DNA of 64,000 nt from Phaeosaccion multiseriatum (lineage: Eukaryota; Protista; Ochrophyta, other classes): the NCBI GenBank assembly GCA_965112735.1, contig OZ218951.1:1922001-1986000 (forward strand), written 5' to 3'. A program made the position numbers and the translations under genes. How positions within the stretch are numbered: the stretch's first letter is position 1; every line of letters begins with the position of its first letter. Under the pieces are notes generated by a model. That model did not search any database. It worked only from the letters and a program-made list of their open reading frames with translations, and was not told the origin of the DNA. This document shows positions 1 to 64,000 of this stretch, in pieces.

Positions 1-374
1 GTCGGGGGGGGAAGAGGAAGCCCAGGGTACCTCCTCTGTTCTTTGTTGTTGCTTGTTGCTGTTGTTGTTGTTGTTGCTGTGCGTATTACGTTGTCTGCAG
101 CTCCGCAGTCGATCGATCCGAGAGGACACGCCGCGAGCCCGTGGTGCGCACATACGATAATTTAAGAGAGGAATAAAGCGGAATGGAGAAAATAGTCCAT
201 CTTCTCCTGATTTACATATATATATATCCTTGTAATTTGTGTAGTTATTCACATGCAGCCTCCCCCCTCCCCCCCCACCCGAGGGGCTACCAGGATGTGG
301 GGCCGCTCTTTGTTTTAATTAGGGGAGAACAAAAGCAAACGAAAACTAAAAAAAAGTGAAGCAAAAGCGCACAG

Positions 375-2523
375 TCAGGAGCGGGTAGGCGTCGGCGCCG
401 CTTCCAAGCCGTTTCCTTCGCCCCTCATGTCCTCTCGTTCTCCCTGTTCGCTCTCCGCACTACTTTTTGTTGTGCTTGATGGCAAAATTGGTGTGTGCTC
501 TCTCTCTTCTTGTCCTCCTCCCCCTTCTCCTCCACCATCTCCTCCTCCTCTCCCTTCGCAGGAGCTGCACGTCGTGGCCTTGACATTGACGAGCACGAAG
601 CCGCCCACCACGCACAGCGCACCCACCGCAGAAGCCAAGGACGGCACCACCGAATGCAACAGAAAATCCGAAGCAAAGGCAAAAGGAACGCTCAGAGAGA
701 GCCCCACGCTGGCCACAGTCGGGGTAGTAAGTACGACAGCCTTGGCCCAAAGCCAATCGCTGAGGACATTGTCCAACAGGCCCTTGAGAAGGACGAGGCC
801 AAGGACTCGCCACGAAAGACCGGAGAAGGCGGTGGTGAAGACGGCGAGGAGGAGGACGACAGGACTGAGGAGCGTGGCGGTGGTGAGGCCCAAGTAACCG
901 AGCACCACGGTGAGGCGAGTAGAAGGGGTGCTCTTTGCTCGGAGAAGGGTTGTATAGGCTGCGTACTGGGGGGTAGGGAGGGAGGGGGAGGGGAGGAGGA
1001 GGAGGCGGAGGAGGAGGAGGAGGAGGAGGAGGAGGAGGAGGAGGAGGAGGAGGAGGGTATGGGTGTTAGGATAGCAGCAGGGGTAGTGAAGGAGTGCGAG
1101 AGAAGCGAGAGAAGCGAGAGACAGGACGTAGAAACCGAGCTGGTCAAGGCAGGTCGCTGGTGATGGCAATGATGATGCATAAGCATAAGAGAGGATGGGA
1201 CCCGGCGTAAGTATAAGAGTGTAAGAGTATAAGAGTAGACACATGGGAGAGAGGATGGGGCGACACGTACCAACACAGCCGAGCAAAGCGCCAGCAAGTC
1301 CCCCCCCAGCAAGCCCTGAGAAGCGTGGTCAGCGAACGCTCCTCCTCCTCCTCCTCCTCCTCCTCCTCCTCCTCCTCCTCCTCCTCCTGCTGCTGCTGCT
1401 GCTTCTCCGTCTGCCCCTCCTTTCTCATCCTGCAGCGCCACGAGGACGGAACCCCCCATGCACAGCATAACCCCAACAGCCTTGAGCAGAGAGGCGCGCT
1501 CCCCACTGCACAGCACGCTGAACAAGAAGGTGAAGAGAGTGGAGGTCGAGCTGATGATGGTGCTGCTCGTCACGCTGCGGAGGGGTGGGTTGGGGCACAG
1601 CCAGGAGGGGTGGTGTAGAGGTTGCGCGAGGGAGAGGGGGGAAGGGGACGTCTAAAGTTTGGAAAGTGTATGCCCGGCGAGCCCAAGGCTACCCCCTCGC
1701 CCGCCTCTGCGTGTACGTTCGTGCATACCTACGTACGTACTTACGTGGTCAGTTTGAGAGACGAGTTGTAGGCCAAGTTGCCTGCGAACCACAGAGGAGC
1801 CATTGTGAGGCCCAGGCGGAACTCTGTCCTCCCCATGAGCTGCACGCTAGTTCGGGCAAGTCTGTCGAACCCAGACCTCCTCTCGAAGGGCTCTGTCGCT
1901 GCTCGAGGAGAGGCACTCAGAGGAGAAGGCCTAGAGCTGATCTCAGCACTACAAGGCGCCGCACTTCCAATTTCACGTCCGACGGCTCCCGCTGAGGCAC
2001 AACAAGTGCCCGAAGGAGAAGCAGTGGATGGGGGGACAGCAGCGGCAGGGCTACAGCCACACTTGTCGGCCTTGTCGGATGAATCGGACGACTTCTCGAA
2101 TGGTAGGTAGATGGCAAACAGGGAAGAGCAGAGGAAGGTGAGGGCGAAGGGCCGGTTGAAGGAGAGGTCGTCGTAGATGAACTGCACCACTACGCTCGCT
2201 GCTGCCCATATCACAGCCACAAGAACAATGTAAAACACGCCGAGAGCCCACTGCGATCTTGCCAATGCCGCTTGCTCTCCTTCCCACCGGTCTCCTTCAG
2301 ATCCTTCCACTTCGACGCGCCTGCTACTTCTGGTGGCGAGATAGGAACCACTCTCACCACTGCTGTCCACGCCCTTGAGGTGTCCACGCAGTAACGGCTC
2401 TGAGATATTTCTCTGCTCCCCTCCACCGCCCTCCTCCTCTCCGTCGACCTCCGAATGCACCAAACCTGAAGCACCAGAAGCAGCTAGCCCCACCATTTCA
2501 GCAGAGCCGGGGGGGAGAGGCAT
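375..2523 (-). CDS. EamA/DMT-superfamily transporter, SLC35F5/THI74-like (3 exons: 2523-1745, 1574-1271, 965-375)
   Basis: Motifs 'LVAVIWAAASVVVQFIY..FNRPFALTFLCSSLFAIYLP', 'APLWFAGNLAYNSSLKLTTVTSSTIISSTSTLFT', 'GDLLALCSAVLYAAYTTLL' and 'LLDNVLSDWLWAKAVVLTTPTVASVGLSLSVPFA' are typical of the SLC35F5 family. GT-AG junctions keep the frame. Confidence 0.9.
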
Positions 2524-2994
2524 GAACTATTTGCCTCCCCTCCCTCCACTTTCTCCTCCCCCCTTCTCCTCGTCCTCGATACCGCTCCTCCTTCTCCTCG
2601 TCCTCCGCCTCCTTGTCCCCCCTTCTCCTTTTCTCACAGTAGGAGGCCCTAAAAAGCAAGCAGTACAGAATAACAAGAGGGAGAGGGAGAAAAATAGACG
2701 GGAAGAAAGAGATAATAGAGGGGGAAGGAAGGACGAAGGGAAGAAGAGGAAGGGAGGACAAGACTTTTACAGGAAAAGGAAAAGGAGAAAGGGAAGATGA
2801 GGCAGTTGGTGATGGAGCGTCGCGATCTGTTGTCCGCTTCTCCTGGCCCCTCTCAACATCAAGAGGGCCTCCCTTTATTAAAATTAATATCGCCCACACC
2901 TTACACCAGTAGGCAGACTTACAACCAGCAACGTCCAATTCCACTGTCTTCTCTGTTGAATACCCAAGACGAGAGACCTCAGCCGAGGCCCAGA

Positions 2995-6563
<3,569 letters not shown>

Positions 6564-6975
6564 ATGAATAAAGATCCAATTTTCATATAGAACTAATCGA
6601 AAAGGAAAGTCGATCGACTCGCTCGAGAGTAAAATTTAAATTCACAAATGGCACAATTCTCCAAAAAAGACGGATGCGTATTTGGCGGCAGGGAGAGGCC
6701 CGAGTAACCATATAGAAAAAGACATCCGGACATCAGCTTCCATTCCCCCCCTTCTTCACCACTCTCCTCACTTGAGCTCTGCTGCTACTTGTACTCCAGG
6801 AGGGGCAACTGCAGGAGGGCACACACCTCAAATACTCCGTCATTACTATCGGAACTCTCTCTCTCAAACTTTTTGCTTTGTTCGCTGCGTGGTGGTCGTC
6901 GTGGTAAGCAAGGGCAATCGCTGAGGGGGGCACACAGTCAGAGGGCTGGTGGGTTCTACACACAAAGCGAGGCCC

Positions 6976-9900
6976 ATGGGTGGCAGCGGCAGGGGCGGCG
7001 GTCTACTGGTGGCTTTGGGGCTGCTCACTAGCAGCGGCTTCCGTGGCGTCGACGCTCAGCAGGAAGGCGCTGCCATCACCTCTCTAGGAGAGTATCCTGG
7101 CAATGACAGTGAGAATGCTGGCATCAGGGGCCGGGTGTCCTGTACGGACGAGCTGGAGGAGGGAGTATCCATGACGGCCACCTTGACTGGTCTGGAAGCG
7201 GATGCCACGGGAGGTATTCATGTGCATGAAGGTATGCGTAGAGCGGATAGAGAGGAGATGAGGGGGACAAGGTAGGGCAGGGCAGGGCGAGGAGAGGGAG
7301 AGGAAATCTGGGCACAGCGAGGTGTAGTACCTATACTACTTCGAAAGGGAGAGGCAGGCGGAGAAATGCCGGACGGCACCCAGAGCTCACAACCTCTCCT
7401 CCTCTCATCTCTCGTACTCATACCAACGAAACCCTCATCCTCTGCTCGCCCTCGCGCGTCTGCCGTCCGATTCGATCTCCTACACCCACCACACACAAAG
7501 GTCGGTCGTGTGACGAGGCGGGCGACGTGGGGGGCCACTACATGGGCGCTGGCAACGACCAGTGGGAGAGCATCATGTGGACCTCCAATGGAGCTGGGGC
7601 AGCAGAGATAGACCTCTTCGTCCCCACGTTCGGCCTTTCGGGAGACGACAATAACAATGGCATTGGCGGGAGAGCCGTCGTGGTGCACAACTCGGAGGGG
7701 GATCGAGTGGCCTGTGCCGTGCTGAGCCAACTGGGGAGCGAGGAGGATAATGATGTGTCGGCGTCCATGGCGCCGTACCCGGGCGAGGAGGATGCCGGTA
7801 TCAGAGGAACGGTGACGTTTGAAGCGGTCTCCGTGAGGGGAGTTCGCGTCGACGGCCTTCTGCAGGGGTTGGAGGAGAACGAGGTGGGGGCCGTGCGAGT
7901 GCATGCAGGTACGTATGTACGTACGTACATGTATTACTGCTGCCTGTGTTACTCTCTGTCTGTGCCTAGCAAGGAGGAGATGGAGTGGACTTGATAGATA
8001 CTGAGGGCCGCTTTGAGGACACAGAGGGGGCGGGGGGGGGGGATGGTCTGCCTCTGTGGAGCGCTCTTGCAGGGGATCTAACGGACGATGGCAACTCATG
8101 GCGTTCCCTGAAAGGATTGCTGGATGTGTATTGATTATTCTCTAACCCCCCCCCTATCCTCCCTCTCTCCCTACCTGTTGGCCCCCATTCCACCTCATAT
8201 CATCTCTATCCTCCTCCTCCTCCTCCTCCTCCTCCTCCTCCTCCTCCTCCTCCTCCTCCTCCTCCTCCTCCTCCTCCTCCTCCTCCTCCTCCTCCTCCTC
8301 CTCCTCCTCCTCCTCCTCCTCCTCCTCCTCCTCCTCCTCCTCCACATAGGCACATCATGTACAGACCGTGAGCTCATAGGCAACGTGTACACTCCCAACG
8401 ATGCAGACGAGGACCCTTGGAGAGCCGCCACATGGGCGTCCAACTTTAGAGGCGAGGCAGCTCTTGGGTGGTTCGTACCCTACTTTACCGCCTATGAAGA
8501 GAATGCTCTTGAAGGGCGGGCGCTCATAGTCATGGACTCAAAGGGGGCCCGGAGAGCGTGTGGGATACTGAACTATAACCGAGAGAACCTAGCGGCTGAC
8601 TTGGGGGAGTATCCGGCCGCCCCTGCGGATCAGGTCGGGGTTAGAGGGACGGTTGCGTTTGAGGAGTCTTCTCGAGTTGGTGTCATCATGACGGGGACGG
8701 TGACCGGATTGGAGAGCAATGCTACGGGGGTAATCAACGTGCATCAAGGTGGGTGAGGGACACACACACACACACACACACACGGAGAGAGAGAGAGAGG
8801 GAGAGAGGGATGGGGGGGGAGAGAGAAGGGGAGAGGGGGACAGAGAGAGGAGGGGAGAGAGAGAGGGAAGAGATGGGAAGAGACAGAGAGAGAGGGGGAG
8901 AGAAAGTGTGGCGAGTGGTGCAGTGCTCCTCACGAAGGAGCAGCTCAGCGAAACTGTGGAAGTGAAGCACAGCCGCAGCGCTGTCGACACGCGTGCCCCA
9001 GACGTGTATCACGCGTCATGCGTCGAAGCAGCCCCAGCGATGTCGACTCGTGTGACTTGGTGGTATGGTCAGTGCCTGCCTCTCCACGGCAACGCCCGCA
9101 CAAAGGGTGAACCTCTGTCCACCTTTCCCACCTCCGTTTTGTTCCCCTCTCCTCTCCTCTCCTCTCCTCTCCTCTCCTCTCCTCTCCTCTCCTCTCCTCT
9201 CCTCTCCTCTCTTCTCCTCTCCTCTCCTCTCCTCTCCTCTACTCTCCTCTCCTCTCCGTTCCTCTCCTCTCTTCTCCTCTCCTCTCCTCTCCTCTCCTTT
9301 CTTCTCCTCTCCTCTCCTCTCCTCTCCTTTCTTCTCCTCTCCTCTCCTCTCCTCTCTTCTCCTCTCCTCTCCTCTCCTCTACTCTCCTTTCCTCTCCTCT
9401 CTTCTCTTCTCCTCTCCTCTCCTCTCCTCTCTTCTCCTCTCCTCTCCTCTCCTCTCCTCTCCTCTCCTCTCCTGTACTCTCCTTTCCTCTCCTCTCTTCT
9501 CTTCTCTTCTCCTCTCCTCTCTTCTCCTCTCCTCTCTTCTCCTCTCCTCTCTTCTCCTCTCCTCTCTTCTCCTCTCCTCTCCTCTCCTCTCCTCTCCTCT
9601 CTTCTCCTCTCTTCTCCTCTCCTCTCCTCTCCTCTCCTCTCCTCTCCTCCCGTACCCACCCCACTCCTCCCCTCCTCCTCTCCTCTTCTCCCCTCCTCCT
9701 CTCCTCTCCTCTCCTCTCCTCTCTTCTCCCCTCCTCCTCTCCTCTCCTCTCCCCTCCCCTCCTCTCCCCTCCCCTCCTCTCCTCTCACCTCCTCTCCCGT
9801 CCTTTCGCCCCCCCCCCTCCCCCCCCCTCTCCTCTCCTCGTTCAGGCACAACCTGTGCAGACATGGACGAAGTCGGAGAGTACTTCACACCCGACACGGG

Positions 9901-10269
9901 CACCATACCACCGATGGTGTGGGACTCCGACGAGACGGGAGAGGCCCTCATCCGATTCTTTGTCCCTTTCTTTACTCTCACCGGCGATAACGCCCTCGCC
10001 GGCCGAGCGTTGGTGCTGCAGAACGAAGACGGAGAGGGCGTGGCGTGCGGATTGCTCTCCTCCAGCAGGGGCTCACAAGTGGTGTCGCTGGGGTCGTTTC
10101 CAGGCCAGACGAAGAACACCGGTGTGCAGGGGTCGGTTGCGTTTGACGACGTTGATCAGCCCGGGGTGATCTTGGAGGCCTATATCACGGGCCTGGAGGA
10201 GGATGCCACGGGGGGGATACACGTGCACGAAGGTGCGTGTGTGTGTATGTGTGTGTGTATGTGTGTGTG

Positions 10270-10310
<41 letters not shown>

Positions 10311-10442
10311 CGCGTGTGTGTTTTCTTCTGTTAGGAGAGGACGCCAGCAGCTGGACAGTCACCTGTGATCGGTGCTATCGGGTGTATCTTCCCTCTCCCC
10401 TCCCCGTTACCAGCTCAATTCCATTCCCTCCTCCTCCTCCTC

Positions 10443-10478
<36 letters not shown>

Positions 10479-11840
10479 CTGTTCCGTCCTCCTCTCTCTT
10501 CACCACCCCTGTCCCTCCCACCACCAGGCTTTAGCTGCGCCGATGCCAACGGGATTGGAGGTCACTTCACAACCAGCCAAATAGGGTACTCCCCTTGGGA
10601 CACGGTGACGTGGACGTCGGACGAAGTCGGCGAGGCCTCCGTCATCGTCTTCGTGCCCTTCCTCTCCCTCACTCGCTACAACCCCATCATCAAAAGGGTA
10701 GTCGTGGTACATAACTCTGCCTCTACCCCAGTCGCTTGTGGCAAGCTCGCCTACCAGCCCCCTCCTTCTTCCGTACAAGACGAAGAAGACGAGAACCCAA
10801 CAGTATCACCAACCCCTTCCCCTTCCGAGGAGTCCTCCTCGGACCCTTCACCTTCCGATTCATCGGAGGGCGAAACCGACCCATGCGACACCGATTGCGA
10901 CGCTGCCCTGGACGACTCATCTACGGACGACCTCTTCCCATTGACTGCGGCAGAAGCGAGGGCCAAGTTCGACCGTCTTGGGGTGAAGATGGTGTGCGAT
11001 TCGGGCTGTAGAGAGGCTTCGGACGGGTATGGAAGGGGGCACTATTGCGGGGTGTATGGTACAGAGGAAGTGTGTAACGTTTGCTTCACGACGGACGGAG
11101 CTATTCGCTACCTAGGTGAGTGAGTGAGTGAGTGAGTGAGTGAGTGAGTGTGAGTAGAGAGGAGGTGGTGGATATTTGTGGAGTGTGAAAGATTTGGCCA
11201 GTCGAGACAGAGCAAGCAGTCATGGAGTGACGGAACGTTTTGAGTTTTACAGGACGTTGACAACAGAGACTAGACGGCCATCCACTGCAATCGACCAGGC
11301 CATGAACTTCTTCCAGTTTTTCTTCTCATTGGCTTCCCTTTCCCTTTTTCTCTTGTGTGTGTGCGCGCGCGCGTGTGTGTGTTTTTGTACTTGTTCATTT
11401 CTCTCCTACCCTCTTGCCCCACCCGAAACCCCCTGGTGGTACCGACAGCTTCCGACCGCGGGCGCGACCTCTCATGCGGCACCGTCTTAATGTGCGACGG
11501 GCACGCCTGCAGCTCCAGAGCCGTGGCAGATCAGATTGCAGCGACCCCCGACTCTGTGTCAGAAGCAATCGAGCAGACGGACGAGGACAGAGAGGCTCTG
11601 GCGCTCCGCCCTGGTGGGGACGGCGACAGCAGCCCCACAGAGCCAGCGTCAGGTGGAACAAATAATGCGGTGATCGGAGCGGGGGTCGGCATCATAGGGG
11701 TGGCCGTCTTGGCGATGGTCGGTGTGGGGGTGGTGTGGAACAGGAGACGGAGGGCCAGGCTGCAGAGGACTGACGACACGAGAGCATTTCCGGGGGGGGA
11801 TGCGCTGGACTTTACCATACCGGACAGTGAGTTCATGTAG
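6976..11840 (+). CDS. Type I membrane protein with four tandem Cu/Zn-SOD-fold (Cu-only-SOD-like) domains, an S/P/D linker, a Cys-rich domain and one TM helix (6 exons: 6976-7231, 7501-7908, 8350-8748, 9846-10232, 10528-11115, 11449-11840)
   Basis: Signal peptide; repeated 'G.V.F.....GV......TGLE....G.IHVHEG.SC......GGH...GRAVVVHN..G.RVAC' units; TM 'VIGAGVGIIGVAVLAMVGVGVVW' followed by 'NRRRR'. All junctions are GT-AG and in frame. Confidence 0.85.
9145..9840. repeat. (CTCTC)n-type polypyrimidine expansion in intron 3 of the SOD-repeat gene
   Basis: About 700 bp of CCTCT/CTTCT repeats ending at the 3' splice site; source of several spurious ORFs. Confidence 0.9.
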
Positions 11841-12219
11841 GTGGGTAGGTAGGTAGGTAGGTAGGTAGATATTTTTATACGGACTTGATCTGTTGTTAAT
11901 AATTTACAGATACTTACACCCAGATACTTACTAAAGGAGTGTTGGAAGGAGGGAGGGGAGGAAAAACCTCTGCCCTCTCCCTCTGCCCTTCCCCCTCGGC
12001 AAAAACCCTGGTACTACTGTACATGTAGGGCGGATTTCAAAAAAACTCAGTAAGTCAATGGGAGGTGTAGAGGGGGGGCCGCGGAGGCGAGAAAGAAGAG
12101 AAGAAAGGAAAAACGCTTCAGCAGCAGAGGACGAGAGGATTCTTCTGTCCCGAAGCTTGTTCTTCTGTTGCGGCTTCTCCCATCTTCCTCGTCTCTCCAA
12201 AGAGCTATCGCGGCGCTCT

Positions 12220-14795
12220 ATGAAGGTCTCTGGCCGGCAGCGGCGGATGCGCTTACGGGCGCCCCAGATGATGGCGTTGCTGCTGCTATGTGGCTGTGCC
12301 ACTCTACTTAATGCACTCCCTCGAGTAACGAGGAGGGGTCGCATTGCCGTCCAAGAAAGGAGGATCGCCAAGATGGAGAAGGTGCGGGAGAGAGGGACAG
12401 ATGGAGGATAGGAGAGAGATAGTGTAAGAGAACAACAATTATCCAGCCTTGCCTCATTCCCTTCCTCCCACGTCCTCCCTCCCTTCCCCCCCCCACCACC
12501 TCCTCGCTGTCTCCATCTCCAGCATGTGGAGGAGATGCAGTCGAGCAACGAGCTTCTGTTGGAGCAAATGAGGCAGCACCGCAACTTCCGCCTGAGCGTC
12601 AAGAAGGAGATGGAGGACAAAATAGCGCAGCTCAAGGCCAAGTACAGCAACGCTGACGCAACGCTGAGCAAGGCGGAAGAGCAGAGGAGGAAGATGCAGG
12701 AGTCAATCGACAAGGCTGCCGCGGAAAATAAGGTAGGTCTGTGTGTGGGAGCTTTGTCGTGTTTTACAATGCATATACAGTGTGCATAGTGCCACCCTTG
12801 CTGTACTTTCGTGTGTGTGTGGGGGGGGGGGGTGGGGGGGGTTGTGGTGGTTTCTGCTGCTCCCTCTGTGAATGGATAGCTTCCTTCCCATCTCGTTGCT
12901 TGTTCTCTCTCCTCGAGCACCCGCTGCGCAACCTATCCCCATTCACCCCCTCCCCATGACGCTACACTCTACCAGCGTGGCCAATGAACGCTCCGCCTTG
13001 TGCCAAGCTCTCGCTGTCCTCCTGTTCTCTTGGTCATGGTCATGGTCCCGGTCCTGTGCTGTCCTGTGCCTTCCTTTACCCCCCCGCCCCGCCCACCCGC
13101 CCACCCGCTCACCCGCTCACCCGCTCACCCGCTCACCCCCCCGCTCGCCCGCACATCCGCCTGCCTCCGGCCCTCCGTGCCCTCCTTCCTCTGACACTTG
13201 TCACACTGGCCATAATTGGATCCATGAATCAATCGATGTACAGAAACAAAGGCTGCAGATGGAGGAGTACTTGGAAGGCTTTGAAAGAGAAAAGGTCGCC
13301 ATGAGGGTCGGCTTAGAAAGCATAGCGGAGGAGCGCCTGGCGGAGGCTCGCAAGCAGTGGGAGGCAGAGGTTGATGAGCTCATACAGACGCGGGCGAGCA
13401 GCAGACGAAGGGGAGAAGGGGCGGGGGCGGAGGGTACAGGGGGAGAAAGGGGAGGGGGGTCAGGTGCCAGCAAGGAGGAGCTGGAGAGAGTGCGCATAGC
13501 TTTGGAGCAAAAGCACCGCAGCAATCTTGCGCAATTGGAAGAGAAACGCACCAAGGAGCTCAAGAGGCTTGCCAAGAAGTTCGCGTCGAGGTGAGTAGTG
13601 AGTGAGTGGGCGAGTGAGTGAGTGAGTGAGTAGTAAGACCTGAGCCGTCAGTCAGCAATGCGAATGCGAATACGAATACGTCGGTAGGGAGGGACGGTGG
13701 CGGTCAGGGGCTTGAATCACGGGCTTGAATCGGTGGTTATGGGCAGAGAGGCGTGGTGCGACTCCAACTCCCGACACAGGAGTCACCAACCACCGACCGG
13801 TGCCTGTCCCTGCCTCTGCCCGTGCTACTGCGTCTGCTGGGGGCCATTCTTGGCTTCTTACTTGTGGCTGCCAAGACGCGTTGTTTGTCTTGCCTTGCCT
13901 TGGCCCTTGACTGTGTTTTCATTCGCCTCTTGATCTAATTACCCCTGCCTCACCCACCCCATACTTCTGGTACTCACGCCCTTCCCCGATTGTCCCTCCC
14001 GTCCGTCCATCCATCCATCCATCCATCCATCCATCCATCCATCCATCCATCCATCCATCTCTTGTCGTTTTGACCTCGTTTTGACTAAACTACAATCCGT
14101 ACCACAGAGAGCGGAAGATCCAGGAGCAGGTGGAGAACATTTTGCAGAGGGCGAGGACGGAGATACAGTTCTCTCGCGATGAGGCAAGGCGCTTAGAGCA
14201 GCAGCTGGTGGAGGTCACATCAGCAGCACAAGCAGCACCAGTGGCACCAGCGGCACCAGCGGCACCAGCTAAAGCAGCGGCACCAGCTAAAGCAGCAGCA
14301 CCAGTTGAAGCAGCAGCACCAGCAGCACCAGTTAAAACATCACCAGCAGCGCCGCCAGTTAAGGCAGCAGCAGAAGTAACAGAAGCAGCACCAGCACCAG
14401 CAACTGCAGCAGTAACAGCAGCAACAGCAGCAACAGCAGCCGAATCAGAGTCAGCAGGAGCAGCCAAGTCACCAGGAGCAGCAAAGGTTGCAGTAGCAGC
14501 CAAGGCCGCAGGAAAGTTAAAAAGAAGCCCTGCCACCACGCCCGGTCCGCCTGCTCAAGCTAAAGCCGCGCGTGGGGGCAAGAGCAGCAGCAAGATTAGG
14601 GGCGGGCCAGGTGGAGGTGGAAGCAGTGGTGGTAGTGGCGGTGCTAGCGGTGGTAGTAGTAGTAGTAGCAGTAGGAGTAGTAGTAGTAGTAGTAGGAGTA
14701 GTAGTAGGAGTAGTAGTAGTAGGAGCAGGAAGGGGTCGTCAGCTCCTGCCGCCACGACCAAAAGCAGCAGCAGCGGGGCCACAAGCGCGCGCTGA
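12220..14795 (+). CDS. Hypothetical coiled-coil protein with a possible signal peptide and an Ala/Pro/Ser-rich tail (4 exons: 12220-12381, 12523-12732, 13244-13590, 14108-14795)
   Basis: E/K/R/Q-rich heptad-like exons joined in frame by GT-AG introns; hydrophobic '[16 protein letters not shown]'. No family recognised. Confidence 0.65.
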
Positions 14796-15527
14796 TGACT
14801 GACCGACTTGACTCTAGAGGGGGGAAGTAAAGAAAGGAGAAAGTAAAGTGGGCATGTATGGGATGTACCTGACTAGCCACCAGGGGTGGCCCAATAAGGG
14901 ATAAGGGAGACTCAATTCGTCGACCCCTGACGTGCTATCCGCTATTTGGCACGGCCCCTGACATGCTTCTGAGACAGGCCAGCCCAGAACCAGGAACCAA
15001 TCCTTCGGCTCCAGACTGGCCTAGAAGCCTAGGCCTAGAGACGAAATTCGGCCGGCCTAGAGGGGCCGCAGGCCCCCGGCCTAGGCCTAGAGGGGGCCGC
15101 AGGTCCCCGGCCTAGGCCTATTTTTGGCGCAGCCCCCCCGGCCTAGGCCTATTTTTGGCGCAGCCCCCCCGGCCTAGGCCCCTGGACAAGATGACGGTGT
15201 GCGCCGGCCGTAACCAGTAATCAGCCCCCGGCCGGCGCAAAATCAGTAATCAGGCCGGCTGGTCACCGGCTGTAAGCAACCAGACCGGCTGGCGCCGGAC
15301 ATAATCCCTCCCTCCCTCCCTCCCTCCCTCCCTCCCTCCCTCCCTCCCTCCCTCCCTCCCTCCCTCCCTCCCTCCCTCCCTCCCTCCCTCCCTCCCTCCC
15401 TTCCTCCCTCCCTCCCCTCCCTCCCTCCTTCCCTCCCTCCCTCCCTCCCTCCCTCCCTCCTTTCCTCCCTCCCTCCCTCCTTCCCTCCCTCCCTCCCGCC
15501 CTCCCTCCCTCCTTCCCTCCGTCCCTC

Positions 15528-15941
15528 TCGGCCCTGGAAGAGGTTACAGTATTCGCCGACCATAATCAGTAATCAGGCCGGCTGGCGCCAATAATCAGTA
15601 ATCAGGCCGGCTAGCGCCCGTCATAATCAGTAATCAGGCCGGCTGGCGCCGGTCATAATCAGTAATCAGACCCGGCTGGCGCCGGCCATTATCAGTAATC
15701 AGGCCCGGCTGGCGCCAATAATCAGTAATCAGGCCGGCTAGCGCCCGTCATAATCAGTAATCAGGCCGGCTGGCGCCGGTCATAATCAGTAATCAGACCC
15801 GGCTGGCGCCGGCCATTATCAGTAATCAGGCCCGGCTGGCGCCATAATCAGTAATCAGGCCGGCTGGCGCCGGCAGTAATCAGTAATCAGGCCGGCTGCG
15901 CCGGCCGTAATCAGTAATCTGATAACCTCTTCCAGGGCCGA
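15528..15941. mobile_element. Nested 414-bp TIR element, 19-bp TIR, flanked by TCCCTC, filled with ~28-33-bp ATAATCAGTAATCAGGCCGGCTGGCGCC repeats
   Basis: TCGGCCCTGGAAGAGGTTA (15528-15546) and TAACCTCTTCCAGGGCCGA (15923-15941); same TCGG...CCGA termini as the outer element. Confidence 0.65.
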
Positions 15942-16487
15942 TCCCTCCCTCCCTCCCTCCCTCCCTCCCTCCCTCCCTCCCTCCCTCCCTCCCTCCCTCC
16001 CTCCCTCCCTCCCTCCCTCCCTCCCTCCCTCCCTCCCTCCCTCCCTCCCTCCCTCCCTCCCTCCCTCCCTCCCTCCCTCCCTCCCTCCCTCCCTCCCTCC
16101 CTCCCTCCCTCCCTCCCTCCCTCCCTCCCTCCCTCCCTCCCTCCCTCCCTCCCTCCCTCCCTCCCTCCCTCCCTCCCTCCCTCCCTCCCTCCCTCCCTCC
16201 CTCCCTCCCTCCCTCCCTCCCTCCCTCCCTCCCTCCCTCCCTCCCTCCCTCCCTCCCTCCCTCCCTCCCTCCCTCCCTCCCTCCCTCCCTCCCTCCCTCC
16301 CTCCCTCCCTCCCTCCCTCCCTCCCTCCCTCCCTCCCTCCCTCCCTCCCTCCCTCCCTCCCTCCCTCCCTCCCTCCCTCCCTCCCTCCCTCCCTCCCTCC
16401 CTCCCTCCCTCCCTCCCTCCCTCCCTCCCTCCCTCCCTCCCTCCCTCCCTCCCTCCCTCCCTCCCTCCCTCCCTCCCTCCCTCCCTC
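15942..16487. repeat. Long, essentially perfect (CCCT)n microsatellite inside the TIR element
   Basis: About 545 bp of uninterrupted CCCT; a shorter degenerate tract lies at 15305-15527. Confidence 0.95.
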
Positions 16488-17419
16488 TTCGACCCTGGAC
16501 AAGATTACGGTGTGCGCCGGCCGTAATCAGTAATCAGCCCCGGCTGGCGCATAATCAGTACTCAGGCCGGCTGGCGCCGGTCATAATCAGTAATCAGGCC
16601 GGCTGCGCCGGCCGTAATTACTAATCAGATAGGTCGAGGCCTAGGCCTAGAACCGCCGGCCTAGGGAGAAAAAATGGCCGGCCTAGAGCGGCCAACGGCC
16701 GCCGGCCTAGGCCTAGAGCGGGCGTAGGCCGCTCGGCCTAGGGCCTAGAGCATAGGCTTCTAGGCCAGTCTGGAGCCGAAATCCTCTCTCCCCCGCGCAC
16801 TGAAACGGAAACTGGTCGGTTGGACCGCGGATGCCGCCGGAAAATGGAACGCTGTTGTTGGATCGTTGTTGGAAATGGCCTGCTGGAAGATTTGGGACCT
16901 TTGTGGTTGGTGTGGTGTGGTTGGGTGGTGTGTTGTGGAGACGGAGTAGTACATGTACACAGCTGTGGGCAAACAATGCAATCGCTTCCGAGGCCAGGCA
17001 GCAGTGGACGCCGCCGTACTCCCCCCTCCCCCCCCCCTGATGGTGGCACTGCTGCAGTGCCCCATCGTGACGGGGTGGGAGGTCATCCATGTAGAGCAGT
17101 AGCGGCCATAGGCACTACTACCACCAGACCACCACCTCTTCAACCCCAGCTCCCCATTCTTGACGTTTCATGCCACGGAGGTAGTCGGGCGCCATCGTCG
17201 ATAGTAGCAGAAGCGAAGACCGTAGAGGCGGAAGAAGGCAGACGATTTACTACAATATCGCCAGTACACTCTGCGAGGGGGAGGGGAGATGGCAGAGGAG
17301 ACCGAACGCCACCTGCTGACGAGCACCGAACACCACCTGCTGCTGACTTCAACACACGGAAAAGTGTGGATGTGAAAGGAGAGGTTGGGGAGAGCAGCAT
17401 TGGCGAGAGTAGCACCAAT

Positions 17420-19939
17420 ATGGCGCGCAAGTACCGGCAGCTACTCACGTCAGAGAAGGCATTGAGACGCCTCCGCATCTTCTTCTTGCTGTTTGTGGGG
17501 TTAGTGGTTAGCCACTTTGTTGCGTTGGAGTACGCAAAATCTCTGGAGCGAGAGGAGATGACAGCCTACAGAGCCGACGTTGCCTCTCTTCAGGCCACAG
17601 TCTTCAATCAGCTCAAGTCTTCAGACGGCGAGAGCGAAATCATCCGGGCGGCCCTGCAGACGTGGGGTGATGGCGGCATCTCTGCGGCCCAATTCTCTGA
17701 TTTGACCGCCTCAGCCACGGCGGAAGGAAAGACTTATGCCTACACTGAGAGAGTGCATGCGGACGCTCGGTCTGAGTTCGAGACGGCGGCGTCGGCTTTT
17801 TACGGTCTAGACATTTACATCAAGGAGTTGTCTGCGGGAGGGTTCGTGCCTCGGGCCACACCTCCGGAGGGGAAGGACTATTGGCCAGTTCTTTACGTGG
17901 AACCGCGTAGAGTCGAAATCTTGGGCTTGGACAGTTTCTCCGAGAGCACCCGAAGAGCAGCAATTGAGCGCCTCCTACTCACAGGAGGAAGCACGTACTC
18001 GGCACCGCTGGCTGTGGCCGACACGGGAGAACCAACTTTAACTAGACTACTGCCCGTCAGAGGAGGGCCATCGGTGCTGCGCAGCTCATCATCAGCAGCA
18101 GATGGGTCCGGGGGGGGGGAGGGCGGTGAAATCACGGGGACGCTTGCACTTTTGATCAGGCCGGAGCTTGTTCTGGAGCAAAGCTCGTTGAAAAAGTTCC
18201 GGACCACCTACCCAGGCACTCAAGTAGATATTGGATTTCTCATGAGCGATGACTCGAGGGAGAGCCTGTGTGGGGTGCCATTTGCGGATGGCTCGGGTGC
18301 AGTGTCGTCCAAGACAATTTTCGGCTCCGAGAGAACTTCCGACGCCCTTGTGTCGTTCTATGTGGAAACGGCCACTGCCCCGCGGCGCCTCGAGAAGCGA
18401 GGCCTTCGGACGGAGTACTACGCTGTCATGGCGGGGGGCTGTGTCCTGCTTGCGCTGCTCTTCGTCTGGGAGCGCCGCACTTTGTTGCTCCAGGCCGCCA
18501 GATCCGAAGCAGCGGCCGCAAGAGAGGCTTCATCTGCCAAGTCGCGCTTCCTCCGCTCCATTTCGCACGAGATTCGCACGCCCATGAATGGCATCGTGGG
18601 AATGGCCCAACTACTTGAAAGCGTCGAGCTTCCCGATGAGGTGCTGCCCTGGATCAACGTGATACGCTCGTGCTCGTCCACCTTGCTCAGCTTGGTGAAC
18701 AACGTTCTCGACATGAGCAAAATCGAGGCGGGTAAGATGGAGATTAGCAAGAGGTCGTTCGCGCTTGACACGCTCGCGGTGGAGATGGTGGAGAGTGCTT
18801 GGGCCGTCCTCCATACAAGTAACACCTCGTCGCTCTCCAGCATGAGCCTCACCATCGGGAGCGGAGTGCCACGGGGTCGCGTGGTTGGCGACGACGTGCG
18901 GATCCGACAACTGTTCAACAACTTCCTCAGCAACGCCGCAAAGTTTACAAGGCGCGGTTCCATCGACCTCTTTCTGGACGGCACACAGACGAGCGGCGAG
19001 TCAGAGGAGGTGATGATTCTCCTCACTGTACGCGACACTGGCATCGGGATGGCACCTGACGCGGTCGAGCGCCTCTTCAAACCCTTTGTCCAGGTGCACG
19101 ACAGCGCAACTACCAACGTGCAGGGCACTGGCCTGGGGCTGGCCATCTCCGTCGCCCTTGCTCAGGCCATGGGGGGAGACGTGACCTGCTCGTCGGTGTT
19201 GGGAAAGGGGTCGGAGTTTCACTGCACCTTCAATGTGGAAGGCAAGCTTCGCAAGGCTACCACGGTGGCCCATCGGCGAGTGTACACGAGAGATGACGGT
19301 GTACGAGTGGAAGGAGAGCCACTCATCCCAGCCAGCACAGAGGACACATTCGACGGGTCGGAGACTAGCGCGACTCCGAGGGATGTGGAAGGAGGAGCAG
19401 TTGCTGCCGACAGGGGACTCATGGGGGAAGCTCCTCGTCCTCCCAGCGTGCTAGTGGTGGACGATAACAAGATCAATCGCATGGTGCTGAGTAAGCTGCT
19501 GGGCTCGCTGGGTGTGCTCGTGGAGAGTGCAGACACCGGCGTTACAGCAGTGGAGTCTTGCGGCCAGCAGCGCTTCTCTATCATCCTGCTGGACAGGGTC
19601 ATGCCCGTGATGGACGGCATTGGCGCCGCTCGAGAGCTGAGAGCTGGCGACGGCCCTTGCAAAGACACGCCCATCATCTTCCTCACTGCGGATTCCTCGG
19701 CGGAGGCCATGCGAGACTGTAAAGAGGCGGGCGGGAACGAATTCTCCACCAAACCTGTGCGGCGAGAGACCCTCGTCGAGAAGATGGCGGACCTTTTGCC
19801 CCCGCCCGAGCGCAGCTGGCTTTTGGACAAGGAGAGAGAGTTCTGCGAGTCGAGGAAGCAGGCCACCCACCTGCAAAGCATGGCGCGGAGAAGGGCAGAG
19901 GAGAGCAGCACGCGCAGCCGAGAAGAAGAAGGCGACTGA
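17420..19939 (+). CDS. Intronless membrane hybrid histidine kinase: TM - CHASE-like sensor - TM - HisKA - HATPase - receiver
   Basis: H-box 'FLRSISHEIRTPMNGIVGM', N-box 'RIRQLFNNFLSNAAKFT', G1 'VRDTGIGM', G2 'GTGLGLAIS', REC 'VLVVDDNKINR...LLDRVMPVMDG...PIIFLTA...KP'. CHASE-like 'YWPVLYVEP...LGLD...RRAAIER' lies between two hydrophobic helices. ATG 17420 is preferred over the TTG start at 16820. Confidence 0.92.
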   Translation: MARKYRQLLTSEKALRRLRIFFLLFVGLVVSHFVALEYAKSLEREEMTAYRADVASLQATVFNQLKSSDGESEIIRAALQTWGDGGISAAQFSDLTASATAEGKTYAYTERVHADARSEFETAASAFYGLDIYIKELSAGGFVPRATPPEGKDYWPVLYVEPRRVEILGLDSFSESTRRAAIERLLLTGGSTYSAPLAVADTGEPTLTRLLPVRGGPSVLRSSSSAADGSGGGEGGEITGTLALLIRPELVLEQSSLKKFRTTYPGTQVDIGFLMSDDSRESLCGVPFADGSGAVSSKTIFGSERTSDALVSFYVETATAPRRLEKRGLRTEYYAVMAGGCVLLALLFVWERRTLLLQAARSEAAAAREASSAKSRFLRSISHEIRTPMNGIVGMAQLLESVELPDEVLPWINVIRSCSSTLLSLVNNVLDMSKIEAGKMEISKRSFALDTLAVEMVESAWAVLHTSNTSSLSSMSLTIGSGVPRGRVVGDDVRIRQLFNNFLSNAAKFTRRGSIDLFLDGTQTSGESEEVMILLTVRDTGIGMAPDAVERLFKPFVQVHDSATTNVQGTGLGLAISVALAQAMGGDVTCSSVLGKGSEFHCTFNVEGKLRKATTVAHRRVYTRDDGVRVEGEPLIPASTEDTFDGSETSATPRDVEGGAVAADRGLMGEAPRPPSVLVVDDNKINRMVLSKLLGSLGVLVESADTGVTAVESCGQQRFSIILLDRVMPVMDGIGAARELRAGDGPCKDTPIIFLTADSSAEAMRDCKEAGGNEFSTKPVRRETLVEKMADLLPPPERSWLLDKEREFCESRKQATHLQSMARRRAEESSTRSREEEGD

Positions 19940-20080
19940 GGGATTAGGGCGGAGAGCGGAGAGGACCATCCATCTAGGCAGCACTGCATATTATTGTACA
20001 AAAAATTAAATTGTACAAAAAATAACTTTAATTAGCTAGCAAAAAAAAGGGGGGGGTGTTGTTTCAACACACTTTGTCAT

Positions 20081-23000
20081 CTACTGCCATCCCCCCTCTT
20101 TGTACACCCCTCTCACACTACAACGCACACTCGTCATGTCAGCTGCTGCCCGCCCCTTCTTTGTACACCCTTCACCCCCCCAACACCATCTGCTTCCCGC
20201 TCCGATGAAGTCCTCGCAGCCGCCCTTCCCCACCCCTTCGTAGAAACCGCGCTGCTGCCACGCTCGAGCCCACTCCCCCCCCGCAGCTTCTGCCTGCTCC
20301 CGTGCGCGTGATATTAGCCCTTTGCCAGCCCGCTGCAGCTCTTGGACTGAGAGCGCTGCTGCTTCTCCTCCTCCTCCTCCTCCTCCTCCTCCTCCTCCTC
20401 CTCCTCCTCCTCCTCCTCCTCCTCCTCCTCCTCCTCCTCCTCCTCCTCCTCCTCTCCCTCCTCCTCCTCCTCCTCCTACTCCTCCTACTCCTCCCGCTGC
20501 TGCTGCTGCTGCCCCCGATGCCTCTCTCACTCTGAAGTAAAAGGCGTACTGATACATCGACCCTATGGCCACCAGCGCCAGCGCACACCAATGCACCTCC
20601 TGCCCCCCGCCCGGCACGATGAAGACGCTCCCCCCCCTGCTGCCTCCATGCTGCTTGCACTTGGTCTTATCCGTGACGATGAGCTCCAGCGCCAGAGCAG
20701 GTGTGCCCCTCGCCCGACTGCTCAATACACTAAAGAGCACCACCCCGTCTTGCTCCGTCACACCGAGAGCCAACCCCGGAAAGCAGCGGCAAGAGAAGCC
20801 TGCGGAGGAGCCAGGCCGGGAAGAAGGAGAAGAGCGAGAGGGTGAAGCAGAAGTTTCAGCAGCAGCAGCTGCTGCTGCTGCGGCCGCGGAACAGCAGAAG
20901 CTTCCGCCCTCCATCCCTCCGCCTCCACCTCCTCCACCGGGGGCAAGATAGAAGAGTTGGGTGGTTCGTCCTCCTCTCCTTGGCCCACTTGGGCCTCCTC
21001 TAGGGCCCAACAAGAGGCGCTCCGTGCCCTGCCCCATCACCGAAGCCAAGCGCTGTCGAGACGCCACCGACCCTCCGTCCACCTCCTCCACCTCGAGCAG
21101 AGTAGGGGTGTATAGCGACACCACGAAGGGAGTGGCGGTCTTGGAGGACGAGAGACACGCTATGTCAATGAAATAGCTCCCTCCGCTGCCATCCATCATG
21201 AGCTCCAGTACCAGCTGGTCCCTCTGCTCGGCGCCTCGAAACATGCTCTCCTCCAGGACGTAGCGCCTACTGCTGCTAGTTGTGGGGGTCGGGTTGGTGG
21301 TACATGTGCCATTTGTTGTAGCAGTAGGGCCACTCTCGCGGCTCACCAGCACGTTGAGGGACTGGTAGTAATACGTGCTGTCCGTGTTTCCTCTCTTTGT
21401 GGGCTGGTGGACCTGGAGGTAACACCAAACGCTACCACCACCGCCACCACCGCTACTACCACTGCAGTTGCCTCTGCTGCCATCAGCCCTACCCTCCGCC
21501 GCCTCGTGCAGCTTCTGCCGTCTTTGCTGGCGGTGGTGGTAGGACGACGGAGTAGTGACGCGGAGAGCTCGACGGCAGTGAAGCTGCTCAAAGCCCGCGA
21601 CGGTGCTGTTGTCGAAGCTCTGGTGAAACCAGTCCACTCGCGCCTTGCATACGTCAACCTAGTGGGCGTGTGTGAGAGTGTGTGTGGGAGAGAAGAAAGG
21701 AGATGAGAGGGGCATTGAGCCTCGCAGACCGATCAATCAATCCTCTATACGGCACTTCGGTGGGCGTGCGGGTGCAGAGGAGCAACGACCGAGCGAGAGG
21801 CGGGCGGCCAGACCCCCCCCCCCCTCCTTCCCCCTTCCCTTCCCCCCTCCCTTCTCTTCAATGGAAGGCAACAAAAGACACACCACGTACTTACCACTGT
21901 AAATCTGCTAAAAAAGTCCTCGTACTAGGGAGGGAGGGAGGGAGGAAGGGAGGGAGGGAGCGAGGGAGGAAGGGAGGGAGGGAGCGAGGGAGAGATGGAG
22001 GGAGGGAGGGAGGAAGGGGGAGAGAGAAAGAGGGACGGAAGGAGGGAGGGAAGGAGAGATAGAGGAGGAGAGGGAGGAAGGGACTCAGTGAGTGAGAGAG
22101 TAAGTGAGTGAGGAAGGAAGGAAGGGAGGGAGGGACCAAGTACGTCTCGTCATACCCATGTGCTCGGAATCTGTGCGGCGCGAGTCAGTTAGTCTCATAT
22201 CTGCACTTGTCTCTCCCTTCCTCTCCTCTCCTCTCCGTACCTTCATCCAAAACACGCCGGGCTCTGCATACCCAAGCTCCTTCCTCAATCGCTGCGTCCA
22301 TCTTGAGTCCTTCTCTGAGAAAGCCCCCGTCCACTCACGCGCTCCCCACGGGTTTCTGTGGAGGGCATGGAGGTACATGAGGCCCAGGGGGGAGGGAGGG
22401 AGGAAGGAAGGATAAGAACAACCGCAACATCAAGGTGCATACCTTCTTACGTAAGTTCGAAACGACAGACCTGACTTTGACGAGGCGCAACACCTCCGGC
22501 TCCGCGGCGCGCTCTTCCCGCTCTTCCCTGTCCCTCTGCTGCAGTAGCTCTTCCTCCCACCACAGCAGACCCGAGGAAGGAGCACCGGCAGCACTCGCCA
22601 CTCCCACACCCCCATCACCGCCACCATCACCACTACCTGCAGAAGCGGAAGCTGCTGCTGCTCCCGTTGGCTGGCGACCCTTCTTTCCCTGAGTGGCGCT
22701 CTGCTGTCGGACCGCGAAGAAGTCCGTGACCCTCTTCTGCTGCCCCTCCCTCGCCCCGTGCACAGACTTAACCGCCAGAACGCTGTAGGCATGGTTGCCC
22801 ACAAGCCCGTCCTTCTTCAGGTTGTGCTCGCCCGTGGGGTCGCCTGCTGTGGCCGCACCGATGGGGAAATTGCTGTCGCACCAGGAGATGAGCTTATACC
22901 ACGCCTCGTCGGAGTCGAAACTGTCGAATGGGCGTTATGGTTTGGGGGTTGGGTGAGTGGGTAGGTTGGGGGTGGAGGTGTGGCACATACGATGCGAAGG

Positions 23001-23811
23001 ATGCGAAGGCCCACAACCACAACCACCACCCCACCCAATCCCACACACGCAGCTACAAACTGGGCACTAGGGGGTCTCGCCTCCTCCTCCTCCCCTCACC
23101 TCACCTCGCCGAGTCCATGAGGATGGTCTCAGTGGGCGCCCCCGTTAGAAACGAGAAGGCTTCGCAAATGTGCCCCCCCACGATGGAGTCATACGAGCCG
23201 TGAGCCTTTGCGAAGGCCTTTTCCAAAACGCAGGGCCAGATCTGGTTGAAGTTGCCGCACCTAAGAATAAATGGACAGCACGGATGATGACACGGACAAT
23301 AACGAGAACGATAACGACAAGGATAACCGACAGCACCACCAACATCAAGTAGTGGTATCACCTTAGCAAAGGGAAATTTGATGTTTCACCTCTCTCTGTG
23401 AGCGGGAAGAACATCAGCGCCTCGATTCCCCTTCCCTCAGACATGGAGACAGACAAGACAGACAAGACAGACAAGCAGTTTCACCCCCCCCTCAACGCCC
23501 ACCATTGAATGGGAGTTTGCTATACCATCAACGACAGAACGACCCGCCGCTCACCTGGCGTATGCAAGACCGTGATTGCTTGCCTTCTTGCCCAGCCGCT
23601 TTACTGCCTTCGCTTCCGTCTCAGCCACGCAGGGCAGGGTGCTGTCAACGAGCAGAGATGTCCAGCGACCATCCACAAACAGCTTGACTTCGTGCACACC
23701 CGCCGCTGCGCCACTATCCGCAGCTCTATCGCCATCGGCGCTGGTCTTTACGTATTCATTCACCTGCTGATCTTGCTGCTGCGGATCGTCCTCCGCCTCC
23801 TCGTCCTCCTC

Positions 23812-23842
<31 letters not shown>

Positions 23843-24831
23843 CCTGGCTGCTGTCCCCTTTCGAGGGGGAAGAGGCGATTCAGAAGCGAAGGCTGCTCGG
23901 CAATGACCGCCACTGCCGCCACAAACCAACAATCCCCCAGCCCCCCTTGCCTCACGTCCACGCTCTTGAAGCCCTGGCTGCAAACAAGCTTAAAGATGGG
24001 AGGATCGAAGCGCTTCCACTTCCGGGAGAGGGCTCGGGGGGTATGGGAAGCCCCGCCTTCCGCCACCCACTGAAAGAAGTTGCAAGTGTCCCTACTCGCC
24101 GCCGCCGCCGCCGCCCCTGTTTTCGACACCCAACGTGGGGTGGGAGGCACCCCACAGCAGTGGAAGAGACGGCCCTGATTAGACCCCGCCTTGCTCACCG
24201 TCTTTAACGTAGCGGGGAGGCGACACTTGCACATGGGCGGGGGAGCGTCTCCTCTTCCCCCCCCCCCTCCTCCTCTCGTGGACAAGGACTTGCGTCTCCC
24301 ATCGATACTGCTGGGGCCAGGATGGAACTCCTCGTCCTCCCACGGCTTGCCCGTGCGCTTACTAGCGTCAATTGCTTCCCAAAAGGCCGGAGAGTGCACC
24401 GGGGCAAAGACGGAGGCCCGAGTAGCAGCAAGGGCAGCGGCTCTGGCAGCAGGACGAGGAGAAGAAGGGGATCGAGGAGAGCGGGTCCGCCTCTTTGCTA
24501 GCGGGCTCTGGGTCCTCGGGCTGTGGTTGTCGCTGTGTAGAGCCTCCTCCCCCTCGTCCATTGTCAAGTCAATTGTCTCCGCTCCTGCCTTTCTCTTCCT
24601 CCCCATCTCACTTGTGCTGTCTTCCTTTTGTTGCCGTACTGATTTTGCTGGTGCTGAGTCTGCTGCTCCTACCGCGACTTGGAGTTTGTGCTGCTTCGGC
24701 GCGCTGAGGTAGCCGAGCACCGCTTCATTCAGCTCAACCCCACAGAGCCATTTTTCCGCGTCCATCACCGTACCGCCCGTGCAGGACACAAACGCCTCTA
24801 CATCCCGTGCAGCAGGCATCTCATTCGACAT
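20081..24831 (-). CDS. Calpain-family cysteine protease (CysPc) with N-terminal UBA-like and zf-GRF domains (exons approx. 24831-23555, 23260-23105, 22920-22472, 22355-22241, 21924-21895, 21658-20081)
   Basis: Catalytic triad motifs 'QGGLGDCWF', 'GNHAYSVL', 'VRNPWG'; 'WPCVLEKAFAKAHGSY'; zf-GRF 'CKC...VSKAGSNQGRLFHCC...CNFFQW'; includes a 30-nt microexon (YEDFFSRFTV). The 3' end is less certain. Confidence 0.88.
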
Positions 24832-25245
24832 GAGCGCCACTACCAAATCTCTCTCTCTCTCTATCTCTCACTCTCTCACTCTCTCTCTTCGCTTCCCCCT
24901 GGCGCTGTGTCTCCCGATTCGTCTTCTCCCTCTTCTTCCTTTTCCGTCACTTCTCTGACTCCTTTGACACCTTCTCTATCCCGACGTCCACAGCCCCGCA
25001 TATTCGCTGGCCCCTTCCACGCGGTGAGCTGTGGAAAAAAAGAAAAAAAGAAAGATCAGCGAGTGTGAGTGTGTGTGTGCTCAGAACTCGCGTGTTGGTG
25101 GTACTCCCCCAAATGGCAACCGCTCCCCCTTCTCCTTCTCCTTCTTTTCTTTCTCCCTGCTTCAAACAACACTGCATGTATATACCTTCTCTCTCCTCCT
25201 GAAGGGCCGGACTCCTCGATATCAAATCCTCACAGACCTCATAAG

Positions 25246-26262
25246 ATGGCCCAGGGTAACACCAAGCGGCTGCGCCTCCATGAAGGAGGACATGGAGGAG
25301 CTTTCCGCCAGGTATCTTTGGCGGGAGGGAACAGCGCCCCTTCTGCCGCGGAGGAGCCTTCTCCCCGTGCCAAGGTGCTGGCTCTGGAGGACACGATGCT
25401 GAAGATCGTGGGCATTGTGGGGAAGGGGCATCACGTCTTTGTCGCTGGGGTGTGCAAGGACTGGAGGGGGCTGTACAACGCCGCCCATCCCGCGTTGGAG
25501 ACCTCTCTTCAGCACAGCGTGATTGGTTCTGTGGAGTGTCTCAACTGGGCCGTCAGACAGGGCTATCCGTTGAGCGTGAAGACATTCAGAGCTGCAGCCC
25601 AGCTGAAAGACGTGAGCATCTGCGAGGCCCTCTATGGCCACGGCTGTCCATGGGAGGAGATTGTGTGTGTAGCTGCTGTCCAGAATGCCAAGCACGGCCT
25701 AAGCATTCTCAAGTGGCTCCGATCTGATCTGCCCGACAAATTCCCGTGCCCTTGGGATGAGTGGACTTGCACTCTAGCCGCATGGGGACCAGACGTGGAC
25801 ATGCTGACGTGGCTACTGTCGGATGAGGCGAACGCTCCATTCGACTCGAGTATTTGGGAGTGGGCTGCGCAGAAAGGACGTATCAATGTGCTGGAGATGC
25901 TTCTGAACCACCCCAGAGTCAGGCCTGAGCTGGATGCGGCAGACGAAGGCAGCAGGTGGCGGCTGGGGGGTCCGCATGCTGCGGGAAAGGGACGGCTGGA
26001 GGTGCTGCGCTGGCTTCATGTAAACGCTCGTGACCTGTGCGATTGGGACGCCAAGCTTTGCTTCATGGCTGTGGGGAAAGGCAATAGCCTGCCAATGTTG
26101 CAGTGGCTGCGATCCGAGAGCATCATGTGCCCATGGGACAAGCACTCATGCCCTGAGGTGCTGCTCAACGCGCGTTTGTGGGATGGAGGGAGGAATGAGG
26201 CCTTTGAGGACATCAAGCGGTGGGTACACGCCAACGGCCACCCCTGCGACTGTGAAGACTGA
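25246..26262 (+). CDS. Intronless ankyrin-like repeat protein (W-rich 'GCPWD' type) with an F-box-like N-terminal segment
   Basis: Repeats 'GHGCPWEEIVCVAA', 'LKWLR...CPWDEWTCTLAA', 'AAGKGRLEVLRWLH...CDWD', 'LQWLRS...CPWD'; N-terminal 'FVAGVCKDWR'. Confidence 0.8.
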   Translation: MAQGNTKRLRLHEGGHGGAFRQVSLAGGNSAPSAAEEPSPRAKVLALEDTMLKIVGIVGKGHHVFVAGVCKDWRGLYNAAHPALETSLQHSVIGSVECLNWAVRQGYPLSVKTFRAAAQLKDVSICEALYGHGCPWEEIVCVAAVQNAKHGLSILKWLRSDLPDKFPCPWDEWTCTLAAWGPDVDMLTWLLSDEANAPFDSSIWEWAAQKGRINVLEMLLNHPRVRPELDAADEGSRWRLGGPHAAGKGRLEVLRWLHVNARDLCDWDAKLCFMAVGKGNSLPMLQWLRSESIMCPWDKHSCPEVLLNARLWDGGRNEAFEDIKRWVHANGHPCDCED

Positions 26263-27252
26263 CCGCAATCCACGCAGCCTTATGTAATTATCTTTGTATG
26301 AACTTACGTAATCTATTTATGATATGGTATTAAACGGCGGATAAAATACTTCGTAGTAGTAATTTGTGTATTAAACGTGAGGGAGAGATGGCTGGTTGTT
26401 GCTGTTCTCCCTTGGTGTTTATTCTCCCTCCTGCGCTTCCTCAAAGGCAGTAACACGGCTGTGGCAGTGGGCGGAAGCGTTGTTTTTTTGTTTTTGTGGC
26501 AAACGTGAGAGGAAAGACGTGCGATCGGGCCGCTACTTGTAACGTATCAATGACACAGAGATCGAGATATGCTCCAATCGAAACGGTGCTGCACGGTTGG
26601 AATGTGCGGATGCGACGCAAAGTCCATTGAATCGCCTTCCTCCGGGCTATTCAATGTGGGTCCTTTTGCGGCCCGCCCCGTCGGTAGTTGCAAAGGCAGC
26701 AGGGGAAAAAAAAAGGCAAAAAAAAAGCATCCTCCTCGTAGCGCCAATCCTCCCTCATCTTCGCACACCACCAGGTCTTGTACTGCAAGGTTCCTGTCCT
26801 CCCGGAGACAGCAGAGAAAGAAGCAAGAAAAGCAAAAGAGGGTTAGCAAATGCCTATTGGGGAAGGGAAATCCCGAGCCAACGTTGCGCCCTTCTCTCGT
26901 GCACTGGCCAACCAATCTGTCAATCTGTCGAGCTCCAGTGCCACAGTAACGCCCCAGGGCCCACAAATTGTAATGTACGATGACTCGCTTTATTATATTC
27001 CGCACCTCAACCCGGGGTGCCTGTCTTGCTTGCTTGCATTCACCTCCCCACCCTCCCCTCCCCTCTGCGCCAGCGCCTTTCTCCTCAGTGGGTAAGTACT
27101 GGTAGTACGTCTACGAGAGTCAGTCTCGCACTCTGACACACACAAGTGAGAGCCTTTGACTCTTCAAAGCGAACCCCACAGCCCTCCTCCGCCGACCACA
27201 GTAAGTCAACGAGAGTCTCACGTAAAGTACAATCACCAAGTCCTCCTCAAGC

Positions 27253-28346
27253 TCAAGTGAAGCCGAAGTCCTCCTCCACGGGCTTGACAGCGATGCTGAC
27301 CCCCGCCGCGAGGTCAACCTCCAGGAGGTTTTGCATCACCATGTCCACTGTCGTGCCCACCGCAGACGCAAGCTCGTGCCGCTTGCGCACATCCAGGCAC
27401 GGAAATCTCCACAGCACCGTCCTAAGGGGGGTGGGACGATGGTGGGACGATGGTGGGACGATCACGGGCGGCGCATTTAGTACATCAAGCAAGCGCCAAA
27501 GTCGATACACAGATGAAGAGTTGACTCTACCGCCCTTCCTTACCCCTCCCTCCTCCTCTCCTCCACCCTTCACTAAGCCTCTCACCCGTCCAAGACGCCC
27601 TTCTTCCTCTCCAGCCGGAAGGTGTGCTGGAGGAAGAGCCTTGCCTCTCTGGGGTTGGTCCCAGCGGCGTGCTCCAGCGCGTTGGCCATGACGTTTTGCA
27701 GCGCGTACAGCCGCTGTAGTGTTTAGATGTTTAGAGGGAGGGAGGGAGGGAGGTGGGTGGATGGATATTTGGATGGAGAGGTAGGCAGATAGATAGGTTG
27801 GTAAGTAGGTAGGTAGGTAGGTAGGTTGGTGGGTACACAGGTGGATGGATGGATAGGTAGAGGACAAGTAGACGTTGCAGTTAGGTAGGTAGGTAGGTAG
27901 GCAGGAAGGAGGCAGGTAGGTAGGTGGGTAGGTAGGTAAGTGGGTAGGTAGATGGGTAGGTAGGTAGGTAGGAAGAAGGAGGCAGAGGTGGGTAGGAAGG
28001 TAGGTAGGTGTGGGTAGGTACATGGGGGCATGAGTGACTATGGTGAGTGAACGGCATCATAGCCGTTTACATAAAAAAAAGAGTTGCCCCAACAAACTGT
28101 AACTCTCAACTCTAAACAACTCATCACACCCCTCCACTCACATTCCTTGTAAGTCAATAGATAAACCCCTCCACTCACCCGGAAGACCCTCTCATTGACA
28201 GGCACGAGCATGCCCAGGCTGCCGTCGTGGGTGCCGAACATGAGCGTGTAGCGGTGCTTGTTGAGGCTATTGCGCGGCCCCAGTTGATGCACGAAGGAGC
28301 TCACGGCGGACCCTGGAGGAGGGGCGGGGTGATGGTGTGTGCGTGC

Positions 28347-28388
<42 letters not shown>

Positions 28389-31300
28389 ATCAGTCGCAGC
28401 AAGGGCGTCACACAAGATGCCACGCATAACAAAGACTGAAAGTGGATAACTCCACCCCCACCCCCCTACCCCTCACTCTCACCCTCTCACCTTCACCTTA
28501 ACCCTCTCCCTCTCACCTTCACCCTCACATCACCCCCAACCAATCACACCCCTCACCCCTCCCCTCACCCTCCTCACCTAAATAAAAGTCGGCAAAGCAC
28601 AGGAGCTTGTTGCCTCCAAAGGACTCCACCGCCGTCGGAAAGTACTGAAGCACTTTCAGATTCCTCTCCTCGTCCGACACAACCATGCCCAGAGCAGGCT
28701 GATCCACCAAGAACTCGCATCCGTAGAGAGAGAGGGCTTCGTAGTCACGCGCCACGGCCTGCAGAGAGCGGTCGGACTGCCTCCACACCACGAATTGACA
28801 GCTCTGGTACCTGTGAAGGGCAAGGGATAGGGTAGAGGTATACGGGTAGGGTAGGGTAGGGTGGGATGGGGTGGGGGTCAGGAGGAGAGGAGGAGGAGGA
28901 GGAGGAGGAGGAGGAGGATGAGGTGGTGTGGGGGTGAGGAGGTGACGAGGTAAGGAGGACAGGAGGCGAGAAGGTGAGAAGGTGAAACGTTGAGGTGGTG
29001 AGGAGGAGGAGAAGGAGGAGGAGGAGGAGGAGGAGGAGGAGGAGGAGGAGGTCTTGACTCACATGTCTCCCGCGCAGATGAAGGTGTGTCGTTTGCTCGA
29101 GAGAACGGACAGGGACACGATGTACGTTGGCATCTCCAAGAAGCCTGCCCATAGACGGACAGATAAGGCAGGCACAGAGAGAGACAAGAGAGAGAGGGAG
29201 GGAGGGAGGGAGAGAGACAAGAGGTAGACAGACAGACAGTTACGTCGGTGATTAATACGGGGGCAAGTCAGCCTTGGGGGGCTCCAAAGCCATCTCATAA
29301 AGGAAGAGGTTGGGGTTCAGCGTGTAGGCACTTCGTTCTCGAGCTCCTGTGGCTCTGAAGACTGGGGCAATCCGATCAATATTCTTCCTCACAGAGCTCT
29401 GAAGACAGACAGACAGACAGACAGACAGACAGGCAACATGCGAGTTGGTTATCCATGTTGTTGCTCTCACCAACGGGCACGAATGTGGCTCTGTTGCTGT
29501 CCCAGCTGAGGACGTTGAGGCGACTGCCAACGGACACGACAAGATTGCCGTTCATGTGCTTGATTGCCCCTACAGGGCCGGCCTCTTCATTCTCGTAAAC
29601 CTGTGAGCAAAACCAAGGGTGTGAGGATATCAGATGGGAGAGAGGGGGGGGGGACGAGGGAGGGTGAGAGAGAAGAGGAAAAGCGAGAGCGAGAGCGAGA
29701 GAGAGAGCACGGGGGAGAGAAGGAGAGAGATAGAGAGAGTGTGCGGGAGAGGGAGAGAGAGAGAGAGGGGGGGGGGGGGAGGGAGAGATGGGGGGAGATA
29801 TCGAGAAAGACGGTACGGGAACCAGGGCACTTCACATGGCGACGCTTCAGATGCTTAACGCGTGTACCTGTCTAAGCTTCGGCTTGTGCACGAAAGTGCT
29901 CTCTCCGGCTTCTGTCTGTGAAGCAACGTGTGCACTGTCCACCTGGGGGACGGGGGAGGGGGGTGGGCATTGTTGGGTGTAGCGGTTATTGGGTGTGTGT
30001 GTGGGCATTGTTGGGTATCGAGGGTATTGGGGGGGATGGAGGGTGCGTACTGGGCATTGTTAGAGATCGAGGCGGTGAGAAGAGGGCCGCGCAAGTGCGC
30101 CGCCCGAGGGAGACAGACACGCACAAGGCTCTTCACGCTCCTCATGCCCACATGAAATGACGCGCACACACACACGCACACACACACACACGCAGCACGC
30201 ACGCACAAACACACGCACACACACACACACGTACGAACACACACATCCACACACGAACACACACATCCACACGAACACACACACGCGCACACACACACAC
30301 ACGCACGCACACACACACGTACGCACACACACACACCTCGAAGAGTAGCAGACGTCCCTTGGGAGGCGCGTCCTCGCCCCTCGGTGTGCAAAACACCGTC
30401 CCCACCGCCACGTAGGGCCTCCACAGTGCCTCGGCTTCGGCAGCCGCCTGGGCAGCAGCAGCGGCGGCGGCGCCCACCCCTCTCCCTCCTCCCGGTCTAG
30501 TCTGCTTGGCGGCGGGGGCCACTTTGGGGGCGTCTCTGAGGCAACACCAGGTCACGGACAGGACCTTTTCGTCGCGTTGGAGAGCGCAGGTCCAGAGCTG
30601 CTTCACCACCCTTTTGGGGTTGGTTTTGGTGAGGGGTGGGGAGGAGGGGGTGGGGTGAGAAGGGGGAGAGGAGGGGATGAGGAGAGGTGCTGCTCTGTTC
30701 TGCGCTACGTTGAGATGTCATGCCCACGTTCAAGACAGTCGGTGTTCGCCTCTCCAGTCTATCCGTTTGTCTGCTCGCCTCTGCCCAATCCACTGCAGCG
30801 CGTACTCTCAATCATTGGCTCATCCACTTACTCCACTCGTCCACCCACTCACTCACCCACCCACTTACTCACTCATTCACTCACTTACTCATTCACTCAC
30901 TCACTCACTCACTCACTCACTCACTCACTCACTCACTCACCCTGCTCCTCCTTCGTCGCCCCTTTTGCTCCCCTCCGCCAGGCTCACAAGAGCGAGGCTG
31001 AAGCGCTCCACAATGATGGGCGGCGCGCCTCCGTACTTGACATCGGGCTGGCACCTGCTCCGTCACATTGTCAAGGTTACGTAAGGTTAAGTAAGGTCCA
31101 TCGACATCGTCGTCGGGTTATCATCGGTAGCTGTCGCTTGGTACTGTACTCAGTACTCAGTACTCACTCGCTTATTCGCTCACCCCCACTTACTTACTTA
31201 CTTACTTACTTACTCACTCACTCACTCACTCACCAGTCACGTTGGTGGGTCTTCTCCTTGCGCTCGTCTCCCTCCTCTCCTTCCTCGCCTTCCTCATCGT

Positions 31301-34300
31301 CAGCAGCCGCCTCCTCCTGGGCACAGGACATGCAGACCGGAACATAACATCCCGTTACACGTCAGCCCCGCATGCACAAGCATGTGCACACATGTACCCA
31401 CACACCCACACCCTCTCACACCCCCACACACACTCTCACACACACACACACATACACATCGCACCCACACATTGCACCCACACACACACCTCCAGCGGCT
31501 CTTCTGTGAGACAGTCCACCTCCTCGCTCAGCGCCACCGCGTACGTCGGCGTCTGCAGCAGCCTGGCCAGGATAGAGGTGTCTCCCCCTGTATCACCAAC
31601 GCCTCCACCCCCACCGGTCGTTCCCGAGCCCTGCCCATCACCGGAGTTGGATCCGGCCCTCCCCGCAGAGGAGGAGGAGGTGGTGGAGGAGGTGGTGGTT
31701 GTGGTGGTGGTGGAGGAGGAGGAGGAGGAGGGAGCTGCCTTGACGAGGGTCATGCAGTGGAAGGTTTGCCCGGTCATGGCCCGCTGCGCCACGAAGTGCC
31801 CCTGCCCCCCGCCCCCGAGACCGCCGCCGCCAGATTGGCCGGTGGAGAGCAGCTGCAGAGCAAGAGGAGCGCCTGTTATTATATCTCAGACCGGATCGGA
31901 CCGAGCAGGAGAGGAGGAGGACAGGACAGGACAGGACAGAGCACAGGAGAGGAGGAGGAGAGGAGAGGACGGAGTGAAGCACAGGAAGGGAGTGCACCAC
32001 AAGAGTGGAGCACAGGAAGAATATGTCAGTGACATGTACAGCATGTTGTGAGGGCACTCGAAAAAAAGACAACAAAAAAAGGAAAGAAGAAGGACTCTCT
32101 CTCCCCCTCACATCCTCTCCCATCTCTCTCCCTCCACACTCCCTCTTCACTCTCTCCCTCCCTACGCCTCTCATGCATACCGACCTGAGCAGAAAGAAAG
32201 ACGTCCCTCCTCCGTCAGGCCCACAAAGCCCCCCTCGGGGCACGCCCCACTCTGCAGCGGGGCCAGCGACGAGAACCCTTTGTTTGCCCACTTCTCGGGT
32301 CCTTGTCCGACGCCGGCCTCTGCCGCTGCCCCTTCCCCTGCCCTTGCCGTTGCTCCTGGCCTCCCCCTTCGACCGCCCCTCTTCTTCTTGCCTGCCTCCC
32401 CTCCTCCCCCATCACCGCTGCCGTCCGCCCCTGCTGCTGTATCACCAATTGCAGCAGCTCTATTGCTGCTGGCCTTGTCCAGCGGGGCCACTACCACAGC
32501 CCCTCTCTCGCCGAGCACGAAGGCCGAGCGGGAGCCCCGACTGGCGAAGAGCATCCCCCTTTGGCCCGCCACAAGGCCCAAGGAGCGAAGACTGCGCCCC
32601 ATGCCAGCCCTAGTTGCATCCTGATGAAAGATAGGTAGGCAGACCGGCAGTAAGGCAGACAGGGAGTCAGAGCGCGACAAATGTTGTTTAGTACGCAACA
32701 AGGTGTCGAGGGAGCGCCAGTTTCTCCCTCCCCTCCCTCCCTCACTCCTGATCTCATACACTACACACACGCGCACACGCGCACACACAGGGGGGGCAAA
32801 CACACACACCACGCACACACACGGAAAGCACACTCACATGCACACACACGCGCGCGTACGCACACACTCACATGCACACACACATACATATGCCTATCCC
32901 TCTCACCCCTCACACGCACACACACACGCGCGTACGCACACACACACACGCACACACAAATACATATGCATATCCCTCTCACCCTTCACCCCTCACCCCT
33001 CACCTCCTGACTCGTTGCCCCATCAACGGGCGCTTCCGGGCGGGAGATGAAGTCGTGACTGAGCTTGGTAAAGCAGTCCACCTGTTCCCTCTCGCCCTCC
33101 CTCCTTGCTCTGAGGCGCCCCTCATACAACACCAAGTCGCCGTTGTCGAGGTGCAGAGCCAAAGCGAGGCGGTGCAGAGAGGCGGGAGCGTGGAGAGGAC
33201 CGACGGGGTGGAGCATCACGTCAATAACAGGAGACAGCACTGCCCCTTCTTCCTGCTCCTGCACGGTTTCGGAAGCGGCTACCATCTGTAAGGATGATGG
33301 CCCTGTGGCCACCCCATTCCCTGCTGCTGTATCACCAACTGGTGTTGTAGTTGGTACTCCATCATTCCAGAGCGTGTGCGGCCCCCAAGCGGCATCGGCA
33401 CAGCGAAACACCATCTGTGCTACGGCGTCTCCCCCCACCCCCGTGAGTCTGTAAATCTCCAAGGCGCCATTCTCTCTACACAGCACGCAGTACACGGTGT
33501 CTCCCTTGCCCCAGCCGTGGCTCCACCAGCCTCCGTCAATACCCTTGGCGGCTTGCTCCTCCCGCTCCTCCCCCCCCTCTATACCCCGCACTCCTCGTCG
33601 TCCTCCTCCTGTTCCGCTCCCCCCACCTCCCTTCAGCGCATCATCATCAGCAGCAGCAGCAGCAGCAGTAGCAGTAGCAGCAGCAGAAACAGCAGCATCA
33701 CTGGCAGCAGTAGCAGCAGCAGCGCTTTGGCTAGCCCCTCCATAGAGAAGTACCCACTCCTCGTCATCCGAGGAATAATCCACGTTCATTTTGCTCGCAC
33801 TGGACAGCACCGCCCCGTACATTCGGTCCACCGCCCCTGCAGGTGCAAACAGCTGCCCTCTCTGCTGCGTATCTCCCCCCCCCCCTCCTCCTCCCCCTCC
33901 TCCCTCCTCCTGCTCCTCCTCCTCCTGCTGCCCGAGCTCATCCGCCCCCGTCTCATCAACGCAAAACAGACGCAGCGAAGCGATTCGCCGCAGCTTCTTC
34001 CCCTGCCCCCCTCCCTCCTCCTCCGCCTCCTCCTCCTCCTCTTCCTCCAGGCCCATATTAACGGGACAACATGCAGCAAGGTCCCCTCCGTCTCGTCCAT
34101 CCGCACTCTCCAGCACCAAAAGCCTCGCTGAGCCGTCCGTCAACAACACCGCCACGTGCCGCCCCACCACCGAAGCCTGTCGGACCGCCACCTCCTCCGG
34201 CACCTCCAACCCGCCAATGTCAAGCTCGTCGTGCATCATCACCTCTTGCACTGCCGCACCGCCTCGAATGAGCCGCACACCCTGAGAGTGCACTTGCACC

Positions 34301-37300
34301 GTGGAGCCGTCCAGTAGAGATCCCACCTCCAGAGTTGCCGCCTTTTGTTTGTTTGTTTGTTTGTTTGTTTGTTATGATTGTTGTTGTTGGTGGTGTTAGT
34401 TTTGGTGGTGGTGTTAGTGTTAAGTGTTAGTGGTGGTGGTATGGTGGTGTTAGTGTTGGTGGTGGTGGGTAAAAGGGTGCGCGCCTGCATGATCCGGGGG
34501 CAAGGAGGGTGAGAAATGAGGCCTAACCAAGCCGGACTCTTTCTGCCTCTCTCTTTCCCTCCATCCCTCCCTCCGCCCCCCCTTCTCTCTCCCCTCCTCC
34601 CCTCTCTCCCTCTCCCCTCTTATCTCCCTCCCTCCCCTCTCCCCCACTCCTTCCCCTCCTATCTATCTCACCTCACACACGAATGGGTTGCTCTCCTCCG
34701 AGGGCACCACTTCCGAGACAACGTGATCGTCAGCGATGGCCAGCAACCGCGTCCACTCCTCCTTCTCCGCCCTCTGCTTCTTGCCCCCCTCCTCCCCCTC
34801 CCCACCCCCCTGCGGTGGTACCACCCCAGAGGAGAGCAACACATACGCATGTTGGCCCTGCCCGTTCGCACCGCCCCGAGACATCCACGCCTCGTCCTCC
34901 TCCTCATCGTCGCCTTGATCATGCTCACCGTTCGCCTCTCGTTTCGTTGCCCTGCCGCCGCCGCCACCACCTCCTCCTCCCCCTTCTCCTCCTCCTCCTG
35001 CTGCGGCTGCTGCGGCTGCCGGGGCGACGAGCGTGTCATGTACTGCCCATACTCCTTTGGCGCCGGCGATGGGGAGGTCGGCGAGCACGTCCAGGCGGAG
35101 GCCCGGGGAGAAGAGAGTCAAGCAGCCTGTGTGTGTGGGGGGGGGGGAGAGGGCATGCGCACACACACACAACACACACAGGAGAGAGAGACGCACACAA
35201 ACACAAACAGGAGAAAGAAGCACGAACACAAACACACACACACACACACATGCATAGGCATGAACGCAACGTCGTGGGGAAGGACAAAAGCGATACGACA
35301 CAAGACGGGGGGGGGCTTTGAGACTGAGCTTGAGACAGTGAGGGAGAGGGCGGGGTAAGAGGCAGAGGGAAGAGAAAGAGCGTAGCGCACAATAGCAACA
35401 CTACTAAAGGGCTTAAGGCACAAGGGTAAAGAAGACCGGTTCGTCTGCCCAAGGTGGCGCCGCTTCACACCATGCTATCACTATTCACCACTCACCACTC
35501 TACTCACTACCCACTTCTAATGACGCAATACTCACCGGACTTTCCGTAGCCCGAGATGCCGATTAACTTCGGCACCGTGCTCACTCTCCGCGGTCCTGTC
35601 ACGTCCAGCACGCCGCCGGACGACACCATATCACCAACTGCTACCGCTGGCACCCCCGCTGACGCCGCTGCTGGCACTGCTGTTGCTGGGTTCGCAGATG
35701 CACCGTTCGAAGAAAGAGTGCTCTCAGTAGCATCAGCGGATGTAGCAACAACAACAGAGTCCTCTTCCCCTGCCTGCTTCCCTGCTGCTGCCACCGACGC
35801 CGACCGAGAGTCTGCCGTCGCCGTACGGCCGAGGAGCGCCTGCGTGATGGGCCCCAGCCCTACAAGCGAGTCAAGCACCACAAAGCTGTACCCTACCGCC
35901 TCCACCAACATGCGATGATGGGCAGCCCCATCGGTCCCACTGCTGCCTCCACCGTCCGCCACGGGAGTGGGGCTAAACACGGATCCTACCTCTCCTACTG
36001 TATCACCAACTGCTGCTGCTGCTGATGATGATAAGGAGGAGGGTACAATCGCTTTCGTATCTTCCGCCCTCACTGTGAGGCCCCCTTCAAGGTCGTCGAG
36101 GGACGCCCCGTAGAGCAGGACATCCTCGTCTTCCTCGCTATCATCCGCTACTGCGGATGCCGTGTGCCCATTCAGCCCCCCTTGACCTGTTGCTGTTTCC
36201 AACTTCCTCTTCTTCCCCTTCCTTCTGCCGCTCGAAGAAGACGCCTCCGCCTCCGTCTCTGCCAATCGCTGCTGCTCTCTCTCTCTCTCTGCCCTCTTCT
36301 CCTTCTTGACCCTTTGCTGCAGCAGCAATTGCGCCACCTGTCCCCCCTCTCGCATAAGTCCTCCCTCGACCTCGCCTTTACGACGCGCAATCGTAAACGT
36401 CGCCAGAAGTGAATCCGCCAATCTCGACCCCACAAAGAGCAAGTCGCTGGCACCATGCACATCCGCCACAGCCAGCACATTGGCGGGCACTGTTGTACCA
36501 ATCGGGCGAATGCTCTGCGAGTTGATTACCACCCCTCCTCCTCCTCCTCCTCCTCCTCCTCCTCCTCCTCCTTCTCCCCCGCTCCTACTCCTTCCCTTGG
36601 ACAGGAGCAAGGCCTTTGAGTGAAGCCGCAGAGCGTACAGCCCCCCTCTCCTCAACGTTACCAACATGCAATCAGGCCGCAGAAACACCGCCCTTGACCC
36701 ATCCAGCTCGACCGACACATCCACAGTCATATCGATCACGTCTGTGGCCGTGCTGCTGGCCCACCCCCAGTCTCCGTCATTGTCCTGGAGGGCGTAACGC
36801 CCCGTGTCGACCGTAAAGGGGGCGTAGCCATTCACCGCGAGCACCGATCGCATCTCGTTTTGGTTCACATGACACACTGCGTTGGTGCAGACGATTTGCA
36901 CCCCGCCGATTGGCTGTGGCACCGGTACGAGGTAAAGGGCGTCATGTGGGAGGCGTTCGAGCCGCCAGATGGCAAAGGCTTTTCCCAGAATGACATTGAG
37001 AGAGAGCAGCACCAAGCAGCACGTGTGTCGCTGGGGAGAAGGGAGGAGGGGGGGGGGGGGGGAGGGGAGAGGAGGAGAGGAGGAGAGGAGGAGAAAGGCG
37101 GGTGGGGGGGGGGGGGGGTTGTGAGAGGGGCGAGGGAGAGGGAGAGGAGAGGGGCACAGTGAGAAGTTGGGAGGGGAGGTGCCTGAGGAAGCCTTGAACA
37201 ATAGACAGACACATAGCCAGACAAAGGGGTGGTCGTATGCATATAACACAATTGGCCAACCCCCTGCTTTCTCTTGCCATCCCCAGTCCATCCACTGCCA

Positions 37301-38674
37301 CTCATCCGTCGCTCACTTGGGCCGCGAGGTACCCCGCGCTGGTCTGCTGCGGCTCAAAGAGGACGGCGAGGGCGGGGCTGCTGCTCCATCCGTGCAGAAA
37401 GTCGATGGCCCGGATATTGCCCGTTACACCAAGGTCCTCAAGATCGATGAGGAAGGGCTTAGAGGCCAACCATCGCGCCCCTGCCGCTTTGGCTGCGCCG
37501 CTCTCCTCCGTCCACGCAGGCGCCGATCGGGCAGCCTCCTCTGCTGCTCCTGCTCCTGCTGCTGCTGCTGCTGGTGGTGGTGGTAGTGGTGGCTTCTCCT
37601 CATCCCCCTCCTTGTCTACTTCCATCACGTCCACCTCTCCGTCTCCTCCTCCTCTTGCTCCTCCAGAGGAAGCAGAAGCAGGAGGAGCAGTTGGTACTCC
37701 GTTAGTGCTGGGCTGCTGTTGGGCACCTTCCGCTCTCTCCCGCACCTCTCGACTGATAAATGTATCCACGGGAGCGTAGCGCACCATGGGTAGGATTGCG
37801 AGCCGGTAGCCGCCGTCAAGCACTGCGATGCATCGACCTGGAAACCACATGTCAGCGACGAATGGAGGAGCAGGAGAGAAGGCGTGGGGAAAGGATGAGG
37901 CAAGGATAGTTGGCTTAACGACGGGCTCCCCCCACACACAACGCAGCCAAGCAGCAGCAGGCGCAGCAGCAGCAGCAGCAGCAGCACCAGCCCCAAGGCC
38001 TTGCAGGCGAGAGCGAACAGGGAAGAAGAAAAACGAGTGTTGAAGCTCCTTCTCCCAGCTCTCTCAGAGACGCGAGAGCACCGCACGAGACCATTGCCCC
38101 CGATCTACCCATGGTTCGCCTTCTCTACTCTCCGTTCTCCCTCCCACCTACCCAAGGGGTCAGACGCCGACATGGAGGGAGGAAGGTCGTTCTGCGCGGA
38201 AGCCAGACCAAAGCTGCCCTCCTCCTCGTGCAGTGCCGCAGCTCCGCTCCCAGGACCCATCGCACCCGCCGCGAAGTTGTGGATGGAGATGTTGACGAGA
38301 CGGCTGAGCGTAGGGTCGTAGGCGACAATCGCAAGCTTGCTGCCCTCCATGGCCACCGCAATGCATCCAACAGGGCTAAGGCTGTTGCTAAGGCTGTTGC
38401 TATTACTGGCATCCCCGTCCCCCTTGCTCGTGGTTCGGACGAGGTGCAGGGCCATGATGCGGTTGTAGAGGGGGAATGCCCCCATCAACTCGAGGAAAGT
38501 ATCTTCTGTTCCGTCCTCGTCGTCCGCCTCCTGGTGTACGCGGTAAACCTCCAACACCGTGGCTTTGGCTACGGCAAGGTCGGTCGATCCAGGCCCCGTG
38601 ATGCTGCCAAACACCGCCGCATCCACCCCTGTGGGAGGATGCAGCTGCCGGTAGCAAGTGTAGATGCGAGACAT
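27253..38674 (-). CDS. CPSF1: Cleavage and polyadenylation specificity factor subunit 1 (CPSF160), multi-exon
   Basis: N-terminus '[10 protein letters not shown]'; 'DPLGRC', '[11 protein letters not shown]', '[12 protein letters not shown]', '[11 protein letters not shown]', 'GYGKSG'; C-terminal '[29 protein letters not shown]....GTNPRE....VLDGTVLWRF....[11 protein letters not shown]'. All match CPSF1 in order. Confidence 0.92.
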
Positions 38675-39173
38675 GACGTCCTTCTGGTCCCCTCTTCCTT
38701 AAATTATCTTATCCTCCCACCTCGATCCCCTATCTTGGAGCTCTCATTGCACTCTTGCGAGTCGCACTACCGATCCGTAGTAGCAGTAAAGTACCTCCCA
38801 GAGAGAGGGGGGCACCACGGTGAATGTGAGTTTAGGATCTCTCGTCCGGATCTTGGTCTCGCTTTTGGCTTCTCCGCCCAGTATCATCGTAAAATGGGAG
38901 GGGGAAGGAGGCGGGAGAAGTGCTGATTGCGTAAGCAGTAGCATTGCAGTGAGAAGATATTGGGGAGACACTGGGAGAAAGAGGTTCTTGTTGGATGGTC
39001 TGTTCTTGGAGGGGAGAGAGAGAGAGAGACAGAGAGAGGAGGGAGGAGGGAGAGCAGGAAAAGTAGCTGACTTCATTGGCAGCAAGCAGTAACAGAAGAC
39101 GCATCCATAGCAGGAGAAGCAGGAGCAGCAGGAGCAGCGAAGCAGCAGCGGCAGCAGCACAACAACGCTTCCA

Positions 39174-42100
39174 ATGAAGAAAAGTGGCCCAGCATCAGCA
39201 GCAGCCGCATTGCCCACATCCACTTCACCCCCCCCTTCCTTCCCGGGCGTTGATGATGGCTGCGAGGAGGCAAAGGACAGTGAGCCTCCCCTCGACGGCC
39301 TGCCGGTGCCTTCGCTGGACCTGGAAGCGTCGACACCCCTTGTCTTCAGCATGAGCCTCTTCAGCCCACCAAAGGACTGCCCTCGGCCCTTCGAGTTCTA
39401 CAAGAGGGGGGCGTGGCGCTTCGTGACGCGGATGCAACGGTAAGAGAGGGAGATCAGGGAGGGAGAAGGTCCCCTCTCCGTTTGAAGGCTGCCACACACG
39501 ACCCTACCCTGGCCTACCCTGCCCTACCCTACCCACATAACCTCTACCATACCCTATACCTCAGCCCTGCCCCCCCCCCCCCCCCTGCAGGCGCTGCCCC
39601 TCTTCCAAGTTCGTGCTCCACTTCGACGCCGACTCTGTCAGCGACGCCGAGCTGCGGGCGCTGTGGAGGGCGGCAGGGGGGCGCATCAAACTCCACTCTT
39701 ACGACATCGTTTGCAGCACAGGTTAGGTGGCGTGCTATTAAGCGATGGTCAGAGTGAGGGCAGCAGAGGAATGCTAACCCGGGAAAGGGAGAGATAGGGT
39801 TCTGTTTGCAAGGGGGCTTCCCTCCTCCCTTCCTCCCTCCTTCGTCTGTGCTGCGTTGTCGACTGACGCGCGTCCCATCGTGTCCCGTTCTCTCCTGCAT
39901 TCAATTCAGGGCTCGGTGCCATGGCGCAAGTATCGCACGTTCACGAGCTGCATCCACTGCCATCCGGACAGGGGCAGGAGACCTCCTCGTCCTCCACTGA
40001 CCCTTCTAAAGGTGCTGCCTCGGAGGAGCGAGGAGAGGCACTTGTGGGAGGCACTTTTCCGAAGAACTTCAAGGGCTTCGGCAGATGGTGAGGGGCACGG
40101 CAGCGGACAAGGAGGGAAGGAGGAAGAGAAAAAAGAGGGGGCGGGAGGGGAGGAGGAGAGCAAGAGACAAGAGATGAGAGGAAATAGAAGTTGTGGTGGC
40201 TTTTCTTTCTTTTTCTCGTATCTTGCCTCGAGCGTGCCATCTTCTCTCATCTCTTTCTCTCAATCTTGGCCCCTCGTTACTTCCCCCACCAATGATTTAT
40301 CAACCGATGAAACTGAACTGAACTGAAATGAATGAACACACAACGACGTTTGGCACGGAGAAGGGAGGGTCGCATTGTCAAGCACATCGGAGAGGCGAAC
40401 TCGGACTCAGAGGAAGAGTCAGAGGAAGAAGAGGGAGAGCGCAAAGGCAGCGAAGGTGTTGAGGGTAAGGCCAGGGCCAGCAGCCGTAAAGAGGGGTCCA
40501 CCGCCGCCACCATTACTCAACAGGAGGGTCAGCAGCTGCAGAAGCAGCAGCAGCCGCACCACTTGGCGCAAGCGGCAGCTTCAGCAGCAGCAGCGGCGGC
40601 GGTGGCAGCAGTGGGCACTGCCGAGAGTGGCGAGGAAGGGAAGGAGGAGGAGGATGAGGACGCGACAGGAGTAGCTGCCGCCGCTGTTGCGGCTGCCGCG
40701 GCTGCTGCTGCGGAAGGACCAGGCCACACGGCAGGGAGGAAGCGGAAGAAGGGTTGGGTATCGCCCCCCTCTACTCTGACGCTGCCCCAAGGGGCTCGAG
40801 ACAGTCGAGGCTCAGAGAGGGATAGAGCAGCAGATCAAGGGGCTGCGGTCTTGTCGGAGGAAGTGCACGCTTATTTGAAGGTACAGGAGGGAGGGGAAGG
40901 GAAAGGGATGGAAGCGGAGGCTTATGGGGGAGGGGAGGGGAGGGGAGGGGAGAGGCCAGAGAGAAGGGGGGAGGGAGGGAGGGAGGGAGAAGGAGGGAAG
41001 CGTTGTGTGTGGGGGTAGGGCAGGGAGGGGGTGGGGTGACGGCGATGGCCTGGTGCAGCAGCCTCGACATTCACACGTCGCTTTTCGCGTGTCGAAAGGG
41101 CGAGGGAGGGAGAGTGACAACTGCCGAGAGCTGGCGACGGCTGCCCTTTGGCTCCTGTTCGTACAACCAACTGACTTACTTCGTTCGCCCCTTGTTGACA
41201 TGTCAGTAGTTGTCCCTTTCTGCTACCACTCATGCTCTCTCTCTCTCACACACACACCCACACACGCACACACACACGCAAACACACGTGCGCACGTCCC
41301 TCCGACCAGCATGTGTTCGACTGCTCCATTTGGCCTACTCTGGAGTCTCGCGGCTGGAGAGAGGAGCCTGGGACCACCAGGGGCAGGGGCCATCGGAAAA
41401 ACACGTGAGTAACCGAGCGAGCGAGGTCAAGCGTGCACCAGGCCTCTGAGTATCCAGGGCCTCTGAATATCGAGGGCCTCTGACTATCGAGGGCCTCTGA
41501 GTGTCGAGGGCCTCTAAACATCGAGTGCCTCTGAATATCGAGGGCCTCTGAACATCGAGGGCCTTTCTGCTGCCTCTACTCTACTCTGCTCTGCACTGCT
41601 CTGTGGGTCTACTTTCTTCATCTGTCTTGTGCGTCCTCTCGATCTGTCTCTTCTTTCTGTCTCTTCTTTCTGTCTGTCTGCCTTGTCTGCTGTCTATCCA
41701 TCCGTACCACTAATCATCTGTCTATCTGTCTGTCTGTCGATCTGTAAATGAACATGCCATGTCCTTAATCTCTGACCTGGTCCGTCCTTCCCTCTCGCCT
41801 GTTGACTGTGCCTCGTCTTCACACCCTCCTCAGCAACTACTTTCCACCGGGTGTGAGCAAGGGTCCTGGCGTCTCGCGAAGGGTGCATTACTTTGATACG
41901 GTCAAAATGGTGCGTGCGTGCGTGCGTGCGTGTGCGTGTGCGTGTGCGTGTGTGTGTGCGTGTGCGTGTGCGTATGTGTGTGATTCTTGGTACATTTCAA
42001 CCCTCAGTATCCTTGCGAATGGTGCATGATCTTGTCACCGGAATCTGTCCACCGAGATACGGGCCCCGCCTGCTGTCGGGACTCTTACGAACAAGCCTTT

Positions 42101-45100
42101 CCTGCGTTGTGTTGACTTACGACTCTCTGATTGTGTCTACTTATAACTCTCTCTCTCTTCCCCTATCTCTCTCCACCTCTTCTCTTTGATTGTATTGCGG
42201 TCGCATTGCTTCATCATGACCTCTCTCTCCCTCTCTCTACGCTATCTCCTTGATCGTATGGCATTTACGTTCTTTCCTTACGACTCTCTCTCTGTGCACC
42301 GCTCCTTTTTGATGGCATGTGCATTGCGACCACAGACCATCGCTCACGTCATGACTCTCCCGGGGGGCGAGGAGCTCCTGACCAAGCAGGGGATAGAAGG
42401 CGGCTTCGCTAGCCTTGACGCTACGCATAATACGAAAGGGTGGGTACCACCAAATACCTTCGCCCCCAGGAAGAAGAGGGACAGATCGGTCGGTGGTAAG
42501 GGCCCTGTCTCGCCTAGCGGCATACGGGGGGTGAAGAAGAAAGAGGAAGAAGAAGAAGCAGAAGAAGGAGGAGGAGGGGGTGGGAAAGGGGAAGACACAG
42601 GGGAAGGCAAAGCGACGGCGAAAGAGGAAGACAAAGGGGAAGAGAACGAGAAAGGGGAAGGGGAAGAGGAGCAAGCGCAAGCGGCGGCGACGGACGCAGC
42701 AAGCGAGGCAGCAAGCGAGGCTGCAGCAACGCGAGGAGCTGAAGCAGCAATCGAGACAGCAACCGAGGCGGCAGCAGCAGCAGCAGCAGCAGCAGTGCCG
42801 CTAGGAGGAGGAGGAGGGGAAAAAAGAGGGCGCAAGAAGGGCTCAAAGCGGCCGCGGAAGAGCTGGTACGAGTCGGTACTGGTCCCTATCGAGCCGGTGG
42901 AGGAGCGACCGGAGGACTTGATTATAGAGAAGGACTCCCGGCCGCGAACTCCGCGCAAGGCTGCAGCCGCATGCAAAGCAGCAGCAGCCTCATCGGTGAG
43001 ACAGACGGCAGTGGAAGCAGCCAGAGCAGCCAAGTTGGTCAAGTATGCCAAGAAAGCAGCGGACAAGGCGGCGAAGGAAGCAGCGCTCGAGAAGAGTCGT
43101 GTGGAGCGATGGAGGGCCGCGCTGTGGCGACAGGAAGTGGAATGGATGGAGGGGCTGCCGGTGAAGCTGGCGGGGAGCTTTTGGAAGGCCGTGTGGCCGC
43201 GGATGGAAGCGGAGGGCTGGGACAAGGTGGAGAGCGAGGGCGAGGGGGAGGGGTGGGTCACCTTCTTAGGACCACTTCCTGCGCCGCTGCCAGCTGTTGA
43301 CGAAGCAGCAGCACCAGCAACAGCAGTCGTAGCTCAAGAAGCTGAAGAATCGGCAGCAGCAGCGGCAGCAGCAGCGGCAGCAGCAGCGGTAGCAGCCGGA
43401 GCAGCAGGAACAGCAGCAGCAGTAGCAGCAGGTGCCGCGGCAGCGGGGGAAGAAGGGCAGAAGTATGATGCGATTGAGCTGTCGTCGATGGATGCCGCGG
43501 CAGACCACCCTCCTTTGGGAAACGCCACGACTGGTACCACTGCTGCCGTTACCACCCCTGCTACTACAGATCGTCCTCTGGGTACTACTGCTACTACAGA
43601 TCGTCCTCTGGGTACTACTGCTACTACAGATCGTCCTCTGGGTACTACTGCTACTACTGGCGCCGGCAGCGAGACCAACAGCAGTGGTGCCACGAGCAGT
43701 AACGGTAGTAGCGAGGAGGCTGCTGGGGAGGCTGGAGACGATTCTACCCTTGCGTCTCCTTCCCCTCCGGTCCCTCGGGCCCCTCACTTGCGGCGTGCCG
43801 AGTGCGTCACCTTACAGGAACTGACGGACGCACTCACCTCCTCCTCCTCCTCCTCCTCCTCCTCCTCCTCCTCCTCCTCCTCCGTCTTGTTGGATGGCGG
43901 GCTTGGTGTTGACGGTGCAAGTGGGAGGTGTGGTGGGGATGTTGGTGATACAAGTGGGAGGGGTGGCAGGCGTGAGGCGGAGGAGCCCCCTCCTCGGCAG
44001 CGGCGGTGGGAGGAGGTGCTGGCCTCTGCGGGCTTCACGCCACAAGTGGTGAGAAGGACCCGCGAACAAGCCATTCGAGCGGCGGACGAGGAGTGTGGTT
44101 TCACCTGCGTTGGCGGTGTTGTGCAGCAGCTACAGCAGCAGCAGGGGGAGCAGGTGGTGATACAGCAGCAGAGGCAGCAGGAGGAGCAACACCCGCCTGG
44201 CAAACCGGGCGAGGGGACTGCAGAGAGAGACAGAGAAGAAGGAGAGAGAGAAGCAGCATTGGCAACGGCAGAGACAAAAGGAGCCGTAGGAGGCGAAGAG
44301 GAGGATGAGGAGGAGGAGGAGGTGGGAGGGGATGAGACGGCCCGGGATAGAGCGGAGTCATCAACGACCTTCGTGACCACAACCAGAACACCATCACCGC
44401 TAGCACCATCACCACTATCACCGCCACCACCACCACCACCACCACCACAACAACAACAACAACAACACCGACAAGAAGAAGAGCAAGTGCAGGAAGACAG
44501 AGTTGGAGTGGCAGAAAAAGTAACAGGAGAAAGAGAAGACGAGGGAATGGGAGAAAAAGAAGCGGCAACAGAGAGACCGAGAAAGATGGCCAAACCAGAG
44601 GACGAGCAGGGAGCCGCAGCAGCAGAAGAAGGAGAGCAAAAGGGTGGAGGAGATGGAGAAGGAGAAAAGCGGCAAGAAGTAGTACCAGCGAGTCCGACAA
44701 AGGTGGCTAGCTCTGATGGCGAGCAGGCGCTAGGGGGGGCGACAGTAGCAGCGGCAGCAGCCGCGGAAGAAGGCGGAGAGCAAGAAGGGGTGGGAGAGGG
44801 AGAAGAAGAAGAACAACAACAATATCATCAAGAAGAGGAAGAAGAAGCAACAGAGAGACCGAGAAAGATGGCCAGATCAGATACTGAGCAGGCATTGAGG
44901 GGAGCCGCGGCAGCAGCCGCTGCTGCAGCAGCTGCACAGGGCGGGGAAGAAGAGGGAGGAAGAGAGGGGGAAGGAGAAGAACGAGAAGAAGAGAGATCAG
45001 TTAGCGAGCAGCCCCTAGGGGGCGGTGAAGCAGCAGCAGCCGCAGCACGAAAAGGCGGAGACCAAGAGGGTGAGGGAGAAGTAGAAGGAGAAGGGGAAGG

Positions 45101-48100
45101 AGGGGGAGGAGGAGACGAAGAGGAAGCAGCAGCAGCGAGACCGAGAAAAATGGCCCGAACCGAAGGCGAACAACCATCAGGAGGGCCTGCGCTGACACCG
45201 GAGTCGGGAATGACAGTTTCAGAAGGAACAGGGCCAGGACTCACGTGCCGCCCCTTCTTCCCTTCACTCAAAGCCCCCTCAGCAGCAGCCACAGCAGTAG
45301 CAACCTCAGCTGCAGCCTCAGCAGGAGCCTCAGCAGGAGCAGCAGTTGGTGATGTAGCAGCAAGCACCGTGCCTCCAGCTGAGCAGTGCGATGCAACTGA
45401 GCTTGGGCAGGGCCAGGCTGAATCCCAAGCTGAACCCCAGGCTGAACCCCAGGATCACAATGAGGCTCAGGGTAGTGAGAAAGGGGGGCAGGTGCCACAG
45501 CCGCTGCAACAGGAGGAGCAGATGGGTGGAGGCGGAGAAGGTGGATATGTCAAGGAAAGCAGCAGCAGCAGCAGAAGCAGCAGCAGCAGCAAAATCGGCG
45601 AGAAGAGGGGGAAAGCGTCGAGAGGGCGAGGGAGAAAGCGGGAGCGCAGGGAGAGAGGCAGCAGTGTATCACCAAGTGGCGGTACTTGGGCTGGTGCTGG
45701 CGCTGGTGCTGGTATATGCCCCCCCCCTCCTCCTCCTCCTCCTCCTCCTCCTCCTCCTCCTCCTTCTCGGGGGAGGGGGCGGTCCGCACCTTCTCGAATG
45801 GCGAAGAGTGTTGCCGTAGCTAAACTAGGGGAGAGTAAGGAGACGGCATACAACAACGGCGACGACGAAGACGACCAACCGGTAGGGGGGCAGATGAGAG
45901 AGAAGAGGAATATGGCAGCGCATGAAGATGCATGGAGTGACGCGGACGACAACTACGTCTTTGTGAAGAACAGGAGCAAGGGCAAGACCAAGGAGGCCGC
46001 TGGGGACGATGAAAGGGAGGAGGAGGAGGAGGAGGAGGAGGAGGCGGAGGAGGAGGAGGAGCCCACCAAGCCACGTGGCGCCAAGAGAGGAAGGAAGGCA
46101 GGAAAAGGCGCTGCTGCTGCTGCTGCGGGCAACGCAAAGGCAAAGGCGAACACAGAAGAAGGGGCGGGGGCCTCAGTCGTTCTGCCAAGCCCGCCCACCA
46201 CTCCGCGGCGGAAACGGGGGAGGCCAACAAACGCGCAGCGTGCGCTGGACGCGATGGCTGCTGCTGCAGCTGCTACCGCCGCGGCTGCTGCGGCTGCTGC
46301 GACTGCAGGGAGGTCCAGCACACCAGCAGGAACTGCTGCTGCAGCCGTCGTTCCCAGCCCGAGTGAGGATACGCGAGGAGGCAACAAGAGGGGCCGCAAG
46401 TCAAATGCCGAGAGGGCGTTGCTGCTCAAGATCGGCCCGAGAATCCCGCATCGGAAGGGAGCTGCAGCAGCTGCGCGGCGGGCAGCAGCAAAAGCCTTAG
46501 CGGCAGCAACAGGTGGTGATACAACAGGTGGTGATACAACAGGTGGTGATACAGCAGGTGGTGATACACCAGGTGGTGATACAGCAGCCAAGGCTCACAC
46601 AAGAAGAGCCAAGGAAGCACCTACCCGAGTGGGCACTCGAATACGGGTGCAGGCTCGGCCGTCTACGCAAGCCCCAACCGCAAGTCCATTGACAGTAAGA
46701 GTAAGCTCGTCACCATTCTTCCCGCCAAAAGGAGAGGCAGCAGGAGCAGCAGCAGCAGCAGCAGCAGCAGCGTCAAAAGCAGGAGGAGTGTCACCAGTAG
46801 GGTCGTCTATGGCATCGCCCCTGGCATCACCACCGCGGAAGAGGGGCAGGCCACCAAAGAAGAGACAGATAGAAATCACGGAGAAGGAGAACACTGGTGG
46901 CAGTGGTGGTGGTGGTGGTGGTGGTGGTGATAGCAGCGGCAAGACTGGTGCTGAGGCGGATGGAGGGATACTGAGCAGTCGGGGCGTTGGCGGCAGAGGC
47001 AGCGGAGGGAGTAGCCGGGGCGGCGGTGCTGACAGCAGTGATGGTGGCAGGGGAGAGAAGAAGAAGAGAGGACCCGGCAGACCTCCAGGGCGACCAAAGA
47101 CAAAGGCGATGGGAAGCAGCGACGATACTGGGCTTGGCAGCATGCAGGAGAGAGTAGGGCCGGGGGTAAGCAGATGCAGCAGTACCAGTAGCACCGTGTC
47201 GGACGCCGAAGCCATACCCTTGCCATCACGAGGAGGAGGAAGAGGAGGACGAGGAGGGAGAGAAAGAGGCGGGGGAGGAGGAGGAAGAGGAGGAGGAGAG
47301 GGGAGGGGAAGGAAAGGAGGGCAGAAAAAGAACCACCACCACCAGCAGCAGCAGGATGAGGAGGAGGAGGAGGAGGAGGAGGACGAGGACGAGGTGGTGA
47401 TACGGCAGCAGCAGAGAGCACGCAGTCGCTTGGCGAGGGGGGGGGGGGGCTCATCCGCTGGCGCTAGTCAATCAAAAGCGCCAGACCAGGAGGTGCCTCG
47501 ACAGACAGCCATACGCACGGGCGGAGTGACGGATCCCACAGCAGGAGATGCGGAGAAGGGGAAGGGAAAGGAAGGGCGAAGGGGGAGGAGGAGTCAAGCA
47601 GAGTCCCAGTCCTCAGGAAGTGGGGGGGGTGGAGAAGGGGTCAAGGTTGAAGTCTCTCTCAACCAGGTCGGGTCAAGGAGGAGGAGGGCAGAAGCAACAA
47701 CTGCAGTTGGTGATACAGCGACGGGGGGGAGTACGGGTAGTGCGAGAAGAGAAGGAAGGGGGGCCGAGGTGGAAGGCAGCAGGGCACAGCGGGGACGGGT
47801 GGAGGAGGCGTCTACCACCGTTCTCGAAGGGAAGCGACAAGGACGGACAAGTGCTGCTGCGAGCAGAGCGTCACCAGCAACAACAGCCACCAGAGGGCAG
47901 GCCGCCGGACGAGCAGCCACCAGAGCAAGAGGAGGCAGACCGGCTGCAGCTTCGAAGGCCACTGCTGCTGCAACTCCTTCTACTGGTGGAGGTGTGAAAG
48001 GTCGTGCAAAGAGTGGCGTAAAGGGGGTTGGTGGAGGAGTCAAGCGCTTGTCTGCAGCGGAGGCTGCCCTGGAGGAGGACAAGGCCGACCTTTATCGATG

Positions 48101-49313
48101 TAGATATGCCAATGGTTTCGAGGAGGACATTAGTCTTTGGCAACTGCGGCAGTACGGTGTGCGCTTGCCTACATCGCTGCCTTCATCGGGTGCTGCATCG
48201 TCGTCATCGGCTGAGGACGTGTCAGGGGCGGAAGGAAGACGACAGGGGGAGGGGAAGAGGATCGAGAGGGAGGGAGCTGTAAAAAGTACAGAAGAAGAAG
48301 AAGAAGAAGAAGAAGGAGGAGGAGGAGGAGCAGGAGCAGGAAGAGGAGGAGGAGGAGGCGATAGTGGGGCTATTGCGAAAGCCAAGGAGGTTGGTCCTTC
48401 GCCGACGCCGCCAGCTGTAGCAGCCGTGCAAAAGGCCCCCTCCTCGAGCAGAGTGAAGACAGAGCCGCAAGTAGGGGAGAGGGACGGGGTGTGGAGTGAG
48501 GGAGTGCTCTTCCCCCAGACCAAGGCCCTCACCAAACCCGGTGCTCGATGGATTATTGGAGCCATGAGGTGTGTGTATCTATCTATGTATGTGTGTGCAT
48601 GTGTTGTATGTGTGTGCGTATGTGTGTGTAATCTGTATATGTGTATTTTGTGTGTATTTGTATATGTGTGTGCATGTGGTACGTAGGTGTGTAAACGTGT
48701 GTGTTGTGTGTTTGGTCCCCCGTGCTTCCCTGGTCTCTCTGCTTTCCAAGGGTACTCCTCGCCGGGCCCCTCAACGTACCCCCCCCCTCTCTCTCTTGTT
48801 TCCCCCCTCCTCTCCCTCCATGTCTTTCTCTCTCTCTGCGTGTGTGTGTCTCCCTCCCTCCCTCCCTCCCTCCCTCCCTCCCTCCCTCCCCTCCCCCTCC
48901 TCCTCCCTTCCAGACTCACCACCCTCTGGGCCCACCGCGGGCGTGAAACCGTCGTAGTCGCCGACGTCCACCACGATCCTGACCTCTTCTGCTCCGAACT
49001 CGCGTGCCTCCTGCACGATATGCGGTGTCAGGACAAGGAGGTGGGCGTGACTTACTGGCGCTCGGCGGAGAGGGGATGCATGAATCGTTGCGCCTTGGAC
49101 AGGGAGGTGCTTATGAATAATCACAGCGGCCGTGCAGGCACAGAGGTAAGTGGTAGCGGATGGCAGTGGACGGTAGTGTCGTAAAGAGCGTGGGATGGAG
49201 CGGGGCAGTGCGGGGGAGGGGGTTCAGGGCCAGAGGCCAAGGGATCAGAGGGTTGAGATGACTTGCTGCTGCTCAGCTGCAAAAGATGGGACAAGCTGAG
49301 CCCAGCGACGCTA

Positions 49314-49363
<50 letters not shown>

Positions 49364-50352
49364 CTCTCATTCCTCTCTGCTCCCTCTCTCTCCCCGCCTC
49401 CTCTCTCTCTTCACCCCCCCCCCCCTCCCCTCCCGCTCTCTCCTCCCCCCATCTCTCCCTCTCACTCTTGCATATCCGCAGGCGGTGCTGTGGGAAGAGG
49501 GAGGGCACTTCCACTCAGACACAGGCCTTGTGGTGTGGAAGCCCGGCAAGGCTCGACAAGAGGCCAAAACCCTCGGCGACTTCGCTCTGCATTGCTGCGG
49601 TGCCGCACTCGGTGAGACCCCGTAGGACCCATCCGCAACTGCTTCCCTCCCTCCCCTCCCCTCCCCTTCCCTCCCTCCCCTCCCCTCCCCTCCCCTCCCC
49701 TTCCCTCCCCTTCCCTCCCCTCCCCTCCCCTCCCCTTCCCTCCCCTTCCCTTCCTTTTCCTTCCCTTCCCTTCCCTTCCCTTCCCTTCCCTTCCCTTCCC
49801 TTCCCTTCCCTTCCCTTCCCTTCCCTTCCCTTCCCTTCCCTTCCCTTCCCTTCCCTTCCCTTCCCTACCTTCCCTTCCCTTCCCTTCCCTGCCTTCTCTT
49901 CCCTTCCCTTCCCTCCCTTCCCTTCCCTTCCTCCCCTCCTTTCTTTTCCGTTTCCCTCGCCCAGTCGGATCGACATCAACCTCTTGAAGTTGTTTCGGGG
50001 TCTCTCCATCCTTTTCCTTTGCTCCTCTCTTACTTACCCAACGCGTCTTGTCTACGTGTGTACGTTTGCACGTGTGTGCGTGTGTGTGTGCGTGTGTGCG
50101 TGTGTGCGTGTATGCGTATCGTGTGTGTGTTCCCGTGTTGCCTCCTCTTTGTGGCCATCAGCGGCGAGCGCCATCCCCCGGGGGTGCAGCGAGATGCTCT
50201 TTGACGGCTTTCTCAAAGAGTCCGACATATTAGCGCGCCACGCCGTGTTTCGACCTCACAGGCATCACCTTGAGCCCACGGTCGCACGCTACCTCTCCTT
50301 CACAGAACAGCCTGTGCAGCAGCAGTTGGTGGTACAACAGTCGGTGGTAGAG

Positions 50353-50383
<31 letters not shown>

Positions 50384-51867
50384 TACAAGGGAAGAAGGTG
50401 GTGGAGGATGTTGAGGACGAGGAGGAAGAGGTAGGGGGAAAGCAGCACCAAAGAGAGGGCGAGAAGAAGTCGCAGTCGACGACAAGTCCTCCCGTAGGGC
50501 GGCGGCCGCTGCAAGGGGGAGACTCCTTGGGAGACTTGGGAGGTGTAAATTGGGGCTACTCCCTGCTGGAGAGCCTCGACGCCGCAGCCATACTCGCGGG
50601 GGCGAAAAGGAACATCGACGTACGTGCCTACCTTTCGTGACTTACTGCGCTGGTTGTGACGTACCCACTGGTGTGCGCGGAATAGCAGGGGTTTTTGGTT
50701 GAAAGGGAGGGGGGGAGCGAAGAGAGTGAAATGCATCTGCTGTACGTGTACTCTCTACTCTTCCCCGGTGATACGAATGTAGAGGTCATCGATTTTTCCT
50801 CCCCCACTCCCTCGTTCTTTGGCTGGCCTCCCTCTACCATATTCCTCCTGTTGGATGAACCCGTTCCTGTGCCTTTTGGCCCCCCTCCCCCTCTCCTTCC
50901 TCCTCCGTCCCCCTCTCGCCTCTCTCCTCCTTCCCCCCCCCCCCCCCCCCGCTCCTCCCTCCTTGCCGACCTCCTCCTTCCTCCCTCCCCAGCTCAAAGT
51001 GTGCAAAATGCAGCTTGAGGTCGGTGGACAAGGCGTGTACGGCGAGCAACTCTACGTCTGTCGGGAGGCGAGGTGAGTGGGGGAGTGAGTGCGTGAGTGA
51101 GGGAGTGAGTGCGTGAGTGAGGGAGTGTGATTGGGTGAGTGAGTGAGTGAGTGAGTGAATGAGTAGTGAGTGAGTAGTGAGTGGATGTGTGGGTGGGTGG
51201 GTGAGTGAGCGCGTGAGTGGATGAGGGAATGAGTGTGTGGGTGGGTGAGTGAGTGAGTGAGTACGCTGAGTGAGTGAGTGAGTGAGTGAGTGGGTGAGTG
51301 AGTGAGTGTGCGTGTGGGTGAGTGAGTGAGTGAGTGTGCCTGTGAGTGGGTGAGTGAGAGTGTGATGAATGAGTGAGTGAGTGGGTGGGTGAGTGGGTGA
51401 GTGAGTGAGTGAAGTGACTGATTGAGTGATTGAGTGAGTGCGTGAGTGAGTGGGTGATTGGAGGCGGGAGGGAATAACTGAGGTGGAGAGACATGCGCAA
51501 AATAGAGTCAAGCCCATTCAGCGCCACTAGCATCGAGGAGAGCCTGGGGTTAGCCTTTAGCAGCATTAGCAATTAGCAGCATATTGGGTTAGCCTTTAGC
51601 AGCATCAGCAATTAGCAGCATATGGGGTTTGCAAATAGCAACATACGACTCTCCGGAAGCTAACGAAAGTCTCGTCGGCTGATGATACAACGCGTGTGGT
51701 TGCGTGCGTGTGTGTGTGTGTCTCCCCCTGTGTGTGTGTGTGTGTGTGTGTGTGTTCAGGCCTGCCGGCGAGCAGTGGCTGGGGGCTCCCAAGGGAACCG
51801 TCAAGGAAGATGTGTGGTTTGAGGAAGACTCCGCCTACGAACGGCAGAGCGACAAGCAACAGGAGGG

Positions 51868-51900
<33 letters not shown>

Positions 51901-53304
51901 GCACAAGGAGGAGGAGGAGGAGGAGGAGAAGCGAAAGCTGGAGGGCAAGGAAAACATCAAAGCCCTTGGAGAAGGGCAGACGCATCATAGCACACCGCCC
52001 GTCGCTCTCGGCAAGGAGGGAATCGTGGAGATGAAGGGGGCAGAGGGAGCAGGGGGAGTCTTTCAGGACGACAATGAGGGCGGCGCAGGCCGAGCAGCAG
52101 CCGACGGTTGTGCCTCCTCCGACCTTCAAGACAAGGAGGAGAGAGAAGTGGGCCCGGCGGGGCAGGAGGAGGATTCGATGAAGGAGGAGAAGGCAGCCGA
52201 GGCAGTCGCGGCAGCAGCAGCGCCAGCGGCGGTAGGAGCGGAACACAAAAATGGCGAGCCCCCGTGTGTGGGAGGAGGCGATTCGCATACGGAAGGTCCT
52301 CGCAGACAGAAGGAGGTGGTCAATTCCGCTGAAGAGAACAGCACCCCCACCACCACCCCCACCACCACCACCATCAATAGCAACAGCAAGAGCAATAGCA
52401 ATAGCAATGGCAGCAGTGGCAGGGGCGTTGTACGACGCCGGAGAGAGCGCGACAGTGTATGCCGTGTGTGCCAGCAACGGGCGATGGGCGGTGGCGGCAG
52501 CAGCGGCAGCAGCAGCAGCAGCCCTGCGCCATCGAAGGTACCGGGGGGGGTGCGGGGAGGAGACGGCAAGGAGGAGGTCGAGGGGGGGGAGGAGGGTCTC
52601 CGAATGGAGGGGGATGATACAGCCCAACCTCTCTTGAGCAGGCCCACCTGGGGCTTAGATCGTGTCGTGTCATGTGCGGCGTGCCCTTCGGTGTACCACC
52701 CTGCTTGTCTGCGGCCCCGCCCCGCCTTCCTCTACGATGTTTCCAGGTGAGGGGTGTGTGTGTATCACCAACTGCTTCTGCTACTTATTTTTGCTGCTGC
52801 TGCTGCTCTCTCTCCCTAGGCCTGGCCTTACTCCATAACCTCCCCTCGCTTTGCTCGAAGTTGATAGAAACGGCCTTCCTTCCTTCCTTGCTTGCTTTTC
52901 TTCATTCCCTTTCCTTCCTTCCTCCTCCCTCCCTCCCCTTCCTTCCTTCCTTCCTTCCTTCCTTCCTTCCTTCCTTCCTTCCTTCCTTCCTTCCTTCCTT
53001 CCTTCCTTCCTTCCCTCCTCCCTTCCTCGCTTTCTCTAGGGCACCTGTGGAGGGATGGCGCTGTTCCACCTGCATTAGCAAGGGCAGAGAGATCATCAGT
53101 GCAAAGGCAGGGGGGGACACTCCTGCACAAGGGCACCGAGGAGGCGGAGGAGGCGGAGGGGGGGGGGGGGAGGGAGAAGGAGGAGGGGAAGATGACGTGG
53201 AAGGGGCGACGGGCGCGGCAAGGCTGATGGAGGCGCTGAGGAGGGTGAAGATGCGCGTCATCAGGGTGGACACGCATCGCTCCATCCACTTTGCGAATCC
53301 ATGA
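39174..53304 (+). CDS. Giant (~3,215 aa) chromatin-associated protein: split GT-A-like domain, split PTM/DIR17-type Tudor, AT-hooks, C-terminal PHD finger (13 exons: 39174-39439, 39591-39721, 39910-40087, 40364-40880, 41310-41404, 41834-41909, 42336-48568, 48914-49145, 49482-49611, 50162-50619, 50993-51072, 51760-52746, 53040-53304)
   Basis: All 12 GT-AG junctions are phase-compatible by manual count. PHD 'CRVC...SCAAC.SVYHPACL...WRCSTC'; AT-hook-like 'KRGRPT', 'RKRGRPPKK', 'GRPPGRPK'. The acceptor at 40363 (AAG) is weak. Confidence 0.65.
41447..41565. repeat. 17-bp intronic minisatellite (GAGGGCCTCTGAATATC-like, about 7 copies)
   Basis: Directly visible tandem units with substitutions. Confidence 0.85.
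51073..51460. repeat. (GTGA)n expansion starting at a 5' splice site
   Basis: Reiterated GTGAGT directly after the donor at 51073. Confidence 0.85.
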
Positions 53305-53560
53305 CATCCATGACATCCATGACAGCAGCGGCCAGGACAATTTCAGGTCGGTAATTTTTGTTGTTCTTGCTGTTTTCGTGCCGTTATTGTTCATAATCTT
53401 TCTCATGCAACGGCGCCGAAGTGCATCTGTCTAATGGACTTGCCGACAGCGCATATCACCATCACACATCACAGGCCTAACAACTCTCTCCCCGCTTCCG
53501 TCTTCCTCCTCCCCTCTTCCCTACCCCCCCCCCCCCCCCCCCCCTCCCTCTCTCACTCAG

Positions 53561-53747
53561 CATGGAACACCCCGAGCAATTCGTGGACTCCATGCCGAAA
53601 CGCCGTATCATCCCCCCAGCAGAAGTGGCGGAGTCCGTCTTTTGGCTCTGCACCTCCCCCGCAGGCAGGATCTTTCACGGAGCGGTCTTGGACGCCTCTC
53701 AGGGCCTCACCGTCCGGCCCGGCTTGGTGACGGAGGGGCACGGCTGA
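53561..53747 (+). pseudogene. Orphan terminal exon of a short-chain dehydrogenase/reductase
   Basis: 'PKRRIIPPAEVAESVFWLCTSPAGRIFHGAVLDASQG' matches the SDR C-terminal pattern (P.GR...PEEVA..V.FL.S......G..L..DGG). It is preceded by a polypyrimidine tract and CAG. No upstream SDR exons are visible. Confidence 0.6.
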
Positions 53748-55504
53748 GGGGAGGAGCAGAAGGAGGGCGTGAGTGGGTGTGGGTGCGGATTGGAGATAAA
53801 GCGCCCATAAGTGTATGGCTCACTTTTGCACTGACAGTGAAGAAGAAGGCGAGGCATGTTACCGCCCACACCTGGAGGCGACGGGAACGGGTACAGCTCG
53901 TCGCCTAGAGGAAGTTGCAGTCCAACACACAAATTGTGTGTTGACCACAGAGCAGGGCGTGGCGTTGAAGACCGTCGCGACGGGTGGGCAGCAAGGGGTC
54001 GGAGGGGAGGAGTCTGCATGGAGCCGTGGATCCCGAGTAGGGCCGAGTAGGGCCGAGTAGGGGACCTTTCTTCGTGAAGGAGTGGTATGTGTACGAGGTC
54101 TTCTACAGAGGGAGTGGCGGCACTTACGGGGGGGGGGGGGGGGGGGCAGCAGCCCTTCTCAACAGGTAGTCCTGGAGAGGCTGTGGACGGAGTACAAGCC
54201 CACGGAGAGCGATTGATTACAAATCTATCGAGTCACATTAGTGGTGGACACAGACACAGGGGCAGCGACGAGCGTATCAGGCGGATTTGCAGTGCCTCAG
54301 TACAGTACCCACCTGTGCATGGACTGTGAAGCATGTGTAGTCCCTTGCTGCGAGTGAGAGGATGCGCGTGAAAGAGTAGTAGTGGGAGGTGGGGGAGGAG
54401 AAGGGTTGGGCGCAGGGGTGAAAGTAAGAGTGCCCCATCTTCGACCGAAAAGTGCCCCTTCTTCAGCCTTCTTTTTCTTTCACACACGCACACACTCACA
54501 TTCACACTTCCAGTTTCTCGGGTGATTCCGATCAAGTCAATTAAAGCCTCTTCGACCGTCTATACGAACGACTCATCTCCAACCATCAATCATCCCTAGC
54601 AAGGCCATAAATTTAAACGTACTGTCCCTCTCACGCATACAAGTACGTCCCCCCCAGACGCAGGAGGATGATTCCTGCCTCATTCCTCTGTCGGACCAAT
54701 CACTCCCATGACGTTGATGACGTCATCTCTAGAGACTCACTGTCAAGAACAACCTCGGATGACCCAAACGACAGGTGCATAAGCTGCCATACTTAGGTGC
54801 TCGTGTTCATAACCCCGCCCAGCAACGCGCGTTGTAAGCGTTTTCATAAACGTCGGAGGCGACGGGCCAAATGCACTACATCGTACTGCCCCACTCGGAA
54901 AGCCACCAAGTTCCCAAGTGGAAGCTAACGGGGTCGAAATGGTATCTCCACCTGGCTGGGTTTCCGAACTTTCTCAGAGACTCAGAGTCAATGAGGGGGG
55001 GAAAGGGGGAGAGGAAGTGTTCGGCCATTCCTGCATACAGTAGGCGGCCACTGCTCTGGAAGTGACACTTTACATTTTAGGGTCGTTTCAGACCCAGCAG
55101 TCTGAAACCGTCAGACCCACTCACGCACTTGAGGATCGTAGTGTTGAGCACCATGTGGGGGGAAGAAGAGTTAAGAGAGATGAAACTCTGGCGCAGACAG
55201 CCCCCGGGGAAGAAGAAGAGGGATGTGAGTATTAGTCCTCGCGCTTCTCCCTGTCTCCCTCTCCCTCTCCTGTTGGTGAGGCCGTCGGTGAGTATCCTGC
55301 TGCTGAGTTCAGGTCGCCCAGTCGTGCTGAAGACCCTCCGCGCGTTGAGGCATGGTGGTGCCTCCGAAGGCGGTCACGGAAGGAGGAATGTCTTTGGCAG
55401 GGCGGGGGGAGGGGGTTCGGGAGAGTAGTGACAGAAGAAAAGGACACAAGCCGGCCCACGCCATCCCTGCAGCCGAGCATGCCCGTCGCAGATGCGGCAG
55501 AAGT

Positions 55505-55600
55505 CCAGAGCTTACTTCCTTCATTCCCAGAGCTTACAATGTACTTCCTTCATTCTTAGGGCTTACTTCCTTCATTCCCAGAGCTTGCTTCCTTCATTCG
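55505..55600. repeat. About 22-bp tandem repeat (CAGAGCTTACTTCCTTCATTCC-like, 4 copies)
   Basis: Directly visible. Confidence 0.8.
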
Positions 55601-56410
55601 CCGTGGGGGGTGTAGTTGTGATCCACAGTAAGTCAGGGGGGGCAGTGTTTTGCCGAAAGCCGCAGCTCTCCCCCCCACTGGAGGGCTTCAGCGGCAAAAA
55701 GAACCTGAGTCACTGACTAGTGGGACAAGTTTGTCATCAAGACGCGCTTCGTGCCGCCGCTGCACCCGCTGCTGCCGGATTGAATCCTTGGCTGATCGAC
55801 GCAGATAGTGCCTTGGGCATCGGAGCCGTGATCAAAGCATCCGTCTGAGCTTCCGCCCACACACACACACACACGCGCGCGCGCACATCTCGTCGTGGGG
55901 TTTTGTCCGTGAAGGTTTAAGACGCTTCCCCAACCCTCCGTCCGTCGGAGCCAAGCTTCGCAATGGTGCCGAACTTTGAGAGCCGTCGTCTAAAATTGCG
56001 TTCGCTTGTGTCCACCACAAGCGACTTTCAGGCAGCGCAGCCCTCCTCCCTCCTTCGTCTCCTCCTTGGAAGCGGAGCATAGCGACACAACAAAAGTACT
56101 CTTCGTCGAGCCCCATTCTCTTTCTCTCTTCTCCATTCGCCAGTCGAGTTGAGTCACGGTGGTCGCATACGCCTTCCAAATCCAAGCGGGTGGGTACTTC
56201 CTCCCGTCGACAGGCATAGAACAAGACGCGTCTACCTTATGAGGCATTGAGCATGACCGAAAGCAAGCTCGTCTCCACGGAGCGCCAAGGCACAGACAGA
56301 GAGCACTGGGTGCCAAGGGGAGGGAGCAGAGTGTAAAAGGGGAGGGAAGAGTGGAGGTGGAGTGGCTGGGATGGGGGGAGGCCAAGAGAGTCTCAAAGCC
56401 CTCAAGAGAA

Positions 56411-57540
56411 TCAGGTGATTCGGTACGTCTTGTCCAAGTTCATCAGACTGCCGCCGCTGCCACCACTGTCTCCCTCGCCCTCCTCCTCCTCCTCCTGCTG
56501 CCGCTGCTGCTGCGGACACACGGCCTCCTTATAGCTGACGAGGGCCCGGTTGACAAAGCCCGTCAGCGCACACACCATAAACGTGTTGCGCACGGCTGTG
56601 TGTTGTGCGACGGCCTCCCACTTCTTGCCCGGGTGCAACTTGAAGAGTGCGTTCTGCAAGTAGTGGGGCGGCTCTGCCAGCAGGGGCTGCGAGCAGTCCA
56701 GTGGAGATCCCTTCGCCTCCACCCCGACTCCACCCCCACCCCCACCCCCAATGCCACCACCACCACCACCAGCAGCAGCATCAGGGGAGGCGTCGCCCTG
56801 TACGCCGTTCTCGCTCTTGCCGGGCTTGCCGGGTCCTCCTCCGGTGCCATCTTTCATGTAACGGCGCTTGGAGAAGAGCCAGCGCCCCACGCGGTACATT
56901 TGGCAGTAGTGCAGGAAGGTTGGGGTTAGGGGGAAGTGCTCCATCACCCCCGCGGAGGTAATGTTGGCTGCCACAGTGCACACAGAGGTGCCAGCCAGGG
57001 AAGGGAAACGAGGGCCTCCGCCTCCTCCATCCCGTGTGATCATGTCCCCTCCTCCCCTCCCCTCCTGTTGGCCATTGCTGCTGCCAAGGACACTGAGAGG
57101 TGGGGGTTCGACTCCGGTCGTTGCCGTGGAGCTAGTGTGTGCCCCCCCCCACGCGAGGGGGGCGTCCGCTTTCCCCTTGCCGGCCTGACTACTCCCTCGC
57201 GTTGGCATGAAGCGATCCACCTCACTCCAGCCTTCGAAATCGACCTAAAGCACGAGCGTCCGCAGCACCAGCACAGCAGCAGATCAAGGCGTCAGGAGAG
57301 TGAGTGTCAGGACAGTGAGTGTCAGGACAGTGAGTGTCAGGACAGTGAGCGTCAGGACAGTGAGTGTCAGGACTGTGAGTGTCAGGACAGAGAGAGTCAG
57401 GAGAGCCTCGTGGCCATGCAGGGGGGAAGGGAAGCACCGCAGCCCTCAGTCAGGATCAAGATCAAGATCAAAGAGGAGAGAGGTGAGCTTCAAAGGGGTC
57501 GACAGAAAAGGAAATCAATGCAATACACGCACGAATATGC

Positions 57541-57585
<45 letters not shown>

Positions 57586-58148
57586 CACCCAAGCACCGAC
57601 ACTTCCCACACACACGTACTTTCTCGTTCTCCAGCGCCATGTTGTTGAGGCGGTAGTGGCCTAAGTCAAGGGACAGGGCCGCCACCGAATACGCCGTTTG
57701 CTCCGCCAAGAGGTAAGGGTGGATCTCGTACACCTGTAAGCGGACGCGACGTTTCATTGCGACGGTTTCATGGGGGTTTGGGTTCGGGTTCGGGTTTGGG
57801 TTCACCGCCGCACATGAGTCACACACACACACACATGAAACACCCCCTTGGATGGGAGTGAGAAGGGGGCACCCCTTGGAACGCCGTTCTCTCCTTCTCT
57901 CTCTCTCTCTGCTCCCATGATCCCTCCCCCCCCCCTTTCTTTCCCTTTCTCTCTTCTCTCGTATGCCTTAGCTCTCGTTGAGGTATATACATCCTCCTCC
58001 TCCTCCTCCTCCTCACTGACCTTGGGGGCCATGTCTACCCACCGGGGCAGGAGCCTCTCCCAATCCCTCCGATGCATGACGTAGGGCGGGATGAGGTTGA
58101 AGTACTGCCTCGCCTCCACCATGCTTATCTCCTTACACGTGGCAGTGC

Positions 58149-58179
<31 letters not shown>

Positions 58180-59730
58180 CCCTCCTTGTGTATCGGGCTG
58201 CTCGGGGTCTTCACGTGGTATAGTTGGGCAGACAGTAGAGAGATCCCAAGTCCACCAAGCAGGAAGCTCAAAGTGCTGCCCGGCGGGCTGCCCCTCTCGG
58301 ATAAATGCGCCGCTCTCCAGCCCCAAAGCCTCCAGACTCAGCCCGTCGCCGGAGACTTTAACATCCTTCGGGTTGAGCCAAACTGAACAAGGTTATCATG
58401 GAAGTGAAAAGCGTGTAAGTGTGTGTGTGTGTGTGTGCGGGGGGGGGGGGAGAGGAGCAGAAGTGGAAGTGGATAAGGGTTTGCCTGCTCTCTCGGACGA
58501 AAGCAGAAAAAATAAACAAAACAAAAAAAATAAAAATGGAACAGCAGGTTCGCGGGCGGGCAGACAGAGTGTGGATGATAGCAAGAAATACACACACTTG
58601 CCACCTTACCGTACCCACCTGAGAGGGGCCTTAAAAAGGCAAAGTCGGGGTCGATGAGTGCGATGACGGACTCCTCCACAACTGTCTCGTGCATCCAGCG
58701 CAGCATGGCGTTGGGCTTGTTAAAGTACGGATAGGCCACCCCGGTGGACGGGTCGATGTGAGAGAAGGTCTCGGTGAAGAAGAGACGCCACTGATTGCTA
58801 ACGTTACCAACACCACCGCTCTTCCTGTCGACCTCCGCGGCCCACATGCGGCGCGACTCTCGGATCTGCTCCTCCTTTTCGACGCTGCCGCAGCCGCTGA
58901 TGAGCTGAGTTATGGGGCCCCGGTGGCCCGCGAGGAAGGCGGAGTGGAAGAGCACCACCGATTGCCAGGCCTGGTAGTTGGAGCAGTCACTAGAGAACAC
59001 CTGTGGGGCAGGGGCAGGCACGGCACGGCGCAGCACAGCACACATCAAACACACACGCACACGCACACGCACACGCACACACACACGCACACGCACACGC
59101 ACACGCACACACGCAAACGTAAGCCGTCTAGGAAAGCCATCCGAGTGCGAGGAACTCTCACCACACGCACGATGTCCTCCCTCGCACCATACCACCTTTT
59201 CCCACGCGCATATGCCTCCTTCGTCTCCGCCCCCCCCCCCCCCCCTCTCTTCTCCCCTCTTGCTTACCACATGCACATCGTACTCGTTCCGCGGCAGCCC
59301 CGAGCTCTCCCAATCCAAACCCGGTAGCTCCGAAGGCGGGCGCCCCTTTCGCTGCTTGTCCGCCGTGCTGCTCAAACTGGTGCTGCTGGGACTGGCGTCG
59401 CTGCTGCCATGGGTGCGTAGGACAGGGGGATTGGCACTGTCTCCCTCAGCCGGCCAAGTGCTCGCCAGGAAGGAGAGACGCAGCAAGAGGGCCAGACTAG
59501 AGAGGGCACACGCGGCGACCGCGAGCTTGATCCAGTGCCCAGGAATGCGATACCGCCCCCCCCCTGGCCCTCCCGCCCCATGAGGGGTGCGCCTGCGAGA
59601 GGTGGCTGCCTGGACACAAGTGAGTGACACCGAGCGGTGCATTCCACCCTTCTGTATCACCAGCTGTTGCTATATTGCTGCTGCTTCTACTGCTGCTTGT
59701 CACCTCTCGCGCCCGCGTGGTCCTGGACAT
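56411..59730 (-). CDS. Type II membrane glycosyltransferase of the hydroxyproline O-arabinosyltransferase / peptidyl-serine galactosyltransferase (GT95/GT96)-like family
   Basis: 'VHVVFSSDCSNYQAWQS..LFHS....HRGPITQLISGC', 'YPYFNKPNAMLRW', 'IALIDPDFAFLRPL' (DxD), 'PPYVMHRRDW', 'LLAEQTAYSVAA', 'FLHYCQMY'; N-terminal TM helix. The start codon is uncertain. Confidence 0.85.
57290..57402. repeat. 15-bp intronic tandem repeat (GTCAGGACAGTGAGT, about 7 copies)
   Basis: Directly visible; on the transcribed strand it reads as CTGAC/CTCAC units just upstream of a 3' splice site. Confidence 0.85.
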
Positions 59731-60093
59731 AAAGAGCGATCGAGATGGAAAGGTGAAAAAAGCCATTGGGTGGAAGGAAGCATAGAGTAAGTCATGTGGG
59801 AAAGCGGGGGACGATGTATGGAAGGTGCTTATGGAGAGTCGATGGTGGGGCACCGTTGGGGATGGATAGGGAAGCTTTCTCAGGGCCCATCCTTTTCCCT
59901 CCGCATGTTTCTTCCCTGAGATCCTCCCTCACCACTCTCCCGGCCGCCTGGGACCAGAGTACTGAAACGAGGAAGGATGCCATGCATCACCCCAGCTCAC
60001 AGTCGAGGGAAAAAAAAAAATTCTAACGAACCTGTCGCATAGCTTCTCACTGGAGGATTTGGCATCCGAATGGGTTCCACTTCTACGGTTCTT

Positions 60094-63000
60094 CTTTTCG
60101 CGTGCGAGCGTAGCGAGTACGCTTTCTATCTTACCGTATGTGAGATGTTTCCTCTATTTCTTTCCGCCAAATTTTTCCTGAGCGCTCAGGAAGGGTATGC
60201 AACTTGGGGTATGTCCTGCGCTCTCAGCGCTCCGAGCACTTTGGGCAGAAATTTGATGGCCATGGGGGGGAAATTTCGAAATTCACCAAATCGACCAAAT
60301 CATCCACACATAGCAATAGAAAGAGATACAGCTATCCCCAATGCGCCACTCCTGTGGAGCCCCGTGCGTCTGGCTCCTTCCTTCTCGGTTGCTGCTGCTC
60401 CCGCGTCTCTGACTTCCACCTCTTCTCATATCGTACTCTTCCTACACCCGGTCTGGATTAGCATATGGCCTGCTGTGAGGAGGAGGGCACATCGGAGGGG
60501 TGGGTCATCTAGCCTGTCGACCCTGCTGAGAACGACATTAACACCAGCGGGGACGAGGATGAGGAGGATGACGTGGGGGGACGAAGGGGACTGGTTGATA
60601 GCAGATCGTGTGGGAACAGCATTTCCTCACCCTCTCTTCCACTTGCAGTAGCACCAGCAGTTGGTACAGTCGCAGCGCCAGCACCGGCCCTAGCACCAGA
60701 AGACGTCCACGCTGCAGCAGCCTCAGTCGAGGATGACAAGGTGGATGAAGAGCTGCTGGCGCAGGTGAGGGCAGCCTCAGGGGGGCGAAAAGGGGGATGA
60801 AGAGCTGCTGGCAAAGGCGAGGGCAGATGTTGACAGCGCGGAATGGGTCACGCGGCAGTGGAACACCTGGAATATCTGGCCCTATCTATCTCTCCAGTCG
60901 TCGCCGAGTGGAAAGGTAGTGCTAGTGGCCAATCGGCCAGCAGGACTCGGAAGGAGTTTCCCCTGAGACTCAGTTGGGCGTGGACGGTGTGGAAGGCGCA
61001 GGGTCAAACCATGGGGAAAGGTGGTGCTCGTTCCGGGCACACAGGAGAACACGAGTGGCCTCACCTACGTGGCGCCATCTCCAGAGCCACCAACATCTAC
61101 TGTATTGGCATCTACGGGGGTCTCACACAGGAGCGGCTCCGAGTTGTTATTGGTGGGAAGGCGTTAGACAAGAGGAAGACAGAGGAGCAGCGGCTTCGGG
61201 GGCTTCAGGAGCGGACGCTTGAGAGGGTCAGAGGGAGGAGGGTAGTGCAACCAGTTGTGCGACCAGGGTAGCAGGGTAGTGAGTGTGAGAGGTAGGTGTG
61301 TGTGTGTGGGTGTCTGTGCGTATGTGTGTGTGTGTGTGTGTCAGGCTCTGTATGTATGTGTGAGGAAGGAGGGTAGTGCAACCAGTGGTGCAACCAGGGT
61401 AGGAGGGTAGTAAGTGTGAGAGAGGATGCGTGTGAGTGTCTGTGCGTGTGTCTCGGTGTGTGTCTCTCGGTACATGTGTGCGCGTGCGTGCGTGTAAATA
61501 AATAACTGTCAATACAAAGCGGAAATTCCAACTCAACGATTGATTGGGGGACAGCTGCCAACCCAGCACCTCAGCCATAGCAGCCAACCCAACACTCTCC
61601 ATCCGTCTGAGTTCGAAAGTTTTGCCCGGCAGGGTAGTCGTGGGAGAGAGAAAGAACTAAGGTATTTCTCTCGCACGCGACTATATGCTGGCATACCATA
61701 TTATCGAGTGTGAGATGTTTCCTCTATTTCTCAAATTTCCCCCACCCAGCCCCAAATTTGGGCCATCGACTTTTCCGCCAAATTTTTCCTGAGCGCTCAA
61801 GGAGGGTATGTCTTGCGCTCCAAGGGTACTTAAAGTAAACAACTTTAAGTACCCTTGTGCGCTTGTGCGCTCTCAGCGCTCCGAGCACTTTGGGCAGAAA
61901 TTTGATGGCCATGGGGGGAAATTCACCAAATCGACCAAATCTTCCAGACATAGCAAATAGAAAGAGATAGAGCTATCCCCAAGGCGCTACTCCTGTGGAG
62001 CCCCGTGCGTCTGCCTCCTTCCTTCTCGGTTGCTGCTGCTCCCGCGTCTCTGACTTCCACCTCTTCTCATATCGTGCTCTTCCTGCGGCAAGAAGACTGA
62101 CCATGGCAGTTGGATTAGCGTATCCTGCTGTGAGGTGAGAGATACAGCTATCCCCAAGGCGCTGCTCCTGTGGATCCCCGTGCGTCTGGATCCTTCCTTC
62201 TCGGTTGCTGCTTCTCCCGCGTCTCTGACATCCACCTCTTCTCATATCGTTCTCTTCCTGCGGCAATACTGACCATGACAGTTGGATTAGCGTATGGCCT
62301 GCTGTGAGGAGGAGGGCACATCGGAGGGGTGGCTCATCCAGCCTGTTGACCCTGCTGACAACGACACTAACCCCAGCGGAGACGAGGACGAGGAGGATGA
62401 CGTGGGGGACGAAGGGGACTGGTTGATAGCAGATCGTGTGGGAACAGCATTTCCTCAGCACTCTCTTCCACTTGCAGTAGCACCAGCAGTAGCACCGGCC
62501 CTAGCACCAGAAGACCTAGCACCAGAAGACGTCCACGCTGCAGCAGCCTCAGTCGAGGATGACAAGGCGGATGAAGAGCTGCTGGCGCAGGTGAGGGAAG
62601 CCTCAGCCGGGGATGACAAGGGGGATGAAGAGCTGCTGGCGCAGGCGAGGGCAGATGTTGACAGCGCGGAATGGGTCACGCGGCAGTGGTACAGACGTGT
62701 CAATTACCGTTCGCTCCGTCTGCAGCAGTGGGATGGGGACGACGACGGGCGCGTTGCGTTACAGCAAAGCCTCACCCAGGCTCAGTGCGCCTCACGGGAA
62801 GCTGAAAGTGCCCGTCTTTGGGCCATTTCTGCCCGAGCTGGTGCCCGCGCCCGCATCAGTCGCAGAGAGGCAGAGGACGCTCGGAACCGCCTCACACGAC
62901 AAGCACGTGCACAACGCGTTGCCATCTCCAGAGCCACCAACATCGACTGTATTGGCATCTATGGGGGTCTCACAGAGGAGCGGCTCCGAGTCGTTATTGG

Positions 63001-63487
63001 TGGGAAGGCGTTAGACAAGAGGAAGACAGAGGAGCAGCGGCTTCTGAGGCTTCAGGAGCTGACGCTTCAGAGGGTCAGAGGGGGGAGGGTAGTGCAACCA
63101 GGGTAGGAGGGTAATAAGTGTGAGAGGGAGGTGTGTGTGTGGGTGTGTGGGTGTGGGTGTGGGTGTGTGAGAGAGGATGCGTGTGAGTGTCCGTGCGTGT
63201 GTGTGTGTCTCTGTATGTGTGTCTCGGTGTATGTGTGCGTGCGTGCGTGTAAATAGATAACGTAAATACTTCGTCGTAAATAACTGTCAATACAAAGCGG
63301 AAATTCCAACTCAACGATTGATTGGGGGACAGCTGCCAACCCAGCACCTCAGCCATAGCAGCCAACCCAACACTCTCCATCCCCTCTGAGTTCGAAAGTT
63401 TTGCCCGGCAGGGTAGTCGTGGGAGAGAGAAAGAACTGAGGTATTTCTCTCGCACGCGACTATATGCTGGCATACCCTATTATTTTT
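60094..63487 (+). mobile_element. Tandem pair of internally deleted Helitron2/Helentron-like rolling-circle elements (unit 1 ~60094-61704, unit 2 ~61705-63487)
   Basis: Frameshifted PIF1-helicase C-terminus at ~60950-61230 ('FPLRLSWAWTVWKAQGQTMG/KVVL.PG....GLTYVA/ISRAT...ERL...EEQRL'); subterminal inverted repeat TCGCGTGCGAG (~60098) vs CTCGCACGCGA (~61670 and ~63449); short 3' palindrome TATGCTGGCATA; T-rich flanks; internal (GT)n. Confidence 0.72.
62294..63106 (+). CDS. Open 270-aa ORF in Helitron-like unit 2 (acidic N-terminus fused to the helicase C-terminal tail)
   Basis: Uninterrupted ORF ending 'VAISRATNIDCIGIYGGLTEERL...EEQRL'. The homologous ORF in unit 1 has an early stop and frameshifts. 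Confidence 0.4.
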   Translation: MACCEEEGTSEGWLIQPVDPADNDTNPSGDEDEEDDVGDEGDWLIADRVGTAFPQHSLPLAVAPAVAPALAPEDLAPEDVHAAAASVEDDKADEELLAQVREASAGDDKGDEELLAQARADVDSAEWVTRQWYRRVNYRSLRLQQWDGDDDGRVALQQSLTQAQCASREAESARLWAISARAGARARISRREAEDARNRLTRQARAQRVAISRATNIDCIGIYGGLTEERLRVVIGGKALDKRKTEEQRLLRLQELTLQRVRGGRVVQPG

Positions 63488-64000
63488 CCTACTGCAGCTT
63501 TACTCTGTAATTAAATCTCTCTTCAGATGTGATTATCCAGGAGGGAAAGTTATGTCAACAAACCGGTACGCCTCCCTCCCCCTCCTCGACCCTCCGGCCC
63601 ATTTCCCTCATTCTGTTCACTCCCCCTCGCCCATCCGCCCTCTCACTCCTACACCAACCCTCCTCCTGCTGCAATAAGGTCACAAGGAGAGGATGGGCAG
63701 GCGCAGGATCTCCCGAAGCTCGTCGGCTGCCATCGCGAGCGTATCCAGCGGGATGCTCTCATTGGGGCTGTGGATGACTGCCCACGAGTCGTTGGGGCCC
63801 GCTGCAGCCGCGTAGGGCGTCGCCGTTCCATTGACCAGGTGCTTGAGCACAGAGCAGCCTGTGGGTGGGTGCGTCGTGGGTGCGTGCGTGCGTGCGTGTG
63901 CGTGCGTAGGTGTGCGTGCGTACGTGCAGGCGTTTTAACAACAGGAAGGGAGGGCAGGGCTACTGAGCGCACACATGAGCGAAGCCACAGCGCAAGGCAC

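Follow-up and report, generated by a model that had tools for sequence, protein, structure and literature searches.

What does a membrane-anchored chain of superoxide dismutase (SOD)-like domains do in an ochrophyte alga, and did that alga invent it alone? The question is raised by a gene of Phaeosaccion multiseriatum in the window analysed here, i.e. a whole stretch of 64,000 nucleotides from contig OZ218951.1. The gene lies at 6976-11840 on the forward strand and has six exons, which encode a product of 809 aa with no internal stops. On splicing the window DNA, all five introns are found to be GT..AG and all five in phase 1, the donor of exon 1 being AAG/GTATGC. The exons are as follows.

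6976..7231, forward strand: exon 1, with the start ATG, the N-terminus and the front third of domain 1 up to HVHE-G
6976-7056, forward strand: signal-peptide-like N-terminus, in exon 1
7501..7908, forward strand: exon 2, back two-thirds of domain 1 and front third of domain 2
8350..8748, forward strand: exon 3, back of domain 2 and front of domain 3
9846..10232, forward strand: exon 4, back of domain 3 and front of domain 4
10528..11115, forward strand: exon 5, back of domain 4, an acidic Ser/Pro linker and most of a Cys-rich region
11449..11840, forward strand: exon 6, end of the Cys-rich region, stalk, transmembrane (TM) helix, basic cytoplasmic tail and the stop TAG at 11838-11840

The splicing of the gene as a whole is predicted, above all that of intron 5, which would join the TM exon; the exon 5-exon 6 splice is proposed from GTGAGT..CAG and the phase. 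A (CTC)n repeat lies at 8209-8343. The putative signal peptide of the 809-aa protein is short and was called by eye. Plastid targeting was considered on account of a Phe after the likely signal cleavage site, and was rejected because the SOD domain begins ~10 residues past that site, which leaves no space for a transit peptide.

The four SOD-like domains adjoin with at most a few residues between their envelopes, and each spans one intron. All four match, over the full length and far above chance, a family HMM that was built solely from domains of other organisms.

7057..7724, forward strand: domain 1 (D1), aa 28-160, spanning intron 1, family HMM E 1.9e-40
7725..8570, forward strand: domain 2 (D2), aa 161-295, spanning intron 2, E 3.3e-32
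8571..10057, forward strand: domain 3 (D3), aa 296-425, spanning intron 3, E 1.2e-28
10058..10748, forward strand: domain 4 (D4), aa 426-557, spanning intron 4, E 9.9e-38

The sequence-only reading had assigned to D1 four Cu-ligand His, the catalytic Arg and the disulfide Cys, and to D4 the four His with Pro in place of Arg, and had D2 and D3 each reduced to one His. The aligned residues agree on every point. D1 has H82/H84/H98/H148, R154 and C89/C157 and is the sole domain with the complete set, and D4 has H480/H482/H496/H545 with Pro551 at the Arg position. The ligand positions read R/H/V/M in D2 and N/H/Y/Q in D3, and D3 also has Gly at the Arg position and has lost a D-P-W motif. The Arg retained in D2 is an observation that the earlier reading did not contain. 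The disulfide Cys pair (Cys57/Cys146 of SOD1) is present in all four domains by the alignment. Equally, the Zn-ligand His/His/Asp set was said to be missing, and we found no such set between the third, bridging-position His and the next strand in any of the four domains. Loop VII has the form H-x5-R-x2-C, with five residues from the last His to the Arg (as had been proposed) versus 22 in human SOD1, and the alignment to tethered SOD1 carries a 17-residue gap there.

The remainder of the protein fits the four-domain, membrane-anchored layout that had been put forward, since a hydrophobic helix followed by NRRRR stands behind the four SOD-like domains.

10749..10883, forward strand: acidic Ser/Pro-rich linker, aa 558-602 of the spliced translation
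10884..11510, forward strand: 10-Cys region, aa 603-700, spanning intron 5
11667..11738, forward strand: TM helix, aa 753-776, Kyte-Doolittle up to 2.36 over 19 aa
11739..11837, forward strand: cytoplasmic tail of 33 aa, starting NRRRR (positive-inside)

These features suggest a type-I topology with D1-D4 outside the cell. The 10-Cys region is a further feature absent from the earlier reading. Exons 5 and 6 show no Pfam families outside the SOD part, the Cys-rich region has no look-alikes in the Atlas, and Pfam gives no recognizable signalling domain in the 33-aa tail. When the C-terminal 252 aa were compared with all relatives by local BLAST, the matches were marginal at most.

Database searches and folds used single exons or database proteins as queries, not the joined 809-aa product. 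Single window exons reach 15.7-26.8 bits against Pfam Sod_Cu (PF00080), with partial matches of 22.5 bits for exon 2 and 26.8 bits for exon 4, and stay below the cut-off of 28.9 because introns split every domain. The domains of a paralogue upstream exceed the cut-off with 33.3 and 31.4 bits. PF00080 is also precomputed on most relatives, and family profiles match more than 100 solved Cu/Zn SODs (best E 4e-10 and 3.7e-13). A word search with the ORF covering exon 4 (region 262-389) gave no match.

The models show the SOD fold and support the assignment of the window domains to eight-stranded Greek-key SOD barrels, as the sequence-only reading had supposed. The closest database domain, P0049:40-168, is 38-44% identical to D1-D4; its model (pLDDT 97.2) matches SOD1 with Z 16.8, TM 0.8 and rmsd ~2 A over 118-120 residues, the best SOD1 matches being apo forms with loops IV and VII disordered, and matches human CCS domain II (1do5) with Z 15.7. 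Exon 2 modelled alone (pLDDT 92.8) gives a circularly permuted SOD barrel, whose sole significant PDB match is 5j0f (E 1.3e-6, TM 0.77), the circular permutant P4/5 of human SOD1, from which loops IV and VII have been removed. The two halves of D1, i.e. those in exon 1 and exon 2, were also modelled as two chains and scored 0.35 versus 0.01 for the best control. Among solved complexes 51 of 78 attain that mark, and among mismatched pairs 2 of 108. The runs share 96% or more of their contacts and the partner pLDDT is 64 or higher, and this pairing weakly backs the predicted D1 fold.

The alga is not alone in having such a protein. A single independent algal invention had been suggested, and the profile search speaks against it: we found 1,512 representative relatives, mostly arrays of 2-17 domains, in pelagophytes, haptophytes, dinoflagellates and one cercozoan. 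The Phaeosaccion multiseriatum gene belongs, by its sequence, to this large marine-protist family of SOD arrays. Surface anchoring is typical of the family: of the 204 proteins analysed, 60 carry a TM helix and tail, and another type of end, GPI-like, occurs in 38. All four His are complete in 527 of 594 family domains (89%), and 503 of the 527 also have Arg or Lys; both disulfide Cys occur in 569 of the 594. The Cu site of the family is apparently under selection. The D-P-W motif has its D in 95% and its W in 96% of the 594 domains. Transcriptome-derived sets (MMETSP, Trinity, EukProt) contain relatives, and the family is therefore expressed in nature. A search from the choanoflagellate relative P0197, aimed at animal proteins with Cu-only SOD repeats (CSRP), returned just 4 matches, and our literature search found no published description of the protist SOD-array family.

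Open-site Cu-only SODs and the tandem CSRP form are said to be specific to opisthokonts plus oomycetes (2026 review, PMC13017621), and we compared the algal protein with these and other SODs. It is Cu-only SOD-like in an operational sense. Of that earlier designation, the missing Zn site and electrostatic loop and the Cu site in D1 and D4 stand, and the E110/D113 signature is absent. This pair, a remnant of the Zn site, stabilizes the Cu site in known Cu-only SODs, with D113 touching a Cu-ligand His in SOD5, and is lacking in the algal domains. No E-x-x-D motif occurs at its place in the algal protein, where the family has D-P-W, and the regular expression E-x-G-D gave 0 hits in the algal-type proteins checked versus 9 in the Capsaspora CSRP used as control.

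CSRP resembles the algal protein in its tandem SOD barrels with short linkers, its missing Zn site and kept disulfide, its partly Cu-less repeats and its extracellular, anchored state; the Capsaspora protein has a TM helix and tail of its own. The stretch from the last His to the Cys in loop VII is 9 residues in the alga, 9-11 in Capsaspora and 26 in SOD1. The two kinds differ in the E110/D113 signature, which is present in fungal Cu-only SODs and many CSRP domains but not in the algal ones, and in loop IV, where the spacing from third to fourth His has a median of 48 in the algal family versus 62-77. The algal loop is shorter than those of SOD1, SOD5 and the Capsaspora CSRP, and the D-P-W motif (95% of domains) takes its place. 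The Cu-less repeats are the inner two in the algal protein but the N-terminal ones in CSRP. The algal anchor is a TM helix with a tail whereas CSRP uses a GPI anchor or is secreted, although the algal paralogue ends GPI-like. The algal family comprises SAR and haptophyte protists, and CSRP opisthokonts.

SOD5 of Candida albicans (PDB 4N3T) shares the barrel, the four-His Cu site, the Arg, the disulfide, the lack of Zn ligands and the short electrostatic loop that gives an open site, and it is likewise extracellular and anchored. It differs from the algal protein as a single GPI-anchored domain of ~25 kDa in which loop IV has its full length and the E110/D113 pair is present. Its match to exon 2 is weak (13.8 bits, E 0.54) and it is not among the best 60 PDB matches of the family profile; a Capsaspora CSRP domain, as control, matches SOD5 at E 5e-7. 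The best sequence and structure matches to the algal family are instead bimetallic Cu/Zn SODs, i.e. human and bovine SOD1 and the Bacteroidetes SodC 7B4O/7B4P. The family profile matches 7b4o over the full length with 49.7 bits, and the Foldseek TM scores for bimetallic SODs are 0.80-0.81. Cu ligands, Arg and disulfide lie at the same positions in both. Compared with SOD1, the algal protein is without Zn ligands, has a loop IV ~9 residues and a loop VII 17 residues shorter and domains of ~130 aa versus ~153, and forms membrane-anchored tandem arrays. Non-catalytic SOD derivatives, namely CCS domain II, oyster dominin and the Cu-less arthropod CSRPs, resemble D2 and D3 in keeping the barrel and disulfide Cys without the Cu ligands; in the alga, however, such domains are flanked within a single chain by two that are Cu-competent. 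The algal protein has no Cu-chaperone motifs.

The four-domain array was, as the phylogeny indicates, built within its own lineage, because an exclusive clade with support 0.978 unites D1-D4 with the odd domains of the neighbouring paralogue, and one phase-1 intron position is common to them. Tandem duplication of exons of phase 1-1 would have enlarged the array, each added exon bringing one more domain since it joins one domain's back to its successor's front. It is plausible that the Cu-only state was gained independently of opisthokonts. With the family profile, Capsaspora domains get 19 bits at most versus ~35-50 bits for bimetallic SODs, and these scores together with loop IV argue against descent from opisthokont Cu-only SODs, while the identical truncation of loop VII argues for it.

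We consider it most likely, at a little over an even chance, that the product is a type-I surface protein in which D1 dismutes extracellular superoxide, D2 and D3 serve as spacers or chaperoning modules and D4 is a poor catalyst. The chain would run from the signal peptide through D1-D4 and a stalk of ~195 aa with the Cys-rich module to the TM helix and a short basic tail. D1 would stand farthest from the membrane and convert superoxide to O2 and H2O2 outside the cell, its site being open owing to the shortened loops IV and VII. The inner domains D2 and D3 would be unable to bind Cu and would remain as folded elements. Arg matters for catalysis and not for Cu binding; D4 would still bind Cu but, with Pro for Arg, be a much poorer catalyst. 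Fungal Cu-only SODs and an oyster CSRP, which share this open-site layout, have SOD activity outside the cell (PMC13017621).

A surface protein that handles copper or senses copper and superoxide, and is no enzyme, seems to us rather unlikely. D1 and D4 might bind Cu reversibly for buffering, capture or hand-over to transporters, or might use the Cys-rich stalk, the TM helix and the tail to report on redox or Cu status. The unique 10-Cys juxtamembrane module and the cytoplasmic tail agree with this, and so does the loss of catalytic features in three of the four domains: a six-domain paralogue ~70 kb upstream, with a GPI-like hydrophobic tail end, retains them, which would fit sub- or neo-functionalization. 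However, the 33-aa tail lacks a recognizable signalling domain, the protein has no known partner or transporter, and D1 still has the Arg that copper binding alone would not need. Half of the domains are metal-less, an inner-degenerate pattern that also occurs in the family members P0007 and P0012, and Cu-less SOD-like proteins with other roles are on record (PMC13017621). A non-catalytic scaffold for structure, adhesion or recognition, comparable to oyster dominin or to arthropod CSRPs without Cu and with the SOD barrels acting just as stable modules outside the cell, could be imagined from this but is improbable, as D1 and D4 keep their four His under apparent selection, D1 keeps its Arg and 89% of the family domains keep the Cu site.

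The gene model might also be partly wrong, with the TM exon unattached (giving a secreted form) or the locus silent, which we judge very improbable. The RNA runs share just 7-9% of sampled words with the locus, probably through intronic microsatellites, and the contigs of the four best-matching runs, aligned to 6900-8200, contain no intron 1 joints and are DNA-like, crossing intron 1. In-frame read-through of intron 5 would meet a stop at 11121-11123, seven bases on, and end in ..AIRYLGE. But the donor TAG/GTGAGT and the pyrimidine-rich acceptor fit the other four introns, all in phase 1, the Cys-rich pattern runs on into exon 6, stalk, TM helix and basic tail are common in the family, and no reading frame is broken.

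Tandem, surface-anchored, Zn-less SOD arrays with a loop design of their own would widen the known range of the SOD template. The kinds, i.e. Cu-only SOD and CSRP, are already known; the array family is new relative to the published range, as this locus leads to hundreds of Zn-less arrays in pelagophytes, haptophytes, dinoflagellates and a cercozoan, beyond opisthokonts and oomycetes. Published work has phytoplankton making extracellular superoxide on purpose and terms its regulation mysterious. The algal SOD arrays are a candidate regulator of this marine extracellular superoxide, and a cell-surface SOD, perhaps loaded with Cu outside the cell, would tie such regulation to copper availability. 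We speculate, as one joint reading with a rather small chance of being right as a whole, that the D-P-W arrays arose by convergence in stramenopile, alveolate, rhizarian and haptophyte protists, apart from the opisthokont Cu-only SOD/CSRP lineage, that they are the missing surface enzymes by which marine phytoplankton set steady-state extracellular superoxide, and that the present gene, with its Cu-less inner domains, Arg-less D4, Cys-rich stalk, TM helix and tail, is a superoxide/Cu sensor and not a bulk scavenger.

Complete, Arg-less and dead sites in one chain, together with the paralogue, offer a natural series for structure-function work. It is unusual to find just one of four domains complete when 89% of the domains across the family are intact, and this hints that the paralogue in the window may have moved away from catalysis.

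The protein encoded at 6976-11840 appears to be a genuine member of a large family, undescribed in the literature searched, of tandem Cu-only-type SODs in marine protists. A sequence-only reading had taken it for a membrane-anchored Cu-only-SOD-like array built independently in an alga; the Cu-only-type array, its TM-like helix and its construction within the lineage all hold, but the protein does not stand alone, as a large family exists. The DNA is eukaryotic (GC ~58%, introns rich in microsatellites), and all five introns of the gene are GT..AG and in phase 1. The spliced model of 2,430 nt translates with a local script into 809 aa without internal stops. Its parts are as follows, with the exons read from the DNA.

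6976-7231, + strand, exon 1
7501-7908, + strand, exon 2
8350-8748, + strand, exon 3
9846-10232, + strand, exon 4
10528-11115, + strand, exon 5
11449-11840, + strand, exon 6
aa 1-27, signal-peptide-like N-terminus
aa 28-160, first SOD-like domain (D1)
aa 161-295, second domain (D2)
aa 296-425, third domain (D3)
aa 426-557, fourth domain (D4)
aa 558-602, acidic Ser/Pro linker
aa 603-700, 10-Cys region
between the 10-Cys region and the hydrophobic helix, second stalk
aa 753-776, single hydrophobic helix
C-terminal to the helix, NRRRR and a 33-aa tail

D1 to D4 are homologous to each other, with ~130 aa apiece. Introns 1-4 cut each domain at a common site directly 3' of H-x-H-x-G, so that exons 2-4 each encode the last two-thirds of a domain plus the first third of its successor. 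Microsatellites fill the introns at 8209-8343, 9130-9840, 10236-10320 and 11117-11150, the repeats being (CTC)n, a CT-rich tract of ~700 bp with pentamer-like units whose GC and AT skews are extreme, (GT)n and (GAGT)n. Long spurious ORFs arise from them on either strand, and they probably drew the only 'RNA' run matches; a search for RNA data from this organism found none.

The metal-site residues agree with the sequence-only reading. D1 has all four Cu ligands (H82, H84, H98 and H148) together with R154 and the pair C89/C157. D4 also has four His (H480, H482, H496 and H545), with Pro551 at the position of the catalytic Arg. The two inner domains have each lost three of the four His, as had been claimed: the ligand positions are R/H/V/M in D2, which retains the Arg, and N/H/Y/Q in D3, which has Gly in its place. 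The disulfide Cys pair is retained in all four domains. A search for the Zn-ligand set in these domains found none, and only five residues separate the last His from the Arg, again as first noticed; when the family profile is aligned with tethered SOD1, a 17-residue gap falls precisely at the electrostatic loop.

The evidence as a whole argues strongly that these domains are SOD barrels. In the Pfam Sod_Cu search proposed in the sequence-only reading, single exons scored 15.7-26.8 bits, all under the cut-off of 28.9, because the introns split the domains. A profile built from the paralogue together with the exon products matches over 100 solved Cu/Zn SODs, the best at E 4e-10, and a whole-domain profile built from other organisms' sequences only also matches solved Cu/Zn SODs (best E 3.7e-13). 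The HMM of the latter aligns in full length to D1-D4 with E values of 1.9e-40, 3.3e-32, 1.2e-28 and 9.9e-38, respectively. The closest database domain to all four is residues 40-168 of the relative P0049 (38-44% identity), which, folded with the same whole-domain alignment, gave an eight-stranded model with pLDDT 97.2 and pTM 0.90. The 50 best Foldseek matches to it, at TM ~0.8, consist entirely of Cu/Zn SODs, CCS domain II and the SOD-like EA4, and VIA-align superposed 118-120 residues with Z 16.8 and rmsd 1.9-2.0 A. Most of the top VIA-align hits are SOD1 chains, apo or mutant, with only ~126 residues modelled, and hence the P0049 domain corresponds to the bare SOD core.

Exon 2 was also folded alone with the relatives' equivalent stretches aligned to it, giving a model (pLDDT 92.8, pTM 0.87) that artificially combines the rear part of D1 with the front part of D2. 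The sole significant PDB match is 5j0f, human SOD1 with loops IV and VII deleted and circularly permuted as P4/5 (E 1.3e-6, TM 0.77, rmsd 2.8 A). This model shows the window's own residues fitting a loop-less SOD barrel, and each exon to be effectively a circularly permuted domain. The barrel fold on which the sequence-only reading depended is recovered in the models of both the P0049 domain and window exon 2. The halves of D1, run as two separate chains, scored 0.35 against 0.01 for the best control, which the tool rates as weak support; 51 of 78 solved complexes reach this mark, as do 2 of 108 mismatched pairs. Contact agreement between runs was at least 96% and partner pLDDT at least 64.

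At E <= 1e-3, an exhaustive profile search recovered 1,512 representative proteins, of which 678 reach <= 1e-10 and 158 reach <= 1e-30. The named sources are the pelagophyte Aureococcus anophagefferens, the haptophyte Emiliania huxleyi, the dinoflagellates Alexandrium margalefii and Yihiella yeosuensis, the cercozoan Mataza sp., a transcriptome of the choanoflagellate Bicosta minor (possible contamination) and many marine meta-omic contigs, and the proteins are labelled either hypothetical or, automatically, "Cu/Zn superoxide dismutase". None of the matches is a close orthologue of the window protein, the best having ~34% identity over the four domains. The 204 proteins analysed mostly have 2-7 domains (maximum 17), with a TM helix and tail in 60 and a GPI-like end in 38. 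All four His are retained in 527 of 594 near-complete domains (89%), 503 of the 527 also have Arg or Lys, and both Cys are kept in 569 of the 594. The dead inner domains of the window protein are therefore exceptional. The relatives P0007 and P0012 likewise combine intact ends with a degenerate middle, and Pro at the Arg position is found in five other four-His domains.

Fungal Cu-only SODs are extracellular barrels with an intact Cu site, the disulfide, no Zn site, a short loop VII and an E110/D113 signature, while the CSRPs (Cu-only SOD repeat proteins) of animals and Capsaspora consist of 4-12 such repeats joined by short linkers, are either secreted or GPI-anchored and have N-terminal repeats without Cu; both classes are termed opisthokont-specific, plus oomycetes, and algae are unmentioned (Peterson and Culotta 2026, PMC13017621). 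Our literature search for algal or protist versions found no description. The Capsaspora CSRP, which ranked 130th in the profile search (P0130/P0213), served as the control. Its loop VII is shortened to the same extent as that of the family, with 9-11 residues from last His to Cys against 9 in the family and 26 in SOD1. However, the third and fourth His are 62-77 residues apart in it, against a family median of 48 and 57 in SOD1, and it has nine E-x-G-D signatures whereas the algal-type proteins checked have none. The family has instead a nearly invariant D-P-W motif (D 95%, W 96%), located in its shortened loop IV. The family profile scores 49.7 bits with the bimetallic Bacteroidetes SodC 7b4o and ~35 bits with SOD1, but at most 19 bits with any Capsaspora CSRP domain; SOD5 of Candida albicans is not among its best 60 PDB matches, while the control CSRP domain matches SOD5 at 5e-7. 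By score, the family lies nearer to bimetallic SODs. We regard it as a Cu-only SOD array of a separate type, for which independent loss of the Zn site seems somewhat the likelier history. Although the literature describes Capsaspora CSRP as GPI-anchored or secreted, the database sequence P0213 (Capsaspora owczarzaki CAOG_009424, 2456 aa) shows a clear TM helix, then RRRR and a long cytoplasmic tail that carries an SH3-like domain, and its UniRef name is SH3 domain-containing protein.

Across the whole assembly, profile searching found exactly two loci, the window gene and a six-domain paralogue on the same contig (L007 2866-6660; G000:C2 ~1856866-1860660), its coding start ~70 kb upstream. The paralogue has seven exons, 869 aa, a signal peptide, six SOD-like domains in three near-identical two-domain units and a hydrophobic, GPI-signal-like C-terminal tail. 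Its four-His site is complete in five of six domains, the last having Tyr at the third position, and the Arg is present in all six. Its odd-numbered domains share the phase-1 intron of the window gene, and in the even ones a different intron lies ahead of the last strand. D1-D4 and the three odd domains form an exclusive clade (support 0.978; FastTree, 124 domains), so the four-domain array was built in this lineage. Duplication of one phase 1-1 exon would add one more domain with the frame intact. Window exons 2-4 are a natural case of domain arrays grown by duplicating 'permuted' exons; the model of exon 2 alone closes into a barrel matching the engineered permutant 5j0f. Sod_Cu has just one further match in the genome, a single-domain SOD-like gene at L008 ~1580-2700 (G000:C12 ~1725080-1726200) with Ile, Met and Lys at expected Cu/Zn-ligand His positions and Gly in place of the second disulfide Cys; it looks like a dead SOD or a CCS domain II without chaperone domains. 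If the six-frame search is complete, the alga would have no copper SOD candidates besides the two repeat proteins.

Open-site Cu-only SODs and an oyster CSRP are efficient extracellular SODs (PMC13017621). By this analogy, and because the Cu site, Arg and disulfide are conserved family-wide, our default reading of the window protein is a predicted cell-surface superoxide dismutase. Its only complete site, that of D1, would be at the membrane-distal end, with D2 and D3 as putative folded spacers. Replacing Arg143 in SOD1 lowers activity roughly tenfold or more, and given Pro at this position D4 is probably a weak catalyst or a Cu binder only. The paralogue looks like the bulk enzyme, which leaves room for the window copy to specialise, possibly in reach beyond the cell covering, Cu handling or sensing.

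The 10-Cys stalk gave no convincing match to the relatives' C-terminal modules. The SOD arrays of other family members (P0117, P0190, P0174/P0178/P0181/P0133, P0141) are fused to Kazal-like Cys repeats, ShK-like domains (PF01549), a VTT/SNARE-associated domain (PF09335) that crosses the membrane several times and is accompanied by a WW domain, or TSP1-like Cys-rich stalks.

Follow-up and report, generated by a model that had tools for sequence, protein, structure and literature searches.

The window, a stretch of 64,000 nucleotides of Phaeosaccion multiseriatum DNA, contains a predicted gene on its forward strand which runs from an ATG at 39174 to a stop codon at 53302-53304 and encodes a product of 3,158 amino acids (Table 1). 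All introns of the rebuilt model are of the GT-AG type with compatible phases, and there are no internal stops in the 3,158 codons. An earlier note on this DNA had proposed a phase-consistent model of 13 exons; a phase-consistent multi-exon model indeed exists, but the number of exons is 11. Alignment to the uninterrupted ORF of a relative (L002/P0001) spans the junctions of exons 5 and 6, 7 and 8, and 10 and 11 without gaps. The GC content at third codon positions (GC3) is 0.70-0.84 in exons 1, 2 and 6 to 8 and 0.51 in exon 5. In addition, the DNA of the locus is identical in four DNA sequencing runs, with no differences.

Table 1. Coordinates of the predicted gene, its exons and the domains and motifs of its product (window positions; aa, residues of the predicted protein).
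Feature	Position	Strand	Residues	Basis or remarks
Whole gene model, 11 exons, 3,158 codons + stop	39174..53304	+		GT-AG in-frame junctions, GC3, homology across several junctions
Exon 1	39174-39439	+		rebuilt gene model
Exon 2	39591-39721	+		rebuilt gene model
Exon 3	39910-40087	+		rebuilt gene model
Exon 4	40364-40880	+		rebuilt gene model
Exon 5	42336-48568	+		rebuilt gene model
Exon 6	48914-49145	+		rebuilt gene model
Exon 7	49482-49611	+		rebuilt gene model
Exon 8	50162-50619	+		rebuilt gene model
Exon 9	50993-51072	+		rebuilt gene model
Exon 10	51760-52746	+		rebuilt gene model
Exon 11	53040-53304	+		rebuilt gene model
X, N-terminal part (β1-α1-β2-α2-β3), intron 39440-39590 inside	39327..39711	+	aa 52-129	HMM profile 6-80, 40.6 bits; secondary structure from P0014 model
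Tudor-like N-terminal half, VGGTFPKNFKGFGRW/EGRIV, intron 40088-40363 inside	40044..40379	+	aa 178-197	Tudor HMM profile 5-24, -1.4 bits
Low-complexity insert in Tudor-like domain (rest of exon 4, intron, most of exon 5)	40380..48068	+	~2,080 aa	rich in Ala, Gly, Glu; GC3 0.51
DUF7650-like motif FWKAVWPRMEAEGW	43173..43232	+	aa 644-663	PF24662, E 6e-4, 20.2 bits, cut-off 27
AT-hook core RKRGRPT	46209..46229	+	aa 1656-1662	motif scan
AT-hook core RKRGRPP	46836..46856	+	aa 1865-1871	motif scan
AT-hook-like KRGPGRPPGRPK	47064..47099	+	aa 1941-1952	motif scan
Tudor-like C-terminal half, DLYRCRYANGFEEDISLWQL	48069..48152	+	aa 2276-2303	Tudor HMM profile 28-55, 2.4 bits; DUF7141 weak, E 0.0066
X, C-terminal part (α3 to conserved YVC end), exon 5 tail + exons 6-9	48531..51072	+	aa 2430-2742	HMM profile 81-275, 156.9 bits
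Putative D-x-H-D motif, D-V-H-H-D, right after β4 (topological place of GT-A DxD)	48963..48977	+	aa 2459-2463	alignment; β4 from P0014 model
HxHxD motif, H-F-H-S-D, start of β6	49506..49520	+	aa 2528-2532	alignment A1; kept in window
G.DE.L.D (GCSEMLFD) and PHxHx (PHRHH) motifs	50182..50268	+	aa 2570-2577, 2594-2598	alignment
PHD finger, C2976 C2979 C3047 C3050 H3055 C3058 C3079 C3082, intron 52747-53039 inside	52460..53073	+		PF00628, E 1e-4, 22.7 bits (exon-10 piece)

For comparison of the window protein, 18 homologues were gathered. A large protein search with exon 6 as sole query detected 13 homologues (E 8e-13 to 6e-4), and further ones were added by profile search. The earlier note had proposed that an N-terminal and a distant segment of the protein form one domain. 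In five to six homologues (P0002, P0003, P0009, P0011, P0013, P0014) these segments are adjacent, forming a domain of ~280 residues designated X, and because of this contiguity the two halves in the window are, on sequence grounds, one domain. An HMM built solely from homologues with contiguous X matches both segments far above chance, and the two matches run collinearly and meet at profile position 80/81. The distant segment reaches further than previously described, into exon 9 with its conserved YVC end. In the window protein, X is interrupted in the β3-α3 loop by ~2,300 residues.

The same protein model harbors the reader modules described earlier as fused to a GT-A domain, with the difference that they are nested within this domain and not merely fused to it. 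The Tudor domain was found in the form of two Tudor-like halves and is thus not intact; the barrel itself seems, on weak sequence evidence, to be interrupted by ~2,080 residues that sit in its β2-β3 loop. Its C-terminal half has aligned counterparts in residues 363-401 of P0008 and at the starts of P0001, P0005 and P0012. Most of the low-complexity insert is spanned by an uninterrupted ORF of 2,166 codons (42186-48686), in which no Pfam family was found besides the weak match to DUF7650 (PF24662), a family that reaches 40.2 bits in the orthologue P0008. The several AT-hook-like motifs reported before were recovered by motif scan and share the core RGRP. The PHD finger, likewise recovered, follows X and possesses all eight Cys/His ligands, with an insert of 67 residues in loop 1; its counterpart in P0001 scores 32.4 bits against PF00628 (cut-off 24).

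Domain X is common to brown algae and a chlorarachniophyte, and its partner domains in relatives are always chromatin or ubiquitin readers: PHD in P0001 and P0005, Chromo in P0002, UBA in P0009, and in P0014 weak sub-cut-off Chromo and UBA matches beside a Tudor-like segment. The search for orthologues with the same domain order was successful in two cases. In the compact metagenomic orthologue L001, a single uninterrupted ORF of 508 codons carries the N-terminal part of X, a Tudor N-half, two DUF7650 copies, the Tudor C-half and the beginning of the C-terminal part of X; what remains of X comes, together with a PHD finger, behind a short gap that is probably an intron. The nested order is also present at the Ectocarpus locus L006, where a Tudor N-half motif (nt 2135-2206) and a DUF7650-type FWKDVWP (nt 4662) follow the N-terminal part of X on the same strand, arranged as in the window and upstream of the annotated gene described next. 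The 3′ half of the window gene corresponds to Ectocarpus siliculosus Esi_0007_0057 (CBN73787.1, UniRef D8LS03, “PHD-type domain-containing protein”), an orthologue which shares the Tudor C-half, the C-terminal part of X, the PHD finger and the C-terminal tail, but which is annotated with 518 aa and only the PHD recognised, the locus being split into two gene models. P0012 begins in the Tudor C-half directly ahead of the C-terminal part of X, and a nested layout is therefore probable for this protein as well.

The fold of X was analyzed on the contiguous Amorphochlora domain (P0014:368-650), for which AlphaFold2 gave a model with β-α-β alternation (pLDDT 91.5, pTM 0.90). All 135 Foldseek matches in the PDB at E<=1e-3 belong to the nucleotide-diphospho-sugar transferase fold, and GT-A proteins were also returned from BFVD and the Atlas. 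In a wide search with VIA-align, the seven best full-domain matches are all glycosyltransferases, with GT24 and GT8, the latter being the family whose motifs had been named in the earlier note, among the best: UGGT (GT24) reaches Z 12.1 with 221 aligned residues, LgtC (GT8) 11.9, LARGE1 11.6, WbbM 11.5 and glycogenin 11.2. Such Z values of 11-12, with TM values of 0.4-0.6, are modest and speak for the fold and not for a function. Co-folding of the separated halves, as proposed earlier, was checked on a model of the nested orthologue P0008 (low overall confidence, pLDDT 51, contiguous homologues included in the input alignment); here both halves together align to the N-terminal ~150 residues of GT-A structures (120-140 residues, model range 23-508, Z up to 8.4). 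At the sequence level, X is a new and undescribed family: no glycosyltransferase family matched even at E<=10, no Pfam family of any kind was found, and a search of PDB sequences with the X profile found nothing. Taken together, a GT-A fold in split architecture is very probable.

Putative catalytic motifs were identified in an alignment (A1) of 12 rows, from which the window and L001 were excluded. The strand TVVVADV, at whose end a degenerate DxD had been proposed, coincides with β4 of the model and is followed by the family-wide D-x-H-D motif ([DS][VI][HY]D[DE] across A1). The Asp in its fourth position is invariant in all 12 rows and is replaced by His in the window. Both His of HxHxD are invariant in A1. 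In the G.DE motif of the window Ser takes the place of Asp, and both His of PHxH are retained. The assignment of these residues to a metal site is putative and follows from their topology in the model.

According to our interpretation, the window gene encodes a nuclear chromatin protein of ~3,158 residues with the build of a Russian doll, in which X acts as a glycosyltransferase on chromatin; we favor this reading, if by no wide measure. The outer layer would be X, folded like the GT-A glycosyltransferases that use nucleotide-sugars, the middle layer the insert in its β3-α3 surface loop with the Tudor-like barrel, and the inner layer the low-complexity sequence within this barrel with three AT-hooks and the DUF7650-like motif. 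The AT-hooks are expected to bind AT-rich DNA, and the Tudor-like domain and the PHD finger to read histone marks; together, they would tether the re-assembled X to chromatin. Targeting to chromatin is likely, and the protein would accordingly reside in the nucleus. The metal site may be formed by Asp and His of the D-x-H that follows β4, together with a C-terminal His, and with a nucleotide-sugar as donor, X would transfer the sugar to a hydroxyl of a chromatin component. Activity, donor and acceptor are predictions; as acceptor, we would rather expect a chromatin protein than a modified DNA base. That family X as a whole consists of glycosyltransferases seems somewhat better founded than not, and activity of the window's own copy is conceivable but somewhat less likely than not.

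The caution already voiced on a possible inactivity is justified, because the putative catalytic motifs are eroded in the clade of the window. L001 reads KVSMP in place of D-x-H-D and has no PHxH, whereas P0001 (SIYDD) and Ectocarpus (SIHDD) lack PHxH as well as the Asp of HxHxD; the window itself largely keeps the putative metal-site residues, with D-V-H where Ectocarpus has S-I-H and with both His of PHxH. All motifs are strictly kept in the contiguous clade, and the erosion is therefore specific to the PHD-bearing split clade. In this clade, the GT-A domain might be a pseudo-enzyme, that is, a structural or ligand-binding module such as a nucleotide-sugar sensor or a protein-docking surface within a chromatin reader scaffold. 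The two substitutions in the window, His for the invariant Asp and Ser in G.DE, fit this alternative, but the window retains D2459, H2461, H2528, H2530, D2532, E2573, H2595 and H2597, and P0012, probably nested as well, keeps every motif. Furthermore, sequence identity across the entire fold is 29-43% (160-283 aligned residues), a degree of conservation which suggests selection acting on more than a surface. A pseudo-enzyme is the most serious rival, although we regard it as unlikely.

Considerably less probable is a different enzyme of the same fold, for example a nucleotidyltransferase (IspD, RmlA, GlmU) making or transferring a nucleotide-linked group on chromatin. Nucleotidyltransferases head the Foldseek list (IspD 4kt7 with E 1.4e-5, GDP-mannose pyrophosphorylase, RmlA, GlmU, KdsB), lie within about 1-2 Z units of glycosyltransferases in VIA-align (best: GlmU, 10.8) and lead the list for the half-domain of P0008 (IspD, Z 8.4). 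However, the seven best full-domain matches, all of them glycosyltransferases, cover more residues (up to 221-223), and the C-terminal half of the model, in which the two branches differ, aligns to GT8/GT24 up to residue ~250. Sugar-phosphate nucleotidyltransferases carry a glycine-rich G-x-G-T-R loop after β1; X has no such loop, β1 being followed by FS[FL][AS]LF. Finally, the locus might hold two or more genes or transcripts, with the N-terminal part of X as a relic in one and the giant ORF and 3′ exons in another, as the split Ectocarpus annotation, the poor pyrimidine tract of the exon 4 acceptor, the junctions of exons 2/3 and 4/5 without homology support and the deviating GC3 of exon 5 might indicate, but this is hardly credible given the single ORF of L001, an L002 ORF remaining open upstream of the Tudor C-half, the incomplete fold of either half of X alone, the conservation and coding-type composition of the N-terminal part, and the phase-compatible, stop-free exons.

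Returning to the reading of X as a chromatin-tethered glycosyltransferase, the closest known structures are retaining GT-A enzymes of GT8/GT24 (LgtC, glycogenin, the xylosyltransferase domain of LARGE1, the catalytic domain of UGGT), which match the X model with Z 11.2-12.1 over 196-223 residues at 4.3-4.9 Å. They show the same order of elements: in X, too, a metal-type motif closes β4, and next come a strand at the NSG/NAG position, a helix with an acidic motif at the DQD position and a C-terminal His region, the GT8 positions being those of LgtC and glycogenin. The differences are an identity of 10-12%, without a match to PF01501 even at E<=10, and D-x-H-D in place of DxD; a D.NY-type uridine motif after β1 and HxxGxxKPW were not seen in X. 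Known GT8/GT24 enzymes use glycans or themselves as acceptors and work in the secretory pathway, cytosol or periplasm, and we know of none that is joined to chromatin readers.

A precedent for GT-A-type domains on nuclear/cytoplasmic regulators or DNA bases is provided by GREB1, the TET/JBP-associated glycosyltransferases and the kinetoplastid base-J glucosyltransferase (JGT), which transfers glucose onto 5-hydroxymethyluracil in DNA. To our knowledge, none of these proteins is organized around Tudor, PHD or chromo readers. GREB1 has been reported to O-GlcNAcylate ERα (PMC7968844). A sequence relation of X to this group was not detected, since X matches no Pfam family. With its presence in brown algae and a chlorarachniophyte, X may mark chromatin with sugars, if the predicted activity holds. 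On the reader side, the split Tudor-like domain has a motif pattern which, in the homologue P0012, weakly matches the plant PTM/DIR17-type Tudor (PF21743, E 0.008), and the window shares AT-hooks and a PHD finger with the full C4HC3 ligand set with PHD reader proteins. In contrast to both, the readers of the window are inserted inside an enzyme fold, its Tudor-like barrel carrying a loop insert of ~2,080 residues and its PHD finger one of 67.

The 3,158-residue protein predicted from the gene under study contains one domain in two pieces. An exhaustive protein search with its exon 6 (77 aa) yielded 13 homologues (E 8e-13 to 6e-4), and a profile search added five more; the domain is here named X. 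In the homologous proteins P0002, P0003, P0009, P0011, P0013, and P0014 the counterparts of two segments that lie far apart in the window protein adjoin and form a single domain of ~280 residues. An HMM of X, built solely from such contiguous members and then run on the spliced window model, matched aa 52-129 with profile positions 6-80 (40.6 bits) and aa 2430-2742 with positions 81-275 (156.9 bits), the two matches meeting exactly at profile position 80|81. Both are far beyond chance, which bears out the earlier note in its reading of the two distant segments as halves of one domain. The domain reaches into exon 9, and its conserved YVC end there supports the predicted join of exons 8 and 9. 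The contiguous X of the Amorphochlora amoebiformis protein P0014 (residues 368-650) has 29% identity to the window X, with which the HMM shows it to be collinear, and the homologues used for structure work share 29-43% identity with the window domain. By eye, exons 6-7 had resembled a BAH domain and exon 2 the beginning of a BRCT domain; both readings were dropped, since homologues and structure model show a GT-A fold. Alignment A3 was discarded because pieces from the N-terminal part of X were aligned there with its C-terminal part, and alignment A4 was partly wrong.

Sequence-based family searches gave little. Pfam scans of all window ORFs and exon pieces up to E = 10 detected no glycosyltransferase family, and the matches in exon pieces were weak ones only: PHD (PF00628) in the exon-10 piece (22.7 bits, E 1e-4), DUF7650 (PF24662) in exon 5, DUF7141 in the Tudor C-half piece (E 0.0066), and DUF7011 in exon 2 (E 0.012). 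The GT8 family PF01501 was matched at E<=10 neither by the window exon pieces nor by the X domains of eight homologues, and these eight domains matched no Pfam family of any kind at this threshold. Sequence searches of the PDB with exon 1 and with the X family profile returned nothing, and exon 6 gave a single chance-level match (E 1.3). Nothing useful came from word-index protein searches with exon 6 and the conserved part of exon 5, from a metagenome scan with exon 6, or from protein-atlas feature searches with exon 6 and aa 150-400 of exon 5. In the limited literature library searched, no paper was found that deals with the X family, with a glycosyltransferase linked to Tudor, PHD, or chromo domains, or with the Ectocarpus gene Esi_0007_0057.

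AlphaFold2, applied to the contiguous X of P0014 (368-650) with a 20-row alignment, gave a model with a pLDDT of 91.5 and a pTM of 0.90 and the order β1-α1-β2-α2-β3-α3-β4-α4-β5 at its beginning. Foldseek found 135 matches to this model in the PDB at E<=1e-3, all of them of the nucleotide-diphospho-sugar transferase fold; nucleotidyltransferases lead the list, in which COLGALT1, B3GNT2, and LgtC are also present. In VIA-align, a structure aligner independent of Foldseek, the top ranks are taken by glycosyltransferases of the GT24/GT8 group, and UGGT (Z 12.1, 221 residues aligned), LgtC (11.9), LARGE1 (11.6), WbbM (11.5), glycogenin (11.2), and the GT8 entry 3tzt hold six of the first eight ranks; GlmU reaches Z 10.8. 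The GT-A-like fold that had been recognized by eye is thus recovered on the model of a homologue. By sequence, X forms a family of its own that is new; its modelled fold is GT-A, with the GT8 group as the structurally nearest. In predicted-structure libraries X also matches GT-A proteins, viral clusters among them. The three predicted structures nearest to model m84bb316ef2fd in the ESM Atlas are viral clusters (two of tailed phages, one of giant viruses; TM 0.57-0.71), and tblastn of X against phage genomes revealed no sequence relative.

In P0014, β3 comprises model residues 71-77 and α3 residues 85-98, and because the break at 80|81 falls between them, the ~2,300-residue insert of the window X would lie in a surface loop. 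The protein P0008 from the metagenome contig L001, a relative that naturally shares this nesting and is encoded by one ORF, was folded using alignment A5, which misplaces α2-β3 of the homologues. The model is poor overall (pLDDT 51), with moderate confidence for X_N (the N-terminal part of X) at residues 25-105 and X_C (the C-terminal part) at residues 438-490. GT-A-fold proteins make up almost the whole of its top 50 structural matches; 120-140 residues spread over model residues 23-508 align with roughly the N-terminal 150 residues of these targets (3.5-4.5 Å, Z up to 8.4). Since an alignment of 120-140 residues needs both halves of X, these appear to pack as one Rossmann-like subdomain. This co-folding is supportive and not independent, because contiguous homologues were included in the input alignment.

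Conserved motifs were taken from alignment A1, which comprises 12 rows with the window protein and L001 left out. Invariant or nearly so are the His-Asp of a D-x-H-D motif, a Trp and a Cys, a Leu-Pro, and both His of HxHxD; a separate motif alignment shows conservation of an acidic G.DE.L.D helix and of PHxHxI. The D-x-H-D motif directly follows β4 (model residues 109-112 after strand 104-108) and, from this topology, is the putative equivalent of the GT-A DxD metal site. In GalNAc-transferases, Mn2+ is bound by DxD variants of the form D-x-H. Both D-x-H-D and PHxH are kept in the contiguous clade, i.e. the homologues with unsplit X. In the clade of the window protein, PHxH is lost and D-x-H-D is replaced by KVSMP in L001, by SIYDD in the orthologue P0001, and by SIHDD in Ectocarpus. 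The window protein reads D-V-H-H-D and P-H-R-H-H, with both His kept, and retains H-F-H-S-D; a His replaces an Asp invariant in A1 and a Ser replaces the Asp of G.DE. Judged by these motifs, no other member of its clade is as well preserved.

These substitutions bear on the strongest rival to an active enzyme, namely that X serves as a pseudo-enzyme scaffold in the clade of the window protein. The lost motifs of three relatives speak for such a role and the retained His residues of the window protein speak against it; we consider it rather unlikely, if well worth keeping in mind. For the family as a whole catalysis is slightly favored, and for the window's own copy our judgment leans a little towards inactivity. 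Catalysis of another type of reaction by the same fold would agree with the nucleotidyltransferases leading the Foldseek list and less well with the glycosyltransferases at the top of the VIA-align ranking, and is improbable.

The gene lies in a eukaryotic, intron-bearing, GC-rich (about 0.59) genomic context. Its exons were built outward from the start codon at 39174 named in the earlier note. The resulting prediction has 11 exons, with GT-AG at all introns, matching phases, and zero internal stops; the 13 exons counted before were not recovered, and start, stop, and residue numbering agree closely (see table).

Predicted exons (window nucleotides) and protein features (aa) of the gene
Feature	Position	Strand	Remark
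E1	39174-39439	+	gene model
E2	39591-39721	+	gene model
E3	39910-40087	+	gene model
E4	40364-40880	+	gene model
E5	42336-48568	+	gene model; single 2,078-codon exon within 2,166-codon ORF
E6	48914-49145	+	gene model
E7	49482-49611	+	gene model
E8	50162-50619	+	gene model
E9	50993-51072	+	gene model
E10	51760-52746	+	gene model
E11	53040-53304	+	gene model
Tudor-like N-half	aa 178-197	+	spans E3/E4 junction
Insert, ~2,080 residues	within Tudor-like domain	+	Ala/Gly/Glu-rich; carries DUF7650-like motif and three AT-hook cores
DUF7650-like motif	aa 644-663	+	Pfam scan
AT-hook core RKRGRPT	aa 1656	+	motif only
AT-hook core RKRGRPP	aa 1865	+	motif only
AT-hook core KRGPGRPPGRPK	aa 1941	+	motif only
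Tudor-like C-half	aa 2276-2303	+	Tudor HMM

GC3 is coding-like for this genome in exons 1, 2, and 6-8 (0.70-0.84) and only 0.51 in exon 5, which has the look of a low-complexity insert that expands rapidly and follows a codon usage of its own. This exon is strongly purine-skewed and rich in in-frame repeats, e.g. a perfect 30-bp unit present 3.3 times at 43558-43657. Four public sequencing runs (X6-X9), the only ones that contain the locus, cover it with zero differences from the window sequence; their contigs continue straight through the introns and the runs are therefore DNA. Apparent joints in them are artefacts of 21-letter repeats and were rejected as RNA evidence. Long microsatellites, (CTTCC)x59 at 49642-49931, (GTGA)x97 at 51073-51457, and (CCTT)x38 at 52874-53027, fill most of three introns. 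On the minus strand a divergent ORF (38105-38674), whose N-terminus resembles by eye the CPSF160/DDB1 β-propeller family, begins ~500 bp upstream, so that both genes would have a short bidirectional promoter region in common. Short plus-strand ORFs at 53434-53747, just past the stop codon, resemble by eye the C-terminal part of a short-chain dehydrogenase and are probably the next gene.

In the window protein, X_N is followed by a Tudor-like N-half, the insert, and a Tudor-like C-half in this order, and then by X_C. Both Tudor-like halves were selected, collinearly, by a Tudor HMM from four contiguous homologue Tudors, and as they score no more than -1.4 and 2.4 bits, a Tudor-like domain split by the insert is likely rather than shown. 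The Tudor domain of the earlier note is thus probably present, as a split Tudor-like domain. The Tudor parts of the P0008 model are of low confidence, the homologue P0012 matches the PTM/DIR17-like Tudor PF21743 weakly (E 0.008), and P0003 and P0009 have inserts of 20-85 residues in the very Tudor loop that is interrupted in the window. Within the insert, the DUF7650-like motif scores 20.2 bits over 20 residues, under the gathering score of 27, and is probably a diverged copy, since the orthologue P0008 scores 40.2 bits. The AT-hook-like motifs noted by eye correspond to three R-G-R-P cores with basic flanks. A consensus-like donor AGG|GTAAGG is found at 40464/40465, just after the Tudor N-half, and in phase with it an acceptor TGTCTGCAG|C at 48057/48058, just before the C-half. 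Their use would create a shorter isoform that lacks the 2,000-residue insert and has an almost unbroken Tudor domain; this splice had no supporting evidence and was not adopted, because the insert holds a DUF7650 motif that is conserved in relatives. The PHD finger, likewise claimed before, is present with all eight C4HC3 ligands (C2976, C2979, C3047, C3050, H3055, C3058, C3079, C3082) and a match to PF00628, which stays just under the cut-off (22.7 vs 24 bits) because an intron splits the finger; in P0001 it reaches 32.4 bits.

The order of these elements recurs in relatives. On the 3.6-kb contig L001, a single unbroken ORF of 508 codons (P0008) runs from X_N through Tudor_N, a pair of DUF7650 units, and Tudor_C into the beginning of X_C. 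A short gap, probably an intron, separates it from the remainder of X, which is followed by a PHD finger and a tail like that of the window protein. A second contig (L002, 1.8 kb), open at its 5' end, holds a single ORF with Tudor_C, X_C, PHD, and stop, which aligns unbroken over the window junctions E5/E6, E7/E8, and E10/E11. In Ectocarpus siliculosus, Esi_0007_0057 (P0005) is preceded on the same strand of locus L006 by β2-β3 of X_N (nt 1321-1443; weak, 8.9 bits, E 0.015), a clear Tudor N-half motif (nt 2135-2206), and FWKDVWP at nt 4662. Nt 1-18608 of this locus (FN649731.1, 3,003,930-3,032,537) contain two gene models: Esi_0007_0057, which begins inside the Tudor C-half, and an upstream model of 722 aa with X_N, Tudor N-half, and DUF7650 motif in the window order. 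The elements upstream in the order of the window argue for the same nested gene, which seems to have been annotated as two. An orthologue with the same order in another ochrophyte, the check suggested by the earlier note, is thus available, the X_N match being weak. This conservation of order is a stronger argument for the nested architecture than the Tudor HMM scores. That the locus comprises separate genes rather than one, in the manner of the two Ectocarpus models, is highly improbable given the single ORF of P0008.

In the contiguous clade the unsplit X is placed behind a Tudor-like domain, with UBA (P0009), Chromo (P0002), or weak, sub-cut-off matches to Chromo and UBA (P0014) as partners, and all recognized partner domains of X are chromatin or ubiquitin readers. 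In P0014 (GAB5354897.1), a weak UBA, a weak chromo-like match, and a Tudor-like domain precede X; in P0009 these are UBA and a Tudor-like domain, the chromo-like match being confined to P0014 of the two. Members of the family were found in Ectocarpus and Amorphochlora, in an MMETSP transcriptome, and in several further or environmental eukaryotes. An MMETSP transcript of the Amorphochlora protein (P0034) exists, hence the contiguous clade is expressed.

The most likely reading of the window protein is a chromatin-anchored GT-A enzyme. AT-hooks together with the Tudor-like and PHD readers would tether it to chromatin, X_N and X_C would re-associate across the insert, the putative D-x-H...H metal site would activate a nucleotide-sugar, and the sugar would be passed to a hydroxyl of a chromatin component. 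A chromatin protein would be the likelier acceptor, since proteins or glycans are what the structurally closest enzymes glycosylate, and there is no sign of a hydroxymethyl-base pathway; glycosylation of DNA bases would be less likely. In its widest form, and only tentatively, X may represent an unrecognized family of chromatin-targeted glycosyltransferases in brown-lineage algae, a chlorarachniophyte, and other eukaryotes. Guided to their sites by Tudor, PHD, chromo, or UBA readers of their own, such enzymes would attach sugars as marks to histones or further chromatin proteins, or else to modified bases in DNA. If true, they would make up a novel kind of epigenetic reader-writer, with the readers of the window gene inserted into the enzyme's own fold. 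To our knowledge, chromatin-writing by glycosylation is not established outside O-GlcNAc transferase, which has a GT-B fold, and kinetoplastid base J. A conserved, undescribed GT-A family always found with histone or ubiquitin readers provides a concrete, testable candidate for chromatin sugar marks across much of the eukaryotic tree. The nesting of domain in domain in domain is extreme, the parts of X being 2,300 and the halves of the Tudor-like barrel 2,080 residues apart, and domain-scanning pipelines overlook both. For the Ectocarpus reference, one gene apparently cut into two models points to a likely annotation error.

Among known systems, the GT-A fold itself is familiar; novelty lies in the X sequence family, in its occurrence exclusively with chromatin readers, and in the threefold nesting. 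The GT8 family (CAZy) is characterized by DxD and a C-terminal His in HxxGxxKPW; X lacks these signatures, showing D-x-H-D and PHxHxI[R] instead, and has no significant PF01501 profile match, although its closest structural neighbors belong to the GT8 clan. As regards the TET/JBP-associated glycosyltransferases, GREB1, and the base-J glucosyltransferase, Pfam scans of X showed no family of any kind. GREB1 (PMC7968844) and the base-J enzyme are functional precedents for X and probably not its relatives.
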